Source: a virus
IMG/VR virus record: IMGVR_UViG_3300042301_003793
Reading direction: 5' to 3' (one strand)
DNA: 64,000 nucleotides
Of this stretch, positions 1 to 64,000 are shown piece after piece. The translations under genes were made by a program, and so were the position numbers. How positions within the stretch are numbered: the first letter of the stretch is position 1; every line of letters begins with the position of its first letter. Under the pieces are notes generated by a model. It was not told the origin of the DNA and ran no database searches. It worked only from the letters and a program-made list of their open reading frames with translations.

Positions 1-2204
1 ACAGCCCCACCATTAATAACACCCATATATCCAAAGTTGTTGTTAGCAAAACCACCACCAACAAATGAATAATTACCACTAGCAATATTAACAAAACCAC
101 CGGCAACAACGTCACTATTATTATTTGCTTGGTTTTGACAACCACCACCAATTGTACTTGCAAATCCATTTGCATTATTATTAACACCAAACACAGTTGA
201 ATATTGACCGTTAGCGTTATTTCCTGAGTTTTTCCTTACTGAAGAAGAAAATCCATTACCTCCAACAATTACAGCATCTTCAATTCCAGAAATATCTACT
301 GTACCATTTTGTTGTTGGATTGTTAAGGTTGATGTTGATGGAGTATAAAAACCACCAGTAACATATGTATCTGTATATCCAGTTAAGAAACCAGTAACAC
401 TAAATGTACCACCAGAGTTATTTGTAAAAGTTGCAGTACCAGAGTTTAAATCATATGTACCACCAGTTACTCTTAAATCACCAGCTAAAATACCTAAATT
501 AACCGTGTAGGCACTATAGTTGTTTAGTTCAACTGTTAAGGCGTAAGTACTTTGGTCAAATGTAAATCCAGTTGTAAAGTAATCTGTAGCGCCAGTTGTA
601 AAACCAGTCACAACAAAAGAACCACCCTGGTTGTTTTCAAATGTTGCACTACCAGTTGAGTTATCATATGTACCTCCCGTAACATATGTGTCGATAGATG
701 TAAACCCAGTTACAAGAACTGATGAACCATCTGTATTTGTTAAAGTCAAATTGCCGGCAGTAAATGTACCACCAGTCAAATATGTGTCTGTGTATCCAGT
801 TGTGAAACCAGAAATTTGTACTGTATTTCCAGATGTGTTTATAAATGTTACAACACCAGTATTTGCGTTATATGTTCCACCTGTTAAACCTAAGTCAGTT
901 GCTAGAACACCAAGATTTATTGTATCACTAAAACCATCATTTCTTCCAATAGTTAAATCAAAACTATTTGTATCAAATGTTACACCGGTAAAATATTTAT
1001 CTTCTAAACCAGATATAGAAACATTTGTTCCGTTTTTCATTTCTAAAGTAAGACCACCAGCATTATAATTAAATGTACCACCAGTCACAAAATTGTCTCC
1101 TGTAACAAATCCACCTTGAACCACGTTACTACCATTACTATTAATTAATGTTAAAACACCTGTAACATTATCTAATGTTGACGCACTTAAAAATATATCA
1201 TTATCACCACCAATTACAACATTACCATTAGCATCTATTCCTAAATTATTAACAGATGTTGTAGTACCAATTGAATCGATATTTAATTTTGGTACATAAA
1301 CAGTATCAGCTGATGTTCCTGTTAAGCCAGCACCACCAAGGATAACCGACCTTGTACCAGTTAGTACATTTCCATTTCCACCAATAGTTGCGGAGTAATT
1401 CCCACTAACTTTATTTAATTGACCATTCCCAACAAAAGAATTTACACCTCTTGCAATGTTATTATCACCACCAACTATTGTTGATCCTGACATCGCGGTG
1501 TTATTATCACCACCAAGAATGTTAGATTTTAAATTTATTGCTGTGTTGCAGTATCCCCCACCAACAATTGTGTAATCTGACATGGCAGAATTTAAAACAC
1601 CACCAACAACAATTGCTGATTTTCCATTTGCAACGTTTTCACAACCACCATTTATGTTAGCAAATGTTCCGTTAAGATTATTACCAAAACCACCAACAAT
1701 TGAAGAGTAGCTCCCGTTCAAATTATTTAATCTACCATTCCCAATAAAAGTGTCGCACCCAATTGCTATATTATTATCCCCACCAACAATACTACTACTA
1801 CAACATGCTGTGTTATTGTCTCCACCAAGAACAATAGATTTCAAACCAATTGCCGTGTTATAATAACCACCACCAATAATTGTATAATCTGATTGTGCTG
1901 TATTAAATGCACCACCATTAACAATCGATGATTTACCATTTGCAAAGTTACTACATCCACCACCAATATTACTTAGTAATCCGTTAGAACGGTTAAGGTA
2001 ACCACCATTTATACTTGAATAACTTCCGTTTGCCGTATTTCCTCTACCACCGGCAATTGTTGAGTATCCGGTATTTCCACTTGTCGTGTTTGCTCTACCC
2101 CCAGAAACGGTAGAATAAAGAGCTGAAGCAGAATTTGTTTGCCCACTCCTAACTGTTGTTGTTAATCCACCTACTGGATCTGTAATAATAACATAATTTG
2201 ACAT
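1..2204 (-). CDS. Gly/Asn-rich repeat fibre/adhesin-like protein (3' end runs off the window, >733 aa)
   Basis: Not in the ORF track. ATG at 2204 (MSNYVIITDPVGG...), frame open to position 3 on manual reading. GGxxN repeats like trimeric adhesin/tail-fibre heads, a central block of (Y/F)(V/L)TGGT(Y/F) repeats, then GGxxN repeats again. Confidence 0.75.
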   Translation of the reverse strand, partial: MSNYVIITDPVGGLTTTVRSGQTNSASALYSTVSGGRANTTSGNTGYSTIAGGRGNTANGSYSSINGGYLNRSNGLLSNIGGGCSNFANGKSSIVNGGAFNTAQSDYTIIGGGYYNTAIGLKSIVLGGDNNTACCSSSIVGGDNNIAIGCDTFIGNGRLNNLNGSYSSIVGGFGNNLNGTFANINGGCENVANGKSAIVVGGVLNSAMSDYTIVGGGYCNTAINLKSNILGGDNNTAMSGSTIVGGDNNIARGVNSFVGNGQLNKVSGNYSATIGGNGNVLTGTRSVILGGAGLTGTSADTVYVPKLNIDSIGTTTSVNNLGIDANGNVVIGGDNDIFLSASTLDNVTGVLTLINSNGSNVVQGGFVTGDNFVTGGTFNYNAGGLTLEMKNGTNVSISGLEDKYFTGVTFDTNSFDLTIGRNDGFSDTINLGVLATDLGLTGGTYNANTGVVTFINTSGNTVQISGFTTGYTDTYLTGGTFTAGNLTLTNTDGSSVLVTGFTSIDTYVTGGTYDNSTGSATFENNQGGSFVVTGFTTGATDYFTTGFTFDQSTYALTVELNNYSAYTVNLGILAGDLRVTGGTYDLNSGTATFTNNSGGTFSVTGFLTGYTDTYVTGGFYTPSTSTLTIQQQNGTVDISGIEDAVIVGGNGFSSSVRKNSGNNANGQYSTVFGVNNNANGFASTIGGGCQNQANNNSDVVAGGFVNIASGNYSFVGGGFANNNFGYMGVINGGA

Positions 2205-2284
2205 TATTTATTTTTTTTTCGTTTATTTTATTTTTTAATAAATATTAAGAATTATACAAAGTATTGTTTTTTATATAAAAAAAA

Positions 2285-5149
2285 TTAAGAACCAACTTCT
2301 GTTGCAAGACAAATTTCTCCATTTTCTCTAATAAGTCTAGTCATATCGTTAAAAGATATATAAGCATGACCACCAAGACCCCAAGATTTTCCCCAACTAT
2401 TTTTAATTCTAAAAACTTTTTTATTTAAGTCCACACCATTTATAAGATAAGCGTGACCACCAACAAATCTACCAGTTAATCTTATGTTTCCATTTCTATC
2501 TGGAAAAAACATTCCATTATACCAATTTGTACCAACTACAACAGGACCAACCTTTAATACTGTATTTACAAGTGTTGATAAATCAAATGCCCAATAATAA
2601 GATTTTACTTTACCAATTTGTTGTAAATATTTTACAGCACCCCTAACTGATGTACCATTATAATTTTCACCTGGCCATTGGTCTAATTTTTGTGCATTAA
2701 AATAAATTGTACTTGGATGTACAACTGGTGGTTTGCCGGACTGTTGAACCGGTCCATCTTCCAACCAATGTGACCAGGAATACCCAACACATTGTGGTAG
2801 TGCTCCTTGATTACCCCACCATCCATTTGCGTCCCAAAATCTTTGTGTTAATATTTGTGGTTTTGTTGAGATTGACTGTATTAATTTTTGATTATTTTTA
2901 ATTAGGTAATTTAAATCTCTTTTGTCTTCAACATAAATTCTTCCTAATTCAAAAGGTAATGTTGATGCACTTGATGGTGTTATTTCAGTTTCACCACTTA
3001 TTGTATATGTAAAATCATTTGTTAAACAAATTTCTGTATCACAATCTGGACAGAAAGGATTAAACAATCTAAATTTATCTTTTAGTATATTAAAGTTGTG
3101 TCTTATTTCAGAAGAATCTAAAGGTTGTACATACATCCTAAATTGTGAAATACCCCCTTCAAACGTACCACCAAATTCTTTTTCCAATAATATATTTGTT
3201 GTAAGACCAGACAATGATGTACCAGATAAAACAGATGTTGGGAACAACTCTGGGTCCTGTATAAAATCACTACTTAAATTTTCACAAGTTGATGGTACTA
3301 AATTTTCGTGAAGTCCTTGTGTACCACCACCCCAAGAAATGTTAAATGGAACCCCAACTTGTTTTTCTTTGTCTGTCGGTAATGCCCTTGGGATTAGTTC
3401 TTCAAAATCTTTTATTGTGTATATTAATTTACCATTAACATAAATTAGTAATTTACCTTTTCTATATTTTTCATCTAATAACCAACTATCATTTAACTTA
3501 ACAGTTTCTATTTGTTCAGATTCTTTTTTACCGTTTGAATATGGTGGAGCAATTAAAGTAAAACTATTGTTTGCTAAACTTTCAAGGTATTCTTTTTTTG
3601 TAATATCTCCTAGACCACCAAACCACCATAAGTCACAGTTATCTAAATTTGTATATCGTTTCCAGACAACATCTAATAAAAACCAATGTTCTTGTTCTAT
3701 AAATGCTGGATTTTGTTGTTCACAATAAGAATATATTGGTGGTGTACACCATTCTTGGATTGTATAACCGGTAACAAATGTTGTTCCAGTTCCAGTTACT
3801 GTATTTCCAGTTGTAATACATTCACCAGTAAATCTTAAAACTTTTATACCTATACCTGGATTTTGTGGGTCACCACATAATTTGAATGAGATGTTATTCG
3901 ACATTGAATCGAGTAGCGGGTCTTTTTCGCAAGTATCCTCTACGGATGTAAACCCAGAAGTAGGACAATCCAAACAATCAAGACAAGTATCACAAGTTGT
4001 ACAAGTCGGTGTACATTCAGGAAGTGGTGTATCACAACTTGGTGTAGGACTAGGAAGTGGTGTAGGTGTTGGTGTTGGTTGTATTACATCACCACAATAG
4101 TGTGTCTGACATTCCCAACCACAAGTTTCACAAGCAAATTGATTACAACCACAACCACACGTTGCTGCACTCATAGGATTACCTTTACAAGAACCACAAC
4201 CATAATTTATATGTGGGTCGTGAATACCATTTAACGAACGTGGTGGATAAAGATATATACACCTACTATTTGTAATATTTAAATTACAACAAGCACAAGT
4301 CTGTAAACAATTTGCAAGCGGTGTTGTAACTCTTGTATAACCAGTAAAACATCTTGGTGTTCCGTCAGCATAGTGATAAAACTTATTTTCAGCTCTAGTT
4401 CCCCAATAGAAAAAAGTATTTTTATTATTTGGATATAATCCGTTTAGTGTTGTTTCACCAGAACTTGGTAAGTATTCATTACACAATCTTGGTTTTAAAA
4501 GTAACTCAACACTCCATCCTTTGTTCATTCTTTCTGGGAAAATATCATAGTCAAAACCAAACAATTTATAAAATCCTTGATAAAAACCACCATATAATTC
4601 GTGATAAACACCTTCTGTTGCCCCAGTCTTACTGATGACTTCATATAATGTCTGAGCACTAAACGCCTCAAACCTATTTAAATTTGTTGTATGCCCCGTA
4701 ACTTGAAAAAGTTTAAGTCTTCTATCGTAATACATTCTATCAAACTTAACTCCGTCCTCAAATATACCATTTGTAAAATATATTGTTTGACCACTCATTG
4801 TATCGACTAATCCATTATCAATACCGGTAAATCCAATATCACAAGAAGTTGATGCAGTAAAAAAACAAAAATTAGAATTTTCTGGGTTATAATAATTTTG
4901 TGAAACAAAAATGTTGTTTTTATTATAATTTTTATATTTTAAATTAAGTTTTTGTGCTGTTAATGAATCGTTTATATCAAAATAAAACGGAAGCTTGTTA
5001 CCGTAGGTTTGTGCTATAATATATGGTGAAAATATAACTTCTTCTTTATAGTCCCTTTCATCCGAAGCTAGGGACATATCCATACTATCAGATACTAAAC
5101 CTATATTGATTTTTTTATAAACATATTGATTAATATTCTGTTGTGACAT
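2285..5149 (-). CDS. Putative virion structural protein with C-terminal papain-like (C1A) cysteine peptidase domain
   Basis: Start taken at second Met (MSQQNINQY). C-terminal ~220 aa has NQGALPQCVGY (oxyanion Gln, catalytic Cys), GGHAY (His), KNSWG (Asn). Central Cys-rich and PT-rich segments. Confidence 0.75.
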   Translation of the reverse strand: MSQQNINQYVYKKINIGLVSDSMDMSLASDERDYKEEVIFSPYIIAQTYGNKLPFYFDINDSLTAQKLNLKYKNYNKNNIFVSQNYYNPENSNFCFFTASTSCDIGFTGIDNGLVDTMSGQTIYFTNGIFEDGVKFDRMYYDRRLKLFQVTGHTTNLNRFEAFSAQTLYEVISKTGATEGVYHELYGGFYQGFYKLFGFDYDIFPERMNKGWSVELLLKPRLCNEYLPSSGETTLNGLYPNNKNTFFYWGTRAENKFYHYADGTPRCFTGYTRVTTPLANCLQTCACCNLNITNSRCIYLYPPRSLNGIHDPHINYGCGSCKGNPMSAATCGCGCNQFACETCGWECQTHYCGDVIQPTPTPTPLPSPTPSCDTPLPECTPTCTTCDTCLDCLDCPTSGFTSVEDTCEKDPLLDSMSNNISFKLCGDPQNPGIGIKVLRFTGECITTGNTVTGTGTTFVTGYTIQEWCTPPIYSYCEQQNPAFIEQEHWFLLDVVWKRYTNLDNCDLWWFGGLGDITKKEYLESLANNSFTLIAPPYSNGKKESEQIETVKLNDSWLLDEKYRKGKLLIYVNGKLIYTIKDFEELIPRALPTDKEKQVGVPFNISWGGGTQGLHENLVPSTCENLSSDFIQDPELFPTSVLSGTSLSGLTTNILLEKEFGGTFEGGISQFRMYVQPLDSSEIRHNFNILKDKFRLFNPFCPDCDTEICLTNDFTYTISGETEITPSSASTLPFELGRIYVEDKRDLNYLIKNNQKLIQSISTKPQILTQRFWDANGWWGNQGALPQCVGYSWSHWLEDGPVQQSGKPPVVHPSTIYFNAQKLDQWPGENYNGTSVRGAVKYLQQIGKVKSYYWAFDLSTLVNTVLKVGPVVVGTNWYNGMFFPDRNGNIRLTGRFVGGHAYLINGVDLNKKVFRIKNSWGKSWGLGGHAYISFNDMTRLIRENGEICLATEVGS

Positions 5150-5179
5150 CTTTTTTATTAATAAATACAACAATTCAAA

Positions 5180-5187
5180 GTATTTAT
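5180..5187 (+). promoter_or_regulatory. Putative phage late-promoter motif RTATTTAT (divergent copy on minus strand at 5161-5168)
   Basis: GTATTTAT 14 nt before ATG 5202; a minus-strand copy lies 11 nt before ATG 5149. Same motif precedes most structural genes. Confidence 0.55.
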
Positions 5188-5201
5188 ATTAAAACTATTT
5201 T

Positions 5202-6317
5202 ATGATTGAGCTGAATAAAGAATATTTTAAAAAACCTTATTATTTCTTTTTGAAAGACAAAGGGAGTAAAATTTCATTATATTATTCGGTTTCTAGTACA
5301 TTAAACGAAGCCAAAGAAAAAGATGAAAAAATTGATATACCTAAAACACAAGAAAAAAAAGTTAAAAATCTTGTTGGTAATATTCTTAAGAGCAACAAAA
5401 CTTTTAGTGCGGCAAGCATTAAAAACGCTTTTAAAAAGATGCTGGATAACACGAAAAAAGAAGTAGGCGAAACAAAACTTCTTGCTAAGATTTTAGCTAA
5501 AGCCTTAAATTCTTATGTAAAAGAAGGTGAATTAAATTTAGATGAAGACGATATTGTTTTTATAAAATCACAATCAAAAGACATATTAAAAATTTTACCT
5601 CTAGTTGTTTTTCAAATTGTACCTGGTTCAACTATAGCAACACCATTTATTGTTGCGTTAGCGGAAAAAATTGGTATAAAATTAACCAGTAAAGTTCCAG
5701 AAAAATATAAAAAAGATTCAAAAAAAGAAGGTGGTGAAATAGATGAATTAGTTGATGCCGATGGTAGTATGTCTAGTTCTAATATTCCAATTTTAGACCA
5801 AGGACAACATACACAATGGACACAAGATATGAGGGCTGGTTTAAATAGAATGGCTAATGGTAACTTTCCGTTTAAAGCTAGAATTTATTTTGGTGAGTCA
5901 GAAGAAAAACAAGAACCGTTGGAAGAAGAAGATTTTTCTGATGCTTATGGGTATGAAGAAATTGACGATGATAATATAAAAACATTTAAAGGTTGTATTG
6001 CTGTTTTTAAAAACTTAGAAATTGCAGACCCGTTTGAAAGGTATGAAAGATGTATGTCTTTTGGTTTTGATCCAGAACTTGACGAAGAAGGAAAACAAAG
6101 AATTGTTGAACTAAGAAAAGAAAAAATGAGACATATGATTGATGAACTTTTACTTAATAAAAAGTCAAAAGATAAAGACATCAAAACAAAAGACAGTAAT
6201 GATGATTCACCAATTAACAAAATTTTAATGCGCAATTTAGAATCGGTAAAAAAATTAGCAGAAAAAGAAGGAATAAGTTTAGATAAACTAATAAAACATC
6301 TTAAAGACGGTGAATAA
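5202..6317 (+). CDS. Hypothetical protein with internal LETM1-like helical segment
   Basis: 371-aa ORF; segment FIKSQSKDILKILPLVVFQIVPGSTIATPFIVALAEK resembles LETM1-like domains. Confidence 0.5.
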   Translation: MIELNKEYFKKPYYFFLKDKGSKISLYYSVSSTLNEAKEKDEKIDIPKTQEKKVKNLVGNILKSNKTFSAASIKNAFKKMLDNTKKEVGETKLLAKILAKALNSYVKEGELNLDEDDIVFIKSQSKDILKILPLVVFQIVPGSTIATPFIVALAEKIGIKLTSKVPEKYKKDSKKEGGEIDELVDADGSMSSSNIPILDQGQHTQWTQDMRAGLNRMANGNFPFKARIYFGESEEKQEPLEEEDFSDAYGYEEIDDDNIKTFKGCIAVFKNLEIADPFERYERCMSFGFDPELDEEGKQRIVELRKEKMRHMIDELLLNKKSKDKDIKTKDSNDDSPINKILMRNLESVKKLAEKEGISLDKLIKHLKDGE

Positions 6318-6780
6318 AGATTTATATAACCAAACAATTCATTTACCAAAAGAGATAACTGAATATCTTGAAACTTGTTTTAATCACGTTGGTAATTCTG
6401 ATGCAAATACCGAAGGGCACAATAGAAATCAAGAATTAAGAGATACTGGATATGTAACTTATCAACAATTAGGTAGAATTAAAAATTGGTTTGATAATTA
6501 TAGTGGAGATGGAAAAGACGCGCCATATGTATTAAATGGTGCTGATTATATGAGAAGTTGGGTTGATAGGACGCTTGAATCAATGAGAAATGGTGACCAA
6601 ATGTCTAAACAAATTAGACAAGATTACCACCCAGAACCAATTGATGATAAATTAGTTGATGATATGGGTTGGTTGGCAGATATGAATAGACCATCAAAAG
6701 AACATAGTAAGTTCCAAGATGATATTAAAATAACAGAAAACCTTAAAAGGATAAACGAAATAATGAAAAAACTACTTTAA
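6310..6780 (+). CDS. Hypothetical protein
   Basis: 156-aa ORF, translationally coupled to both neighbours. Confidence 0.7.
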   Translation: MNKDLYNQTIHLPKEITEYLETCFNHVGNSDANTEGHNRNQELRDTGYVTYQQLGRIKNWFDNYSGDGKDAPYVLNGADYMRSWVDRTLESMRNGDQMSKQIRQDYHPEPIDDKLVDDMGWLADMNRPSKEHSKFQDDIKITENLKRINEIMKKLL

Positions 6781-7067
6781 TGGCAACAAGTGAAAGATTA
6801 GATTTTAGTCAACCAATGAATGATCTTGGTATGATTGGTGAAGACCAAAGAAAAAAGTTAATCCCAAAAAATGATTATAAACCAACAAATTCTTATTCGG
6901 CAACTAATAAAGATGCAATTTCCGATGGTGATGAATTTGGTAAAGGTACTGGAACATTTTTGGATACCGCTAACGGTGGGTCATCCACAGACGTGTTTGA
7001 AAGAATTAATGAAATAAAAATTAATGAATATCAAAAGGACAAACCATACACGACACCAACAGCTTAA
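6780..7067 (+). CDS. Hypothetical protein
   Basis: 95-aa ORF with TAATG overlaps at both ends. Confidence 0.7.
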   Translation: MATSERLDFSQPMNDLGMIGEDQRKKLIPKNDYKPTNSYSATNKDAISDGDEFGKGTGTFLDTANGGSSTDVFERINEIKINEYQKDKPYTTPTA

Positions 7068-7447
7068 TGAAACTTTACAATGTATATAATAACCTTATTG
7101 TTGAAGTAGCTTCTATAAATAGTATTGTAGATGCTATTAAGAAACGTCAACGAGTTATTGTTTACTATGATGGTGACGAACCAGGTGGAAAAGGATTAAG
7201 AATTATAGAACCTGTTTGTTATGGTTATAGTAAGGCTGGAAATCCAGTTTTACGAGCTTGGGATTTGGAAGGTGCGTCACATAGAGCTTACTTAGGTAAA
7301 AAACCATTACCAAGTTGGCGATTGTTTAGGGTTGATAAAATAATTACATTTAAACCAACAACCGAAACTTTTAACGAACCAAGACCAAATTATAATCCGG
7401 CTGGAGATAAAAGTATGACGAGGATAATAATAAACGCAGTATTTTAA
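7067..7447 (+). CDS. Stand-alone WYL-domain protein
   Basis: VIVYYDG...RIIEPVCYG...LRAWD...WRLFRVDKI pattern typical of WYL domains; no N-terminal HTH. Confidence 0.75.
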   Translation: MKLYNVYNNLIVEVASINSIVDAIKKRQRVIVYYDGDEPGGKGLRIIEPVCYGYSKAGNPVLRAWDLEGASHRAYLGKKPLPSWRLFRVDKIITFKPTTETFNEPRPNYNPAGDKSMTRIIINAVF

Positions 7448-7452
7448 ATAAA

Positions 7453-8040
7453 ATGAAATCAGAACAAGATTTAATAAATAAACTTATGATTTCCAAAAAA
7501 ATAATGGAAAAACATAATGAAATTGGCAGAGGGTCAGTAACCCAACCAACAAGTTTTAACACACCACAAGTTGACGAGTTCCAACCAGTGAGTGGAAATT
7601 ACAATATTCCACAAGAATTTTTATCGGAAAATGAAGTAAAAATGCAAAGTAATGTTTCGCAAGGATCATCAGAAGAAAGAATTAAAAATTCAAAACTACC
7701 TGACGAAATAAAAAGACTTATGTTAGAACATCCCATTGAACAACCAACATCTTATAACGGTAGTGCAACATTATCTAATGAACTTGTTGAGAAAGCATCA
7801 AGATTAATGGGTACAAATCAAACACAAAAATCTGTAGCACCACAAAAAACACAAACAGTTAACGTTTCAATAAATTATGATGAGGTTAGAAATATAGTAA
7901 GAGAGACTGTTGAAGATGTGTTAAAAGAAAACGGACTTCTTGTTGAATCAACAACTAGGTCTAACGAAGCTTTTAAATTTAGAGTTGGTAATCACATATT
8001 TGAAGGTAAGGTAACTAATATTAAAAAGATAAGTAAGTAA
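7453..8040 (+). CDS. Hypothetical protein
   Basis: 195-aa ORF closing the operon before a terminator. Confidence 0.7.
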   Translation: MKSEQDLINKLMISKKIMEKHNEIGRGSVTQPTSFNTPQVDEFQPVSGNYNIPQEFLSENEVKMQSNVSQGSSEERIKNSKLPDEIKRLMLEHPIEQPTSYNGSATLSNELVEKASRLMGTNQTQKSVAPQKTQTVNVSINYDEVRNIVRETVEDVLKENGLLVESTTRSNEAFKFRVGNHIFEGKVTNIKKISK

Positions 8041-8060
8041 TTAATTTTTGCGTATCATCA

Positions 8061-8093
8061 GACCTCAACATAATTGTTGGGGTTTTTTGTTTT
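8061..8093 (+). terminator. Rho-independent terminator
   Basis: ACCTCAACA-TAAT-TGTTGGGGT hairpin followed by a T-rich tract. Confidence 0.7.
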
Positions 8094-8145
8094 ATAGTTG
8101 ATATTTTAATTAAATATGGGTATATTTTTTCTTATAAAATTAATT

Positions 8146-9360
8146 ATGGAAAAGATAAATGTACTAGTACTCCCTAGTGACCAATCAGGAGTAGGAAAAT
8201 TCAGATCAGTTGACCCCCACGTTAAATTACAAAATATGTATCCAGATGATTTCCATGTGGATATTGACTACGAACCAAAAATAAATGATATAAATTACTG
8301 GAAAAAATACCAAATTGTACATTTTCATAGAAGTATCGGGACTGATTATGATAACTGCCCTAACATAATAAAAATGTTACAATCAATGGGTATTGTTGTT
8401 GTTGCTGATATTGATGATTATTGGTTACCAACAAAAGAACATCCGATTCATCAGTTGATTATTCAAAACAAATTACACGAAAAGATAACAACAAATCTTA
8501 AAGCGGCTGATTGTGTTATTACAACAACAGAACTTTTTGCAAATGAGATAAAAAAATACAATAAAAATGTAATTGTATTACCAAATGCTGTTGACCCAGC
8601 TGACCCACAATTTAATGAACCAACACCAACGTCTGATAAAATTAGAATTGGTTGGCTAGGTGGTTCTTCACACTTACACGATTTAAAATTACTTGATGGT
8701 ATGGTTTCTAAACTTTCACCATTCCAAGATAAATTACAATATTATGTTTGTGGTTTTGATATTCGTGGTACTGTAACAGAAATTAACCAACAAACAGGAC
8801 AAAAAACACAAAGATCAATAAAACCAGAAGAAACTGTTTGGGTTAAATACGAACAAATTTTTACAGACAATTACAAAATTATTACACCAAAGTACAAAGA
8901 TTATTTAGATACATTTACAGAAAATGATTATCCTGGTGTTTTAGATGAAAACTATGTTAGAGTTTGGACAAGACCTGTCACAAGTTATGCAAAAAACTAT
9001 TCTAAATTTGATATTTCTTTAGCACCAATTAAAAACCATATCTTTAACCGAATGAAGTCTCAACTTAAAGTTATTGAGGCTGGGTTTTATAAAAAAGCAT
9101 TAATTGCATCAAATGTTGGTCCCTACACGATTGATTTAAAACATGCACTTAAGAATGGACAATTTACAGATGGAAACGCATTACTTGTAAATGAAAATAA
9201 TAATCACAGTGATTGGGCAAAAAATATTAAAAAGTTAGTTGAAAATCCTAATATGATTACAGATCTTGGTGAAAGATTGTATGAAACAGTAAAGGATAGA
9301 TACGACTTAAATAAAGTTACAGAAACAAGAGCACAATTTTACAAATCTTTAATTAAATAA
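8146..9360 (+). CDS. GT-B fold glycosyltransferase (GT4-like)
   Basis: VADIDDYW, VLPNA, RIGWLGG and DISLAP...KSQLKVIEAG...LIASNVGPY acceptor/donor motifs; start taken at MEKINV. Confidence 0.75.
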   Translation: MEKINVLVLPSDQSGVGKFRSVDPHVKLQNMYPDDFHVDIDYEPKINDINYWKKYQIVHFHRSIGTDYDNCPNIIKMLQSMGIVVVADIDDYWLPTKEHPIHQLIIQNKLHEKITTNLKAADCVITTTELFANEIKKYNKNVIVLPNAVDPADPQFNEPTPTSDKIRIGWLGGSSHLHDLKLLDGMVSKLSPFQDKLQYYVCGFDIRGTVTEINQQTGQKTQRSIKPEETVWVKYEQIFTDNYKIITPKYKDYLDTFTENDYPGVLDENYVRVWTRPVTSYAKNYSKFDISLAPIKNHIFNRMKSQLKVIEAGFYKKALIASNVGPYTIDLKHALKNGQFTDGNALLVNENNNHSDWAKNIKKLVENPNMITDLGERLYETVKDRYDLNKVTETRAQFYKSLIK

Positions 9361-9362
9361 AA

Positions 9363-10064
9363 ATGATTAATATTCCAATAACAAAAATTTTATTTCTAGA
9401 TATTGAAACTGTTGGTGGTTGTCCAGATTTTGAATCCTGTCAAAAGTTTAGTCCAGAAATTGCGGACCAGTTTAATAAATATTTTGATTGGTTTTTAAAA
9501 AGATTTCCAGAAGACAATGGTTTAACAAAAGACGAAGTTTTTACAAAAAGAGCGGCACTTGTTCCAGAGTTTGCAAAAATTGTTTGTGTATCTGTTGCAT
9601 TTGTTTTAGATAACGGCGAAACAAAAAAACAATCTTTTTCTGGTGAAGATGAAAAAAAACTATTAAAAGAAGTTAGAACATTACTTGATAGATGTGAAAA
9701 CCTTGGGTTTTATCTTTGCGGTCATAACTTAAAGAATTTTGATATTCCGATGCTTGCAAAAAGAATGATTATAAATGGAATCCGCCCCTCAAAAATTCTT
9801 CCGTCTTATGATACAAAACCTTGGGAAATAAAAGCAATTGATACAAAAGAAATTTGGCAGTATGGTTCTTATACATCAATAGGTTCTTTAGATTTATTAT
9901 GTTCTTGTCTTAATATACCAACACCAAAGGACGGTGAAATAACTGGTGCTAATGTACATTCTGCATACTGGGAAGAACAAAAAATAAAAGAAATTACAGA
10001 ATACTGTGAAAAAGATGTGGAGGTATTAATCGAAGCAATAATGAAATTAAAAAGTTTAGAATGA
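9363..10064 (+). CDS. PolB-like 3'-5' exonuclease (DEDD family)
   Basis: ExoI FLDIET, ExoII GHNLKNFDIP, ExoIII YCEKDV motifs. Confidence 0.8.
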   Translation: MINIPITKILFLDIETVGGCPDFESCQKFSPEIADQFNKYFDWFLKRFPEDNGLTKDEVFTKRAALVPEFAKIVCVSVAFVLDNGETKKQSFSGEDEKKLLKEVRTLLDRCENLGFYLCGHNLKNFDIPMLAKRMIINGIRPSKILPSYDTKPWEIKAIDTKEIWQYGSYTSIGSLDLLCSCLNIPTPKDGEITGANVHSAYWEEQKIKEITEYCEKDVEVLIEAIMKLKSLE

Positions 10065-10624
10065 GTGATAATATAGAAAATTTGTTTGACGATTCAATCG
10101 CAGATATTGATTACAATAAAATATTAAATGAATTTGGAATAGACGTTGAAACCCTTGAAAAAGAACTTGGTGTTTATCAACCGACAATAGATTTAAAATT
10201 TTCAAAAGAAAACAATGGAGTATTAACGCCAGAATACGCATATCCATCAGATTCTGGATTTGATTTATATTCAACAGAAGAATTAACAATTGAACCATTT
10301 GGAAGAGTATTAGTACCGACCGGATTACGAGTTGATATACCAGAAAATTATGAAATCCAAGTTAGATCAAAAAGTGGTTTGGCACTTAAACAAGGATTGA
10401 TGGTTTTAAATTCACCAGGTACTGTTGACCAGGGATATACAGGTGAAATTAAAGTTATACTTTTTAACACAACAAATAGTAATGTAAAAATATTAAAAGG
10501 ACAAAAGGTCGCACAAGCTGTTTTATGTCCTGTTGTTAGCGGAAGGTGGGTTAGATTAAAAGAAATTAAAAACGTAGAAGACAAAGATAGGTCTGATAAA
10601 GGATTTGGAAGTACAGGAATATGA
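10061..10624 (+). CDS. dut: Trimeric dUTPase
   Basis: Motifs DSGFDL, QVRSKSGLA, GTVDQGYTGEIKV, KVAQAV, RSDKGFGSTG. Confidence 0.95.
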   Translation: MSDNIENLFDDSIADIDYNKILNEFGIDVETLEKELGVYQPTIDLKFSKENNGVLTPEYAYPSDSGFDLYSTEELTIEPFGRVLVPTGLRVDIPENYEIQVRSKSGLALKQGLMVLNSPGTVDQGYTGEIKVILFNTTNSNVKILKGQKVAQAVLCPVVSGRWVRLKEIKNVEDKDRSDKGFGSTGI

Positions 10625-12144
10625 TTACAATAGGATATTCAACAAGACAACATAACCCAACTTTAATAGAATATTATAAAAAAGCTTGTGGTGGTGGAAA
10701 GAAAATTGAGGTTATTGAAAAAGTTAATAACGGTGAAAAAGGACTTGCTCAAGTTTACAACGAAATATTAAATGAAGCTCAAAATAATATTGTGGTTTTT
10801 TGTCACGATGATATTGAGTTTGATACAAATAATTGGGGTGAAAAATTATTAAAGCTTTTTAATAAAAATCCAGAGTTTGGTATAATTGGAATTGCTGGGA
10901 CAACAGATTTAATTGATGGTCGTTGGTGGACACTAAAAGAATCAATGACTGGTATTGTTTCACACAAACACGAAGGTAAAAAATGGACAAATACTTATTC
11001 ACAAGACCAGGGAAACAAACTAAAAGAAGTTGTTGTTCTTGATGGATTATTTTTTGCTGTTGATAAGACAAGAATCCAAAGGGGATTTGATGACTCATTT
11101 GAAGGTTTCCATTTTTATGAAATTCCTTTTTGTCTTGAAAACTATTTGAATGGTGTTAAACTTGCTGTTACAACACAAATTCGTGTGACGCATATGTCTA
11201 TTGGTCAAACAAATGAACAATGGGAAAAAAATAAAATTAAGTTCGAAGAAAAGTATAAAGAAGCTATACCAATTAGATTAACAAATAATAAAACTTTGGA
11301 AGAAAAGATGGTCCTTGATATATCTAAAGTTGGTATTGGTATGACCACATATAAAGCCGAACATAGAATAAAACAATCGGCATTTACGGTACCAAAATGG
11401 ATGAAGAATTTTGTAATTGTAAACGATGGTACACCATACGATAGCTCTTCATATCCAGAACAAGCACACATCATACAACACGAAAAAAACCAGTGTGTTG
11501 GTGCGGCAAAAAATACCGCAATGAAATATCTTTTAGAACAAGGATGTGAACACATATTTTTAATGGAAGATGATATTTTAATTAAAGATGAAAAAGTTTT
11601 TGAAGAATATATTAGACATTCAGTTTTATCTGGTATAAAACATTTAAATTTTGCATTACACGGACCAGCAAATAAAAAAGGATCAACTGGTTTTACAACA
11701 CTTGAAGATAGACAAGATGTTGATGGTGAACCAAACCCAAGAATGATTATGCCTTATCCAGAAGGAATTAAAATTGTTCTTTATCCAAACTGTGTTGGTG
11801 CTTTTTCATATTACCACAAATCGGTTTTAGACAAGATTGGTTTATTTGATCCAGTATTTAAAAATGCTTGGGAACACGTAGAACACACTTACCAAGCAAT
11901 TAAAAATAAATTCCATCCTCCTTTCTGGTATTTTGCCGACATTGAAAATAGTTGGAAGTTTTTAACCGACATTCCAAATTCAATACAGGAAAGTACAATT
12001 GCCAGAACACCAGAATGGAATGAAAATTTTAGAGTTGGTACAGAACACTATAAGAAAAAACACGGTATGGCACCAACAGAAACACCAGTTGTTCATCCAC
12101 AAGTTGTTTACAACACAATAAATTATTTATACTCAACAAGATAA
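10621..12144 (+). CDS. Two-domain GT-A fold glycosyltransferase
   Basis: N-terminal domain VVFCHDD...VVVLDGLFFA; second GT2-like domain IVNDGT...GAAKNTAM...FLMEDD. Confidence 0.8.
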   Translation: MITIGYSTRQHNPTLIEYYKKACGGGKKIEVIEKVNNGEKGLAQVYNEILNEAQNNIVVFCHDDIEFDTNNWGEKLLKLFNKNPEFGIIGIAGTTDLIDGRWWTLKESMTGIVSHKHEGKKWTNTYSQDQGNKLKEVVVLDGLFFAVDKTRIQRGFDDSFEGFHFYEIPFCLENYLNGVKLAVTTQIRVTHMSIGQTNEQWEKNKIKFEEKYKEAIPIRLTNNKTLEEKMVLDISKVGIGMTTYKAEHRIKQSAFTVPKWMKNFVIVNDGTPYDSSSYPEQAHIIQHEKNQCVGAAKNTAMKYLLEQGCEHIFLMEDDILIKDEKVFEEYIRHSVLSGIKHLNFALHGPANKKGSTGFTTLEDRQDVDGEPNPRMIMPYPEGIKIVLYPNCVGAFSYYHKSVLDKIGLFDPVFKNAWEHVEHTYQAIKNKFHPPFWYFADIENSWKFLTDIPNSIQESTIARTPEWNENFRVGTEHYKKKHGMAPTETPVVHPQVVYNTINYLYSTR

Positions 12145-12145
12145 T

Positions 12146-12907
12146 ATGATAGATTTTAAAGACGTAACTTTCATTATCCCAGTAAGGTTTGATAGTGAAG
12201 ATAGAAAAAGAAATTTTAGAATTACAATTGCATTTCTAGAAAAACATTTTGATACCAACATAATTGTTATGGAGTCAGACAAGACTTCAAATGAAGAATT
12301 TGTTAAATCAATATCAGAAAAATTAACTTATGTTTTTGAAAAAAATGATAGTCATTTATTTCATAGAACAAAAATGTTAAATGATATGACCAAGATGTCT
12401 AAAACAAATTTTGTTGTAAACTACGATATTGATGTTTTATTTAAACCAGAACAGTACGTTGCATCTAGATTTGCCTTGGGTACTGGTGCTGATTTTGTTT
12501 TTCCGTATGCTGGTAAATTCTATGATATACCACCAACATATTTTGATAATATATCAAATAACGAATTTGATAAGATTAGTTTAGACTCTTGTACATTATT
12601 TAATCCAAATTCATTGGGTGGTGCAATATTCTTTAAAAAAGACTCTTACACTAAAATTGGTTTGGAAAATGAAAACTTTGTTTCCTGGGGTCACGAAGAC
12701 TGGGAAAGAATTGGAAGAATAGAAAAAATGGGTCATAAAATTTATCGAATAGATGGTGTATTATATCATTTAACACACCAAAGAACACATAACAGTTCTG
12801 ATGCAAACCCTATGTATAACCATAATGGAAATGAATATAGAAAAGTTATGTCGATGAATAGAGAACAATTAGTGGAACACATAAAAACTTGGGATTGGAT
12901 TAAATGA
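12146..12907 (+). CDS. GT-A fold glycosyltransferase (GT2/galactosyltransferase-like)
   Basis: TFIIPVR, NYDIDV (DxD), LGGAIFF...ENENFVSWGHED C-terminal motif. Confidence 0.8.
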   Translation: MIDFKDVTFIIPVRFDSEDRKRNFRITIAFLEKHFDTNIIVMESDKTSNEEFVKSISEKLTYVFEKNDSHLFHRTKMLNDMTKMSKTNFVVNYDIDVLFKPEQYVASRFALGTGADFVFPYAGKFYDIPPTYFDNISNNEFDKISLDSCTLFNPNSLGGAIFFKKDSYTKIGLENENFVSWGHEDWERIGRIEKMGHKIYRIDGVLYHLTHQRTHNSSDANPMYNHNGNEYRKVMSMNREQLVEHIKTWDWIK

Positions 12908-13671
12908 TTGGCGTTAATTTAGCTGGAGGTTTAGGGAACTACTTGTTTCAAATATCAGCGGCATACAGTTTTGCTCTTGATAACAATGACAGTTTAGTGG
13001 TTGATGAAAGTAAAATTGTAACAGTTCATAAACACATGTCAACCTACAAAACTAATATTTTTAGAAATTTAAACTATGGTTTAGTTTTTTATGAAAACCA
13101 ATATCAAGAACCATTTTTTCATTATAAAAAAATTCCGAACTTAAAAAATTTATTTATAAATGGGTATTTTCAGAGTGAAAAATATTTTTTAAAATACCGT
13201 GAAGAATTATTAAAATTATTTTCAATTGATGATTTTAATAAAAGTTTACTTGAAAAAAAATATGGTCATATTGATTTTGAGGATTCCTGTTCTATTCACG
13301 TTCGTCGAGGTGATTATTTAAAATATGCAAATATACACCCAACTTTAACACCAGAGTACTACCAAAAATGTATTAGTGAAACTACATCTAAAAACATATT
13401 AATTTTTTCTGATGATATTTTGTGGTGTAAAGAAAATTTAATTTTCCAGGATAAAAATGTAATTTTTATTGAGGGGAATACAGACTATAATGATTTATGG
13501 TTAATGTCTATGTGTCGTGAAAATGTTATTGCAAATTCTACATTTTCTTGGTGGGGCGCTTGGTTAAATAATAACAAAAACAAAAAAGTGTTTGCACCAA
13601 AAATTTGGTTTGGTGCGCATTCAAAACACATTACAGATGATTTAATACCAAAAGAATGGAAAAAAATATAA
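12904..13671 (+). CDS. GT11 alpha-1,2-fucosyl/colitosyltransferase
   Basis: GGLGNYLFQ, GYFQSEKYF, HVRRGDY, IFSDD, IANSTFSWWGAWL: all hallmark GT11 motifs. Confidence 0.92.
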   Translation: MIGVNLAGGLGNYLFQISAAYSFALDNNDSLVVDESKIVTVHKHMSTYKTNIFRNLNYGLVFYENQYQEPFFHYKKIPNLKNLFINGYFQSEKYFLKYREELLKLFSIDDFNKSLLEKKYGHIDFEDSCSIHVRRGDYLKYANIHPTLTPEYYQKCISETTSKNILIFSDDILWCKENLIFQDKNVIFIEGNTDYNDLWLMSMCRENVIANSTFSWWGAWLNNNKNKKVFAPKIWFGAHSKHITDDLIPKEWKKI

Positions 13672-14414
13672 AAGCGACAACGTTGGGTACTTTACACAAA
13701 GAACTTTTTTTTAATAAAAAAGTTTCAATAGCTTTTGATTTACCAACAACTATAGTCGATGCCGACTTTAAGGTTCTGGTACAGATAGAACCACCATCAA
13801 TTAAAGACATAGTACAAATGATTATATATAGTCAAAATAAATTTGATATAATTTTTGCTTGGAATAATGACATACTTAATAAATGTCCGAATAGTGTTTT
13901 ATTCCCTTTTGGGTCTTGTTGGATTAATGAAGAAGACCAAAAAATAAATGAAAAGACAAAAGAAATTTCAATTATAGCCTCACCCGCAAGCAGAACAGTT
14001 GGTCATAAATTAAGACACGACATTATACAAAGTAATATTATGGAATTGGATTTATTTGGTGGTGGTTATAATCCGATTGAAAATAAAATTACTGCACTTA
14101 AAGATTACAGGTTCTCAATCATTATTGAAAATGAAAAAATAGACAACTGGTTTACAGAAAAAATTATAGATTGTCTTATGACCGGAACAATTCCTATTTA
14201 TTGGGGATGTCCAAATATTGGTAATTATTTTGATACTAGGGGTTTTATAATTGTAGATTCCATTGAGGAGTTAATATCTAAAAAAAATATGTTAAACGAA
14301 ACTACATATTCTGAAATGTTACCCTATATTAAAATTAACTTTGAATTGGCAAAAAAATATACGGATTTTTGGTCAAGAATAGAAGAAGAAATAAATAAAA
14401 AATTAAACGCATGA
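13656..14414 (+). CDS. GT10-like (alpha-1,3/4-fucosyltransferase-like) protein
   Basis: YRFSIIIENEKIDNWFTEKIIDCLMTGTIPIYWG matches the GT10 signature. Confidence 0.8.
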   Translation: MEKNIKATTLGTLHKELFFNKKVSIAFDLPTTIVDADFKVLVQIEPPSIKDIVQMIIYSQNKFDIIFAWNNDILNKCPNSVLFPFGSCWINEEDQKINEKTKEISIIASPASRTVGHKLRHDIIQSNIMELDLFGGGYNPIENKITALKDYRFSIIIENEKIDNWFTEKIIDCLMTGTIPIYWGCPNIGNYFDTRGFIIVDSIEELISKKNMLNETTYSEMLPYIKINFELAKKYTDFWSRIEEEINKKLNA

Positions 14415-15100
14415 AATTTTCAATTGTAATACCAACATACGAATATAATGGGTTAGCAACTAAATTGTTAGATAAATTACTAGAAAGTATTAATCAACAA
14501 ACTTTTAATGATTTTGAAATTATTGTCGTGGATCATAGTTTAGATGATGTTATAGAAAAGTATTTAGAGAGTTACCCAAACTTAAAAATAAAGTACATAA
14601 AAAACAACATTGGTAGAGGTAACTCATCTATTAATATGAACGTTGGAATTAAAAATTCTCTTGGTGAGTTTATCAAAGTAATGCATATGGATGATTGGTT
14701 TTGTAATCCTAAAACTTTAGAGTTAATAAATAATGCAATTAATGAAAACACATTAAAAAAATGGGGTGGTGTTGGTTTTAATCATTTTTACGAAAACTTA
14801 CAGACAACTGATAGACCAATTTTACCATATATTGATTCAAATATTAGAACATTAATTGGCTGTCCAAGCGTTTCTTTTTTTATTAACGATAAAGAATCTT
14901 TAAATCTTTTTGACGAAAACTTAATCATAATTAATGATTCAGATATGCACATAAGATTAGGTAAAAAATATGGTGAACCAATTTTTATTAACGAATATTG
15001 TGTGACGGTAAGAATGTCAGATAATCAAGTTTCTAATTTAGTTTCACACGAAAAACACACAAATGAAATAAACTATTATAAAACAAAAAACTTCTTATGA
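14411..15100 (+). CDS. GT2 glycosyltransferase
   Basis: FSIVIPTYE, SINQQTFNDFEIIVVD, NMNVGI, VMHMDD. Confidence 0.85.
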   Translation: MKFSIVIPTYEYNGLATKLLDKLLESINQQTFNDFEIIVVDHSLDDVIEKYLESYPNLKIKYIKNNIGRGNSSINMNVGIKNSLGEFIKVMHMDDWFCNPKTLELINNAINENTLKKWGGVGFNHFYENLQTTDRPILPYIDSNIRTLIGCPSVSFFINDKESLNLFDENLIIINDSDMHIRLGKKYGEPIFINEYCVTVRMSDNQVSNLVSHEKHTNEINYYKTKNFL

Positions 15101-15777
15101 ATTTACTATCAGAAATCGCAAATAAATATGCGTCAGATAAAGGTACTATTGCACCATCGGTTGGGCATCACGGACCAAGACTCCATTTTACCTCCGTTTA
15201 CGGTGAATATATGGAAAAAATTAGATTTGAAAAACTTAACATTTTAGAAATCGGTGTTGGTTCAGGACCATCACTAAGAATGTGGTATGATTATTTCCCA
15301 AATTCAACTATCCATGCAATTGATGTTGTAAACCAAAATGATAAAAATAATGAAAGAGTAACAACTTATGTTTGTGATCAATCAAGTAGAGCTGAATTAG
15401 ATGAATTAGCATCAAGAATTGGCGGGTTTGATATTATCATAGATGATGGTTCACACGTTATTTCACACCAACAAATTTCACTTGGTACTTTATTTAAATA
15501 TCTTAAAGAAGGTGGACAGTATTGGGTTGAGGATTTACATACTTCTGACTCTGAAGTATGGCAAGGAAAAAATCTATATGGTTACGATATGTCTTTTAAA
15601 GAAGGTGAAGATAGTGTTTCTGTTTTAGAATCTTTTATTGGGACAAAAAAATTTAATAGTCCATTTTTAAATGAAAACGAAAATCAATACTTAACAGATA
15701 ACGTAAAAGAATGTAAAATGTTTGAATTACCGAAAACAATGTGGGGTATAAATAAATTATGTTTATTGACAAAATGA
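15097..15777 (+). CDS. Class I SAM-dependent sugar O-methyltransferase (MycE/TylE-like)
   Basis: ILEIGVGSGPSLRMW..YFP, DQS, FDIIIDDGSH, GGQYWVEDLHTS. Confidence 0.75.
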   Translation: MNLLSEIANKYASDKGTIAPSVGHHGPRLHFTSVYGEYMEKIRFEKLNILEIGVGSGPSLRMWYDYFPNSTIHAIDVVNQNDKNNERVTTYVCDQSSRAELDELASRIGGFDIIIDDGSHVISHQQISLGTLFKYLKEGGQYWVEDLHTSDSEVWQGKNLYGYDMSFKEGEDSVSVLESFIGTKKFNSPFLNENENQYLTDNVKECKMFELPKTMWGINKLCLLTK

Positions 15778-16436
15778 AAAAATATTGTGGTGATTTGATT
15801 TGCACTGACGCAAACACTGATTTTATGATCAAGGATGATTTTATGGTTTCATACAATGAAGTTGTAAACACAGATACTAAAGGTTATTTGGGTAATTACG
15901 ATATTAGATGGAGAATACACACAATTCTCTGGGCTGCTCACACCGTTAAAGATTTAGAAGGTGATTTTGTTGATTGTGGTGGTGGATTTGGATTTTTTAT
16001 GTCGTCAATATATAAGTACTTGGATTTTGAGAATATAAGTAAACAGTATTTTATGTTTGATAGTTTTAAAGGAACAAGTCCTGAATACGATAACACTAAT
16101 CATTTTTCTAAATATGGAAGTTGGTATGATGATGTTGTTAGAAATCATAGTAATAAAAAAAATCTATCAATTATTGAGGGGTATTTACCAAGCACACTTA
16201 AAACGGTAGACATTAAAAAGATTTGTTTTTTGAGTGTTGATTTAAATTCGTATAAACCGGAGATTGAGTGTATGGAAGTACTTTGGGATAAAATAGTGCC
16301 CGGTGGTATTATTGTTTTGGATGACTATGGGTTTCCAGGTTGTGAATCACAACTTTATCACCATAATGAATTTATAGAGAAAAAAAATAAAAAAATATTA
16401 ACATTACCTACGGGCCAAGGTTTAATTATTAAATAA
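15774..16436 (+). CDS. TylF/MycF/NovP-family sugar O-methyltransferase
   Basis: LEGDFVDCG, FDSFKG, LSVDLNSY, GGIIVLDDYG; start taken at MKKYCG. Confidence 0.85.
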   Translation: MKKYCGDLICTDANTDFMIKDDFMVSYNEVVNTDTKGYLGNYDIRWRIHTILWAAHTVKDLEGDFVDCGGGFGFFMSSIYKYLDFENISKQYFMFDSFKGTSPEYDNTNHFSKYGSWYDDVVRNHSNKKNLSIIEGYLPSTLKTVDIKKICFLSVDLNSYKPEIECMEVLWDKIVPGGIIVLDDYGFPGCESQLYHHNEFIEKKNKKILTLPTGQGLIIK

Positions 16437-16438
16437 AA

Positions 16439-16963
16439 ATGATAGTAGGAGAATACACATACGGACAACAAAATATTAAAAAAATTTTTGTAAATGAGTT
16501 TCCTAACGTAAATTTAATAATTGGTAAATTTTGTAGTATTGCTTCAAATGTTAGTGTATATTACGGACATGGTTACCACGATTCAAATAATGTATCAACC
16601 TACCCTTTTGGGTATGTTCATAATAATATTTTTTTATCTAACAAATTAAACAACGGTAAAACAAATGGTGATATAATTATCGGCAATGATGTGTGGATAG
16701 GAGATAACGTTACCATAATGAGTGGTTGTAAGATTGGGGATGGTTCAGTTTTAGCAACTAATTCTCATGTTGTTAATAATGTTCCGCCTTATTCTATATA
16801 TGGTGGTAATCCCGCTAAATTAATTAAGTATCGTTTTGATGAGGATACTATTGAAAAACTGATGTTAATAAAATGGTGGAATTGGGATTTGGAAAAAATT
16901 AAACAAAATCTTCATTTATTAAATAATAATAATATAAATAAATTTATTGAGTCACATTTATGA
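16439..16963 (+). CDS. Hexapeptide-repeat O-acetyltransferase (CatB/Vat-related)
   Basis: IGKFCSIA, STYPF, IIIGNDVWIG, GGNPAKLIKYRF, KWWNW. Confidence 0.88.
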   Translation: MIVGEYTYGQQNIKKIFVNEFPNVNLIIGKFCSIASNVSVYYGHGYHDSNNVSTYPFGYVHNNIFLSNKLNNGKTNGDIIIGNDVWIGDNVTIMSGCKIGDGSVLATNSHVVNNVPPYSIYGGNPAKLIKYRFDEDTIEKLMLIKWWNWDLEKIKQNLHLLNNNNINKFIESHL

Positions 16964-17895
16964 AAATATTAATAACTGGTGGTGCTGGTTTTATTGGTAC
17001 CAAAATTTGTAATAAATTAAAAGAAAGTTTTGAAATAATTGTTTTAGATAATTTTTCAGAACAGGTACACGGTAATGAAAAACCAAAGTTACTTGAAGGT
17101 GTTGAATACGTTTTTGGCGATGTTACAAATATTGATGACTGGAAAAAGGTTATATCAAAAAACCCAGACTATATTATTCATCTGGCGGCAGAAACTGGTA
17201 CTGGACAATCTATGGATGAAATCACTAGATATGTTAATACCAATGTTGTAGGAACTTCAGTTATGTTAGAATTTTTAAACAAAAATGAAAATAATGTAAA
17301 AAAAATAATTCTATCATCAACAAGGGCAGTTTATGGTGATTTGGAAAATAACTCTGAAACATCAATAGTCGACCCAAAATCTGTTTATGCTGTAACAAAA
17401 CTTGCTCAAGAAAACTTAATAAAAACATCAAGTAAAGTTCCTTATACAATTTTAAGATATCAAAATGTTTTTGGTGATGGGCAAAGTTTAAATAACCCGT
17501 ACACTGGTATCATAAGTATTTTTAGTAATTTATTTTTAGAGAATAAATCGGTTACGATATTTGATAATGGAATACCGACAAGAGATTTTATTTATGTTGA
17601 GGATGTTGTAGATGTAACAATAAAATGTTTAGAAAACACCTCAACTAATTATAAAACATATGACGTTGGTACTGGGACTGAAATAAAAATTTTAGATGTT
17701 ACACATAAACTAAAAAAATTGTCTAATAGTACATCTGAAATTATAATAACTGATTACCATAGAGATGGTGATATAATGTTTGCTAAAGCTAACACAACAA
17801 AAATAAAAACTGATTTAAATTGGGAACCAAAATTTACAATTGAAGATGGGTTAAAATTTTTTTATAATTGGTTTAAAGCGGAAAAAAATTTATGA
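16960..17895 (+). CDS. NAD-dependent nucleotide-sugar epimerase/dehydratase
   Basis: ITGGAGFIG, HLAA, YAVTK (YxxxK), LRYQNVFG, RDFIYV. Confidence 0.88.
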   Translation: MKILITGGAGFIGTKICNKLKESFEIIVLDNFSEQVHGNEKPKLLEGVEYVFGDVTNIDDWKKVISKNPDYIIHLAAETGTGQSMDEITRYVNTNVVGTSVMLEFLNKNENNVKKIILSSTRAVYGDLENNSETSIVDPKSVYAVTKLAQENLIKTSSKVPYTILRYQNVFGDGQSLNNPYTGIISIFSNLFLENKSVTIFDNGIPTRDFIYVEDVVDVTIKCLENTSTNYKTYDVGTGTEIKILDVTHKLKKLSNSTSEIIITDYHRDGDIMFAKANTTKIKTDLNWEPKFTIEDGLKFFYNWFKAEKNL

Positions 17896-18800
17896 AAATA
17901 TTAATAACTGGTGGTAGTGGTTTAGTTGGTAACAACTTAAAAAAATATCTCCCAGATGGTATTTATCTTTCCTCAAAAGATTATGATTTAACAAAAGAAT
18001 CGGATGTAATTAGTATGTTTGAAAATCATAAACCAAATGTTGTAATTCATTTAGCGGCAAAGGTTGGTGGTATTTTAGACAACATAAATAAACCAGCAGA
18101 ATATTTTACAGAAAATGTTTTAATGAATACTTTATTAATTGAGTATGCAAGAAAATATAATGTAGACAGATTTATTGGGATTTTGAGTACTTGTATCTTT
18201 CCAGATATTATGGAATCCTACCCGATGAAAGAAACAGATTTACACTTTGGCCCACCAACAAGTACTAATTTTTCATATGGGTATGCAAAAAGAAGTATGG
18301 CAGTACAAATAGATGCGTACAACAAACAATATGGTACAAAATATCAATACTTAATTCCTTGTAATTTATATGGGTTAGGTGATAAAGACCACGAATCTAA
18401 TAGTCATTTTATTACAGCATTGGTTAAAAAAATTTTTATAGCAAAACAAAATAATGAAAAACATATAACCTTATTTGGTGATGGTACACCATTAAGACAG
18501 TTTATGTTTGCCGATGATTTTGCAAAAATAATATATGAAGTAATTACCAAAAATATTTATGAAAATTTTAATATTGCCGGTAATGAAAATTTAACAATAA
18601 AAAAAATGGCTGAAATTGCTTTAGACTCTTGTGATGCCAAAGATTTGGAAATAAGGTGGGATTTAACAAAACCAAATGGTCAATATAGAAAGGATGTTTG
18701 TACAAATAAATTAAAATCTTTACTAGCAGAATTTGAACCATTATCCTTATCTCAAGGAATAAAATTAGTTTATAAAAGTTATTATGATAAAGTTAGTTAA
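17892..18800 (+). CDS. fcl: GDP-L-fucose synthase-family epimerase/reductase (ColC role likely in this context)
   Basis: ITGGSGLVG, HLAAKVGGI, STCIFP, YGYAKR, PCNLYG, SHFITAL, GDGTPLRQF. Confidence 0.88.
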   Translation: MKILITGGSGLVGNNLKKYLPDGIYLSSKDYDLTKESDVISMFENHKPNVVIHLAAKVGGILDNINKPAEYFTENVLMNTLLIEYARKYNVDRFIGILSTCIFPDIMESYPMKETDLHFGPPTSTNFSYGYAKRSMAVQIDAYNKQYGTKYQYLIPCNLYGLGDKDHESNSHFITALVKKIFIAKQNNEKHITLFGDGTPLRQFMFADDFAKIIYEVITKNIYENFNIAGNENLTIKKMAEIALDSCDAKDLEIRWDLTKPNGQYRKDVCTNKLKSLLAEFEPLSLSQGIKLVYKSYYDKVS

Positions 18801-19935
18801 CGACACAATAAATAAAGAAGATATTAATGCTCTAGTTGAATGGTTATCTCAAGATGAAATACCTAGATTAACTAAGGGTGATTTAACATTAAAGTTGGAG
18901 GATTTATGGGCGAAAAAAATTGGAACAAAATATTCTGTATTTGTTAATTCTGGATCTTCCTCAATACTTCTTGCCCTTGCCGCACTTAAGTATTCAAATA
19001 AATTAAAGAATGAAAAAGTTGTTGTTCCAGGTTTGAGTTGGGCAACAGATGTTAGTTCACCAATGTTACTTGGTATGCAACCAATTATGTGTGATTGTAA
19101 TTTAGATGATTTATCTTGTGATTTAGAAAATCTAGAACAAATCTTTAAAACAGAATCACCATCGACACTAATATTAGTGTCGCCATTAGGGTTAGTACCA
19201 GATATGGAAAAAATAGTTTCAATGTGTGAAAAATATGATGTTATATTATTGGAAGATGTTTGTGAAAGCATGGGATCTAAACACAAAGAAAGATATTTAG
19301 GTTCTTTTGGTTTTGCATCATTTTTTTCAATGTATTTTGGTCACCATTTAAGTACTATTGAAGGTGGGTTTATCAACACAAATGATGAAGATTTTTACCA
19401 CACATTACTAATGATGAGAAGTCACGGTTGGGATAGAGATTTACCAAAAGAAAAACAAATCGAATTAAGACAAAAATATAATGTGGATGATTTTGATTCT
19501 TTGTATAATTTTTATTTACCAGGTTTTAATTTGAGGTCAACAGACTTACAAGCGTTTATTGGTTTAAGAGCTATTGAAAAATTGGATGGGTATTCAAAAA
19601 GAAGAAATCAAAACTTTTTTGAGTATAGAAATAATATTAAAATAAACGAACTTACAATACCAATTAATGAAACTAATTTTATATCAAATTTTGCATATCC
19701 AATTGTATCATTAAATAAAAAAGAAATTGTTAGTAGGTTAATTGAAAATGGTGTTGAGGTACGTCCTTTGATTGCTGGTAATATGTCAAATAAACCTATG
19801 TGGTATGAAAACTATGGGCTTGTTAGTTTACCAAATTGTGAAAAAGTAAATGAGTATGGTTTTTATATTCCAAACCACCAAAATCTTACATCAGAAGAAA
19901 TAAACTTTATTTGTAAAATAATTAATAATGCATAG
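18784..19935 (+). CDS. colD: ColD-like GDP-4-keto-6-deoxy-D-mannose 3-dehydratase (PLP-dependent, DegT/DnrJ fold)
   Basis: EDVCESMG, SMYFGHHLSTIEGG (His at the position of the Schiff-base Lys of aminotransferases), HGWDRDLP, FYLPGFNLR; lacks the Cys cluster of E1/RfbH. Confidence 0.8.
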   Translation: MIKLVNDTINKEDINALVEWLSQDEIPRLTKGDLTLKLEDLWAKKIGTKYSVFVNSGSSSILLALAALKYSNKLKNEKVVVPGLSWATDVSSPMLLGMQPIMCDCNLDDLSCDLENLEQIFKTESPSTLILVSPLGLVPDMEKIVSMCEKYDVILLEDVCESMGSKHKERYLGSFGFASFFSMYFGHHLSTIEGGFINTNDEDFYHTLLMMRSHGWDRDLPKEKQIELRQKYNVDDFDSLYNFYLPGFNLRSTDLQAFIGLRAIEKLDGYSKRRNQNFFEYRNNIKINELTIPINETNFISNFAYPIVSLNKKEIVSRLIENGVEVRPLIAGNMSNKPMWYENYGLVSLPNCEKVNEYGFYIPNHQNLTSEEINFICKIINNA

Positions 19936-20707
19936 ATTATATAAACCCGCCAGGTCTAAAGAGGCAAACAGAGGTTTATTTTCATATCTAACAGAATCTG
20001 TGTTAAATATGGTAAACTTTATTAAGTTAAATGGGGACGTTGATATAAAATATTATCACGATTTGTTTGATATACCGGGTTACGGAAATAAAAATATGTT
20101 TGACATCTCTTTATTTCAAGACGAAAATGATTTTAAAGTAAATAATCATCTTTACACAAATATAGAATTGTTTCCAAACGATTTAAACCTTGATTGTTAT
20201 AATGTAGAAAACCTTAATCAGGATATTAGATTGATAAGTGAAAAAATAATCAAAGATTTTTTTATACCTAATGAAACTTTAAATGAATTATTTAATAAAA
20301 GACATAGTCAAATTAACTTTAATACAACCGTTGGGGTTCATAGGAGATCAACAGATATTTGGAGTCACTATAAAATTGTAAACATAGAAGATATTTTTAA
20401 TGAGGTTGAGTCTAATGAATTTGATAATGTTTTTTTAATGTGTGATAACATTTATGACACCAATAAATTTAAACTAAGATATGGGAATAAGCTAATAACT
20501 TATGATATGTTTACTTCCAAAAATATGATTTTACCTTTTTTTAAAATAAATAACCCAATTGAAGATATCCATAATCATATTATGGAGTTACTATTCGGAG
20601 TTTTTACGTTATCTAAAACAAAAAATTTTATATGCACAAAATCTAACATTTCTTCTTTTTGTATTTTATCTAATTCTAAATTAAACTATAAATTACTTAC
20701 TAAATGA
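19928..20707 (+). CDS. O-fucosyltransferase-like protein (NodZ/GT23-like)
   Basis: N-terminal RGLFS, VGVHRRSTD, VFLMCD, FICTKSNIS fit the fucosyltransferase motif I-III layout. Confidence 0.6.
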   Translation: MHRLYKPARSKEANRGLFSYLTESVLNMVNFIKLNGDVDIKYYHDLFDIPGYGNKNMFDISLFQDENDFKVNNHLYTNIELFPNDLNLDCYNVENLNQDIRLISEKIIKDFFIPNETLNELFNKRHSQINFNTTVGVHRRSTDIWSHYKIVNIEDIFNEVESNEFDNVFLMCDNIYDTNKFKLRYGNKLITYDMFTSKNMILPFFKINNPIEDIHNHIMELLFGVFTLSKTKNFICTKSNISSFCILSNSKLNYKLLTK

Positions 20708-21705
20708 AAATAGCGCTTATAACAGGAATAAATGGACAGGATGGTTCATATCTAGCAGAATTTTTGCTTAATAAAGGGTATGAAGTACACGGAACTTTAA
20801 AAAGAAATTCAGTTTCTGAAAACCAAACATCAAGACTTGATGATATTTATGACCAACTAAAATTACATTATGCTGATTTAACAGATTTGTCATCTTTAAT
20901 TAATGTTATACAAAAAACAAAACCAAACGAAATTTATAATTTGGCAGCACAATCACATGTTCGTATTTCATTTGACCAACCAATATATACTGCAAACGCT
21001 ACTGGTTTAGGAACATTGAATATGTTAGAAGCAATTAAACTTGTTGACCCAACAATTAAGTTATACCAAGCGTCTTCTTCTGAAATGTTTGGAAACAATA
21101 TTGATGAAGACGGATACCAAAGGGAATCAACACCGATGTCTCCAGTATCACCTTACGGATGTGCAAAAGTATTTTCATATAACATTTGTAGAAACTATAG
21201 AAATTCTTACAATATGTTTATATCAAATGGAATTTTATTTAATCACGAATCACCAAGACGTGGAACAAACTTTGTAACAAATAAGGTTTGTAAGGAAGCG
21301 GTAAAAATTAAACTAGGTTTATCAAACCAATTAAAACTTGGTAATTTAGATGCTACAAGAGATTGGGGACATGCAAAAGATTATGTTGAGGCAATGTGGA
21401 TGATATTACAACAAGATGTTCCAGACGATTTTGTTTGCTCAACAGGGATTTCTCACTCAGTAAAAGAACTTGTTGAATATGTGTTTAATAAGTTAGAGTT
21501 AGACTGGAAAAAATATTTAACAATTGATGAAAAATTTTATAGACCCGAAGAACTTTCCGATTTGAAGGGTGACTCAAAAAAACTAAGGGATATCACCGGG
21601 TGGACACCGACGTATACGTTCGAAACAATGCTAGACGAGATGATAGACTATTGGCTAAACAAACTAAAAAAAGACTATGACCAGAAAGAAAGTTACACAG
21701 AATGA
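20704..21705 (+). CDS. gmd: GDP-mannose 4,6-dehydratase
   Basis: ALITGINGQDGSYLAEFLL, YNLAAQSHV, YQASSSEMFG, SPYGCAK, GILFNHESPRRG, RDWGHAKDYV. Confidence 0.97.
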   Translation: MKIALITGINGQDGSYLAEFLLNKGYEVHGTLKRNSVSENQTSRLDDIYDQLKLHYADLTDLSSLINVIQKTKPNEIYNLAAQSHVRISFDQPIYTANATGLGTLNMLEAIKLVDPTIKLYQASSSEMFGNNIDEDGYQRESTPMSPVSPYGCAKVFSYNICRNYRNSYNMFISNGILFNHESPRRGTNFVTNKVCKEAVKIKLGLSNQLKLGNLDATRDWGHAKDYVEAMWMILQQDVPDDFVCSTGISHSVKELVEYVFNKLELDWKKYLTIDEKFYRPEELSDLKGDSKKLRDITGWTPTYTFETMLDEMIDYWLNKLKKDYDQKESYTE

Positions 21706-22408
21706 TGAATCAGAATCAAAACCATTTTCAAGAAAAGAATTTATAAACTCTGTAATTAAAAAAAGACAAAAAAATAAATTTTTATCAGAACATCAGGAAA
21801 CTTACTATGACATATTAAAATCAAATGAAATAACAATAGCTTCTGGACCTGCTGGAGTTGGTAAATCATTTATTGCAATGAAAGCAGCTGTTGATTTACT
21901 TATGGACCCAAATAATTCATATGAAAAAATCATAATTGTTAGACCCGCGGTTGAGGCCGAAGAAAAACTTGGGGCACTTCCTGGTAACCTAGAAGAAAAG
22001 TTAGATCCATATATTTTTCCATCTTATTATCTTTTAAATAAAATTATCGGTAAAGACGCTAGAGAAAAATTAAAAGATGCTGAAATCATTGAGGTATTTG
22101 CTCTTGCATATATGAGAGGTATGAATATAGACAATTCAATCCTGATATTTGAAGAAGCACAAAATTCAACACCAAATCAAATGAAGTTACTCTTGACAAG
22201 AATAGGTTACAATAGTAAATTCTTTATATCTGGAGACTTAGAACAAACTGATAGATATAAAGACAAAAGACAATCTGGACTTTATGATGCCATACAAAGA
22301 TTTAATGGTATTCCAGATATTGGTGTTTATGATTTTAGAAATGCTAAAAATGTTCGTAACCCATTAATTAGTAAAATTTTAGCAAAATATGATGAAAATA
22401 GGGATTGA
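21677..22408 (+). CDS. phoH: PhoH-family ATPase
   Basis: GPAGVGKS, RPAVEA, LGALPG, AYMRG, EEAQN, GDLEQTD, VRNPL. Confidence 0.95.
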   Translation: MTRKKVTQNDESESKPFSRKEFINSVIKKRQKNKFLSEHQETYYDILKSNEITIASGPAGVGKSFIAMKAAVDLLMDPNNSYEKIIIVRPAVEAEEKLGALPGNLEEKLDPYIFPSYYLLNKIIGKDAREKLKDAEIIEVFALAYMRGMNIDNSILIFEEAQNSTPNQMKLLLTRIGYNSKFFISGDLEQTDRYKDKRQSGLYDAIQRFNGIPDIGVYDFRNAKNVRNPLISKILAKYDENRD

Positions 22409-23069
22409 GATTAATGGTGTTTTAAGAGATACTATAGAAAAATTTAAACAGGTTTATGAAAAACATTTAATTGATTCTACTGAATTTGAATCTGTTGATA
22501 AAAAGTATGAACTAACGTTTTCTGGTGAAACAAATGAGGTTGTTGAGATTAACGAAGATTTAACAATTAATAATTTTGAATATAAAATTTTAAATCCGGT
22601 AACTTCATTAAGTCTATTAGACCATTTTGCTTTTCCATCAAAAGATGATTTATATAATTTTATGTATAAAGAATATACTATGGAATTGTTTGGTCACGCA
22701 CCATCATCAGAAATGAATACGTTTAATGTTCTTAATGAGTTATATTATGATTTAAGAGATGAATATGATTTACTCATAGTTTCTGATGAGATTGGTAAAT
22801 CAAAACCAGCTTCACTTTTCTTCCTTTCAAAATTTGGTTGTTTATTAGAAAAAATAATTTTTTATTCTGAAACAACAAAGAATGATATGTGGGACAATGT
22901 AGATATTTTAATCACATCAAATCCAGATTTAATACTTAACAAACCAGAAGGTAAAATTGTTGTAAAATTTTTACGTGATTACAATAAAAACATTAAGTCT
23001 GAATTGGAAATATCTACTTTATCAGATTTTAACTTATTATTAAAAAAAATAACTAAAGAATATGTTTAA
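22389..23069 (+). CDS. HAD-superfamily-like protein with atypical motif I
   Basis: KIGIEINGVLRD aligns to DxDGV of 5'-nucleotidase-like HADs but with E/N. Confidence 0.5.
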   Translation: MMKIGIEINGVLRDTIEKFKQVYEKHLIDSTEFESVDKKYELTFSGETNEVVEINEDLTINNFEYKILNPVTSLSLLDHFAFPSKDDLYNFMYKEYTMELFGHAPSSEMNTFNVLNELYYDLRDEYDLLIVSDEIGKSKPASLFFLSKFGCLLEKIIFYSETTKNDMWDNVDILITSNPDLILNKPEGKIVVKFLRDYNKNIKSELEISTLSDFNLLLKKITKEYV

Positions 23070-23361
23070 AATATTTAATGAAATCTATTACGTTGACATT
23101 GATGCTATTGATGAATATGTACAATTTACGGCTGAAGTGCTGGAAGATGATGTCGAAACTGAAGGTGATGTCGCAGAACTAAAAGAAGAAAAACAAATTC
23201 ATTTAGTAAAATATGAATTGGTTAAAAATTTCTTAGAAACTGTATTAACAGAAGCAAATGAAGTTGATGAAGATTTAGGTATGAAATCAAACGAAGTTTC
23301 TATACCATTTAAAATTGCATTTAATTCGTTATTAATTAAGAAAATAATAAATAAAATATAA
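23062..23361 (+). CDS. Hypothetical protein
   Basis: 99-aa ORF overlapping upstream stop. Confidence 0.65.
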   Translation: MFKIFNEIYYVDIDAIDEYVQFTAEVLEDDVETEGDVAELKEEKQIHLVKYELVKNFLETVLTEANEVDEDLGMKSNEVSIPFKIAFNSLLIKKIINKI

Positions 23362-23368
23362 AAAAAGT

Positions 23369-24430
23369 ATGAATACCGAACAGATAAAAAAATTAGAAAA
23401 AGCGGTTCAAAGTATGAAGGACAAAAAATCTAGATTGTATTTTGTTGTCCAAGATACCAAAGGAAACGCAAAAGGTTCAGTTAGACTGACTTATCAAATT
23501 GCAATGACGTTAAAAAAGAATGGTTATAATCCAATCATCCTTCACGAAAACAAAGAATATATTGGTGTTGCTGAATGGTTAGGCGAAAACTATATGTCAG
23601 AACTACAACACAAATCAATAGATGATGGTAATTTAGAAATTTCACCAGATGACATTCTTATCATCCCTGAAATTTTTGGTTACATTATGGACCAAGTTAA
23701 AAAATTACCTTGTGGTAAAGTTGTATTAGCACAAGCTTATGACCATATTTTTGAAACGTTGCAACCAGGTGAGAACTGGCAACAACTTGGGTTTTTTAAA
23801 TGTATAACAACTTCTGAAACTCAGAAAAAATACATTGAGCAATTTATGAGAAAAGTTTCATTTGAAATTATTGAGCCAGTAATTAGCGAGTGTTTTGTAA
23901 AAAATGAAAAACCAGCAAAAACTATTATTTCTATTCATTCAAGAGATCAAAGAGATACTGTTAATTTAATTAAACAGTTTTATGTTAAATTCCCACAATA
24001 TAGATGGATTACATTTAGAGATTTAAGAGGTCTTACAGAAAATGAATTTGCTCAAGCACTAAAAGAAAGTTTTGTTTCTGTTTGGATTGATCAGACAAGT
24101 GGTTTTGGTACTTTCCCACTAGAATCTATGAAATCTGGTGTTCCTGTAATCGGTATGTTACCTCACTTACAGCCAGAATGGTTAAACGAAGATAATGGAA
24201 TTTGGTTAGCAAACAAAAATTCATTGGTTGAGGTTATTGCTGATTTCACACAAAATTGGTTAGAAGATAACTTAAACCCAGAACTTTTTGAAGCTATGGA
24301 TAAAACAGTTAGTAAACATTCTGACTTGGATAAATTTGAACATAATGTTTTAAGTGTTTTTTCAGAAATGATTGAAACAAGAATGAAAACATTCGAAGAA
24401 CAACTAAATAAATTTGAAACAATTGATTAA
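23369..24430 (+). CDS. GT-B fold glycosyltransferase (GT4-like)
   Basis: DILIIPEIFG; SGFGTFPLESMKSGVPVIG donor-binding motif. Confidence 0.7.
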   Translation: MNTEQIKKLEKAVQSMKDKKSRLYFVVQDTKGNAKGSVRLTYQIAMTLKKNGYNPIILHENKEYIGVAEWLGENYMSELQHKSIDDGNLEISPDDILIIPEIFGYIMDQVKKLPCGKVVLAQAYDHIFETLQPGENWQQLGFFKCITTSETQKKYIEQFMRKVSFEIIEPVISECFVKNEKPAKTIISIHSRDQRDTVNLIKQFYVKFPQYRWITFRDLRGLTENEFAQALKESFVSVWIDQTSGFGTFPLESMKSGVPVIGMLPHLQPEWLNEDNGIWLANKNSLVEVIADFTQNWLEDNLNPELFEAMDKTVSKHSDLDKFEHNVLSVFSEMIETRMKTFEEQLNKFETID

Positions 24431-24431
24431 T

Positions 24432-25238
24432 ATGGAAAGTAAAAATACAATATCGGTTATATTACCAATAAAGTCTGGTAAAGCAATAGACTTTGAAGAA
24501 TTTTTTGAAAAGGCAATAACTTCAGTAAAAAACCAAGAAGGTTTAGTTAGTGAATTAATAATTGTACACGTAGGTGAAGATTATTTTAGAAATTATGTTT
24601 CTGCTTTTGATTTTGGAGACATAAATGTATTCATCGAAGAATATGATGGTACTCCTAGTTTTGCAAACCAGGTTAATTACGGTGTAAGTAAAGCGACATC
24701 TGAATGGGTTTCTATTTTAGAGTTCGATGATGAATATTCAAATATATGGTTTAAGAACGCAAAAAGTTATATGGATATCTATGGTGATGTTGACGCTTTT
24801 TTACCAATTGTTGTTGATGTAGATTATAAAGGTGTTTTTGTTGGGTTTACTAATGAGGCAACTTTTGCCGCAAACTTCTCAACTGAAATGGGATACTTAG
24901 ACAATGAAACTCTACTTACATATCAAAACTTTCAAATATCTGGAATGGTGATAAGAAAAAAATCTTTTGTTGATTTTGGAATGTTAAAAGACTCATTTAA
25001 GTTAACATTTGGATATGAGTTCTTATTAAGAATGACTAATAACAACGTTAAAATTATGACGATTCCAAGAATTGGTTATAAACATATGAACTTAAGAGAG
25101 GGGTCAATTTTCTGGAACTACAAAAATAGTGACGATAGATTGTCTGAAGATGAGGTAAAATTTTGGATTGATTCAGCTAAAAAAGAATATCTATACATCA
25201 AAGAACGAGATATAAAATATGAACCACAAGAAGTTTAA
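24432..25238 (+). CDS. GT2 glycosyltransferase
   Basis: ISVILPI, NQVNYGV, ILEFDDEY; start taken at MESKNT. Confidence 0.75.
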   Translation: MESKNTISVILPIKSGKAIDFEEFFEKAITSVKNQEGLVSELIIVHVGEDYFRNYVSAFDFGDINVFIEEYDGTPSFANQVNYGVSKATSEWVSILEFDDEYSNIWFKNAKSYMDIYGDVDAFLPIVVDVDYKGVFVGFTNEATFAANFSTEMGYLDNETLLTYQNFQISGMVIRKKSFVDFGMLKDSFKLTFGYEFLLRMTNNNVKIMTIPRIGYKHMNLREGSIFWNYKNSDDRLSEDEVKFWIDSAKKEYLYIKERDIKYEPQEV

Positions 25239-25990
25239 TGTTGATTAATGAAGAGAACAACGAACAATGTGATGATAAGAAAAAGAAAGGAAGAAAACCA
25301 AAAGTAAAAAATTATTTTGCTGAAATAGAAGAGAATGCCGTAAGAGATTATCTTAAAGCAACCACATTTGAGGAAAAAAATAAAATTTACAATGATTTTT
25401 TAAAACATCCTTTAGATAAAATGATATCGTCAATAATACGACGATACAAATTATACAGAAAAGATATGGATTACGAAGAAGTCCATATTGATACACATTC
25501 TTTTTTGATGACTAAAATTGATAAATTTAAACCATCAAAAGAAAAAAAAGCATATTCATATTTTGGTACTATTTGTAAAAATTATTTGATGGGTCAAATA
25601 ATGAAAGATCAAAAAGAAATGAACAGAAAAATTTCGTATGAAGACATTTCTAGTGATTTACAAAATAGTCCTGATATGGTTTATTATATCGATAATGAAG
25701 ATATTACTAGTGAAGAAATTATGAAAAAATTTCTTGAAAAATTAAAATTTTCATTAGATGATAAAAAAATAACAGAACAAGAACATAAACTTGGTCAGTC
25801 GTTATTTGATCTTTTTGAAAATTACAAAAACCTTTTTATTGAAACAAATAACAACAATAAATTTAATAAAAATATAATTTTATTTGAATTAAGGGAGATG
25901 ACAAATCTCACAACAAAAGAAATTAGGTCTTCAATGAAAAGATATAAAAAATTATATTCTGAATTATTACAGGATATTTTGAAAGATTAG
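25238..25990 (+). CDS. Phage RNA polymerase sigma factor (T4 gp55-like late sigma)
   Basis: IDKFKPSKEKKAYSYFGTICKNYL resembles sigma region 2.3-2.4 of gp55-like factors. Confidence 0.7.
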   Translation: MLINEENNEQCDDKKKKGRKPKVKNYFAEIEENAVRDYLKATTFEEKNKIYNDFLKHPLDKMISSIIRRYKLYRKDMDYEEVHIDTHSFLMTKIDKFKPSKEKKAYSYFGTICKNYLMGQIMKDQKEMNRKISYEDISSDLQNSPDMVYYIDNEDITSEEIMKKFLEKLKFSLDDKKITEQEHKLGQSLFDLFENYKNLFIETNNNNKFNKNIILFELREMTNLTTKEIRSSMKRYKKLYSELLQDILKD

Positions 25991-26001
25991 TATTTATTAT
26001 T

Positions 26002-26370
26002 ATGCCAAGACCTCAAAAAAAACAAATTAATCTAACAAAGGAATCAATGTTATCTTTGATGCAAGAAATCTATAATGAACTTGTAGAACAAAGAAATACA
26101 GCAATTAGAATCCAAAATAAAATGTTGACTATGATGAAAGAACCAGAAGATATGACTCTTATTGGTCCTGTAATTGAAAAACAACAAAAAATAATAAATG
26201 ATTGTGTTGAAAAAAAACTCTCACTTTCAAAGCTTCAAGCACAAATCTGGCAAAAATCAAATGATAGAGATGAAGAATTTACTTTATCTGATTTAGATTT
26301 AGATGATAGTGTTATGAAATCATTGATAGAAAAAGACACATCAGATAAAAGTTACAAAATGAAAAAATAA
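26002..26370 (+). CDS. Hypothetical coiled-coil protein
   Basis: 122-aa ORF preceded by RTATTTAT motif. Confidence 0.7.
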   Translation: MPRPQKKQINLTKESMLSLMQEIYNELVEQRNTAIRIQNKMLTMMKEPEDMTLIGPVIEKQQKIINDCVEKKLSLSKLQAQIWQKSNDRDEEFTLSDLDLDDSVMKSLIEKDTSDKSYKMKK

Positions 26371-28325
26371 TGCCAATTGATATTCAAGAAGGATATGAAG
26401 CTATTGGTGGTTCGATACAAAAAAATCAAACCTACAAACAACTTTCTAAAGACTATAAAAAGTTAAAGAAGAAGGTAGGGAGTTCTTTTGAAAAAAAGAA
26501 ATCAAAAGTCACAAAACGTTTTGAAAAGGGAAAATCTAAATTTAATAAGTGGCAAAAAAAACAAAATAGTCAGTTAGATGAGTTATTAAAAATAAAATTC
26601 CTTTCAGCTAATGATCAATTTACAGACGGTTTAAAAGACCTTGACCCAAATAAGTTAGAAAAATTTAAAAAGGGTGGGGATGTAAAAAAATATATTATTG
26701 GTAAATTTATCACAGCATTAAACGAATTAAAACCAAAAATATTAGACTTATTACAACAAGAGATTTTTAATACAACTGGTTGTTCTGATGACCAAGAATA
26801 CCAACCAAATCAAGACTTATATATTAACGTAAAATCAATAGACTTTTTAGGGTTATTAAAAGTTGACCCAACAAGTAATATTGGTAAAATTTCATATGAA
26901 GAGGCTAATTTAAATTTTCCTAATTATCCATTTTCAATGAATAAGGAATTGTACCAAAGAATACAAAATATTAACCAACAATTTTCTGTTCAGTACTCGT
27001 CAAATTACCAAGGTAAGTCATTACAAGATTTATTTGATATTGAATATACTGAATTGGACAATAATGGTGTTTCTGGAAATTACTTTAAAGTAACACCAAA
27101 ACAAAGGGTTAGTGGTCAAAAAATAAAAGAATTTGTTAAAGATTATTACCAATCAATAGAAATTATAGACTTCAAAAATATTTTTGCAAATTTAATGAAT
27201 ATCCTTACTGGTGCAATTTCTATTGAGAAGGGTGATGGAAAAAATGATTTGGGTGATTTTTATAAAGTATCATTAGTAATACAAAGAATATTAGGTTTAT
27301 GTTTTGACGGAACAAAAGAAATTGATGTTTCTGGTTCTGCTAAAATTTCAGAAAACGATAATATTGACGATTCTTTTTTTGAATTTGATGAACTTGAGAC
27401 TTTATTTATTGACCAATCTATTTCTGACGTTTTAAATGGTGTTGTTGAATTTGAGGAATGTTTAACAATTAAATTACCGGTTGATACTACAGCAATAGTT
27501 ACAGCCGTATCAAATCTAATTTTTGTCCCTGGTTCAAATAATTCAAACACAATCGAAGACGCAACTAATATAACAAATTCATTAACTCAAAATCCAGATT
27601 GGTTACCGTTACAAATAAACATTGATGAATCGATGATTAAAGAGTTTCCAAAAGCGGTTGTATTTGCACTATTAACACCAAAAGTAATATTACCTTTGGC
27701 GATAGTACTTTTAGCTTTAGGTAATCAAGGACTTAATTTAGTAAAATCATATGTTGATTTTTTCAAAAAATTTAAAGATTTGGTTGTTAATTTGGTTTCA
27801 AAAATTTATGCAATTTTTATTAAAATTATTTTTGACTTAGTTGTTCAGGACATTAAACAATTAATTTCAACAATAACTGTCGATATAAAATTAGAAAAAA
27901 ATAAAAAATCTTTATCAATAATATTTGCATTAACACAAATACTATTAAAAATTGCAGACATTATTGTTGATGTTCGTGAATGTAAAAGTGTTATAGATAA
28001 TTTATTAAAATTATTAAAATTAGCATCTAGAGGTTTTGGAAATCAAATACCACTTCCTTTATTATTAGCAACAAGATTTTTAAGTGGTTTTTCATCAACT
28101 AGGGCTTATCTTAATGTTATTGAAGAATTTGAAAAACTTGGAATACCAACTGGACCACTTCCTGATGGTACGCCAAATAAATTCGTAATTGCAATGAAAG
28201 CACTTATTGACGGTATGGATAAAGAAGAAGCAGAAAATGGTCAAGTACAAATTGCAATTGACCCACTATCAATAACACCAATTGGTACAACATTACCAAG
28301 TATTGCGTTTGGAAAAAAAGTATAA
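26370..28325 (+). CDS. Hypothetical protein (possible tail/baseplate-associated), hydrophobic helical C-terminal third
   Basis: 651-aa ORF; Lys-rich N-terminus; sits directly before spike gene. Confidence 0.6.
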   Translation: MPIDIQEGYEAIGGSIQKNQTYKQLSKDYKKLKKKVGSSFEKKKSKVTKRFEKGKSKFNKWQKKQNSQLDELLKIKFLSANDQFTDGLKDLDPNKLEKFKKGGDVKKYIIGKFITALNELKPKILDLLQQEIFNTTGCSDDQEYQPNQDLYINVKSIDFLGLLKVDPTSNIGKISYEEANLNFPNYPFSMNKELYQRIQNINQQFSVQYSSNYQGKSLQDLFDIEYTELDNNGVSGNYFKVTPKQRVSGQKIKEFVKDYYQSIEIIDFKNIFANLMNILTGAISIEKGDGKNDLGDFYKVSLVIQRILGLCFDGTKEIDVSGSAKISENDNIDDSFFEFDELETLFIDQSISDVLNGVVEFEECLTIKLPVDTTAIVTAVSNLIFVPGSNNSNTIEDATNITNSLTQNPDWLPLQINIDESMIKEFPKAVVFALLTPKVILPLAIVLLALGNQGLNLVKSYVDFFKKFKDLVVNLVSKIYAIFIKIIFDLVVQDIKQLISTITVDIKLEKNKKSLSIIFALTQILLKIADIIVDVRECKSVIDNLLKLLKLASRGFGNQIPLPLLLATRFLSGFSSTRAYLNVIEEFEKLGIPTGPLPDGTPNKFVIAMKALIDGMDKEEAENGQVQIAIDPLSITPIGTTLPSIAFGKKV

Positions 28326-28327
28326 AT

Positions 28328-28537
28328 ATGGAAAAGGTTACAAAAGAAGAAATATTAGAAACGGTATCAAAATACAAGGAAAAATCGAATAAAGATTTAG
28401 AAATTGCCCTTGAATTTATAAACACGGAATTTGAAAAGACAAAAGAAAATCTTATTAAGTTAACCGACCATTTAGATAAGTTAGAAATTACATATAATAC
28501 AATATTAAAGGAATATAAAAATAGAAATGCAAGATAA
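28328..28537 (+). CDS. Hypothetical coiled-coil protein
   Basis: 69-aa ORF coupled to neighbours. Confidence 0.6.
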   Translation: MEKVTKEEILETVSKYKEKSNKDLEIALEFINTEFEKTKENLIKLTDHLDKLEITYNTILKEYKNRNAR

Positions 28538-30083
28538 AAGAATAGTTCTTCCTGGTAAGGTTTTAGATAATGTTGATCCGCTAATGTTGGGAAGAGTAAG
28601 AATTGAACCCCAAACAAAACTTGAAAACCAGTCAGTACCAACAAAACCAGATGGTTCACCAAAATCAGTTGATGATTATGCTTGGACTTCAGAAGACCCA
28701 TTTATCTTTATTCCGTTATTGCCATATTATGTTAATCAAGTTCCAGAAGTCGGCGAATACGTTAATATTATTTATTCAACAAGAGTTGAACCTTTATCAA
28801 ATAATAAATTTTATGTTCAAGGACCTTTAAGTAGACCTTGGAATAACGAAAGAGAAACATTTTTAAACGCCCAATCAGTTTTAGATAATGGGACATCAAT
28901 TCAAAAAAGTTACGAACCTAGAAATAGTAAAACTGGTGTTGTACAAGAAATTGTAAAAGACATATACCCATTGCCTGGTGATAATGCACTTTTAAGTCGA
29001 GGTACAACAGATGTTGTATTAAAGAAAAATGATGTTTTATTAAGAGCTGGTAAATATAGAAAAATAGTTGTAGAACAATCAAGTGGTGTTGGTGAAATTA
29101 CACAACCAAATGTTAGACCATACGATAAAAGATCCTTCTTACAATTATCAATATTTGACCAAGAATTGGTAGATGTTGGCACCGAAACTATTGATATAAC
29201 AAAGTTTGTTGATAAAGATGTGAAAAACTTTGTTGAATGGGATATTTCAAATATTAACCTTACCGCAAATACTGTTGGTGGTTATGTACAAGTAAGTACT
29301 GTAAAAAATGTTACAACATCTGATTTTGGGTTTAATACTGGTACTACCGTAAATTGTACTTTAATCCCTAATTCAAAATATGCGTTTACTGGATTAAGTG
29401 TTGAGGATTCCATTATTTTTATTAATACGTATATTAGAGGTTTTAATAAAGGTTTTATCAATATTGATGGTTATAACAAATACCCAAATTCTGGAAATTT
29501 AATAGGACAATTTCCCTTTGTTTTTGGTCCAAGTATTTCAACCAACGCAAAAATATTAGACACAAGTCCAAGTCCAACAATAGATTCTGTGAAAAATAGT
29601 GTGGTAATTAACATTTATAACAAAATAAAACTTTTTGACTCAAGCGATCAACCAGGTTTTGCTGTTATTTGGGATTATAATAGGGTTGGCCCACAGACAA
29701 TTAAAAGCTCAGCAGATATTGAAAGAGCAGAATATAAAGATAATCCAGTTACTTATGGAACAATGGGTGGTGATTTTCTTTATTTTCTTACTCACCAAAC
29801 AACTGATGATAAATTTACAATCGATTTAAAAAACACTTTATATGGTATTGACCAACCGACATTTACAGATTATCTAAAAGATAGGACAAATTCTATGGTT
29901 AGAGGTGAAGAACTATATAATCTATTAGATAAAATAATAAGATGGATATCAGGACATGTTCATAACCCAATTGAACCGCCTTGTTATCTATCTGGTGAAG
30001 GTGAAAATAGTGTTAGTCTAGACGACATACAAAAAGAATTAAACTCAAAAAGATTTTTAAATCCAAATATTCGAATTAATTGA
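28527..30083 (+). CDS. Baseplate hub/central spike protein (gp5/Vgr-like OB-fold)
   Basis: GKVLDNVDPLMLGRVRI and VPEVGEYVNI OB-fold motifs; C-terminal GHVH metal-binding tip motif. Confidence 0.7.
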   Translation: MQDKRIVLPGKVLDNVDPLMLGRVRIEPQTKLENQSVPTKPDGSPKSVDDYAWTSEDPFIFIPLLPYYVNQVPEVGEYVNIIYSTRVEPLSNNKFYVQGPLSRPWNNERETFLNAQSVLDNGTSIQKSYEPRNSKTGVVQEIVKDIYPLPGDNALLSRGTTDVVLKKNDVLLRAGKYRKIVVEQSSGVGEITQPNVRPYDKRSFLQLSIFDQELVDVGTETIDITKFVDKDVKNFVEWDISNINLTANTVGGYVQVSTVKNVTTSDFGFNTGTTVNCTLIPNSKYAFTGLSVEDSIIFINTYIRGFNKGFINIDGYNKYPNSGNLIGQFPFVFGPSISTNAKILDTSPSPTIDSVKNSVVINIYNKIKLFDSSDQPGFAVIWDYNRVGPQTIKSSADIERAEYKDNPVTYGTMGGDFLYFLTHQTTDDKFTIDLKNTLYGIDQPTFTDYLKDRTNSMVRGEELYNLLDKIIRWISGHVHNPIEPPCYLSGEGENSVSLDDIQKELNSKRFLNPNIRIN

Positions 30084-30103
30084 TATTTATATTAAAAAAG
30101 TAA

Positions 30104-31561
30104 ATGTCGATTCATAATTCATATTTCAGTAGAAATAATACTATTGTTTATAGTGGTGAAACAAACACGGGTAGAAATCCTATAATTGAGTTATTTTATG
30201 CCGATGGAGGTGTAAAAATACCTATTGGGTTTTCTAGATGTATATTTGATATTGATTTAACAGAACTTCAAGAAAAGTATAACCAAAAAATTATTTCAAC
30301 TGGCTGTACAACAAATATAAGACACGTATTACGTATGATTAATACGTCATCATTTAGTAGAGATTTTTTAAACACAAAAACATCAGAAGAAAAGGAAAGG
30401 GCAACATCGTTTGATTTAATTGTCTGGAGAATACCTTATGAAGATTTTAATGAAACTTTACCTCAATATTGGGACGAAGGTGTTGGTTATGATTTTTCTG
30501 ATTTAGATTCCGTACCTGGTGATAGAAATTACTCAACAAGACCATCAAATTGGTATTTAAGACAAACTCTTACACCTTGGCAAGAACAAGGTATTTACAA
30601 TAACGAAAACTACGGAAATTTTCCATTTTCGGCATTAACAATTGTTGGTATTCAACACTTTGAATTTGGTAATGAAGATTTGGAGATTGATATGACAAGT
30701 GAAATTGAAGCGATTTTGGATGGTTCATTTGTTAATCCAGTTGGTTGGGGGATATCTTTTTTACCTCAACTTGAAAATTTAACTGGGACAACAACATCAT
30801 ATTATGTTGGTTTTTTTTCTAGACATACTCAAACATTTTATGAACCAAGACTTGAAACAATCTATGATGATTTAATCCAGGATAATAGAAATAACTTTTC
30901 ATTAGGTAAGGTTAACAAATTATATCTTTATACATATGAGGATGGTGATTTTGTAAATTTGGACGAAATACCAAAAGTAACAATTGCAGATCAAACTGGA
31001 ACACCAATACCCGGACTTATTAATTTAGATAGTTGCCAAAGAACAAAAGGTGTTTATGAAATTGCAATACCACCATTATTAAATTATCACTCACCTTGTA
31101 TTTTTACAGATACTTGGAGTAACATAAAATTAAATAATTTTTCTTTACCAAATGTTGTTAATGAATTTGTAATCAAACCATTAGAAAGTTCATTACAGTT
31201 TGGGACAACAACAAATGATCCATCAATCTATGGGTTTGATTTTTATGGTATTAAACAAGATGAAAAAATATTAAATACAGATATCAGAAAAGTTGGTGTG
31301 ATAATTAAAAAGGCATACACAAAAAACCAACAACTACCAAAAGTTGAGGCTTATTATAGGGTGTATGTTAGAGAGGGTCAAACTGAAGTGCAAGTACAAG
31401 ACTGGACAATGTTAAATAGAACACCAAATGAATACTACTTAATTTTTGATACAAGAGATAAGATACCTAATGAATATTATATAGACTTAAAGGTAATTTC
31501 TTCTGGTGAAGTAAATACTTATAAAAGAACAATAAAGTTTCAAATAGTGAATAAAAAATAA
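30104..31561 (+). CDS. Putative virion structural protein
   Basis: 485-aa beta-rich ORF in tail region, preceded by ATATTTAT motif (30083-30090). Confidence 0.55.
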   Translation: MSIHNSYFSRNNTIVYSGETNTGRNPIIELFYADGGVKIPIGFSRCIFDIDLTELQEKYNQKIISTGCTTNIRHVLRMINTSSFSRDFLNTKTSEEKERATSFDLIVWRIPYEDFNETLPQYWDEGVGYDFSDLDSVPGDRNYSTRPSNWYLRQTLTPWQEQGIYNNENYGNFPFSALTIVGIQHFEFGNEDLEIDMTSEIEAILDGSFVNPVGWGISFLPQLENLTGTTTSYYVGFFSRHTQTFYEPRLETIYDDLIQDNRNNFSLGKVNKLYLYTYEDGDFVNLDEIPKVTIADQTGTPIPGLINLDSCQRTKGVYEIAIPPLLNYHSPCIFTDTWSNIKLNNFSLPNVVNEFVIKPLESSLQFGTTTNDPSIYGFDFYGIKQDEKILNTDIRKVGVIIKKAYTKNQQLPKVEAYYRVYVREGQTEVQVQDWTMLNRTPNEYYLIFDTRDKIPNEYYIDLKVISSGEVNTYKRTIKFQIVNKK

Positions 31562-31576
31562 AAAAATATATAAAAA

Positions 31577-32197
31577 ATGGCAACTTATATTATAAACCAA
31601 TGTTTAACCAATATTTCATATAATGTTTCTGGAACAACATTTTCAGAAGGAGAAACAATAGGGTTTTTTATTGGTGAAGATTTCTTTTGTGGCATTGTTG
31701 GACAAGTAACAACCGAACCTATAACACCACTTTCATTATACGATTCTACTTTTACAGATTGTTGTGAGTGTTTAAATAGTTTTACAGAATCTTTAAATTT
31801 TAAATTTATAAAATGTGGTACATTAGAAGAAATTAATATAGAATCAACTAACTTTTGCGAACAATTTGGTACACCAACAACAGGTATTACTTATGAAATA
31901 CAATTTGATTCTGATGTACCATTTTGTGCAACTTTCGAAGGGTTAAGCGAATTGGGTGAAACAAATTATTCATACGTTTCAGGACCTTTTTTAATTTGTG
32001 AAGAGTGTGGACAAGAGCCACCAAGAAGTGCAAATACAGAATCTACAATTTGTGAAATTTGTTGTGATTGTGGTGCAACCGGTAGCACAGTAAATCAAAT
32101 AACACCACCACATCCAGTTTGGACTGATGGTTATGGAACTGAAGTAACTCAATTAAATATGGTTACATTAGGTGGACCTAATGGGTTAAACAATTAA
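31577..32197 (+). CDS. Cys-rich modular protein with conserved C-terminal module
   Basis: Two CxxC-ended modules, then RSANTESTICEICCDC...LGGPNGLN shared with next gene. Confidence 0.7.
   Translation: MATYIINQCLTNISYNVSGTTFSEGETIGFFIGEDFFCGIVGQVTTEPITPLSLYDSTFTDCCECLNSFTESLNFKFIKCGTLEEINIESTNFCEQFGTPTTGITYEIQFDSDVPFCATFEGLSELGETNYSYVSGPFLICEECGQEPPRSANTESTICEICCDCGATGSTVNQITPPHPVWTDGYGTEVTQLNMVTLGGPNGLNN
32021..32118 (+). repeat. 98-bp perfect direct repeat, copy 1 (copy 2 at 34824-34921)
   Basis: CCAAGAAGTGCAAATACAGA...CCACATCCAGT identical in both genes by manual alignment. Confidence 0.95.
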
Positions 32198-32210
32198 AAA
32201 AATATAAAAA

Positions 32211-35000
32211 ATGGCAAGTAATGCAATTTATTGTTATAGTGACATTGAGTTAAATGTAAATTTAAATGGAGAAACAGTTACCGTAGATGAAATCTGGTCG
32301 GCTTGGGATGATGTATCATCCCCTGAACAAACAAAAAGGTATTGTGTTAAAATGACTGATACTAATGATCCTGGTGGTTCACCATTATTAGTACAATCTT
32401 ACACAGATTGTTATGATTGTTTAACAAACAATTATGCAATATATAATTTTTCTAATTGTATCAGAGGTGGTCTTGATTTAAATTTTATAATAACAGCCGA
32501 AGAATTTGGGTCACTACCAAATACAGGGGAAATATTTTATATGACAATACAACGAATTGGAAGAAGTGGTCAAATAGAGGAATATACAAGTTGTTTTCAA
32601 TTTAGAGAGTTAACAATGTTATCTAAAGCGGATTATGAAAAAAACCTTAACGCAGGGAGTAGTTTTTTTACACTAACAACAACGCCAGTATTAGAAACAG
32701 GTTGTCAAGATTGTCTTGCAAATAATTCTTTTACATATGAAGTTAAAAGGTGTTTAGGTGGTGATACAGATTATGTGTCATTAATTAATGATACATATAT
32801 TGGTCATATAATATCTTATTCAAATGGGTTTGAACAATATTGTGGAACCGTACAACAAATTGGTACTGGAACACCTATTTGGACATTTATTAATGATTAT
32901 GGTTTAGGTGGCGACGATGGTAGTGCAACTTGTGATCAGTGTCTTGCAACTGAAAACGAAAAGATATTACTTGTAAGTTGTACAGATTCTGAAGTTTCAC
33001 AAGTTGTTTGGGCTTCAGCTTTATATGATGGAGGTGAAGTTTCAAACCTATCATTAGATACTGGTTGTTTTATTGTAAGCGGTTTAACAGAACTTGATGT
33101 TACAATAAATACATTTTTAAACTTTGACCCACAACCTGGTTGTGAACCTTGTATTGAGTGTAATGGAATTGTTTATTCTTATGAAACTTGTTATGGTGTT
33201 TCTGGATTTACAGAACAAGGCTTTATTGGTTTTGGTAGCGAAAGTGAAGAACCTTTAGCTGTTGGTTATAATCCAGACACACAACATATGTATGTTACAA
33301 CACAATCAACAAGAATGATTATTATTGATCCGGGAACAAACACAGAGTCTTCAAGAAATTCAATACCTAATATACAAGCTCAAGATATATTATATTATAA
33401 TACAGATTTAATGTATCTAACAAATTCAACAGGTAGTGGTGGTATAATTGGGTACGATACTTCACTTGGTGTTATAGGAACAACAACAGCATATAGTTTA
33501 AGTGGTGTATATGTATATTCATATCAACTTGATGGCGATTTACCAAATAATAGATTATTTGTTACTTGTAGTGATTATTCTGTAAAAATATTTGATACAA
33601 ATACAAATACAGTCGCGTCTTCAATCTCAACAGCAAGTGGATACCTTGAGCAATTTTTAGCTTACGACCCAATAAACAATGAAATATACACAACCGTAAG
33701 TAATTATTATACCGTTGAAGTTTATGATGTTGCAACACTATCACATTTACAATCAATTGGGTTAACAGATGGGCCATATGATATTGCTTACGCACCAAAT
33801 AGTAGTAATATGTATGTTACTTGTAGTGGTTATAACAATGTAAAAGTAATTGATACAAACACAAAAACGGTTATTAAAACAATTAATACGACAGAAAATC
33901 CAGGAAAAATAAGATATAATAGTACTGATGGTTATATGTATGTAACAACGTCAAGTGGTTTATTAATTATTAACCCGTTAATAGATGAAATTGTAGTACA
34001 AACCACTGGTTTAGGTGGTTCAATGTGTTGTTTTGGTTTTGATTTTTATGGTTTAAATAATAGACCATACGTTAATACAAATGATTATACTGGTGATGAC
34101 GGTTTAAGGTATTTTGAACTTCAAAACAATGGTTCACAAAGTGGCTATATTAAATCACACCAATATTTACCAAACAATTCAGTTTTTTACAATCCAGCAA
34201 TTAATGAATGTTGCAATATTACTGGAACCGCCTCTGGATATGATGGTGAAGATACATTATATAGTGTTGTTACATTTACAGGAAATGATGACGATTGTTT
34301 AGAATGTGCAACTAATGGTCAACCAAATATACAAATATGGAACGCGTCAGCATGTACGGCATCAAATGTCTATATTACTCTTTATGTCACAACAGATTTG
34401 ACAGCAGTACAAGGTGATATTGTTAAAACAATGTGGGGATCAAATGAATTTGGTTGTGTTCAATTATTAAATACCGTATCTTCTTATAGTGGTTATTACA
34501 CTTACTTTAATACACAAAATAATGGTTCTGGAACAACATTAAGATATGATAGTTGTGAAAATTGTAATTCACAAGGACTTATTGCTGTTACACTTGTAAG
34601 TTGTGAGGCACCATATACAGAACAATTTGTTAGTATAACTTTAAATAATTATTTACAGATTTATAACGTTGGTGGTTTAACAAATTATAGTGTTAGCGAC
34701 CAAAATGGAAATTGTTTTACAATTACAAATTTATGCCCAATACCTTTAACTGAAGAAAGTTTTACACCGGTTGAGTTTTATTTGAATTGTTTTATTTGTT
34801 CTGATGAAAATCCAGACAATGCTCCAAGAAGTGCAAATACAGAATCTACAATTTGTGAAATTTGTTGTGATTGTGGTGCAACCGGTAGCACAGTAAATCA
34901 AATAACACCACCACATCCAGTATGGACAGACGGTTATGGTACTCCTGTTACACAACTTAATATGATTGTTCTTGGAGGGCCTAATGGATTAAACGCATAA
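32211..35000 (+). CDS. Cys-rich modular fibre-like protein with YVTN-type beta-propeller
   Basis: CxxC-ended modules flank ~aa 340-630 of repeats such as MYVTCSGYNNVKVIDTNTKTVIKTI; same C-terminal module as 31577 gene. Confidence 0.75.
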   Translation: MASNAIYCYSDIELNVNLNGETVTVDEIWSAWDDVSSPEQTKRYCVKMTDTNDPGGSPLLVQSYTDCYDCLTNNYAIYNFSNCIRGGLDLNFIITAEEFGSLPNTGEIFYMTIQRIGRSGQIEEYTSCFQFRELTMLSKADYEKNLNAGSSFFTLTTTPVLETGCQDCLANNSFTYEVKRCLGGDTDYVSLINDTYIGHIISYSNGFEQYCGTVQQIGTGTPIWTFINDYGLGGDDGSATCDQCLATENEKILLVSCTDSEVSQVVWASALYDGGEVSNLSLDTGCFIVSGLTELDVTINTFLNFDPQPGCEPCIECNGIVYSYETCYGVSGFTEQGFIGFGSESEEPLAVGYNPDTQHMYVTTQSTRMIIIDPGTNTESSRNSIPNIQAQDILYYNTDLMYLTNSTGSGGIIGYDTSLGVIGTTTAYSLSGVYVYSYQLDGDLPNNRLFVTCSDYSVKIFDTNTNTVASSISTASGYLEQFLAYDPINNEIYTTVSNYYTVEVYDVATLSHLQSIGLTDGPYDIAYAPNSSNMYVTCSGYNNVKVIDTNTKTVIKTINTTENPGKIRYNSTDGYMYVTTSSGLLIINPLIDEIVVQTTGLGGSMCCFGFDFYGLNNRPYVNTNDYTGDDGLRYFELQNNGSQSGYIKSHQYLPNNSVFYNPAINECCNITGTASGYDGEDTLYSVVTFTGNDDDCLECATNGQPNIQIWNASACTASNVYITLYVTTDLTAVQGDIVKTMWGSNEFGCVQLLNTVSSYSGYYTYFNTQNNGSGTTLRYDSCENCNSQGLIAVTLVSCEAPYTEQFVSITLNNYLQIYNVGGLTNYSVSDQNGNCFTITNLCPIPLTEESFTPVEFYLNCFICSDENPDNAPRSANTESTICEICCDCGATGSTVNQITPPHPVWTDGYGTPVTQLNMIVLGGPNGLNA
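34824..34921 (+). repeat. 98-bp perfect direct repeat, copy 2
   Basis: Identical to 32021-32118. Confidence 0.95.
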
Positions 35001-35004
35001 TAAT

Positions 35005-35469
35005 ATGAAGAATTTAGATAGAATAATTAGAAAAGTTTTAAGAGAAGAAGAACATGGGTCATCAAGATATATGTTCTTCTCAAATCTTCAACAAATGAGA
35101 AGACAGTGTGATTTATTGTTAGATTTAGACCAACAAATGGTAGAATCTATTTTAGAAAACGGTCACGATTGGGCTCAAGACCATATAGCCGAAGCAAAAA
35201 ATAATATGGATCAAGTATTTGATTTTATTATGAACGAATCAAAAAAGGATGGTATGGAAATGTCTATGAATATTGATGATAAGGATATGGTTATGTCAGA
35301 AGGAAGAAAGAAAACCGGAACAAAACTATGTGCCAGAGGAAAAGCTGCGGCTAAAGCTAAGTATGATGTTTACCCCAGCGCATATTCAAATGGCTACGGA
35401 ATTCAGGTTTGCCAAGGAAAAAAACCTGGACTTGATGGTAAAAAACATTGTTCTGGAGTTTATTGTTAA
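35005..35469 (+). CDS. Hypothetical protein (putative internal head protein)
   Basis: N-terminal LDRIIRKVLREE motif; C-terminal CARGKAAAKAKYDVYPSAY module. Confidence 0.6.
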   Translation: MKNLDRIIRKVLREEEHGSSRYMFFSNLQQMRRQCDLLLDLDQQMVESILENGHDWAQDHIAEAKNNMDQVFDFIMNESKKDGMEMSMNIDDKDMVMSEGRKKTGTKLCARGKAAAKAKYDVYPSAYSNGYGIQVCQGKKPGLDGKKHCSGVYC

Positions 35470-35485
35470 AAAAATATCAAAATAG

Positions 35486-35518
35486 TTTGGTGTTGTAATT
35501 ATTTTTTCTGTATCTTTG
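35486..35518 (+). promoter_or_regulatory. Bacteroidota-type housekeeping promoter (-33/-7)
   Basis: TTTG (35486-89), 21-nt spacer, TATCTTTG (35511-18), matching TTTG...TAnnTTTG. Confidence 0.75.
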
Positions 35519-35536
35519 TATTATTAAAATAAAGAT

Positions 35537-35968
35537 ATGACAAAAAGAATAATTAGATTTTTTAAAAGATTAAAACTTAGATTTTATTTATTTGGTAAAA
35601 AAGGTAAGATGTTTAAAACATATGAAGAAGAAGTTTCCTCATATGAAAAGACATGTTTCCAGATTTGTTTACAAATGATAAAACACCCATCAACCAAATT
35701 TATGATTGCACCAATGTCTAATAAAAGGTATATTGAAAATAAAGAAATGGACCTTTTTATTACGATGGACTATGGTAGAGTTGATATTACGAATCACGTA
35801 TACCATTATAGTGTAAAATTGACAGGTAGAGATTGGGAAAGAGTTACATATATTTATGATATGGAAACAGAAAAAAGACGTTTAAAATATGAAGAAATAA
35901 TCAACTCTCAGATTAAAAATTCATTACACAATGTATTAGAGAGAATTTCAAATAATGTTAACAAATAA
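35537..35968 (+). CDS. Hypothetical protein
   Basis: 143-aa ORF 18 nt downstream of host-type promoter. Confidence 0.7.
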   Translation: MTKRIIRFFKRLKLRFYLFGKKGKMFKTYEEEVSSYEKTCFQICLQMIKHPSTKFMIAPMSNKRYIENKEMDLFITMDYGRVDITNHVYHYSVKLTGRDWERVTYIYDMETEKRRLKYEEIINSQIKNSLHNVLERISNNVNK

Positions 35969-35978
35969 TTTATATAAT

Positions 35979-36236
35979 ATGAAAAAGTTAGTTTTAGTTT
36001 TCACAATGTTTTTAGCTTTGAACTCATTTGGTCAAACCGTAGAAAACAATCATTCAGAAAATATTGTTTCGGATACCATAAATGTTATGGGTCAACATTT
36101 AAATTTCACTTCAGAATATTCTAAAGAAATGGAAACGTGGTCTAAAGAAAGATTAGAACATTTTAACAAAACTTTTGTATATACTAGAGGTAATTTTAGA
36201 ATACCAGATAAACCTCTTACATTATATAAACCTTAA
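35979..36236 (+). CDS. Small secreted protein (Sec signal peptide)
   Basis: MKKLVLVFTMFLALNSFG|Q; start taken at MKKL. Confidence 0.65.
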   Translation: MKKLVLVFTMFLALNSFGQTVENNHSENIVSDTINVMGQHLNFTSEYSKEMETWSKERLEHFNKTFVYTRGNFRIPDKPLTLYKP

Positions 36237-36237
36237 T

Positions 36238-37605
36238 TTATAGACTATTAAAGTATGTTTCCCAAGATGGGTCAGTACCATAATCCATAGAACAAAAATA
36301 TAAATGACTTTTTCTAAGACCAATTAAAAACATTTTTTCACCATTTTTTCCTTGACCAATACTTTTTTCGTCATCAAGTTCTGTACGTTCTAAAAAATTA
36401 GATGATAACGACTTTTCTGGTGTAACATCTAAAGTAAAAGTTTTAGAATCTGATTCATAAGTTTGTCTAGTTGGGTTTGGTGCGTATTTTAATTCTACTC
36501 TTTTAACACCACCACCATCAATACCACCACGATAATCAGAATCTCCACCATACAATAATCCATATTCTCTAAAATTGTCACCAATAATATCATTTTGACA
36601 AAGTAAATTTAATTTTGCTCCTGGATTTGGTTTTGTTTGTTCATTTAAAACCCTTCTAACAATTCTTGTTAAATCATTTTCTGTTAATGTAATAATTTTT
36701 CTTTTCATACTTTCATTTGTTTTTTTCTTATGTGATACCATTACTGGTTTTTGTCCTTTACCAGATTGTGGGTCATTTTTTTCTGCTTTTCTTTTTTGAC
36801 TACAAGCATTTCTTTTTTCAGAATCTGACATTTTACCCGCAACACCGGCAGCTCTACATTTTGGGTAAGAACCTTTACTGGCATCTGATCTACCACAAGG
36901 TGGATGTTTACCGTCTACCTTTCTACATATATCAACCCAAGGTCCTTTTGGTTGTGACGAACCTTTTGGTTTTTTCTTTTTACCAAACCAAACAGCTAAA
37001 TCTTCATTTATTGTATGTGTATCATATTCATCTTGTTTGTAAGTACCGTCTGAGTTTTTTTCCCATATACCAACAGTTTTTTTAACATTATTTTTAACTG
37101 TTTTTTGTTTTTTTTGATGATTAAACTCAGTATCAATAAATTCTGTAAATGGTGCTAAAATGTTATTTTTCCATTTTTTTAATCCTAATTCAACAGGACC
37201 TGTATATTCCCCAGCTGATTTTGATGTGTCCGCTTCTTTTATTGGTACAATTTCCTTTTTTTTACCAATTTTTTTTTCTTTACCACTTGGTGTTCTATTT
37301 AAAACATTACCATCTTCATCACTATTTGTAGCGTCTGGATGTTTTTTTATAAAATTTGATATTTTTCTTGCTGTTTTTTCTAATGCTCGTATTTGGTCAC
37401 TTCTTAAATCCCAATCGTGGTCATAACTATCATAAGAAACTAAAGGACTTTTATATTCTGACACAGAGTCGGTAAATGGTGCCAGTTCAGATTTGTCAAA
37501 GTCTCTCATACCTGGTTGTAATGGTGGTACATAGGATCCCCTACTTCCAGTTGAATCACCGGTCGCTTCTTTTAATATTTTCTTTATTAAATCCTCAATT
37601 ATCAT
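36238..37605 (-). CDS. Modular hypothetical protein (putative processed internal head polyprotein)
   Basis: Start taken at MIIEDL; two LAPFT-containing repeats, a Cys-containing module (PWVDICRK..PPCGRS..YPKCR), internal MKRKIITLTENDLTRIVRRVLNEQ motif. Confidence 0.6.
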   Translation of the reverse strand: MIIEDLIKKILKEATGDSTGSRGSYVPPLQPGMRDFDKSELAPFTDSVSEYKSPLVSYDSYDHDWDLRSDQIRALEKTARKISNFIKKHPDATNSDEDGNVLNRTPSGKEKKIGKKKEIVPIKEADTSKSAGEYTGPVELGLKKWKNNILAPFTEFIDTEFNHQKKQKTVKNNVKKTVGIWEKNSDGTYKQDEYDTHTINEDLAVWFGKKKKPKGSSQPKGPWVDICRKVDGKHPPCGRSDASKGSYPKCRAAGVAGKMSDSEKRNACSQKRKAEKNDPQSGKGQKPVMVSHKKKTNESMKRKIITLTENDLTRIVRRVLNEQTKPNPGAKLNLLCQNDIIGDNFREYGLLYGGDSDYRGGIDGGGVKRVELKYAPNPTRQTYESDSKTFTLDVTPEKSLSSNFLERTELDDEKSIGQGKNGEKMFLIGLRKSHLYFCSMDYGTDPSWETYFNSL

Positions 37606-37628
37606 TACTATAATAAATATCATAATAT

Positions 37629-37838
37629 ATGGAAAATGAAAATAAACTATTTGGTACTTTATTTAGTTCTATAGATTTAAAATCTGAAGAACATTTAGAT
37701 ATTATACTTTCTACTATGGATGGAGAACACGCAATTTACTATTTAGTTGAATCGGTTAAAGCCGCCCATAAACGAGGTGCTTTTACAATTGGTGAAGTTG
37801 AAGTAATATCAAAAGCAATACGTACTTTATCAAATTAA
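37629..37838 (+). CDS. Hypothetical protein
   Basis: 69-aa ORF followed by terminator. Confidence 0.6.
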   Translation: MENENKLFGTLFSSIDLKSEEHLDIILSTMDGEHAIYYLVESVKAAHKRGAFTIGEVEVISKAIRTLSN

Positions 37839-37868
37839 AAAAGGGTCACCTTAGTAACCCCTTTTATT
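37837..37868. terminator. Bidirectional intrinsic terminator
   Basis: A-tract, GGGTCAC-CTTA-GTAACCC hairpin (one mismatch), T-tract; between convergent genes. Confidence 0.6.
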
Positions 37869-38926
37869 TATTTAATCTTTTTGACCATTGTTCCGTCGTC
37901 ATAAATTTCAATGATAACACCAGTAGTATATATAGGATCAACCTTTTGTCCTAATAAATTAATATAACCTATAATTTTTTTATCTGTAACGTCCCTTGTA
38001 ATAACAATTGGCCCAAATGTTTCAGATTTTCCATCAATATCAAATTGTTGTAATCTATAATAAACAATTTCACTTAAATTATTATCAATATATGAGTAAT
38101 TAATTTTTTCATTACTATTATTAGCCGCATTTTTAATTGTAACTAATTTCCAATTTTCACCATCAATACTTGATTCTAAATCAAAATGACTTGAGTTGTT
38201 TTCAGATTCAGTTGTCCAATTAATTAAATTAAACATTGTATATTCAATACCCTCAAACTGACTTAACTCAACTGGTAATGGGCCACCTATTCTAGTTAAT
38301 TCAAAATTATCCATCCACCATTCTTCACCAGCTGAATTAGCTCTAGCAAATATATCAATTGCAATTTGCGAAGTCCCTGCAGGAATATTAAGTTGTATTA
38401 CAGAGTAACCATCGCCTGTGGATGTTCTATCACCTCCTGCAGATGGTCCTATGGTCGTTAAAGTACCATTGGCAGTTTTAGTATATGCTGTTGAATTATA
38501 GTTCCAAAATGCGTTTGAAGCGCCAGTAATACGAAGTTCATTAACATATGAAGTACCACCGTTTGTTGATAATTGCACTGTGATATAATCACCAATATCA
38601 ACTCCCCGTGTTCCTGATGTTGATGTAAAACGGTAAGACCCTAATCTAAATTTGAATTGATAATCATATGCGGCGTCTACAACTAAGTTAGGAAATGAAT
38701 ACCAATCTGATTCATATGCCGATGTACCATTACCTGTACCATAGATTACAGCACTAGAGGTTGATGAAACAAAGGCATTTGTATAATAACCGGTTGTAGC
38801 AGCTGGAATCCACCAAACACCTGACCAATCAACATCAAATGTTTCTACATAATCAAATTTATAAAGTGTTTGTGATATTAAATTTGTTGTAACCAACATC
38901 AATAGGGTTAAAAAAATGTTTTTCAT
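37868..38926 (-). CDS. Secreted protein resembling Bacteroidota T9SS cargo
   Basis: Signal peptide MKNIFLTLLMLVTTNLIS|Q; GPLPVELSQFEG motif, Ig-like region (YYRLQQFDIDG), C-terminal INLLGQKV...GVIIEIYDDGT..KK. Confidence 0.7.
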   Translation of the reverse strand: MKNIFLTLLMLVTTNLISQTLYKFDYVETFDVDWSGVWWIPAATTGYYTNAFVSSTSSAVIYGTGNGTSAYESDWYSFPNLVVDAAYDYQFKFRLGSYRFTSTSGTRGVDIGDYITVQLSTNGGTSYVNELRITGASNAFWNYNSTAYTKTANGTLTTIGPSAGGDRTSTGDGYSVIQLNIPAGTSQIAIDIFARANSAGEEWWMDNFELTRIGGPLPVELSQFEGIEYTMFNLINWTTESENNSSHFDLESSIDGENWKLVTIKNAANNSNEKINYSYIDNNLSEIVYYRLQQFDIDGKSETFGPIVITRDVTDKKIIGYINLLGQKVDPIYTTGVIIEIYDDGTMVKKIK

Positions 38927-39013
38927 AATTAAGTATTTTTTCTTAATAAATACTTTGAAAAAGTTTAATTATAAAGTAAATTTTGTGTCAAATGAACATT
39001 TAGTGGTGATAGA

Positions 39014-39691
39014 TTATAATTTGTTTGATTTACGGATATTTTCTTCACCCCATAATGGTTGAAGGTTTTCTAATGACCAACAAGACATAAATTCTTTATC
39101 ACCAATTTCTGTAATTTTAAACGATGATATTGGTTTTATATGGTCTACGTGCCACTCACCATAATTATCCCAAGTCATATTATCTTTAAATTTATTTTCT
39201 AAATGTTCTATTAGATTTTCTGGTGAATATTTAAGTATGTCAAAATAGTGTCCGTTTTTTTGAACTTGGTTTTCTTTTAATACTTGGTATATTGCGGTTC
39301 TAAAATTATTAATTAATTTATAGATGGGGTCGTTTGCTTTACGAGTTCTTTCGTAGTTTCTTTTATTTTCTCTGTGTTTATCAATATTTTTTTCTCTCCA
39401 TTCTTTGTGGTATTTAATTAAATGTTCTCTTTTATTTTCAGACCATTTTTTATGATATGTTAATTTTTTTTCTTTGTGTTTTTGGTAATGTCTTTTATCG
39501 GACGCACTTTTACCACCTTTATATTTCATACCAGATGGGCCAATTTTAACATTATTTTCTTTTAAAACTCTTAACACTATATGTCTTTTTATATTCAACT
39601 TTTCAGATATGGAAGGACTACCTAAATATTCTTCGTTATAAAGTCTAATAATTTCATTTTCAACATCCTTATCAATTATTATTTTTTTCAT
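39014..39691 (-). CDS. Free-standing HNH endonuclease
   Basis: WHVDHIKP...SLENLQPLWGEENIRKSN; N-terminal HTH-like segment; start taken at MKKIII. Confidence 0.85.
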   Translation of the reverse strand: MKKIIIDKDVENEIIRLYNEEYLGSPSISEKLNIKRHIVLRVLKENNVKIGPSGMKYKGGKSASDKRHYQKHKEKKLTYHKKWSENKREHLIKYHKEWREKNIDKHRENKRNYERTRKANDPIYKLINNFRTAIYQVLKENQVQKNGHYFDILKYSPENLIEHLENKFKDNMTWDNYGEWHVDHIKPISSFKITEIGDKEFMSCWSLENLQPLWGEENIRKSNKL

Positions 39692-39737
39692 ATAATATAA
39701 ATATAACATAGAACCTATTATTATAAATAATAAATAA

Positions 39738-39763
39738 AAAAAGGTCAGATTTCTCTGACCTTT
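39738..39763 (-). terminator. Intrinsic terminator downstream of major capsid gene
   Basis: AAAGGTCAGA-TTTC-TCTGACCTTT perfect hairpin with T-tract on minus strand. Confidence 0.85.
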
Positions 39764-39786
39764 TCCTTATATTTTTAAGATTTTGA

Positions 39787-41661
39787 TTATCTCAATTCTC
39801 TTAAATCAAATGTACGAACACCATCAACAGTAATACGGGCGTAAAATCTGTTGTTCACCATTTTTTTCGCATATCTAGTCATTATACCTTTGATAGGTGT
39901 AAAGTTGAATGGGTTATACATTGTAGGTGTCAATTGTAGAGGTACATACGGTGCGTAGATGTAACCTGTGTCTAATAAAGACGTTCCTTTGTGACCCAAC
40001 AATACTGTGTTTGGTGGGAAGTAAGGGTCTCTATACACTTGGTAACGACCAGCTAAAGTACCAACTCTCTCAATACCCATGTTGTATTGGTCTTGCTCAG
40101 GAGACGCGTTAGATACGTGGAAGTATTCTAAGTCATCAAAGATTGCAGAAACCTCAGAAGATACAACAATCCAGTTAGCACCACCTCTCAAAGTTGATTT
40201 GTGAATTTGTGCAGACAATTGGTTGATTGCAGTAATCAAAGTTTGGTTCCAATCTTTTTGAGTGTAAGAAGTTGTTTGTGCAATTCTTCTCCATCCGTTG
40301 TAATCCCATCTCAAGTTCCAAGCAGCACCTTTTCTCAAATCTCTCAAGATTTCTCTATCAATTTCAGCAGCAACTTGCTCAGAAAGTAATGCTGTAAGTT
40401 CAGCTTCAGCATCAATGTTATGGAATGCAGCAACGTCTTGAGCAAGCTCTGGAGACCATTGTGCTCTTAATTTTCTTTCAGATACAGAAACTGTTACAGA
40501 CTCTAAATCAAAAGAAACTTCTCCGATTTTTTCTTCAAATTCTAGTTCTTCATATCTTCTCCATACAGCTGTAAATGATGTACCAGAAGTAATTGCAGAA
40601 ATAGAAGAACCTGTGTATCCGTCTAATGAATCGCTACCACAGCTAGCACAAGCAGGACAAGAAAGGTCAACTTCTAAGAAGATACAACCATTTGCATCAC
40701 AGATATCGTAGAAAGATCCACCATTACCTGTGTTAGATGCAGTTCCTGAAGGACTTCCACCAGGGAAATAAGTTTGTGATTGTTGACCATATTCTACAAT
40801 TCCTTTACCATACTTTTGAGTTACAACTCTAAATAAAAGTGGTGTAGCGGCTGTAGGTAATGGACAAGTATTTCCAGATGCAAAACCTAAACCAGTGTAA
40901 TTTGGTAAGATTTTCAAATCTGAAAGGAAAGTTTCAGAATCAATCTCATTTCCATCAGGTCCGATTAATTTACCTGCACCTGGTACATTATTCCACCCAC
41001 AAAGTCTGATAAGAACTTTTCTTGTGTTACCAATATATTGTGGGTTATTGTCACCAGCGTTAACTAAGTCACCATTAGACCAAACAACAACTGTTGATGG
41101 AGCTGTAATTGCAGACCAACGACCTTTTGAATAGTCAAATAATCCACCTGGATCTAATCCTGGTTCAGCACCTTCGTAGAATAAATCATAAAGATTTTTT
41201 GCGTAAGGATATCCATTGTTATAACCTTGTTGTGGGTCATTTTGTGGTGGAGTTGCAGATACTGCTTCTGGAGATCCAATTGGTGGATAATGAACCGCAT
41301 TACCTGTAGTTATGTCAGTAGCATATCCTTGGATTTTAGGTACGAAGTAGAACAATTTACCAATTGGTAAGTTCATAGCTTGTACAGATACGATATCGTT
41401 AGCTAATAATTTAGAGAATACTCTTCTAACGATAGGGAAAACAACAGTTTCGAAAGCTCCGTTTGAACCTTCAGAAGTTGCTTCGTTAATTAAGTGAGAC
41501 GCTTGGTTTTCATACAACTGCGCAACGTTCTCTTTTAAATGTCCTTTAAGACCTTCTAGGAATCCTAATCTATCCCATTTGTTAATTGTATCTTCTTTGA
41601 TAACTTTAAGGTGTTTTAACCCAATGTTACCAACAAGACCTGATTCTAATAATGCTCCCAT
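39787..41661 (-). CDS. Major capsid protein (T4 gp23 family)
   Basis: LENQ-like LYENQA, IVSVQAMNLPIGKLFY, RKLRAQWSPELAQDV, EIDREI, YAPYVPL, MTRYA. Confidence 0.95.
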   Translation of the reverse strand: MGALLESGLVGNIGLKHLKVIKEDTINKWDRLGFLEGLKGHLKENVAQLYENQASHLINEATSEGSNGAFETVVFPIVRRVFSKLLANDIVSVQAMNLPIGKLFYFVPKIQGYATDITTGNAVHYPPIGSPEAVSATPPQNDPQQGYNNGYPYAKNLYDLFYEGAEPGLDPGGLFDYSKGRWSAITAPSTVVVWSNGDLVNAGDNNPQYIGNTRKVLIRLCGWNNVPGAGKLIGPDGNEIDSETFLSDLKILPNYTGLGFASGNTCPLPTAATPLLFRVVTQKYGKGIVEYGQQSQTYFPGGSPSGTASNTGNGGSFYDICDANGCIFLEVDLSCPACASCGSDSLDGYTGSSISAITSGTSFTAVWRRYEELEFEEKIGEVSFDLESVTVSVSERKLRAQWSPELAQDVAAFHNIDAEAELTALLSEQVAAEIDREILRDLRKGAAWNLRWDYNGWRRIAQTTSYTQKDWNQTLITAINQLSAQIHKSTLRGGANWIVVSSEVSAIFDDLEYFHVSNASPEQDQYNMGIERVGTLAGRYQVYRDPYFPPNTVLLGHKGTSLLDTGYIYAPYVPLQLTPTMYNPFNFTPIKGIMTRYAKKMVNNRFYARITVDGVRTFDLRELR

Positions 41662-41702
41662 TTTTATTTGTTTTTTGGCTTTATTTTTTATTTATGTATA
41701 TT

Positions 41703-41731
41703 ATAAATATACTGTACTTTTAAAAAGTTTA
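41703..41731 (-). promoter_or_regulatory. Putative late promoter of major capsid gene
   Basis: Minus strand TAAACTTTTTAAAA-N7-ATATTTAT; same arrangement upstream of scaffold gene. Confidence 0.55.
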
Positions 41732-43357
41732 TTTTATTTTAGTCATTAAGTCTTTCATTCGTAAAAACTGTGGATTTTCATACGTTTTTGATTCAATTAA
41801 ATTTACCGCAGATCCAGTAGATGGAGTAATCTCTACTCTTCTTTGTACTGATTCTGTGATTGTATTTTCACTAGCTTTTGGCGAATCTAACTCTGACTTA
41901 AGTGCTCTGTAAAGATTTTTAGATTCTTTTAAAGTTTCAGCATTGTCGAATCTTCTAAGAATATTAATCTTTTCTTGTTTAGTTGTTGAATGTTCTGTGA
42001 ACAATCTAGTTGCGTAAGCAAGGTTTGAATTAAATACAGCAACTTCATTTAATTTAGTTCTAAACAAATCAAGTGCTTTTCTGTATTCATCATTTTTTGC
42101 TCTTAATAATTCAAGTTCTTCGGTACTTTCTTTTCTTAGGTTAGCCGGTGCTGCTCTTCTTTTGTCTACACCAGGTTTACCCCAAGATTTACCACTACCT
42201 AAAGTTCTTGAAGCTTCTTTAAATTCTGATTTTCTCATAGAAGGTTTTACATTGAATTCACCGTCTAAGTTTTTACCCTCTTTATATTCAAATTTTGCTT
42301 TACCAGTACCCATAGTTTTGTTGGCGTTTTTCTTAACTGTTTTAAACCCACCATCCATGTTTGGTTTTTTACTCATTCTATATTTAGAAGCGTTACCCAT
42401 TCCAGTTCCTATAGCTTTAAAGGCTTTTCTTACGCTTTCCATTACTTCAGCATCACCTTTTGATAGATCAGACTTTAGTGTCAGTTGAGGTTCAAGTTCT
42501 TCCTCTTCGAATTCAAATCTACTTTTTTTACTTCCATCGAAAATGTTATCATCCTCTTCATCCAATTCTAATTCGTAAATGTTTTCAGTTGTTTCAACAC
42601 CTGACATTGGTGTGTCGTCGTCTTGAAATTCCATTTCTTCTTCCAAAGACGAATAATCAAAATCATCTTCAAAATCATCTTCAAAATCATCTTCAAATTT
42701 ATTAAATTTAAATTTACTAGCAAATGGATCTTGATTTAACATTCCTTTTTCTCTAATACCCATATCCAATTTGTTCATAGGCATATAGTCACCAAATTCG
42801 TTTTCATCTTCATCCTCGTCTTCAAAATCATCTTCACCAAAATGATGTGAATACATATCAAATTCAGATTTACCAAATTCTTTTAATTCACTATCATCCA
42901 TCATTGATTCAGAAAGTTGGATAATGTATTCTGTATCGTTTTCGTTATCAGATAAATGTATCATATTATCATCTCTTTTTACTACAACACCATCGTTATC
43001 TCCCATCGCTCTAAATACTCTTAAAACTTCAGCATCTGAAGCTTGGGTCATATCTACTGTGTCATCATCTGAAGGCATTACTGGTTGACCCATCATTTCA
43101 TCATCTTCTACATCATCTGTAGCATATACTTCGTCGTCAGTAAATTCTTCGTTATCAGTATCAGTGTCCTCAATGTCCACATCAACTTCTTCTTCATCCT
43201 CAACCTCATCTTGTTCTTTGAGAGATTCTTTTACTAATGAATTGATTTCTTCCTTCATCGTCGATGAAAGTATTCCTTGTGCGTTTCTTTTTAAAGACTC
43301 TTCCAAATTCTTAATCTGGAATAATGCGTCTTCTACTTCTCTTTGGTTTCTTGCCAT
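41729..43357 (-). CDS. Prohead scaffold/core protein (gp22-like)
   Basis: Highly acidic coiled-coil protein between protease and capsid genes; C-terminal LNEVAVFNSNLAYATRLF...MKDL; 12-bp x3 repeat at 42659-42694 (FEDD). Confidence 0.75.
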   Translation of the reverse strand: MARNQREVEDALFQIKNLEESLKRNAQGILSSTMKEEINSLVKESLKEQDEVEDEEEVDVDIEDTDTDNEEFTDDEVYATDDVEDDEMMGQPVMPSDDDTVDMTQASDAEVLRVFRAMGDNDGVVVKRDDNMIHLSDNENDTEYIIQLSESMMDDSELKEFGKSEFDMYSHHFGEDDFEDEDEDENEFGDYMPMNKLDMGIREKGMLNQDPFASKFKFNKFEDDFEDDFEDDFDYSSLEEEMEFQDDDTPMSGVETTENIYELELDEEDDNIFDGSKKSRFEFEEEELEPQLTLKSDLSKGDAEVMESVRKAFKAIGTGMGNASKYRMSKKPNMDGGFKTVKKNANKTMGTGKAKFEYKEGKNLDGEFNVKPSMRKSEFKEASRTLGSGKSWGKPGVDKRRAAPANLRKESTEELELLRAKNDEYRKALDLFRTKLNEVAVFNSNLAYATRLFTEHSTTKQEKINILRRFDNAETLKESKNLYRALKSELDSPKASENTITESVQRRVEITPSTGSAVNLIESKTYENPQFLRMKDLMTKIK

Positions 43358-43380
43358 TTTTATTTTTTGACTTTATTCAA

Positions 43381-43409
43381 ATAAATACATTGGTTTTTGA
43401 AAAAGTTTA
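43381..43409 (-). promoter_or_regulatory. Putative late promoter of scaffold gene
   Basis: Minus strand TAAACTTTTTCAAA-N7-GTATTTAT. Confidence 0.55.
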
Positions 43410-43421
43410 ATTTTAGATAAT

Positions 43422-43455
43422 AAAAAAAGGGAATAACTAATGTTACTCCCTTTTT
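43422..43455 (-). terminator. Intrinsic terminator
   Basis: GGGAATAAC-TAAT-GTTACTCCC hairpin flanked by A and T tracts. Confidence 0.7.
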
Positions 43456-43477
43456 GTAAAAAATATTTTTTAAGTTT

Positions 43478-43693
43478 TTATTCTATAACCTCATCAATTT
43501 TACTTTCGGTAATTGATGTAATCCTCCAGTCCATTGTGTAGTTTTCATAGATTTTAGTTACTTTTGCCTCAACATCTGTTGGTGTGTAACCTAAAACTAA
43601 TTTTTCTTCTTTTACTTTTTTTACTCTTCCAGATTCTGAATCTAACAAATCTGATGTAATCTTTGCTACAAAATATTTTTCTCCTTGTTCCAT
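43478..43693 (-). CDS. Hypothetical protein (DUF4494-like pattern)
   Basis: KKVKEEKLV...TDVEAKV...ITSITESKIDEVI. Confidence 0.5.
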   Translation of the reverse strand: MEQGEKYFVAKITSDLLDSESGRVKKVKEEKLVLGYTPTDVEAKVTKIYENYTMDWRITSITESKIDEVIE

Positions 43694-43701
43694 AATTTTT
43701 T

Positions 43702-44418
43702 TTATTTACCCAAATAATCGGATAATCTTTTCATTAAGTCAAGAGATTTGTTACCAGATCCACCAACATTTCTTTCTACGGTCATTCTTTTTTCTTCTTC
43801 TAAATTCTCATCAAATTTATGTCTATCATTTTTATCTAAAAATAAATAAGCACCAGGTGTTGACGGTGAAGAAACTAAATCAAAACAAATTAATTCAAAA
43901 TCATCTTGTACTTCATTTTGTTCCCCAACTTTTTTAAGTGACCCAACACCTCTAGAAGAAATGCCAAGTGTTACACCTTGTCTAAGATAGTTTGCCGCCA
44001 TATCACCTTTTGTTGATACAATCCCTCTTTCGTGAAAACCTGGACTTGTAAGTAATTTTAATTTACCCAATAATACTGGTCCGTCCCACCATACTTCGGT
44101 AATCATATGTGATACCCTATCAAGATCAATTAAAGAAGATTCAGGGTGGTTAAGTTCTGAAAGGGATGTTCCTTTCTCAATCATCTTTTTATAATTCTCA
44201 GCTTCTCTTTTTAATATCTTTTCTGGATAAACCCTACCATTTCTATTTGGGGTATCGTATTTTTGTAATACGGCATAGAACTCAAATGGTTTTGAATAAT
44301 CCAAGAAGTTTTGAGATTCCATAATGTAATGGTTATTTTGTGATTTTGGATTTATATATCCAGCGTCATATTCGATAAGGATTCCTTTACCAGTTTCGTT
44401 TGGTCCTAAAATTTTCAT
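43702..44418 (-). CDS. Prohead core protease (T4 gp21-like)
   Basis: PNRNGRVYPEKIL, SELNHP (His), VSHMIT, GISSRGVGS (Ser), DLVSSPS. Confidence 0.92.
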   Translation of the reverse strand: MKILGPNETGKGILIEYDAGYINPKSQNNHYIMESQNFLDYSKPFEFYAVLQKYDTPNRNGRVYPEKILKREAENYKKMIEKGTSLSELNHPESSLIDLDRVSHMITEVWWDGPVLLGKLKLLTSPGFHERGIVSTKGDMAANYLRQGVTLGISSRGVGSLKKVGEQNEVQDDFELICFDLVSSPSTPGAYLFLDKNDRHKFDENLEEEKRMTVERNVGGSGNKSLDLMKRLSDYLGK

Positions 44419-44439
44419 ATTTAAATTTTATTATAAATA

Positions 44440-44907
44440 TTAAACTTTTTCGGTTTTTACTTTTAAAGGTTTGGTATTTCCATTTTTTGTTAGATAAAAC
44501 TTAAAATAATCATTCTTGTTAAATACGTCTGAATAAATTTCTTTGGTGATATTTTTTAGATATTTTTTTAATTTCACTGATTTGAAGTCAATTTCTTGTG
44601 TTAAATATAAATTTATTTCTAAATTCATAAAAGATTTTTTTTTCATTTGTAATCCACTTGTTCTTAAATCTAAATCTACAATAAATTTATCGTCAAAAAG
44701 TTCTTTGTTTATGTTGTTAAAAACAGAGTGTTTAACACTTCTATTCATATTCAGAACAACTCTTGTCCAGTTTTCTGCTTCTTTTTTGGGTTCTACCCAG
44801 GTTTGGATATTCAAATAAAGTGATTTGAATTCTTTGGAATCTACTGTTCCATAACTTACTTTGGATGTTCGAAATCCGTTAATTTTTGAGGTTTTTCCCT
44901 TTTTCAT
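44440..44907 (-). CDS. Hypothetical protein
   Basis: 155-aa ORF. Confidence 0.7.
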   Translation of the reverse strand: MKKGKTSKINGFRTSKVSYGTVDSKEFKSLYLNIQTWVEPKKEAENWTRVVLNMNRSVKHSVFNNINKELFDDKFIVDLDLRTSGLQMKKKSFMNLEINLYLTQEIDFKSVKLKKYLKNITKEIYSDVFNKNDYFKFYLTKNGNTKPLKVKTEKV

Positions 44908-44989
44908 AAAAATTTTTCATAGTCTCAATGTTTATTTTAGTAAAATTTACATAATTTTGTAATATATATCAAATATAATAAAATCATTT

Positions 44990-45175
44990 ATGTTAATAGT
45001 ACAAGTAAAAAAAAACGACATCGAAAGAGCCCTAAAAGAATTAAAAAGTAAGGTAATCAGAACCAGACAAAATTCCCATCTTAATAATAGAAAAGAATTT
45101 ACAAAAAAGTCTGTCGAAAAAAGACAGACTTTACAAAAGGCTATTTACATACAAAGACTTAAAAATCTAGATTAA
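44990..45175 (+). CDS. rpsU: Phage-encoded ribosomal protein bS21
   Basis: 61 aa, MLIVQVKKNDIERALKELKSKV...RKEFTKKSVEKR...KA matches the bS21 pattern; inside head module on opposite strand. Confidence 0.8.
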   Translation: MLIVQVKKNDIERALKELKSKVIRTRQNSHLNNRKEFTKKSVEKRQTLQKAIYIQRLKNLD

Positions 45176-45888
45176 ATACTTCTATTTAGTTCTTGTAATT
45201 TAAAAAACGAAATTCTATCAAAATTTTCATTTTGTAGTCTATTTAATGTTTCATCTATTGTTTTAATAACTTCAGAATCCGCTTCATTTTTTTTGATATC
45301 TTCTAATTTATCAACAACATCTTCTTTTAGAAGTTCATATTTTAACTTTAATTTATTTTCATCTTCAGATAAAATTTTTGTTAAAGTCTTTTTACTTTCT
45401 TCATTTAATGAATTAATAAATTTACTTAATGTTTTATTTGCAACATTTACCAATTTTTCTACCGGTAAATTTTTTACGGTTTCCATTTGTTTCGGACTAT
45501 TTTTTAAATTTTCAAGAATAATTTTTTTACTTTTAACTTTATTTTCTAATGTTAAAACACTTGTTGAAAACAAATTATCTAAATTTTCATAATTATTTTT
45601 AGTTTTAATGTGTCCAACCCATAAACTTAATTCTTCTAAATTTTTTTTAGAAATTTTATTAATTGTGTTTTCATATATAACTATTGATTGGTTTATTAGT
45701 TCCGAAGCAATAGATTCGTTTAATCCCTTGTTACTTGATAGTTCATCATACAAATAATAAAGTTTACTAATGTTTTTATTTTCTAATACTAATTCATTAA
45801 AAACAAATAATGTGTTCTTAAAAGAATTTTTTTTGTATGACTCTGTAAGTAATTTTTCAATTTTACTTTTTATTAAACCAAATTTCAT
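45172..45888 (-). CDS. Hypothetical protein (head module)
   Basis: 238-aa helical ORF after portal; N-terminal IEKLLTES. Confidence 0.65.
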   Translation of the reverse strand: MKFGLIKSKIEKLLTESYKKNSFKNTLFVFNELVLENKNISKLYYLYDELSSNKGLNESIASELINQSIVIYENTINKISKKNLEELSLWVGHIKTKNNYENLDNLFSTSVLTLENKVKSKKIILENLKNSPKQMETVKNLPVEKLVNVANKTLSKFINSLNEESKKTLTKILSEDENKLKLKYELLKEDVVDKLEDIKKNEADSEVIKTIDETLNRLQNENFDRISFFKLQELNRSI

Positions 45889-45911
45889 AATTATTTTTAA
45901 TTATAAATATA

Positions 45912-47696
45912 TCAATCTTTAAGTATTTTTAATAATTCATTTTCCATATCACCAAGAGAACTATTTTTTATTATAAAATCATCATCATTTGATTCTAATA
46001 ATAGGTTTTCTAGTTTAGCTCTACTTTCTGGTAAACCACCTAAATCACCTCCTCCTGGCGGTGGTGGTGGTCCTCCTCCTGGTGGTGGTCCTCCTCCTGG
46101 TGGTGGTGCTCCTCCAGCTGCTTCTCCACCTTCAGTTGTTCCACTTACAGTTTTATATAATTTATCGATATTATCAAACAAACCAGTATGAGTAATAATT
46201 GTTGCGGTATTTGCAAGTTCTGCCGCAACAGCTCTTTCCATTCTTTGTCTTTGAGTATCCAGTTTAATATCCTCATCTGAAAACCCAAAAATGTGTTTTT
46301 TAGCCCAAGTAGCAGATGTTGGTGCTAATGTATTTGGGATTTCTGTAACCATATCTTTGTATAGTGTTACTTTTTCTTTCCACACATCAACCATTAAAAG
46401 GTCTGCTTGTTTTGATGGATTATTTAACCCTAAAGTAAAGTTTTGTAATTCATCTTCAAAACCTAATAGAAATAAATGAATGATTGCAACTTTATTTAAT
46501 TCTGATAAAATATTTTTTTGTATTCTATTAATTGTTCTTGCAAAACGAATATCAAGTAATGATAAGTTTTTACCATCACCAACAACTTCTTCAAAACCTA
46601 AATAAGCTTTTGGTATTCTTAGTGCTGTAACAAGTTTCTTTTGGATGTACTCAATATCCGCAATTTCCGATAGATTTGTTCCACCTGGCAAAGTTTCAAT
46701 TGGCATTGTTTGTGTTGCATCTCTTACTGGAATAAAATAATCTTGGTCAACAGCCATTTGATTAAACCTTAAATCGACATTACCTGTTTTAGAATCAACA
46801 ACCTGATCTCTTTTAAATTTGTTTGCAACACGTTGTACATATGGTTCAACATCTTTATCATCCATATTTCCAACAAATACTTTAAAAACCCTTCTTTCTG
46901 GTGCTCTAGATGTACGATAAATTAACATCGCATCTTCGGCCAATACAAGTTGTTTCCAAATACGTCTTGCTTTTTCAAGCATAGATGTACCATAAGGAAG
47001 TTTTCTATCATCACCAAGTAATCTAAAGTGTGCAATTTCAAAAGTGTTGAAAGACATATTCTTTTCTTTCCAGTTAAACCTTAATCCTTTTTCAGCTGGG
47101 TTATTTTCAGAATTTGCCGTCTTTGGCGTCATCCCCCTTTCTAATCTTTCAATCTCGATGTTTGGTAATTGTACACCACCAATAATTCCTTTTTCAGGGT
47201 CTAATTTTAAATAAACAAAATTATCACCATACTTACAAGTGTTTCTAATCCACATTTGTAAGTTTGTGTTAATATCTAATGTGTTATTAAATAAATCTGC
47301 AAGAATTGCTTTTATTCTTTTTGATTCAGAATATATTTGTAAAATATGTCCGTCTTCATTTGGGGTTGTAGATTCTTCAGCGTATATATCAAGTGCTGTT
47401 GAAATTTCTGGTGTGAACTCCATAGATTCGTAATCATAAAATGCCGCTAGTCTTGTTGGTTCGTAATAAATTGCTTGAGTATAAAGATTGCTTTCTATTT
47501 TTTGCCATTGATTTGATAAATATAGTGTTTGTTGAGCTTGGAGTTTTTCCTTCTCAAATTCATTTTTATCTCTTGTTTTTAATAGGTCTTGTTTACTAAA
47601 CTTATGTGTTGGTACATCTTGTCCTAATAATGAATTAGGACCAAATGCTTTATTAAGTCTTTGCCAAACTGTAAGTTGATTTGTATTTTGTTCCAT
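45912..47696 (-). CDS. Portal protein (T4 gp20-like)
   Basis: EISTALD, YGTSMLEKARRIWKQL.LAEDAMLIYR..RAPERRVF, DYFIP, IETLPGG, ALRIP; Pro/Gly-rich tail with 18-bp repeats. Confidence 0.93.
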   Translation of the reverse strand: MEQNTNQLTVWQRLNKAFGPNSLLGQDVPTHKFSKQDLLKTRDKNEFEKEKLQAQQTLYLSNQWQKIESNLYTQAIYYEPTRLAAFYDYESMEFTPEISTALDIYAEESTTPNEDGHILQIYSESKRIKAILADLFNNTLDINTNLQMWIRNTCKYGDNFVYLKLDPEKGIIGGVQLPNIEIERLERGMTPKTANSENNPAEKGLRFNWKEKNMSFNTFEIAHFRLLGDDRKLPYGTSMLEKARRIWKQLVLAEDAMLIYRTSRAPERRVFKVFVGNMDDKDVEPYVQRVANKFKRDQVVDSKTGNVDLRFNQMAVDQDYFIPVRDATQTMPIETLPGGTNLSEIADIEYIQKKLVTALRIPKAYLGFEEVVGDGKNLSLLDIRFARTINRIQKNILSELNKVAIIHLFLLGFEDELQNFTLGLNNPSKQADLLMVDVWKEKVTLYKDMVTEIPNTLAPTSATWAKKHIFGFSDEDIKLDTQRQRMERAVAAELANTATIITHTGLFDNIDKLYKTVSGTTEGGEAAGGAPPPGGGPPPGGGPPPPPGGGDLGGLPESRAKLENLLLESNDDDFIIKNSSLGDMENELLKILKD

Positions 47697-47736
47697 AATA
47701 GAAATTTAATTTATAATTATCAAATATAAATATTCA

Positions 47737-48039
47737 CTAGTATATAATGTTTTCACCACTTTCTGTTAGTATTGGCTCTTGTGTTTCAGTTAGAATGTAA
47801 AAAGTCTCAACAGTCGGTGTTGGACTTGGTGTAGGTGGTGTAGGGCTCGGTGTTGGTGTTTGACTTGGTGTTGGTGTTGGTGTTGGTTGTGGTATTTCCC
47901 TAAAAGTATCTTTTGGGGTTCCTCTTTTATATTGAAAAGTTGGTGGAAAATTTTTTACCGAATATATTGGTTGGTCAGGTACTACTAAATTAGCTCCACC
48001 AAATATTCTACCCGAAGTTTTTCTTCTATCTAATCCCAT
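47737..48039 (-). CDS. Small PT-repeat protein
   Basis: QPTPTPTPSQTPTPSPTPPTPSPTPT and C-terminal ILTETQEPILTESGENIIY. Confidence 0.65.
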   Translation of the reverse strand: MGLDRRKTSGRIFGGANLVVPDQPIYSVKNFPPTFQYKRGTPKDTFREIPQPTPTPTPSQTPTPSPTPPTPSPTPTVETFYILTETQEPILTESGENIIY

Positions 48040-48044
48040 TTTAA

Positions 48045-49817
48045 TTATCTTTTACCCCCAAATAACCAACCATATTTTATGTAATCATCTTTTGATGGTC
48101 CAGAATTCATTTTCATACGTTCATTAAGCATATGACCATTTGGAATTACTGGGTCAAAATGAATTTGTTTACCAACAGAATCGTTGTTTGCTACGGTCCA
48201 AGATTCTATCATAACTTTTGTTTTCTCAACAACTTTTTCTAATTTTGTAAATGAAGATTCACCAACATATATTGCCATTGAAATTCCCATTATAAGGTCA
48301 TCGTGCTGACCCCTTTGATGGTCAGGTCTTCCATTCACATAAACAAAAGTGTTCATCTCGTTATATAAACGAACACTTTTAATTTTAAATTTATGTCTAA
48401 CATACTCCTCAAAGGCAGCAATAATTTGAACACGTTTGTTGTTAAAATTTATTCCAGGGATTTTATCTTGATTTTTTGGATTATAAGACCAAATATTTGT
48501 AGAATCGACACCATCAATGTATAAATTTTTATACCCAAGTTCTTGCATTTTTCTTACCGTTGTAATTCCCATACCACCTGTTATATCGACAACACAAAAT
48601 GCGTTATACATTAATCCCCATTTATATGCAATTTCAGCTAGAGCGTCTGGTGGTATTTTCCCAACATATTCTAAAACTTGTTCTCTTTCATCAAAATCAA
48701 TTATTTGAATAGACGAAAAGTCTTCACTATCCCCACGGGATACGTCAACACCCATAATGTATTTATGTCCTTGTTCTGGTTCTTTCCACATCCACAAAGA
48801 ATTTCCCATCATTTTATTTGGGGCATCTTGTATTGTATTTGTTTTTATCCATTCCAATTCTTTAGAATCAAATACGTTATCACCTGATCCTAGAAATTCA
48901 CAGTTAAGCTCTTGGTTAATTTTACGTTTATCGTATTTTAACTTTTTAACCATTTTTTCATACCAAGTAGAACAAGGTTTATATCCTTGTGAAAAATATT
49001 CTTTTATTTTTTCATAATCTCTTTCATATGGGTCTGTATCGGCAAATGATATATTTTTAGAGTGGTCTTTTTCGTCTTTATTTAGTAGATAATCAACCAT
49101 ATCATCAGTCGGAACCAAAAATAAATCTTTAGAATATCTTGGGTCTTTCCACCAAAACATTTCAGAAATTTTAAAGTTGTTAATCCCTTTTACTGCTTGA
49201 TTATATACATCATAATAAATTGGGTCGTATCCATTCGGAGTTGAAACAACAATTACTTTACCACCAGTAGATAGAGATGCCATACAAGCAGCCCAGAAAT
49301 CACCATCAGCTTCTATAAACGCAGCCTCATCAAATACAAGTACCGTAGGGGTATAACCCCTCAAGGCATCTCTTGATGTTGCAACAGCTTTTACTTCACA
49401 ACCATTTGTCAGTTTATAATGTCTTTGTGAATTTTTATCTGGTGAAAATGAAGCCCCAACCCATTTAGGCCATTGGTCAACAAAGGCTCTAATTTTATTT
49501 GCCATTTCCATTGATGTATCAAGTTTGTTGGCAATAATCAATATTTTTTCTGGACGTTCTTTTTTGGCAAATACAAGTTTTTTTGAGACCCATGCCGCAG
49601 TTACTGTTGATACTCCGGCCTGACGATATTTTAATGCAATGTTTTCTTCGTAATCTTCGTAATCCTTGAGAAGTGATACTTGATCTGGGAATAACTCTAA
49701 AGGTACGTATTGTGAAACGGTATTATCATATGTCTGTAAGTATGTTCTTAATGCGTATGGTGTATCTTTCATACATCTTACATACTCAAGCATTATTTGT
49801 TCTTTTGATAAACTCAT
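48045..49817 (-). CDS. terL: Terminase large subunit (T4 gp17-like)
   Basis: KYRQAGVST (Walker A), LVFDEAAF (Walker B), VVSTPNG, GVDVSRG nuclease motif, HDDLIM. Confidence 0.95.
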   Translation of the reverse strand: MSLSKEQIMLEYVRCMKDTPYALRTYLQTYDNTVSQYVPLELFPDQVSLLKDYEDYEENIALKYRQAGVSTVTAAWVSKKLVFAKKERPEKILIIANKLDTSMEMANKIRAFVDQWPKWVGASFSPDKNSQRHYKLTNGCEVKAVATSRDALRGYTPTVLVFDEAAFIEADGDFWAACMASLSTGGKVIVVSTPNGYDPIYYDVYNQAVKGINNFKISEMFWWKDPRYSKDLFLVPTDDMVDYLLNKDEKDHSKNISFADTDPYERDYEKIKEYFSQGYKPCSTWYEKMVKKLKYDKRKINQELNCEFLGSGDNVFDSKELEWIKTNTIQDAPNKMMGNSLWMWKEPEQGHKYIMGVDVSRGDSEDFSSIQIIDFDEREQVLEYVGKIPPDALAEIAYKWGLMYNAFCVVDITGGMGITTVRKMQELGYKNLYIDGVDSTNIWSYNPKNQDKIPGINFNNKRVQIIAAFEEYVRHKFKIKSVRLYNEMNTFVYVNGRPDHQRGQHDDLIMGISMAIYVGESSFTKLEKVVEKTKVMIESWTVANNDSVGKQIHFDPVIPNGHMLNERMKMNSGPSKDDYIKYGWLFGGKR

Positions 49818-49904
49818 AAAGATATTTTATAAAATAAATATTCAGAAAAAAAATCTTTTAAATAAAATTAAATTATTATGATATTTATTTAAAAAATTGA
49901 AGTG

Positions 49905-51134
49905 ATGCTTGATGAAAATGAAAAAAATAGAATACTAAATCTTCATAATTTTTATAAAAATAATTATGTTGGTACAAGTTTAACCCCATTAATTGAGTCT
50001 AATATAGTTCAGGGTAAAAAAAATGACCCTTGGGAATACAAAGAGGTTGGAAATAGTTATTTTGTTAAAAAAAAGGGCGACTTATCAAATAGATGGACTA
50101 AAGTTAGTGGAAATGCTGAAATTGAAGTTGCAAAACTATTTGGTAAAAAAATTCAAAGCGACTTATATTCTTTTTTTAAGAATGAAACTCAATCTGACAT
50201 GTTTAGAGCTTGGATTATAAAAAATTTCCCAAACACGGCTAAAAAATACAACCTTGAACCGACTGGACCTTACAATGATGAAACAATTAAAAAAGTCGCA
50301 AACACTAGGGTTACAACTAAAAATTTTGATAACAAAAAATTAGGATACATATTTTTTAAATTAAATAAAAAAGCTTCGTATACAAGTGATGAACCAGGTA
50401 AAACATTACCATCATTAGTAAAAACTGGTTTTAAAATAAATGAAAACAGGTGGGAGGAAAATCTTGGTTATTATGTTGATAAATGTACACAGGCTGGTTG
50501 TGCTGAATATACATACGACATGATTGGTCAGAAATTTGGTGACGCTTGGCAAGCTTATAAAGATTTTGACGTTTACTCAAGTGTTAATTCTAGCCTTGTT
50601 TCAAAAATGGAAACTCTTTTCAATAGTATAAATAAAAAAGGTTCACCAGGATTAAATCAAGTTACAGATGACGATGAGACGGCAAAAAGTATAATTATAG
50701 ATCTAATACCAAATCAAAGTAAATTTTCTAGTTTAGGTTTAGGGACTGTTGTTGGTTTATATTATCCAGACTCATCAAATTTTGATTTAGCATTTTTTCA
50801 ATCGGCTATAGGTAAATTTAGAGACCAAAACGGTACTTATTATCCTTTACGTGCACCATATTTTTGTAAAGACCCAAATAACTGTTATGGTACTAGATGG
50901 AAAGTTGAGGATGATAAAACTACAACTCAATTTAAAGCTGGACCAACATTAAAAAGTGGTAAGTCTTTTATACCAAATACACATTTAGGTTTTATAGGAT
51001 ATATAGATGAAAAAGGTGAACCATATGTCGTACATAGTGTTCATAAAACGGTTTATGCTTACCCCGTTTCAAAGATGGTTCCTGGTCAAACCCTTTCAAT
51101 AATATGGGCTGGCAATCCAGATGAGGTAAAATAA
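49905..51134 (+). CDS. Putative CHAP/NlpC-P60-like amidase
   Basis: GCAEY...GDAW and NTHLGF...VVHSVH give a Cys-His-His arrangement. Confidence 0.5.
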   Translation: MLDENEKNRILNLHNFYKNNYVGTSLTPLIESNIVQGKKNDPWEYKEVGNSYFVKKKGDLSNRWTKVSGNAEIEVAKLFGKKIQSDLYSFFKNETQSDMFRAWIIKNFPNTAKKYNLEPTGPYNDETIKKVANTRVTTKNFDNKKLGYIFFKLNKKASYTSDEPGKTLPSLVKTGFKINENRWEENLGYYVDKCTQAGCAEYTYDMIGQKFGDAWQAYKDFDVYSSVNSSLVSKMETLFNSINKKGSPGLNQVTDDDETAKSIIIDLIPNQSKFSSLGLGTVVGLYYPDSSNFDLAFFQSAIGKFRDQNGTYYPLRAPYFCKDPNNCYGTRWKVEDDKTTTQFKAGPTLKSGKSFIPNTHLGFIGYIDEKGEPYVVHSVHKTVYAYPVSKMVPGQTLSIIWAGNPDEVK

Positions 51135-51138
51135 TTTT

Positions 51139-52530
51139 ATGAAAGTTTTAATCACAGAAGAACAACTAAAAAATTTAATATTAAGGTTAAAAACTCAAAT
51201 TAATGAGGTTGACACAAATGTTGCATTAAAAAACGCATACAAGTGTGGTTACACAACTCTAGAACAATACAAAAAAAATAATTGGAAATGTCCCTCACAA
51301 TTACTACTAAACGCAAAAAAATGTGGTTGGTCTGAAGTAAAAGGTTGTGAATCACCAACATCATTAAATTGTGCTCCAATAATTTTTAAATACACAGCCT
51401 CAAAATTTAGATGTACACCAGGAAAAAAACAATATTTAAAACCAGACGAATTTACCGAATTACAAAAAATTTTAGACAAATATGGTGTTGATTATGATCA
51501 AAAAAAATATAGTGATACTTTAAAATATAATATTGAAAGACAAGATAGGCCAGATTTAACCCAAGGTGAAAATTATTGTAAACCATTTTGTATAAGTAAA
51601 GAAATATCTTGTTTTTTAACTACAATAAGAAAGAATTACGAAAAAATTAAAACAAAATTAAGTGGTATTTCTGATGATGAATTATTAACACTAACTAAAA
51701 TTGCAATTGGTTTATTAGCTTGGCAATCAAATTATGGGAAAATTGACAGACTATATGATGTTGAGACAAAAAATATTTTAGGTGTTGAGATTAATCCTTA
51801 TGATGTTTACACAAAACCAGTTGGTTCTTCAGCTTTAAAACAATACGCAAAATACTCAAATAAATCAGAACCTAGTTTTGGTCCGGCCGAGTTTCAAATT
51901 TCAAAATATGAAGACACGGGTATTGAAAAGGAATTTGGTTATGGTATCGAGAGTGTGATTGGGTCTGGCTTAGCTGCAATGGTTACAACTTGGAATGGTT
52001 ACCTTGACGCTAAAAAAATTGGTTTATCATCACAGCCTTCTGAAAACGAAATAGCGAAAAATAATGGTTTTTGGAAAAATGGTATAAACGGTACTGGAAA
52101 CCATTTATGGGATATTGCAATATCGTTGCATTCTTGGCCAAAAGAAAAAATGGTAACTAAATACTGTGAAACAGCAAGTCCATTTTTTGCAGGACCTTGT
52201 AATTCCGATACTTATGAACCATTCCAAAATGAAGCTAAATGGAAAGAATGGTTAAACTCAACACCAGAGCTTCAACAGTTTGTCAAAAAAACAAAAATGA
52301 CATATCCTGGTAAAATTAAAGTGTTGAGAAATAAACCAATTTTAAATTATTTTCCTTTACTTAGAGGTGCTCATGGTGATATTGTTGGTGGTGGCGTTGA
52401 TAGTAAAACTATGGTTGAGTACGTAGCAAATAAGATACAAAATTATGGTTGTGTAAAACTTACTGGTACTAAAATAGATACTATACAACCAAACAAATCA
52501 AAAAATTACGGAGGTAGTTATTCAGTTTAA
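51139..52530 (+). CDS. Hypothetical protein (possible lysozyme-like fold)
   Basis: AWQSNYG...SFGPAEF weakly resembles transglycosylase motifs; N-terminal VLITEEQLKNLI motif. Confidence 0.4.
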   Translation: MKVLITEEQLKNLILRLKTQINEVDTNVALKNAYKCGYTTLEQYKKNNWKCPSQLLLNAKKCGWSEVKGCESPTSLNCAPIIFKYTASKFRCTPGKKQYLKPDEFTELQKILDKYGVDYDQKKYSDTLKYNIERQDRPDLTQGENYCKPFCISKEISCFLTTIRKNYEKIKTKLSGISDDELLTLTKIAIGLLAWQSNYGKIDRLYDVETKNILGVEINPYDVYTKPVGSSALKQYAKYSNKSEPSFGPAEFQISKYEDTGIEKEFGYGIESVIGSGLAAMVTTWNGYLDAKKIGLSSQPSENEIAKNNGFWKNGINGTGNHLWDIAISLHSWPKEKMVTKYCETASPFFAGPCNSDTYEPFQNEAKWKEWLNSTPELQQFVKKTKMTYPGKIKVLRNKPILNYFPLLRGAHGDIVGGGVDSKTMVEYVANKIQNYGCVKLTGTKIDTIQPNKSKNYGGSYSV

Positions 52531-53246
52531 AATTTTACCAACATTAAGCTTTCAAATTTTGATTTGTCTTTGATAAAGAAATCCAAGTCTAGACCAAAAT
52601 TCTTAGTAAATTTTTTATATTTTGTTTTTTTTCCGACCGCAATAGTGTGTTGCCAAATTATTGTTTGATTCTTATTAAAATTTTTAGGTTCTTTTTTAGA
52701 CTTATAATTCCAAGTCCAAATAACATTATTGAAATTACCTTTTAAAAATTTATTAAACATGTCTCTTGAGACATAAATAATTGGTTTTTTACCATAATGA
52801 TTTTCCAAAGTATTTAAAAGAATTTTAATTTCTTTTTGAACTTTATTTTTGTCTTTTATATCAACTTCATATAGTGAGACTAAATCTACAGCAGGAGGTA
52901 AAGAATTTTTTTCTTTTGGTACTATCTCAATAAAATTTTTTGATTGTACTTTACCACTTATTTCTGGTCTGAAAACATGGTACGCACCTCTTAAAATACC
53001 AACTTTTTTAGTTCCAATCCAGTTGTTTTTAAATTCACTATCTTTAAATGATTTACCTTCGGTTGATTTAATATAAATAAAATCAAAAAGTTCTTTGTCA
53101 CCTTTAGACCATTTTATTTTTCCCTGGTGATGTGATAAATCAGCACCAATCAAATATTTTTCTGTTTTGTTTGTTTTAGAAAAAAAATTAAAAGGTAAAA
53201 TTAATACTAGTACAGTAAATAAATAAATTTTGTTTTTTAGTTTCAT
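52527..53246 (-). CDS. GH25 muramidase-like protein with signal peptide/anchor
   Basis: GADLSHHQG, FIYIKSTEG, GAYHVF, PPAVDLV, PIIY, IWQHT. Confidence 0.85.
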   Translation of the reverse strand: MKLKNKIYLFTVLVLILPFNFFSKTNKTEKYLIGADLSHHQGKIKWSKGDKELFDFIYIKSTEGKSFKDSEFKNNWIGTKKVGILRGAYHVFRPEISGKVQSKNFIEIVPKEKNSLPPAVDLVSLYEVDIKDKNKVQKEIKILLNTLENHYGKKPIIYVSRDMFNKFLKGNFNNVIWTWNYKSKKEPKNFNKNQTIIWQHTIAVGKKTKYKKFTKNFGLDLDFFIKDKSKFESLMLVKF

Positions 53247-53268
53247 ATTTGTTTTTTTTAGTGTTTAA

Positions 53269-53299
53269 CAAATATATAAACTTTATTTGTATTGACAAA
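53269..53299 (-). promoter_or_regulatory. Bacteroidota-type housekeeping promoter (-33/-7)
   Basis: Minus strand TTTG, 19-nt spacer, TATATTTG; 22 nt before GH25 start. Confidence 0.75.
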
Positions 53300-53300
53300 A

Positions 53301-53630
53301 TTATTTACAAAGTTTTTCTTTCATAACAGAAACCAAAGATTTAGAACCAGACATTTTACTTATATTTTTAGGTGAATATGTATCTTCTTCCTCAAAACTA
53401 CTAGGTGTTAATCCAGAACAAGTAAAAAATAAACCTTTAGGTCCTAACCAAACTTGTTCATTATTTATAGTTTTATTTTTCCAAATTGTGCTTTTGTTTA
53501 CTATAAATTTTTCATTATTTTTATTTGTTAGAGCATGTGAATACAATGTTGTATAGTCCTTACTTTCAGTAATAACTTTTTTTATAATTTTTACTAAATC
53601 ATTTTCACTTAATTTAATTATTTTTTTCAT
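53301..53630 (-). CDS. Hypothetical protein (putative internal head protein)
   Basis: N-terminal MKKIIKLSENDLVKIIKKVITES. Confidence 0.65.
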   Translation of the reverse strand: MKKIIKLSENDLVKIIKKVITESKDYTTLYSHALTNKNNEKFIVNKSTIWKNKTINNEQVWLGPKGLFFTCSGLTPSSFEEEDTYSPKNISKMSGSKSLVSVMKEKLCK

Positions 53631-53640
53631 AATAAAAATT

Positions 53641-55020
53641 TTACAAACCTAATCTTGTTAAAATATCGTCGTCCTCTTCGTCGTCATCGTAGTCATCATC
53701 ATCGTCATCACCTTCTTTGTATTTTTTGTAATTAGCTTTTGCTTGTTGTAATAACTCATTAAACTTTTTCTTTGCTTTTTCGTTATCTGATGGACTATCT
53801 GAAACAACATTTGCAATTACATTTTTTAAAAATTCTTCAGCTGGAATACTATAAAGTAGTTGCTCAAAGAAAGGAATGTATTTTTTACCTTCGTTATCTA
53901 AAGTTAATTCATCTGGAAGTAATGTCCTTAATTTTCTTACAAGTTCACCACCAACTCGGAAATTCATTGGTTCATTAACCATTGTATCTGTTTGACCAAT
54001 AACTTGAGTTGCCATTTCTGGGTCCATATCTTTCCATTGTGCTCTAGATTGTATCATTGAAAATGATTTGAATAATTCGTGAAGTAAAATTGGAAAAATT
54101 AACCCATTAGCGTAATAAGTGTCATTGTCATCTTGTTCTTCACCACCCTCATCATCGTCCTCATCTTCATCATCGTTACTTTCTTGTTTTTTACCTGCGG
54201 CACCAGCAGCATTTCCACCAAGAGCTTCAATTAAATCTTCATCGGTAAAATACATCAAATCGTTTGCACCCATAATTTTATTATAAAGTGGATATAATCC
54301 TGGATCAATTGCGTCTAGTCTATCTTTATACATTTGGTATGCAAACTGACCACGTTTTCCTTTACCCATTATAATTGCGTTGATTACATTTCTCTTTTCA
54401 ATTTCTAATTGTTTCTGTTCTTCTGGTGTAAGTTCATCAATATCAAAAGAAAAATTTGGGGGTAATGGAAGTTTTTGTTCTTTTTGTGGTTTCATCTTAA
54501 AAATTCCTGGGTCAATTGCTTGTTCACCTAAAAATGTTAGCATATTAACAAAATCAAATTCATATACAACACCACCATCTTTTCTTTCCTTAACAACCAA
54601 TCCTTTTTCAATCGCTTGCTCCATATTATCAGAGTAAGGTAACCAACCTTCTTCTTTTGCCGCAATCTCAACAGCCAAATCTCTTAATTGTTCTTTATAC
54701 CTAGGTTCAAGTTGCATAGCTTGTCTAACAGCTTGCATTTGTGCTATTTGTATTGCCATTTTAACTTGTGGGTTTGTAATATTTTGTTCAGTACCAAAAT
54801 ACCTTTTTACGTAATCAACAACTTCTTTAAATCTTTTACCAGCAATTTTTTCAACATCTGAAACACCACCTCTAAAAGCTCTATTTTTTGCGTAGATACC
54901 TTCTGGGTCCTCAATTCTTTGTTGAGTTCTTGGGTGCATTCTTTCTTCGTAATCACCATAATCAACAGGTGCTTCCTTTACTATTTTTCTTACAAGTCTT
55001 TCTAAATCTTTATTTCCCAT
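53641..55020 (-). CDS. Hypothetical protein
   Basis: 459 aa; N-terminal DLERLVRKIVKEA; acidic tracts. Confidence 0.7.
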   Translation of the reverse strand: MGNKDLERLVRKIVKEAPVDYGDYEERMHPRTQQRIEDPEGIYAKNRAFRGGVSDVEKIAGKRFKEVVDYVKRYFGTEQNITNPQVKMAIQIAQMQAVRQAMQLEPRYKEQLRDLAVEIAAKEEGWLPYSDNMEQAIEKGLVVKERKDGGVVYEFDFVNMLTFLGEQAIDPGIFKMKPQKEQKLPLPPNFSFDIDELTPEEQKQLEIEKRNVINAIIMGKGKRGQFAYQMYKDRLDAIDPGLYPLYNKIMGANDLMYFTDEDLIEALGGNAAGAAGKKQESNDDEDEDDDEGGEEQDDNDTYYANGLIFPILLHELFKSFSMIQSRAQWKDMDPEMATQVIGQTDTMVNEPMNFRVGGELVRKLRTLLPDELTLDNEGKKYIPFFEQLLYSIPAEEFLKNVIANVVSDSPSDNEKAKKKFNELLQQAKANYKKYKEGDDDDDDYDDDEEDDDILTRLGL

Positions 55021-55024
55021 TTTT

Positions 55025-56239
55025 TTAATTTCTTAGAATTGATGTTATTGCTGACATAAAATCATTTTTTTGGTCTTCAGCTTTTGGTTGTTCTTCAACA
55101 CCTGGACTTGGATCTTTGAAAGGGTTTTTCCTTCTTGTTGGATTTTTTGTTCCTGGTTTTGTTTTAGTTCTTTCTTTTTCTTTTGTATCTGCTTTTGGTT
55201 GTTCTTCAACACCTGGACTTGGGTCCTTAAAAGGATTTTTTCGTCTTGTTGGTGTTTTAGTTTTTTCTCTTTCTTTAGTTCTTTCTTTTTCTTTTGTGTT
55301 TTCACCCAATTCTTTTTCCATACTAAACATTTTTCCTATTGGTTTTTTCATCATACCTTCTTTTGTTTCTGGTTGAAACATAGTATTTTTCTTTGGATTG
55401 TTCAACATAAACTTTTCAGACTTATCGACTTTTTCTTGGATTGTTTTTAACAACTCACCTTTTGACATACTAGGCTCAATATGTTTTTCAATCATATTGA
55501 ATATTTGTTCTTCTAAATACTTTTCATAATTTTCGTCTGTATTTTTTCTTGTTTTTCTTTTGACAGTTTTTTCTGGATGTTTTTTTTCTGGCATATTTTT
55601 ATATTGTTTTTTTGATGTACTATCGGAAAATTCTCTAGCCATTTCACACCATTTTTTTTTCTTAACACCTTTACTTGTATTACATTTAGCCCAAAAGAAT
55701 CCTTGTTGTGCTTTTGATTCAAATTTTTCACTAATCGGTTCAACTTTAGCATTTGATGGTAATTGAGCTTTTAAAGAACCATTTAAATCCATATTTATAC
55801 CATTTACATTAACTTTTCCAGAACCAGTTACGTTAACGTTTTTCATATTGTCTTGTTCTTGACTTATTGAAACGGCCTCTGTTGATTCTTCTTTTTTATC
55901 TTCAGGTATATCTAAATCTTTTGCTATTCTATATACTTCAGCACCTAAGTCAGTAATTCTATTGGAGTTAGGTGATTTTGCGTGACGAGCAACCATTTTC
56001 ATTTTTTCCAATGCTTCTTTATAGGATAAACCATCTGGATTTTCAATACCTAAATATTTTTTAATAAAAGCCTTCATAGATTTCAAAGAATCTTTTTTTG
56101 CTTGCCCAACATCACCCATAGGTCTGGATTTAAAAAATTTTTCAGATAATAATTTAACTTCGTTTGGTTTCATTTTAGAAATTGTACTAAAATGGAATCC
56201 ATTTTCTAATAATATACTGACGTTTCTGTTAGTTTTCAT
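55025..56239 (-). CDS. Hypothetical protein with C-terminal 37-aa tandem repeat
   Basis: Start taken at MKTNRN; TKEKERTK...PTRRKNPFKDPSPGVEEQPKA x2 (111-nt period). Confidence 0.7.
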   Translation of the reverse strand: MKTNRNVSILLENGFHFSTISKMKPNEVKLLSEKFFKSRPMGDVGQAKKDSLKSMKAFIKKYLGIENPDGLSYKEALEKMKMVARHAKSPNSNRITDLGAEVYRIAKDLDIPEDKKEESTEAVSISQEQDNMKNVNVTGSGKVNVNGINMDLNGSLKAQLPSNAKVEPISEKFESKAQQGFFWAKCNTSKGVKKKKWCEMAREFSDSTSKKQYKNMPEKKHPEKTVKRKTRKNTDENYEKYLEEQIFNMIEKHIEPSMSKGELLKTIQEKVDKSEKFMLNNPKKNTMFQPETKEGMMKKPIGKMFSMEKELGENTKEKERTKEREKTKTPTRRKNPFKDPSPGVEEQPKADTKEKERTKTKPGTKNPTRRKNPFKDPSPGVEEQPKAEDQKNDFMSAITSILRN

Positions 56240-56636
56240 AAACAACTTTTTTTTCAAATTGCAACACAAGATCTCTCTCGTATAATTTATCTTTTACATC
56301 CTGTTCTTGGTCCCCATATTTGAAAACCAATCTTTTCACCAATGAAAAATCAATTTCATCTTCTTTTTCCCAACCTAGGGCAATAACACCATCAATTGAA
56401 TCTTGAACTGAAAATACATCGGAATTTTGTACCAACTCCAATGTAATTTCATTATGTGTTAATGTCCCAACTTTTTTTACGTGGTCAACATCTGGTGGAC
56501 TTGGGTAACCGTTTGCCGGTCTTGCTTCCCAATTTTCACCCCAAACATCTTCCAAAGAGTCACCAAAAATAAATTCATAAATGTTTTCACCTTTATAATT
56601 AGGTCCCAAACCATTTATGTATAATAAGTAACTCAT
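56229..56636 (-). CDS. Hypothetical protein
   Basis: 135-aa ORF coupled to neighbours. Confidence 0.7.
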   Translation of the reverse strand: MSYLLYINGLGPNYKGENIYEFIFGDSLEDVWGENWEARPANGYPSPPDVDHVKKVGTLTHNEITLELVQNSDVFSVQDSIDGVIALGWEKEDEIDFSLVKRLVFKYGDQEQDVKDKLYERDLVLQFEKKVVYEN

Positions 56637-58126
56637 ATTACTAATCCGTTGATAGTAATTTTTGTATTAACAACTCCTTCTTTAAAAACCAAACTTCCTT
56701 TATTTGTTTTTCCGACAAGAACTGAAATTGGATTTTTTTCCATATATTTTAATGCCATTCTTTCTTGTTTAATGTTTTCAGAAAGCATCTTAACATTTTT
56801 AGAATTTGTTTCTTTTATTTTTTCGTATTTTTCTAATTTTTGAATTTTTTTCGTTTCTTCAGAAATTATTTCTTTTTTCTGTGTTGTAAAATATTGTGAA
56901 ATAATTTTATCAACTTTTGATTCCCCAAATGTTCCGTGTGAAAAATGATTATAAGTGTGTCTTGGTTCTCTAGCACCACGTCTAGTATATTCTTCACCCC
57001 ATTCACTTGTCATATCTTTTAGACCTTGTGCCATTTCTGATTTAACACGATGATTAATTGCTTGACCAAGTGTCGCCATTTCACCTAAATCATATTCTGT
57101 CATTTCACCGCCAGCTGGTGGTGGTGGAGGTAACGCACCCTCTTCTTCATCAGATGTTGGTTCTGGTAATTCTTCATCACTCATTTCTTCATCTTCCAAA
57201 TCTTCATCATCTTCTTCATCCCCTTCTTCATCTAAGTCACCTTCTAATCTAGATATTATTTCCTCTAAATCGTCATCATCTAACAAATCAACGTCAAGTG
57301 CGGACAAAATAGAATTTATGATGTACTTAACATCATTAGGATCCATATCATCTTCACTATTATATTTTCTAATTCTTTGTGCTAATTTACCTGTAAGTTT
57401 TTGAATTACTTTAAATGTTGTTCCACCTTCTTTTTTTGATTTTCCTCCATCTTCCGATTCTTCTTCATCACCCATATCATCCATAGGTGGTGGAGGCAAT
57501 CCTTCTTCTCCTCCAGTTGCACTCATATCTGGTGGTGGAGGTAATCCTTCTCCGCCCATATCATCCATAGGTGGTGGAGGCAATCCTTCTTCTCCTCCAG
57601 TTGCACTCATATCTGGTGGTGGAGGTAATCCTTCTCCGCCCATATCATCCATAGGTGGTGCTGCCGGCATTGGTGCCGGAGCTGCTACTGGTTCTGGTGG
57701 AGGTAAAGCTCCTTCATCTCCAGTTGGTTCAGCTTTTTTTTTACCAGGAAGCTTTAGTTTGAACTTTTTTTTTTGTTCGGTAAATAAAGACATACCTTCT
57801 TCATTTCCGTACATTTGATTAAAGTCTTTAGCCATAAGGTTTAACTTTTTCAATGCCTGTGAGTAAGAAGGAAAATATTTTCTATTTTGGATAGGTTCAA
57901 TATATTCATTTTCAAGACCATCATAGCTTTCTTTGATTATATATCCCAATCTTTCTCTTACGATTGTATATGTTTTACCGTCAGCTAATTCAGCTGTATA
58001 TTCTGTTTTTTTATCTTCATTTACTGGTTGTGGAATAGATTCGTTGTATCTGGCAATTTCCATAATTCTACGAATTTTATCCATCCCTTCCAACTTTTCA
58101 CTTCCGATAGGTCTTAATCCTCCCAT
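56633..58126 (-). CDS. Acidic Pro-rich hypothetical protein
   Basis: 497 aa, disordered centre with perfect 28-aa repeat. Confidence 0.7.
   Translation of the reverse strand: MGGLRPIGSEKLEGMDKIRRIMEIARYNESIPQPVNEDKKTEYTAELADGKTYTIVRERLGYIIKESYDGLENEYIEPIQNRKYFPSYSQALKKLNLMAKDFNQMYGNEEGMSLFTEQKKKFKLKLPGKKKAEPTGDEGALPPPEPVAAPAPMPAAPPMDDMGGEGLPPPPDMSATGGEEGLPPPPMDDMGGEGLPPPPDMSATGGEEGLPPPPMDDMGDEEESEDGGKSKKEGGTTFKVIQKLTGKLAQRIRKYNSEDDMDPNDVKYIINSILSALDVDLLDDDDLEEIISRLEGDLDEEGDEEDDEDLEDEEMSDEELPEPTSDEEEGALPPPPPAGGEMTEYDLGEMATLGQAINHRVKSEMAQGLKDMTSEWGEEYTRRGAREPRHTYNHFSHGTFGESKVDKIISQYFTTQKKEIISEETKKIQKLEKYEKIKETNSKNVKMLSENIKQERMALKYMEKNPISVLVGKTNKGSLVFKEGVVNTKITINGLVI
57471..57660. repeat. Perfect 84-bp tandem repeat, ~2.3 copies
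   Basis: Units start at 57471, 57555, 57639; encode PPPPMDDMGGEGLPPPPDMSATGGEEGL. Confidence 0.92.
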
Positions 58127-58200
58127 AGTATCTTTTTTTGAATTAATTATTTTTCTTAATAAATATATCGATTATTAAGATTATTTTATTTTTTAATAAA

Positions 58201-58938
58201 TTATTGATTCATAGATAATTTCTTATCTATCAATTCTGTTGGTATATTATATAGTTTTTCTATATAACCATTTCTTCTAAGTAGTTTAAAAACCAAATTT
58301 TCAAGGGACATTTCCCCACCTTTCTCTAATCCGCAGCTTCTAAACTTTTTAAGTTTTTCTTTATATTTTTTTACAATTGATTTTATTTCGTCTGGACTTT
58401 CATCTTTGATATTATCAACAACACCGTCTATAATATTCATCCATTGTTTTGATTTTTCTTTAATTAAGTTTTTATCAATATTTCTCATTTCTTCTTTCTT
58501 TGGTTCATTAACCCACATATCGTAAAGAATTGAATATACACCAGAACTAAATGCTACTTCAGTTTCGTCTTGAACAAAGCACTCAACATCATAACCAAAC
58601 AATTTTATATTATGTTTTTGGTTAAAAACTATTTTTTTTAAATCAAAAAATTCAACATATAATTCTTTTGTGTTTTCAGGAAATTGAGAATAGTTTAGAA
58701 CAATATGTAAATCAACATCAGAATATTTTGACCAATTATAGTTAGTCAAAGAACCAATCATTATTATATCTGTAATTAGGACATCTATACCTAAAAAATC
58801 TATAAACAAATTTGAAACTTCTAATAATTTTTCTCTAACTTCTGAATTTATTTTGTAACTTTTACCTTTTTTATCCCAGATTTTAGAATTAAGTTCGTCT
58901 TGTGTCTCAAAACTTTTTAAAATTTCCGAATTATTCAT
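58201..58938 (-). CDS. Pol-beta superfamily nucleotidyltransferase
   Basis: MIGSLTNYNWSKYSDVDLHIV (GS...DxD) and downstream DVECF. Confidence 0.75.
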   Translation of the reverse strand: MNNSEILKSFETQDELNSKIWDKKGKSYKINSEVREKLLEVSNLFIDFLGIDVLITDIIMIGSLTNYNWSKYSDVDLHIVLNYSQFPENTKELYVEFFDLKKIVFNQKHNIKLFGYDVECFVQDETEVAFSSGVYSILYDMWVNEPKKEEMRNIDKNLIKEKSKQWMNIIDGVVDNIKDESPDEIKSIVKKYKEKLKKFRSCGLEKGGEMSLENLVFKLLRRNGYIEKLYNIPTELIDKKLSMNQ

Positions 58939-58962
58939 AATAATAAATACTCGAAAAATGAA

Positions 58963-59208
58963 TTAACTTAATTTCTTATACTTAAAAGCTTTTGAAATGT
59001 TTGTATTAAAAAACGAACCTTGTGATTTTGCTGATCTAAATGAAGTGTAAGTTTGGTGTGGGACATCTTCATATTCGTATTTCATACCGTTTTTAAATTC
59101 TGTAATCATTTTTTTTGTCTCGGTATCATATTCAGTTCTAACGATATTTGAAGACTCAACTTCATTTATGATTTTTGTTCCTTTAATTTCTTCTTTAGTA
59201 ATTGCCAT
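58963..59208 (-). CDS. KTSC-domain protein
   Basis: SSNI..EYD...FKNG..YEY..VP...F.SA.SQGSFFN..I. Confidence 0.9.
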   Translation of the reverse strand: MAITKEEIKGTKIINEVESSNIVRTEYDTETKKMITEFKNGMKYEYEDVPHQTYTSFRSAKSQGSFFNTNISKAFKYKKLS

Positions 59209-59242
59209 AACTTTTTTATTTTAAATATATTTTATATAAAAC

Positions 59243-59266
59243 AAAAATCCACCCTTTTGGGGTGGA
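59243..59266 (-). terminator. Intrinsic terminator
   Basis: Minus strand TCCACCC-CAAAA-GGGTGGA hairpin then TTTTTGTTTT. Confidence 0.8.
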
Positions 59267-59271
59267 CCTTG

Positions 59272-59643
59272 TTATTTTAGGGAGTTGATTTTGTCTCTTA
59301 GTTCTATCGCCTTTTCAAAGTTCTGGGTTTTAATACATTCTTCCAGTTCTTTATTAAGCTTACTTATTTTTTCTTTGTTTTGTTCTAGATTTTTAATCTT
59401 ATCCCTCAACTCCACAGCCTCTTCAAAATTCTGTTCATCAACAGCCATTTCAAGTTTTTGTTTTAATAAATCTAATTCATCTAATTTATTTAAGTCTCCT
59501 TTTACATTTGTAATGTAAGTAAATGTAATCGAACCATCTTCCGATTTGTAAGTTCTTTTTTCAAGGTTATTTAAACCACCAAAGAATGGATTTTCTGAAT
59601 TAAACAATTCGTTAAAAAGTTTATCAAAGTTTCTACCAAACAT
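59272..59643 (-). CDS. Twin UvrB/UvrC (UVR) motif protein
   Basis: KLEMAVDEQNFEEAVELRDKI and ELEECIKTQNFEKAIELRDKI. Confidence 0.85.
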   Translation of the reverse strand: MFGRNFDKLFNELFNSENPFFGGLNNLEKRTYKSEDGSITFTYITNVKGDLNKLDELDLLKQKLEMAVDEQNFEEAVELRDKIKNLEQNKEKISKLNKELEECIKTQNFEKAIELRDKINSLK

Positions 59644-59708
59644 AATTTTATTTTTTTATAAGTTTATTTTGGTTTATTTTTGACGAATTTTATACCAAAA
59701 CAAAAAAA

Positions 59709-59743
59709 ACTGACAAAATGTCAGTATATCTGACATAAAGTCA
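59709..59743. promoter_or_regulatory. Tandem palindromic operator TGAC-N5-GTCA x2
   Basis: ACTGACA-AAA-TGTCAGT (59709-59725) and TGACATAAAGTCA (59731-59743), 20 bp apart, between divergent UVR and clpC genes. Confidence 0.65.
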
Positions 59744-59747
59744 AATA

Positions 59748-59776
59748 TTGACTACGAACCTATTTATGTCTAAAAT
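59748..59776 (+). promoter_or_regulatory. Sigma70-like promoter for clpC
   Basis: TTGACT-17 nt-TAAAAT, 17 nt before ATG; could be chance in AT-rich DNA. Confidence 0.45.
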
Positions 59777-59793
59777 TAAATAAAAAATTAAAT

Positions 59794-61854
59794 ATGGCTA
59801 TAGAATTTGTAGATGACGGTGATAAGGGTAAAAAGAAAGATGGTGGTACCCCAGTTTTAGATAATTTCAGTAAGGATTTGATTAAACTAGCAGAACAAGG
59901 AAAACTAGATCCAGTAATTGGAAGACAAAAAGAAATCCTACGTATTGCTCAAGTATTATCTAGAAGAAAAAAAAATAATCCAATTATTATTGGTGAACCT
60001 GGTGCTGGTAAAACGGCAATTGTGGAAGGTTTAGCTATGATGATTCACGCTGGTGAATGCCCAAAAAACTTGGCGGATAAACGTATTGTGTCTTTAGATA
60101 TTAATTCTATTGTTGCTGGTACAAAATATCGCGGACAATTTGAGGAAAGAATGAAGGTTATAATTGAAGAGTTACAAACAAGCCCAAACATTATAATCTT
60201 TATTGATGAGATACACACGATGGTTGGAGCTGGTAATAGTTCTGGTTCTTTAGATGCTTCAAACATCTTTAAACCAGCATTATCAAGAGGTGAGATTCAA
60301 TGTATTGGTGCGACAACTCTTGATGAATATAGAAAACATTTTGAAAAAGATGGTGCATTAGAAAGAAGATTTCAAAAAATCATTGTTGACCCATCAACAA
60401 AACAAGAAACTTTTGAGATTCTAAAACAAAGTAAGGATAAATACGAAGAACACCACAAAGTTAACTATACAGATGAATCACTTTGGTTGTGTGTTGAGTT
60501 AGCAGATAGGTATATTACAGACCGTGAATTTCCAGATAAAGCATTTGATATTTTAGATGAGGTTGGTTCACGTATGCAAATAGATATTAAACTTCCAGAA
60601 CATATTGAAAAATTAAAACAAGAAGCTTCAGATATTAAACAAGAAAAAGCAGATGTTATTAAAAAACAAAAATATGAAATGGCTGCAGAACTTCGTGACC
60701 GTGAAAAAAATATCTTGATGAAACTTGACGAAGAAAAAAAGAAGTTTGAGGAAGGGTTGAGAACTAGTAAACGTGGTATTCCAGAAGATTTAATTTATGA
60801 GGTTGTATCAAATATGACTAAAATACCAGTAAGTAAAATTAATATTGATGAAAAAAATTCACTCGTTAATTTGGAAGATTCTTTAAATAGTTACGTAATT
60901 GGTCAGGATGAAGCTGTTAAAAAAATATCAAAAGCAATCAGAAGAAATAGGGTTGGTATTAAAGACCCAAATAGACCAATTGGTTCATTTATATTTCTAG
61001 GCTCAACTGGTGTTGGTAAAACATTTTTAGCTAAAAAACTGGCAAAAGAAATTTTTGGTAGTGAAGATAGTTTGATTCGTGTTGATATGTCTGAATACCA
61101 AGAAAAACACACCATCTCAAGACTTATTGGTTCTCCTCCAGGATATGTTGGTCACGAAGAAGGTGGACAGTTAACAGAACAAGTAAAAAATAAACCATAC
61201 TCTGTTATTCTTTTTGATGAAATTGAAAAGGCAAATAAAGATATTTTTGCTACATTACTTCAAATGTTAGATGATGGACATATGACGGATGGTCTTGGTA
61301 GAAAAATTAATTTTAAAAACTGTTTGATTATTATGACTTCAAACATTGGGGTTAGAAAAGTTCAAGATTTTGGAAGTGGTGTTGGATTCAAAACAAATAA
61401 TAATAGTGATGCAGTCCAGGAAGAGTATAAAAGAGATGTTTTGAAAAAAGAGTTGCGTAAGTTTTTTGCACCAGAATTTTTAAATAGAATTGACGATGTT
61501 GTTATTTTTAATTCTTTAGTAAAAGAACACATTGATAAAATTGTAAAACTAGAAATTGATAAACTTATTGATAGATTAATAGCAATGAAATATAAAGTTT
61601 CTTATGAATCGTCTGTTATTGATTTAATCGCCAAAGTTGGTTTTGATGAACAATATGGTGCTAGACCAATTAAACGTGCAATACAGGATAAAATAGAGGA
61701 TCTTATTTCTGAAAAAATATTAACAAGTGAAGTCTTGGAAGAAAAAGAATATATGTTATTTGTAAAAGGAGAAGGTGAAGACCAAACAATAGAAATTGAA
61801 GATAGGACAAAACCAGAACCAAAGAAAAAAGGTAGAAAGAAAAAGGAGGATTAA
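59794..61854 (+). CDS. clpC: ClpC-type AAA+ unfoldase lacking N-terminal domain
   Basis: GEPGAGKT/IFIDEIH and GSTGVGKT/LFDEIEK; short UVR-type M-domain (QKYEMAAELRD); VGF ClpP-docking loop; starts ~18 aa before D1. Confidence 0.9.
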   Translation: MAIEFVDDGDKGKKKDGGTPVLDNFSKDLIKLAEQGKLDPVIGRQKEILRIAQVLSRRKKNNPIIIGEPGAGKTAIVEGLAMMIHAGECPKNLADKRIVSLDINSIVAGTKYRGQFEERMKVIIEELQTSPNIIIFIDEIHTMVGAGNSSGSLDASNIFKPALSRGEIQCIGATTLDEYRKHFEKDGALERRFQKIIVDPSTKQETFEILKQSKDKYEEHHKVNYTDESLWLCVELADRYITDREFPDKAFDILDEVGSRMQIDIKLPEHIEKLKQEASDIKQEKADVIKKQKYEMAAELRDREKNILMKLDEEKKKFEEGLRTSKRGIPEDLIYEVVSNMTKIPVSKINIDEKNSLVNLEDSLNSYVIGQDEAVKKISKAIRRNRVGIKDPNRPIGSFIFLGSTGVGKTFLAKKLAKEIFGSEDSLIRVDMSEYQEKHTISRLIGSPPGYVGHEEGGQLTEQVKNKPYSVILFDEIEKANKDIFATLLQMLDDGHMTDGLGRKINFKNCLIIMTSNIGVRKVQDFGSGVGFKTNNNSDAVQEEYKRDVLKKELRKFFAPEFLNRIDDVVIFNSLVKEHIDKIVKLEIDKLIDRLIAMKYKVSYESSVIDLIAKVGFDEQYGARPIKRAIQDKIEDLISEKILTSEVLEEKEYMLFVKGEGEDQTIEIEDRTKPEPKKKGRKKKED

Positions 61855-61868
61855 AACCCTCCTTTTTT
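61840..61868. terminator. Bidirectional intrinsic terminator
   Basis: AAAAAGGAGG-ATTAAAAC-CCTCCTTTTT between convergent genes. Confidence 0.85.
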
Positions 61869-61870
61869 TG

Positions 61871-62656
61871 TTAATGTTTAGTATAACCAAGTTCTTCTAT
61901 CATTAGTTTACCAACCTTAATACCGTTATAGGTATCTTCCACAACAACATATTCATTTCTTGTGTGATAGTTGTAATAACCAATTGAAATATTAAAACAG
62001 GATAGACCAAAATTTTGGTTTAACGGAAATATGTCCGTATAGGGGTGTCTGTGGTATTTGGTATCACCTGGAAAGTGCTCGGTAATTAAACGACTTCCGG
62101 TGTTAAAGAAATCAGTATCTCTTTTAAACATTGGTTTATTCATTAAGAACTCGGAAATCATATTGTTTTCTGGTGCATCAAATTGAATCGCATAACCAAT
62201 ATTTGTAAAGAATTTTGGGTCCGCATTAAATGATCCTTTACACCCAGTTTCTTCGGCAACAAAAAAAGCCGCTTTAAGATTGGGTAATTCTTTTAGTAAT
62301 TCAAGACAAGCATATACACCACACTTATCATCACCACCAATACCAGTCGGTTCTCCTTTATCGTTATAGGCTTTAAGGGATAATTTAACCTCTTTTTGTG
62401 CATTTGGTAGTTGTTCCTCAACGACATTAATTGAATCGATTGTATGGACCGTATCTGTGTGTGCCACAACACAAGGGAAGTACTCAATATTTTCGTCGGT
62501 TTGTTTTGTTGCATATATGTTGTAGAAGTTATCAACATAATACGGGATTTTATTTTCATCCAACCATTCTGTGATAAAATCAATCATCAAATCTTCTTGA
62601 TAAGTTTTTGTTGGTATAGACAACACTTGTTTTAATAATTCAAAATTTCTTTCCAT
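61871..62656 (-). CDS. Zn-dependent peptidase (M20/M28/M42 clan)
   Basis: VAHTDTV, GGDDKCG, FFVAEETG, NISIGYY..HT. Confidence 0.85.
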   Translation of the reverse strand: MERNFELLKQVLSIPTKTYQEDLMIDFITEWLDENKIPYYVDNFYNIYATKQTDENIEYFPCVVAHTDTVHTIDSINVVEEQLPNAQKEVKLSLKAYNDKGEPTGIGGDDKCGVYACLELLKELPNLKAAFFVAEETGCKGSFNADPKFFTNIGYAIQFDAPENNMISEFLMNKPMFKRDTDFFNTGSRLITEHFPGDTKYHRHPYTDIFPLNQNFGLSCFNISIGYYNYHTRNEYVVVEDTYNGIKVGKLMIEELGYTKH

Positions 62657-62660
62657 ACCA

Positions 62661-62691
62661 CAAATATAGAAATATTATTTTGATTTACAAA
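62661..62691 (-). promoter_or_regulatory. Bacteroidota-type housekeeping promoter (-33/-7)
   Basis: Minus strand TTTG, 19-nt spacer, TATATTTG, ending only 4 nt before the ATG at 62656. Confidence 0.7.
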
Positions 62692-63734
62692 AGTTTTTTT
62701 AATACTTTTCTTATATTTTCAAGTAATTCAGGATGATATAAAGCTAAATTCAAATCCTCAAGGTTACTAACAGATCTTTCTTCTTTCTTAGTTCCTTTCC
62801 AAACATCAAAATATAACCTATTTGTTTCTGGGTCAAACCTATGGAAAATAACTTGCATATTTTTCCCTGGTAACTCAATAACATTATTTAACCCACCAAT
62901 TTTTATAACAGCATCAAGCATTTTATTATATTCTTCTTGATCAACACCGTCAAAATCTTCTTCAGTTTTTTCTAAAATCTTTTCAAGATTTCGAGTAAGT
63001 TCTTTTTGGAATCCTTCATCATCATAATCATTACACCAAACATTATATTCTAAATCATACCAACCACCAACAGTTATACCACCATAATTTTCATATAGTA
63101 ATTTTAACATTCCTTTTAAATCCTCGTCTTCAGCGTTTAACATTTTATATAAATTTAATAAAATATTTACAGATGTTACAAATTTATAAGCGTGTTGTTT
63201 TTGTATGACACCAAAATTTCTAAATGGGTCATTTGTTTCGTCCATTAATTGTATTTGTACGGCCCTTGAAATACATTCTTCGTGGTATCTTCCGTATTCA
63301 TATGTAATATCAGAGACTTCATCTGGAAATTTTGAACCTAAAACTCTTGCAATGGTAGAATACTCAACTTCATTATTTGTAAGACGTAAAGTAGGATTTA
63401 TTAATCTTAGTATTTTATTTGTAATTTCAATATTTTCTCCCTTGAAAGCTGAAACAGCATAACCTTCTTTCCAGTCTTCTTCGTATCTCCACATATCAAA
63501 ATCATAGTCGTAACTATACCTACCCATAAATCTTCTCCAGGTATATAAATCATCTTCATCTGTAACACCTAAAACTTCTAAAAAATCATCGTCATCATCA
63601 AATGTAATTTCAACTTTTGGTGATTTACCTTTTGTATAGTAAATGTGATTTATTAGCTCATCAGGATAAGACCATCTATTAACTTCTTCTCCTTTAGCTA
63701 TTTTTTTTAAAAATTCATAGGTTTCACTTGCCAT
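62685..63734 (-). CDS. Hypothetical protein
   Basis: 349-aa acidic ORF preceded by ATATTTAT motif. Confidence 0.7.
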   Translation of the reverse strand: MASETYEFLKKIAKGEEVNRWSYPDELINHIYYTKGKSPKVEITFDDDDDFLEVLGVTDEDDLYTWRRFMGRYSYDYDFDMWRYEEDWKEGYAVSAFKGENIEITNKILRLINPTLRLTNNEVEYSTIARVLGSKFPDEVSDITYEYGRYHEECISRAVQIQLMDETNDPFRNFGVIQKQHAYKFVTSVNILLNLYKMLNAEDEDLKGMLKLLYENYGGITVGGWYDLEYNVWCNDYDDEGFQKELTRNLEKILEKTEEDFDGVDQEEYNKMLDAVIKIGGLNNVIELPGKNMQVIFHRFDPETNRLYFDVWKGTKKEERSVSNLEDLNLALYHPELLENIRKVLKKLL

Positions 63735-63785
63735 ATTAGATAAATATAATTATATTTGTATTTATATATAGTTCTTTGATAATAT

Positions 63786-64000
63786 GGGGGTGTTTTTGGA
63801 TTTGACAGGTATCGGCTGAGGAATAAGGGCACGTAGGGACTGAGTTAATCTCTTTAAAAACTGACTTAGAAAACAACTGGCAATGTGCTAAACAAAATGG
63901 AAACTCTTGGATTAGTAAGAGGTTCTGAAGTTACTGTAGCTTAAGAAGTTTACGGAAACGGGGGGTCGGCAGACATATAACCTAGCAACAGAAGTCGTAG
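63786..64000 (+). ncRNA. ssrA: tmRNA, 5' part (3' end beyond window)
   Basis: GGGGGTG-TT-TTTGGATTTGAC-AGG matches tmRNA 5' end; pk1-like pairings AGGGA/TCTCT and CTGAGT/ACTTAG; ACAACT-GGC resume context; tag ORF 63879-63944. Confidence 0.9.

What the first reader, a model, noticed from the sequence alone, without database searches (positions are those of the whole stretch)
17892..21705. Apparent complete phage-encoded GDP-L-colitose pathway (gmd + colD + colC/fcl)
Seen: the DegT-fold gene has GHHLSTIEGG with His at the catalytic-Lys position, plus EDxCESMG and HGWxRxLP, and no Fe-S Cys cluster. Established: this His substitution defines ColD; Gmd, ColD and ColC make GDP-L-colitose (3,6-dideoxy-L-galactose) in e.g. 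E. coli O55/O111 and V. cholerae O139. Automated annotation would call it an aminotransferase. A rare 3,6-dideoxyhexose pathway in a phage is unusual. ManB/ManC are not in this window.
Basis: partly seen in the sequence, partly recalled or inferred. Interest (0 to 1): 0.82.

Follow-up and report, generated by a model that had tools for sequence, protein, structure and literature searches.

The report
Phage GDP-colitose sugar pathway cassette
A large T4-like phage from lake water carries, in one tightly packed operon, the three enzymes that most likely turn the host's GDP-mannose into the rare 3,6-dideoxy sugar colitose, plus fucosyltransferase-type enzymes to attach it. The chemistry is known from bacterial O-antigens, and the same cassette sits unrecognised in many aquatic phages.

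Summary
ORF 18784-19935 is a DegT-fold enzyme whose motif GHHLSTIEGG has His187 aligned to the catalytic His188 of E. coli ColD. It keeps only one of the four E1-type Fe-S cysteines. It overlaps an Fcl/ColC-family reductase (17892-18800). One gene further on lies a Gmd that passes the curated equivalog cut-off (20704-21705). The unnamed ORF between them (19928-20707) folds as a FUT8/NodZ-type GDP-fucose transferase.

The window is a tailed phage, with a gp23 capsid protein, gp20 portal and TerL, and it recurs in lake metagenomes.

In trees the phage enzyme sits on the ColD side of the E1/RfbH split. It falls in a large uncharacterised 'GHH' sister clade, not in the canonical E. coli ColD clade. 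That clade also holds CDP-linked SAR11 enzymes, so GDP specificity rests on the Gmd linkage.

Among related phage contigs seeded on Gmd, Fcl-like types A and B go with ColD (26 of 31). Type C never does (0 of 27). This looks like a fucose/colitose module swap beside a conserved gmd-phoH anchor.

Cultured cyanophages S-CAM7 and ACG-2014f carry the same cassette. I found no paper calling it colitose. This scan has already reported the cassette on other phage DNA many times. The product has not been assayed.

The parts
20704..21705 (+). Gmd, GDP-mannose 4,6-dehydratase (333 aa). Step 1: GDP-mannose to GDP-4-keto-6-deoxy-D-mannose.
   Evidence: TIGR01472 equivalog 417.7 bits against cut-off 415; PF16363 402 bits. 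45% identical to E. coli O55 Gmd. Catalytic S125/E127/Y151/K155 align to E. coli T133/E135/Y157/K161.
18784..19935 (+). ColD-type PMP-dependent GDP-4-keto-6-deoxymannose 3-dehydratase (383 aa). Step 2: removes the 3-OH.
   Evidence: Best PDB hit is E. coli ColD 2gms at 201 bits, against E1 101 and PerA 94. His187 equals ColD His188. ColD positions G56, S57, W88, D159, E162, S183, H188, H189, R219, N248, R250, E329 and R331 are all matched; S187 is Gly. No E1 Cys triad. Lies in the Fe-S-free His-type clade (99/93) sister to canonical ColD.
17892..18800 (+). Fcl/ColC-family SDR (302 aa). Proposed GDP-L-colitose synthase: C5 epimerase plus C4 reductase, step 3.
   Evidence: NF047922 GDP-fucose synthase 199 bits, below cut-off 500. 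Best PDB hit is human GDP-fucose synthase, 193 bits. S99/C101/Y129/K133/H172 match E. coli GMER S107/C109/Y136/K140/H179. Overlaps colD by 17 nt in the same colC-colD order as E. coli O55. This Fcl type co-occurs with ColD in related phages.
19928..20707 (+). GT23-like (FUT8/NodZ fold) GDP-6-deoxyhexose transferase (259 aa) inserted between colD and gmd.
   Evidence: No Pfam or NCBIfam hit. AF2 model pLDDT 94, pTM 0.92. Foldseek top hits are all GDP-fucose transferases: FUT8 at E 5e-8 and TMq 0.67, then NodZ, POFUT1/2 and AtFUT1. H138-R139-R140-x-x-D143 is invariant in 38 homologues. Found in only a minority of related loci.
12904..13671 (+). GT11-family alpha-1,2-fucosyl/colitosyl-transferase homologue (255 aa).
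   Evidence: PF01531 105 bits. Orthologues in related phage loci score 115-146 bits to E. coli O55 WbgN or the O126 FucT2.
13656..14414 (+). GT10-like fucosyltransferase homologue (252 aa).
   Evidence: PF00852 C-terminal domain, 33.7 bits, E 3.7e-8.
21677..22408 (+). PhoH-like ATPase. Overlaps gmd by 29 nt and forms the conserved gmd-phoH anchor of the island. Not part of the sugar chemistry.
   Evidence: PF02562 209.7 bits. Conserved next to Gmd in 50 of 73 Gmd-seeded phage loci.
16960..17895 (+). GalE-type UDP-hexose 4-epimerase-like SDR. Neighbour in the operon, not part of the colitose route.
   Evidence: Best PDB hit is UDP-glucose 4-epimerase 4zrm, 145 bits. Only 34 bits to the gmd model. 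Present in only 2 of 26 related loci at above 60% identity.

Best explanation
During infection the phage takes GDP-mannose from its host and converts it in three steps. Gmd makes GDP-4-keto-6-deoxy-D-mannose. The ColD-type enzyme, using PMP and His187 as acid/base, expels the 3-hydroxyl; it releases GDP-4-keto-3,6-dideoxy-D-mannose and ammonia and is recharged by glutamate, so no reductase partner is needed. The Fcl-family enzyme then epimerises C5 and reduces C4 with NAD(P)H to give GDP-L-colitose. Soluble GT11-, GT10- and GT23-type transferases in the same island then attach the L-6-deoxyhexose to an acceptor. Shown here: the identity and catalytic residues of the three enzymes, the operon structure, conservation across phages, and the transferase fold. 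Inferred: the substrate nucleotide (from Gmd linkage), the stereochemistry of the product, and the acceptor. The acceptor may be virion fibres, because the island has no flippase, polymerase or initiating transferase.
For: Gmd passes the equivalog cut-off. The DegT enzyme has ColD as its best solved relative, at twice the score of E1 or PerA. His is at the catalytic position in 147 of 151 50%-cluster representatives. The recalled ColD cofactor and phosphate-binding positions are conserved, and three of the four E1 Fe-S cysteines are missing. In the tree PerA is the outgroup, RfbH branches next, and then comes an Fe-S-free clade (99/93) holding both canonical ColD and the phage clade. No Fer2/FNR-type E3 reductase, cytidylyltransferase or CDP-glucose dehydratase was found in scanned window ORFs. 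The Fcl-like enzyme keeps the Ser-Tyr-Lys triad and the Cys/His epimerisation pair. All junctions from 16960 to 22408 overlap by 4-29 nt. Fcl-like, ColD and Gmd are kept together in 25 of the 26 ColD-seeded IMG/VR loci; L013 is cut off inside Gmd. Among Gmd-seeded relatives, Fcl types A and B occur with ColD in 26 of 31 loci and type C in 0 of 27. Three GDP-fucose-type transferase families lie in the island. The colC-colD order and overlap match E. coli O55.
Against: There is no biochemical data for any member of the 'GHH' clade. Identity to E. coli ColD is only 31%, and ColD Ser187 is Gly here. The same clade holds SAR11 enzymes flanked by a CDP-glucose 4,6-dehydratase (421 bits) and a cytidylyltransferase-like gene, so clade membership does not fix the nucleotide. 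The Fcl-like protein belongs neither to the canonical ColC clade nor to the canonical Fcl clade. It could also reduce the Gmd product directly to GDP-fucose, or give another C4/C5 stereochemistry. The ColD/Fcl-type association rests on only 3 well-supported independent contrasts on the Gmd tree (sign test p 0.25). No ManB or ManC was found, so the pathway starts at host GDP-mannose.
Confidence: 0.68

Rival explanations
1. The cassette makes a 3,6-dideoxyhexose other than L-colitose. ColD works as proposed, but the phage-type Fcl-like enzyme reduces, or epimerises and reduces, with a different stereochemical outcome.
For: The Fcl-like protein forms its own clade, separate from canonical ColC and canonical Fcl. 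No member of that clade has been characterised.
Against: The Cys101/His172 pair used for epimerisation in E. coli GMER and the Ser-Tyr-Lys triad are all kept. The neighbouring transferases belong to families that use GDP-beta-L-fucose-type donors.
Confidence: 0.14
2. The main product is GDP-L-fucose. The Fcl-like enzyme acts on the Gmd product, and the ColD-like protein is a minor branch, regulatory or inactive.
For: Gmd plus Fcl alone is a complete fucose route. About half of the related phages have Fcl next to Gmd without ColD. Cyanophage gmd plus fcl has been read as a fucose pathway (PMC9602691).
Against: The ColD gene is intact with all catalytic positions. It is conserved at 62-96% identity across contigs and overlaps both neighbours. 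ColD-less relatives use a different Fcl type, C, which argues that types A and B are adapted to the ColD product.
Confidence: 0.1
3. The DegT protein is an E1/SpnQ-type 3-dehydratase acting on a CDP- or dTDP-sugar with a host reductase, and is unrelated to the adjacent Gmd.
For: JGI annotates the family as CDP-6-deoxy-D-xylo-4-hexulose-3-dehydrase. SAR11 relatives in the same clade sit beside a CDP-glucose 4,6-dehydratase. The top NCBIfam hit is RfbH, at 171 bits.
Against: The RfbH score is far below its cut-off of 423. Three of the four Fe-S cysteines are absent. No CDP-glucose dehydratase, cytidylyltransferase or E3 is in the window. Gmd lies next to ColD or within about 1.6 kb downstream of it in most related phage loci.
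Confidence: 0.04
4. The DegT protein is an aminotransferase that makes a GDP-amino sugar such as GDP-perosamine.
For: It has the DegT fold, and Pfam and RefSeq-style names say aminotransferase.
Against: The Schiff-base Lys is replaced by His. PerA-type sequences carry N-K at that position and form the outgroup.
Confidence: 0.03

Closest known systems
E. coli O55:H7 GDP-L-colitose pathway (Gmd, ColD/WbdK with PDB 2gms and 3b8x, ColC/WbdJ, GT11 colitosyltransferase WbgN)
   Same: The same three enzyme families. The same colC-colD order with overlapping genes. His at the catalytic position and no Fe-S site. A GT11 transferase is nearby.
   Different: Identity is only 31% (ColD), 34% (ColC) and 45% (Gmd). 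The phage ColD lies in a sister 'GHH' clade rather than the 'SHH' clade, and the phage ColC-like is in a separate clade. There is no manB, manC, wzx or wzy, and the cassette is carried by a virus.
E1 (RfbH/DdhC/AscC) and SpnQ, the Fe-S-dependent NDP-hexose 3-dehydratases
   Same: DegT fold, PMP cofactor, His replacing Lys, and C3 deoxygenation (PMC8987622).
   Different: E1 and SpnQ carry four Cys ligands for a [2Fe-2S] cluster and need a reductase. The window protein has one of the four and no reductase nearby. E1 scores half as high as ColD.
Cassette in the cultured cyanophages S-CAM7 (KU686213) and ACG-2014f (NC_026927)
   Same: Gmd, Fcl, a His-type (GHH) DegT and a GT11 in one run on a T4-like phage.
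   Different: Gene order is gmd-fcl-DegT. Their Fcl is canonical (about 50% identical to E. coli Fcl). Their DegT sits in another GHH subclade, which suggests a separate acquisition. They are annotated as 'aminotransferase' or 'putative CDP-4-keto-6-deoxy-D-glucose-3-dehydrase'.
GDP-L-fucose genes of cyanophage S-SCSM1 (PMC9602691)
   Same: Phage-encoded gmd and fcl together with O-FucT-, alpha-1,2-FucT- and NodZ-type transferases.
   Different: That paper describes no 3-dehydratase and reads the genes as a fucose pathway for cell-wall modification.

Membership tests
ColD (GDP-4-keto-6-deoxy-D-mannose 3-dehydratase) | DegT/AAT fold with His in place of the Schiff-base Lys | tested here: met
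   PF01041 185 bits. His187 aligns to ColD His188.
ColD (GDP-4-keto-6-deoxy-D-mannose 3-dehydratase) | No [2Fe-2S] cysteine motif and no reductase partner | tested here: met
   Only the Cys at -27 is present. The +31/+33/+41 cysteines seen in the RfbH reference are absent. No Fer2/FNR-type ORF was found among scanned window ORFs.
ColD (GDP-4-keto-6-deoxy-D-mannose 3-dehydratase) | Acts on a GDP-sugar, shown by genetic linkage to Gmd | tested here: met
   One operon with an equivalog-level Gmd. Kept in 25 of 26 related loci. This is linkage only, not an assay.
ColD (GDP-4-keto-6-deoxy-D-mannose 3-dehydratase) | Falls inside the clade of characterised ColD enzymes | tested here: not met
   It lies in the sister 'GHH' clade (100/97). 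The canonical clade with E. coli ColD is separate (100/100).
ColD (GDP-4-keto-6-deoxy-D-mannose 3-dehydratase) | Catalyses C3 deoxygenation with glutamate-dependent PMP recycling | not testable with these tools
   Needs an enzyme assay.
ColC (GDP-L-colitose synthase) | Fcl-family extended SDR with the Ser-Tyr-Lys triad and the Cys/His epimerisation pair | tested here: met
   S99, Y129, K133, C101 and H172.
ColC (GDP-L-colitose synthase) | Groups with characterised ColC rather than Fcl | tested here: not met
   It forms a third clade. Identity is 34% to ColC and 29-33% to Fcl.
ColC (GDP-L-colitose synthase) | Co-inherited with ColD | tested here: met
   17-nt overlap with colD. Types A and B occur with ColD in 26 of 31 loci and type C in 0 of 27. 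Only 3 supported independent contrasts exist.
Gmd (TIGR01472) | Score above the curated equivalog cut-off, with the catalytic Ser/Thr-Glu-Tyr-Lys | tested here: met
   417.7 bits against 415. S125/E127/Y151/K155.
E1 / RfbH (NF011936) | Score above the cut-off and the C-X57-C-X-C-X7-C Fe-S motif | tested here: not met
   171 bits against a cut-off of 423. The motif is absent.
GT23-like fucosyltransferase (ORF 19928-20707) | GT-B fold of FUT8/NodZ with the H-x-R-R-x-D GDP-binding motif | tested here: met
   Foldseek hits FUT8 at E 5e-8 and TMq 0.67, plus NodZ. H138/R139/R140/D143 are invariant. There is no sequence-family hit. The role of the motif is recalled from memory.

The most novel reading that the evidence does not exclude
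Beside a conserved gmd-phoH anchor, this group of freshwater jumbo phages swaps a one-gene fucose module (Fcl type C) for a two-gene colitose module (a co-evolving ColC-like/ColD pair, types A and B), together with changing sets of GT11, GT10 and GT23 transferases. Because the island has no lipid-carrier machinery and lies among fibre genes, this may be a phage-encoded glycan 'serotype' system that decorates the virion itself. It would be a viral counterpart of O-antigen variation.
Probability: 0.3. Interest if true: 0.75.

Novelty: new member of a known kind. Interest (0 to 1): 0.5.

Why it matters
Colitose is known as a rare O-antigen sugar of a few Gram-negative bacteria. If this cassette works as read, the sugar is also made by a large and abundant group of aquatic phages, including culturable cyanophages, and has been missed. 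One reason is that annotation calls the key enzyme an aminotransferase or a CDP-sugar dehydrase. Another is that at least one large AMG catalogue discards contigs carrying LPS-type islands (PMC11360552). The cassette offers a testable case of viruses building their own unusual glycans. It also provides a natural fucose/colitose polymorphism for asking what phage glycans are for. Finally, it points to a large untested sister lineage of ColD and ColC enzymes that could be useful for making dideoxy sugar nucleotides.

Tried and rejected
- No whole genome is held for this window. ManC (PF00483) was sought in five related viral contigs and not found, but these are only 21-53% complete.
- Megablast of 20 kb of the window against GenBank phages found nothing.
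- The first alignment of 107 sequences was too diverse for the genome-contig scan, so a 14-sequence alignment was used.
- The papers on the ColD structures could not be read. The roles of individual ColD residues are therefore from memory; only their conservation was tested.
- One literature search was wasted because 'ColD' matches the word 'cold'.
- Similarity alone cannot tell ColC from Fcl: 34% against 29-33% identity.
- The RNA-library run X20 (marine metatranscriptome) holds short contigs 94-98% identical to parts of colC, the colC-colD junction, colD and gmd. DNA carry-over cannot be excluded and contigs do not show transcription, so I do not count this as evidence of expression. The part of that run without cover over 19940-20580 is not interpreted.
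- The independent-pairs test of the ColD/Fcl-type association had too few contrasts to be significant.
- The GalE-like SDR at 16960-17895 was considered as an alternative 4-reductase and rejected.
Full report
**What is there**

The stated interval holds four overlapping + strand ORFs, not three:
- 17892-18800, an Fcl/ColC-family SDR of 302 aa.
- 18784-19935, a DegT-fold protein of 383 aa.
- 19928-20707, a 259-aa ORF with no family hit.
- 20704-21705, Gmd, 333 aa.

All junctions from 16960 to 22408 overlap by 4-29 nt, so this is one operon.

The window is a tailed phage. It carries a T4-type major capsid protein (39787-41661), portal (45912-47696), large terminase (48045-49817), prohead protease (43702-44418) and a GH25 lysozyme. 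GC content is about 29%. The stretch recurs in lake-water metagenomes, with 16 runs holding at least half of its sampled words. The nearest cultured capsid relatives are about 40% identical: Microcystis phage Mel-JY01 and Flavobacterium phage immuto.

**The observation**

Against solved structures the best match is E. coli O55 ColD (2gms, 201 bits). E1 scores 101 bits and perosamine synthase 94. The ColD H188N and H188K mutant chains differ from wild type exactly where the first His of the window's HH aligns, so His187 corresponds to the catalytic His188.

I fetched the E. coli O55:H7 O-antigen cluster as a reference. RefSeq names its ColD 'DegT/DnrJ/EryC1/StrS family aminotransferase'. I also fetched O157 PerA and a Streptomyces RfbH. 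The RfbH has His220 with Cys193/251/253/261, the E1 iron-sulfur motif. The window protein keeps only the first of these four cysteines, as E. coli ColD does.

ColD positions that I recall as binding cofactor or phosphate are all matched in the window protein: G56, S57, W88, D159, E162, S183, R219, N248, R250 and R331. Ser187 is Gly. The review PMC8987622 confirms two points. His-for-Lys is shared by ColD, E1 and SpnQ. ColD is the one without the Fe-S cluster, and it recycles PMP with glutamate.

**Phylogeny**

The careful tree has 58 sequences and is rooted on PerA. RfbH branches first. All Fe-S-free His-type proteins then form one clade (99/93). That clade splits in two:
- The canonical ColD clade, with motif SHH, E. 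coli O55 ColD and nearly always a Gmd and Fcl context.
- A large 'GHH' clade (100/97).

The window protein and the IMG/VR relatives included form a tight group inside the GHH clade. The cyanophage proteins sit in a different GHH subclade. So the refutation criterion 'clusters with Lys-type aminotransferases' is not met. Strict membership of the characterised ColD clade is not met either; identity to E. coli ColD is 31%.

Bacterial members of the GHH clade have mixed contexts:
- Rhizobiales and roseobacters show ColD-Gmd-Fcl.
- The SAR11 locus L066 has a CDP-glucose 4,6-dehydratase (TIGR02622, 421 bits) and a cytidylyltransferase-like gene beside it.

Clade membership therefore does not fix the nucleotide. 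For the phage, the Gmd linkage does.

**Conservation and the module swap**

ColD-seeded scanning of IMG/VR gave 26 contigs at 62-96% identity. Of these, 25 hold Fcl-like, ColD and Gmd together, and one (L013) is cut off inside Gmd. Apart from two short MAG contigs that are probably phage, bacterial relatives reach only 48% identity or less. The gene is therefore an old phage lineage and not a recent host capture.

Gmd-seeded scanning gave 80 contigs at 77-94% Gmd identity. Of the 73 with enough upstream sequence, 37 carry ColD. The others mostly have an Fcl-like gene directly abutting Gmd.

The Fcl-like proteins of these contigs fall into three clades:
- Types A (which includes the window's) and B occur with ColD in 26 of 31 loci.
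- Type C occurs with ColD in 0 of 27.

Contigs whose Gmd is 94% identical to the window's (L116, L117) carry type C and no ColD. This pattern fits a two-gene colC-colD module exchanging with a one-gene fcl module beside a conserved gmd-phoH anchor. It is the best available argument that 17892-18800 is a colitose synthase and not a fucose synthase. On the Gmd tree, however, only three well-supported independent contrasts exist, so the association is suggestive and not proven. The Fcl-like protein keeps the triad and the Cys/His epimerisation pair. That favours an L-configured product.

**Transferases**

The unnamed ORF 19928-20707 gives a confident model (pLDDT 94). Its structural neighbours are exclusively GDP-fucose-dependent transferases: FUT8, NodZ, POFUT1/2 and AtFUT1. 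It has an invariant H-R-R-x-x-D motif. Upstream lie a GT11 (105 bits), a GT10-like protein, several GT2s, two methyltransferases and an acetyltransferase.

No ORF between 10061 and 25990 has a transmembrane-like segment. The ORFs at 8116-9360 and 9363-10064 have one each. No flippase, polymerase or initiating transferase family was found. The acceptor is therefore unknown. Earlier notes on this genome proposed glycosylation of virion fibres; I did not test that.

**What is known**

The cultured cyanophages S-CAM7 and ACG-2014f carry gmd, fcl, a GHH-type DegT and a GT11 in a row. These are annotated as 'putative CDP-4-keto-6-deoxy-D-glucose-3-dehydrase' or 'aminotransferase'. The S-SCSM1 paper describes phage gmd and fcl plus three fucosyltransferase types as a fucose pathway.

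None of the full-text searches combining colitose with phage, viral genomes, giant virus, cyanophage or auxiliary metabolic genes turned up a paper reporting a virus-encoded colitose route. This scan itself has already reported the same cassette on many other phage genomes. My conclusions agree with those notes.

**Verdict**

The most likely product is GDP-L-colitose, made from host GDP-mannose (about 0.68). The chemistry is known and the viral setting appears unpublished but widespread. The enzymes belong to untested sister lineages, and the product and acceptor remain to be shown.

Noticed in passing
proteins P0128, P0131, P0142 (homologues of window:18784-19935): Three ColD homologues (45-54% identical, 838-883 aa) carry an insert of about 450-500 residues directly after the catalytic HH motif. 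The insert starts with Ser, ends in His-Asn followed by Ser, and holds LAGLIDADG-like motifs. It looks like an intein sitting in the active site.
   Followed up: partly
L066:6031-9933 (Pelagibacteraceae SAG contig): A GHH-type, Fe-S-free ColD-like enzyme is flanked by a CDP-glucose 4,6-dehydratase (TIGR02622, 421 bits) and a cytidylyltransferase-like gene. This may be a ColD-style, reductase-independent 3-deoxygenation of a CDP-sugar in SAR11.
   Followed up: partly
L116-L195 (Gmd-seeded IMG/VR loci) compared with window:17892-21705: Upstream of a conserved gmd-phoH pair, related phages carry one of several variants: Fcl alone, ColC-like plus ColD, rare PerA-like variants (L176, L186), or unknown genes (L168-L171). 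The site is a hot spot for diversifying GDP-sugars.
   Followed up: partly
window:9363-10624: A PolB-exonuclease-like protein (9363-10064) and a dUTPase/dCTP-deaminase-like protein (10061-10624) sit inside the run of glycosyltransferase genes.
   Followed up: no
window:39787-41661: The gp23-type major capsid protein is 624 aa. Only about 56% of it aligns to other T4-like capsid proteins, in two pieces, which points to a large insertion or extra domain.
   Followed up: no
window:59794-61854: A full-length two-ring ClpB/ClpA-type AAA+ ATPase (AAA_2 221 bits, ClpB_D2-small) is encoded by the phage.
   Followed up: no
window:26370-28325: A conserved 651-aa protein with no family hit and three hydrophobic, TM-like segments (residues about 427-530) follows the glycan island. 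It is the only protein with more than one such segment among the + strand ORFs scanned between 5202 and 35000.
   Followed up: no
window:32211-35000: A 929-aa protein with WD40-type beta-propeller matches (residues about 446-587) lies among large ORFs of unknown function downstream of the island.
   Followed up: no
L027 (CAXGOB010000083.1, 'Saprospiraceae' MAG contig, 20 kb): This contig carries the phage-type Fcl-ColD-Gmd cassette (71% identical ColD) and falls inside the viral clade. It is probably a phage contig binned into a bacterial MAG.
   Followed up: partly

Follow-up and report, generated by a model that had tools for sequence, protein, structure and literature searches.

The window (the whole 64-kb stretch of DNA analysed here) comes from a ~300-kb freshwater (lake) jumbo phage, the host of which is probably a member of Bacteroidota, and it encodes a natural 'delta-N' ClpC, a two-ring AAA+ unfoldase whose N-domain has been lost throughout the phage lineage. 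A small gene divergent from clpC encodes a protein with two UVR motifs (Table 1). Taken as a whole, the locus is best explained, albeit tentatively, as a delta-N ClpC motor working with ClpP and served by an optional UVR cofactor. Both open reading frames lie exactly where the sequence-only reading had placed them, and its overall proposal of a proteolysis-redirecting phage system is partly supported.

Table 1. Features of the clpC/twin-UVR locus and its neighbourhood (positions in the window)
Feature	Position	Strand	Basis or remark
Terminator-like hairpin 3' of twin-UVR gene	59244..59270	-	
Twin-UVR protein, 123 aa, virus-only family	59272..59643	-	Pfam UVR twice
Two UVR helical hairpins (residues 55-89, 90-123)	59275..59481	-	AF2
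N-terminal region of twin-UVR protein (residues 1-50): Phe-rich helix FDKLFNELF, then beta-hairpin KSEDGSITFTY	59494..59643	-	AF2
TGACA-N3-TGTCA palindrome, two copies (second with one mismatch)	59711..59743	.	Divergent intergenic region
N-domain-less ClpC unfoldase, 686 aa	59794..61854	+	Pfam, phmmer, PHROG
Short ClpC-type M-domain (~residues 268-328)	60595..60777	+	Alignment to S. aureus ClpC
M-domain tip QKYEMAAELRD (residues 292-302)	60667-60699	+	Sequence
Predicted ClpP-docking loop FGSGVGF (residues 526-532)	61369..61389	+	Aligns with S. aureus ClpC loop region
Terminator-like hairpin 3' of clpC	61838..61869	+	
M20/M42-like peptidase, short; conserved neighbour	61871..62656	-	Weak Pfam M20/M42; PHROG 4191 'peptidase', E 6e-36
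Phage tmRNA, 5' part, cut by window end	63786..64000	+	Rfam RF00023, 32 bits, E 2.4e-10

The phage ClpC is matched in Pfam by AAA (residues 64–197), AAA_lid_9, AAA_2 (residues 394–568) and ClpB_D2-small, and its residues 14–672 align in phmmer with residues 155–809 of the 818-residue S. aureus ClpC (E 4e-219). Its start corresponds to approximately residue 142 of the latter, and the match of PHROG 4871 begins only at profile position 164. The enzyme contains the two AAA+ modules of a class I Hsp100, with Walker A and B motifs and pore loops (GEPGAGKT, FIDEIH, GSTGVGKT, LFDEIEKA, KYR and GYVG), all of which are aligned to S. aureus ClpC. The M-domain is of the short ClpC type, aligning with S. 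aureus ClpC residues ~406–470 with only one gap, one residue long (phmmer), and possesses an aromatic tip residue, Y294 in 74 and F in 4 of 78 phage sequences. Conserved positions across 78 phage and 80 Bacteroidota sequences are Y/F294, A297, A298, L300, R301 and D302, the M-domains of host-type Bacteroidota ClpCs sharing the tip signature, and the M-domains of relatives score 20–25 bits against Pfam UVR (cut-off 21.5). Pfam and phmmer confirm the architecture previously described from the letters alone, namely two AAA+ modules, a UVR-type M-domain and a GVGF loop without an N-domain.

Clp_N, the conserved N-terminal repeat domain which has been described as the most diagnostic feature of ClpC orthologues (PMC10149685), has no Pfam match in the phage ClpC. 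As the clpC open reading frame is maximal and the 150 bp upstream are intergenic, an in-frame N-domain is impossible. The domain is absent from 78/78 distinct phage homologues examined (650–719 aa), while the nearest cellular ClpCs possess it and have ~170 extra N-terminal residues. An N-domain encoded elsewhere, which the sequence-only reading had named as the finding that would tell against it, is rejected for the relatives, as no separate Clp_N is encoded in five related records, three of which are complete. The N-domain of cellular ClpC is the docking site of adaptors and phospho-arginine substrates, and also keeps the resting state stable. The phage family is strongly conserved, with more than 598 loci in IMG/VR, and is ~55–60% identical to cellular ClpC. 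An origin from Bacteroidota is suggested by a pattern-biased scan and by bit scores, which are higher for Bacteroidota ClpC than for PDB entries of ClpC from Firmicutes and Actinobacteria.

The phage ClpC shares its composition (linker, D1, short M-domain with tip aromatic, and D2 with ClpP loop) with the delta-N version engineered from S. aureus ClpC (EMBO J 2025, PMC12583610), and starts at the position of the linker left in that construct, but it represents a natural gene family, has Tyr as its tip residue where the construct has Phe, and is accompanied by candidate partners of its own. The S. aureus construct binds ClpP adaptor-free, forms M-domain-mediated ring dimers and rods, and shows no proteolytic activity unless the tip Phe436 is mutated; the mutant degrades ssrA-tagged GFP and is highly toxic (PMC12583610). 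As the M-domain and the tip aromatic are kept, these experiments suggest that the phage motor may bind ClpP without an adaptor, yet still be held back by head-to-head contacts between M-domains.

The ClpP-docking loop shows no variation at F526, G527, G529, G531 and F532 among 78 phage and 80 cellular (Bacteroidota) sequences, and the form G-[VIM]-G-F (here GVGF, residues 529–532, containing the (L/V/I)-G-F signature of ClpP docking) is found in 78/78 phage ClpCs, including those of lineages without ClpP. Through these loops the phage ClpC probably works with a ClpP peptidase, that of the host in the window's clade and that of the phage in a sister clade (ClpC ~70% identical), which encodes its own ClpP with catalytic Ser, His and Asp intact. 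The window indeed contains no clpP (tblastn with two phage ClpPs, best E 0.16; no match of the CLP_protease HMM in a 60.7-kb record with a 99%-identical ClpC), but this says little alone, as only 2 kb of the window follow clpC, whereas clpP of the sister clade is located 20–32 kb downstream of it. ClpP is absent from four relatives of the window's clade, each at least 93% complete. The borrowing of host ClpP proposed earlier is thus reasonable for this clade, where the docking loop is invariant, as in the sister clade, and an own ClpP is lacking; however, the motor is not intrinsically a borrower, as the sister clade carries an intact ClpP.

The invariance of the G-x-G-F loop even where ClpP is absent, the addition of a ClpP by the sister clade and the short ClpC type of M-domain, not the long ClpB type, all argue against a peptidase-free phage ClpC, which would serve as a chaperone or unfoldase in virion assembly or host-protein remodelling, with the UVR protein as a co-chaperone lacking any proteolytic role. 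ClpB-type disaggregases, moreover, do not possess the ClpP-docking G-x-G-F loop. We regard this role as quite improbable, even though a role as translocases or assembly aids has been suggested for the ClpA and ClpX of jumbo phages (PMC7824862), clpC is near head genes, the window's clade is devoid of ClpP, and the small heat-shock protein (sHSP) partner described below would suit a disaggregase.

The twin-UVR protein has two stretches matching Pfam UVR (PF02151; 65.8 bits, cut-off 21.5), with the helical hairpin and the motif F-E-x-A-x-x-L-R-D typical of UVR sequences. Its family is virus-only, all Atlas clusters similar to it being viral, and comprises 211 clusters (50% identity) at E ≤ 1e-10, the loci of distant members having been checked via IMG/VR; residues F73, R80, D81 and R116 are invariant in the family, and F109 and D117 nearly so. 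The AF2 model of the whole protein is mediocre (pLDDT 66, pTM 0.38), with helices at residues 56–69, 73–88, 90–105 and 109–122 (pLDDT ~80) and, at low confidence, a helix at 4–15 and strands at 27–33 and 40–46 in the N-terminal region. Foldseek of this model against the PDB yields nothing at E ≤ 0.001, and VIA-align yields generic helical (four-helix) bundles only (Z ≤ 7.2; McsA/McsB Z 5.0). As its helical part resembles such generic bundles, the hairpins might pair mutually instead of with ClpC.

The profile of the twin-UVR family matches McsA (30 bits), the M-domain of S. aureus ClpC (28 bits) and the C-terminus of UvrB (23 bits), of which McsA and the ClpC M-domain are the best solved matches; the second repeat is closest to the UvrB C-terminus, and the NCBIfam UvrB and UvrC models match the protein. 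The likeness to the M-domain tip noted in the sequence-only reading is therefore real, but it is mostly the general UVR signature, as McsA and UvrB are matched too. The protein is not McsA, as it was auto-named by JGI, since its match to NF053706 reaches just 46 bits (cut-off 210) and is confined to positions 131–176 of 182; it contains one cysteine in total, has no zinc-finger region, and no McsB (ATP-gua_Ptrans) is encoded in five related records. MecA (PF05389) is not among the six families matched in the Pfam scan of the protein, the HSP20 alpha-crystallin domain (PF00011) does not match it, and an Atlas search with its N-terminal 55 residues gives no usable feature match. Some family members are longer, with partial glycosyltransferase or methyltransferase sequences at the front; these are likely chimeras or gene-calling artefacts and offer no functional clue.

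Co-occurrence across phages, proposed earlier as a check, turns out to be one-sided: the twin-UVR gene lies next to clpC in divergent orientation in 76/76 loci with room (gap of 148–247 bp in 66 of these 76), but it is missing from 44/76 scorable ClpC loci. The slot beside clpC contains the UVR gene in 32 loci, Hsp20 in 17 and both in none, while some loci are empty; the Hsp20 homologues in the slot of sister phages match PF00011 at 46–56 bits. On the ClpC tree, the UVR gene changes state 11–17 times, with at least 11 losses, and two complete genomes have no twin-UVR gene at all; relocation of the gene in UVR-less genomes is rejected. The gene is ancestral, often lost, and dispensable. All ClpC/UVR loci come from one syntenic phage lineage and gene order is largely inherited, so the adjacency is not independent evidence. 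No ClpC columns covary with UVR presence (at most 4–5 of 12 independent pairs agree, which is not significant, with low power).

The replacement of the UVR gene by Hsp20 in the slot points to a chaperone-type cofactor, not a master switch. Residues 1–~45 of the twin-UVR protein weakly resemble the N-terminal region of the slot sHSPs, to which composition may contribute: hhalign gives P 0.0013 and a probability of 18.5% over 39 columns, and an HMM of the N-terminal region ranks sHSPs first and second among ~12,600 ORFs and places 10/17 sHSPs in the top 35, each at E 0.013 or weaker.

The TGACA-N3-TGTCA palindrome between the two genes is unique within the window and is found 60–110 bp upstream of clpC in 58/60 UVR loci, 9/17 sHSP loci and 4/26 other loci, against a background rate of 0.018 per 260 bp, and is a putative operator common to the UVR gene and clpC. 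It is found upstream of 0/79 cellular (Bacteroidota) clpC genes, giving no sign that a host clpC operator was borrowed. The scan for sigma-70-type promoters performs no better than shuffles.

UVR motifs mediate the pairing of UvrB with UvrC, and the twin-UVR protein, with its UvrB-like second repeat and its NCBIfam UvrB/UvrC matches, may thus be a decoy for host UVR-motif proteins, either UvrB/UvrC, to prevent excision repair of phage DNA, or the M-domain of host ClpC, which has the same tip signature in Bacteroidota, activating or jamming the host protease. The single syntenic lineage of the loci agrees with this reading, in which adjacency to clpC is merely inherited. It is nonetheless unlikely, as the UVR gene is never found away from clpC, shares a dedicated putative operator with it, and alternates with an sHSP, a chaperone partner, rather than with a DNA-repair or host-takeover gene, and as McsA and the ClpC M-domain match the protein best among solved structures.

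The twin-UVR protein is plausibly, and with fair probability, some kind of optional ClpC cofactor, to judge from sequence and gene context, while its direct docking on the ClpC M-domain is possible but somewhat doubtful. The earlier claim that it switches or targets the motor is backed by gene order, the shared putative operator and motif similarity only, and is set against a gene that is dispensable and replaceable by Hsp20. As a cofactor, it would hold non-native or chosen clients with its sHSP-like N-terminal region, while its two hairpins would pair with the ClpC M-domain, delivering the clients and competing with the repressing M-domain contacts, as MecA does with full-length ClpC. Since the slot of sister phages holds an ordinary sHSP or nothing, it would tune the motor rather than enable it.

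M-domain contacts repress ClpC and deregulated delta-N ClpC is toxic (PMC12583610), so a brake might be useful early in infection, and the UVR protein could conceivably be an M-domain mimic stabilising the repressed head-to-head state or capping the ring until lifted by a signal, or else a substrate of ClpC degraded as a timer, its flexible low-confidence N-terminus being able to enter the pore. The putative common operator would suit such a role too. However, many phages are without the UVR gene and some slots are empty, which ill fits an essential safety brake, and the sHSP replacement suggests client handling, not inhibition; we give the brake or substrate role little probability. The optional cofactor might, in an extended and rather unlikely form, represent a new class of Hsp100 adaptor, sHSP-derived, with the alpha-crystallin domain swapped for two M-domain-like hairpins, which would dock on the M-domain alone, de-repress the headless ClpC and feed host ClpP with clients possibly including products tagged by the phage tmRNA. 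If true, this would be a phage-run degradation route bypassing all host adaptor control.

MecA and McsA/McsB of Bacillus and Staphylococcus are comparable with this optional cofactor in that a small partner would activate ClpC of the ClpC–ClpP protease and deliver substrates via the M-domain, and the UVR motif of McsA is the best solved match to the twin-UVR protein (30 bits). However, MecA and McsB additionally depend on the N-domain, which the phage ClpC lacks, and the twin-UVR protein has neither a MecA domain nor zinc fingers. The related records encode no McsB kinase. Gp53 of phage SPO1 is likewise a small, adaptor-like phage protein acting on host ClpC/ClpCP and proposed to redirect ClpC-dependent proteolysis (PMC6873191), but it targets the full-length ClpC of the host, while here the phage supplies its own truncated motor; no sequence relation between Gp53 and the twin-UVR protein is detected. 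In plastids, CLPC1, a ClpC-type chaperone, associates with UVR-domain proteins and the UVR-bearing adaptor CLPF (PMC8889267), which differ in their YccV, DUF151 and EXECUTER domains, in their eukaryotic organelle and in a CLPC1 that has the N-domain. sHSPs working with Hsp100 disaggregases are comparable in that Hsp20 occupies the same slot and has a weakly similar N-terminal region, although the twin-UVR protein contains no alpha-crystallin domain.

How the N-domain and M-domain control ClpC, a drug target, has been worked out only recently. An abundant group of lake phages carries a natural version of the laboratory delta-N ClpC with the ClpP loop and M-domain tip kept, and offers natural comparisons of three slot states (twin-UVR, sHSP, empty) and two ClpP states (own, none), which could reveal how an Hsp100 is regulated through the M-domain alone. 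Should the UVR protein bind the M-domain, it would provide a small natural tool for switching ClpC on or off, and would exemplify the takeover of host proteolysis by a phage that brings its own motor. ClpP, ClpS, ClpA and ClpX genes of jumbo phages have been catalogued before (PMC7824862), while the literature searched yields no description of an N-less ClpC from a phage, of a twin-UVR partner, or of phage tmRNA together with ClpC.

The neighbourhood of clpC within the window includes head genes. The M20/M42-like peptidase gene keeps its synteny in nearly all relatives, and the tmRNA is complete at the equivalent place in relatives, scoring 50–118 bits against RF00023.

Both open reading frames (ORFs) of the divergent pair proposed in the sequence-only reading, an N-domain-less ClpC unfoldase and a twin-UVR protein, agree exactly with ORFs found in the window (see the table). 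ClpC has no Pfam match to Clp_N, and contains the Walker A and B motifs and the pore loops KYR and GYVG. Its top solved-structure match is S. aureus ClpC (E 4e-219), where residues 14–672 align with chain residues 155–809 of 818 with only one gap, one residue long, in the M-domain; as this alignment begins at residue 155, the phage protein starts in the linker after the N-domain. There is no hidden upstream N-domain exon, as the ORF is maximal and only 150 bp of non-coding DNA separate it from the divergent UVR gene. The loss of the N-domain is a trait of the whole phage lineage: all 78 distinct full-length phage homologues fall between 650 and 719 aa, and 78 of the 80 nearest cellular ClpC proteins possess about 160–230 additional N-terminal residues, the two exceptions being one that ends at a contig edge and one that is mis-parsed. 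The claimed absence also holds among relatives, with no N-domain encoded elsewhere according to the Clp_N HMM (zero matches in five related records, three of which are complete genomes). The window ClpC matches the PHROG 4871 profile solely from position 164 on, thus other phage members of this PHROG have the N-terminal region.

Removal of the N-domain from S. aureus ClpC abolishes the resting-state spiral and yields planar hexamers, which need no adaptor to bind ClpP and join head-to-head via their M-domains into proteolytically silent ring dimers and rods, while additional mutation of the M-domain tip residue Phe436 renders delta-N ClpC highly active and highly toxic, with degradation of ssrA-tagged GFP (PMC12583610). 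The phage ClpC likewise lacks the N-domain and keeps the tip aromatic (Tyr in 74 and Phe in 4 of the 78 sequences); by analogy, it should be free of N-domain-dependent control, yet governed by the M-domain.

Five records from a sister clade (about 70% ClpC identity to the window) encode a full-length ClpP (172–196 bits, CLP_protease HMM) 20–32 kb downstream of clpC, and the two sequences read retain the serine (GMAASMG or GMCASMG), histidine and aspartate. The same HMM found no ClpP in four window-clade genomes estimated to be 93–100% complete (G002, 304 kb; G016, 291 kb; G017, 257 kb; G019, 274 kb), nor was it found in seven partial records of this clade, including a 127-kb contig with a ClpC 96% identical to that of the window, or in incomplete records from another three ClpC clades (G011, G013, G018). 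In a rival, less likely reading, ClpC would act as a chaperone independently of any peptidase. All 78 phage sequences still keep the docking loop G-[VIM]-G-F, including those from clades where no ClpP was found; most simply, the motor would partner a ClpP in every case, in the window clade that of the host. The motor part of the reading is well supported.

The twin-UVR family comprises 211 clusters (50% identity) at E ≤ 1e-10 and is virus-only as judged by taxon labels. The resemblance of its UVR motifs to the M-domain tip, noted in the sequence-only reading, is real, as the family profile matches McsA (30 bits), the S. aureus ClpC M-domain (28 bits) and the UvrB C-terminus (23 bits), but is largely the general UVR signature; of the two repeats, the first is closer to ClpC and McsA. 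In a rival, less likely reading, the protein would be a decoy for host UVR-bearing proteins such as UvrB, UvrC or host ClpC. The JGI name McsA is not tenable, as the UVR part of that model alone matches (46 bits versus a cut-off of 210), zinc-finger cysteines are lacking and no McsB was found in five related records. AF2 predicts four helices over residues 56–122 at a pLDDT of about 80, and ahead of them a helix (4–15) and a hairpin (27–46), both of low confidence, with an overall pLDDT of 66 and pTM of 0.38; fold searches with this model return generic helical bundles and nothing further.

The first ~45 residues of the family run from a helix rich in Phe (F-D-x-L-F-N-E-L-F) through a variable linker to K-S-x-D-G-S-x-x-x-T-Y. 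They show weak similarity to the Hsp20 proteins (sHSPs) encoded in the same variable slot upstream of clpC, over the N-terminal region and initial strands of the latter (F-N-D-L-F-D-x-F-F, then T-K-D-G-A-Y-L-F-F; hhalign P 0.0013, 39 columns). With an HMM of this region alone, sHSPs rank first, second and fifth among about 12,600 six-frame ORFs from phage loci, and 10 of 17 sHSPs lie within the top 35. These results are moderate evidence that the twin-UVR protein is an sHSP derivative, in which two UVR hairpins would stand in place of the alpha-crystallin domain. The N-terminal region is the chief client-binding part of sHSPs.

The UVR gene is directly divergent from clpC in all 76 UVR-seeded IMG/VR loci having room upstream, with a gap of 148–247 bp in 66 and insertions in the remainder, although all this adjacency evidence comes from one syntenic phage lineage. 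Among 80 ClpC-seeded loci, 32 carry the UVR gene, 17 an Hsp20 gene of the same position and orientation (PF00011, 46–56 bits), 27 neither and none both. With eight Bacteroidota sequences as the root of the ClpC tree, the basal phage clades are UVR-positive and the trait changes 11–17 times, so the UVR gene appears to be ancestral, with repeated losses or replacements. No relocated copy was found in two complete UVR-less genomes, and no ClpC residue covaries with the gene in a comparison of low power (12 independent pairs only). The palindrome TGACA-N3-TGTCA lies 60–110 bp upstream of clpC in 58/60 UVR, 9/17 sHSP and 4/26 other loci (background 0.018 per 260 bp). Throughout the phage family it is specific to this divergent region; no other part of the window contains it, and it is missing upstream of the 79 cellular clpC genes compared. 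Separate terminator-like hairpins follow clpC and the UVR gene. Some phages have third or fourth kinds of small slot gene, with no Pfam match in the two scanned (L019, L048).

A further rival, less likely reading is that the twin-UVR protein would be a brake or a timer substrate. The favoured reading is an optional client-holding cofactor, which would hold clients and dock on the M-domain, the sole peripheral domain left on ClpC, and this docking would relieve M-domain repression; such relief would be functionally the same as that by MecA, which acts on full-length ClpC. ClpP, ClpS, ClpA and ClpX are already listed in jumbo phages (PMC7824862), the adaptor-like Gp53 of phage SPO1 acts on host ClpC (PMC6873191), and plastid CLPC1 associates with UVR-domain proteins (PMC8889267). 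Literature searches found no account of a ClpC that naturally lacks the N-domain and is accompanied by a twin-UVR protein or an sHSP.

The window also encodes a major head protein, a portal and a large terminase, and no counterpart of it was found among deposited phage genomes. Relatives of its ClpC occur in more than 598 IMG/VR loci on contigs of up to 321 kb, one with direct terminal repeats, and the carriers are jumbo phages of ~300 kb, most of them found in lake metagenomes. The conserved order is orf497, nucleotidyltransferase-like gene, KTSC, variable slot, clpC, M20-like peptidase and orf349, followed by tmRNA, GOLLD RNA and tRNAs. The M20/M42-like peptidase might trim peptides from Clp proteolysis. 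The nearest cellular ClpCs found by genome scan are nearly all from Bacteroidota (55–60% identity; 800–846 bits, versus 682–733 bits for Firmicutes and Actinobacteria ClpCs in the PDB); we only infer Bacteroidota as donor and host, as the motif patterns of the scan favour such sequences.

Features of the window and of related loci (L-numbers, IMG/VR relatives)
Feature	Location	Strand	Remarks
ClpC ORF	59794-61854	+	686 aa
AAA	ClpC residues 64-197		Pfam
AAA_lid_9	ClpC residues 203-302		Pfam
AAA_2	ClpC residues 394-568		Pfam
ClpB_D2-small	ClpC residues 575-652		Pfam
M-domain tip	ClpC residues 292-302		QKYEMAAELRD
ClpP-docking loop	ClpC residues 526-532		FGSGVGF
Twin-UVR ORF	59272-59643	-	123 aa; two Pfam UVR motifs, 65.8 bits
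Palindrome, two copies	59711-59743		clpC divergent region
KTSC-domain protein	58963-59208	-	64 bits; flanks slot in essentially all relatives
Nucleotidyltransferase-like protein	58201-58938	-	PHROG 36119; flanks slot in essentially all relatives
M20/M42-like peptidase	61871-62656	-	Short (261 aa); convergent with clpC; kept in nearly all relatives
tmRNA	63786-64000		Cut by window end; ~2 kb downstream of clpC
Candidate tag frame	63879-63941		GNVLNKMETLGLVRGSEVTVA
Complete tmRNA	L081:5466-5856	-
Complete tmRNA	L001:14640-15047; L031:14030-14432
GOLLD RNA	L081:4717-5129; L001:15379-15785		Also L005, L015, L031, L083
Split-intein clpC	L182:1088-4839		Also L183-L185, L253, L191, L193, L194
Other slot genes	L019:9632-9919; L021:9604-9912; L043:8617-8916; L039 and L040, about 9551-9905; L048:9456-9929		95-102 aa type, begins ME.W; others 117, 157 aa

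A naturally split intein divides clpC in two at the Walker A loop in some relatives, where the N-piece ends in GEPG/CVLGDTWIEV... with a very short IntN (about 25 aa), and the C-piece has an IntC of 133 aa ending in ...VSHN/CGKT; a 402-aa ORF separates the pieces in L182 and L253, while the window clpC (GEPGAGKT) is intein-free. The candidate tmRNA tag of the window differs from the usual ...ALAA tags, and ARAGORN gives differing tags for two relatives and fails to call the gene in others; any connection of the tag with recognition at the pore of the headless ClpC would be speculative. A full-length GOLLD RNA (302–329 bits) lies after the tmRNA and before the tRNA cluster in every relative checked, and that of the window phage should lie just past the 3' end of the window.
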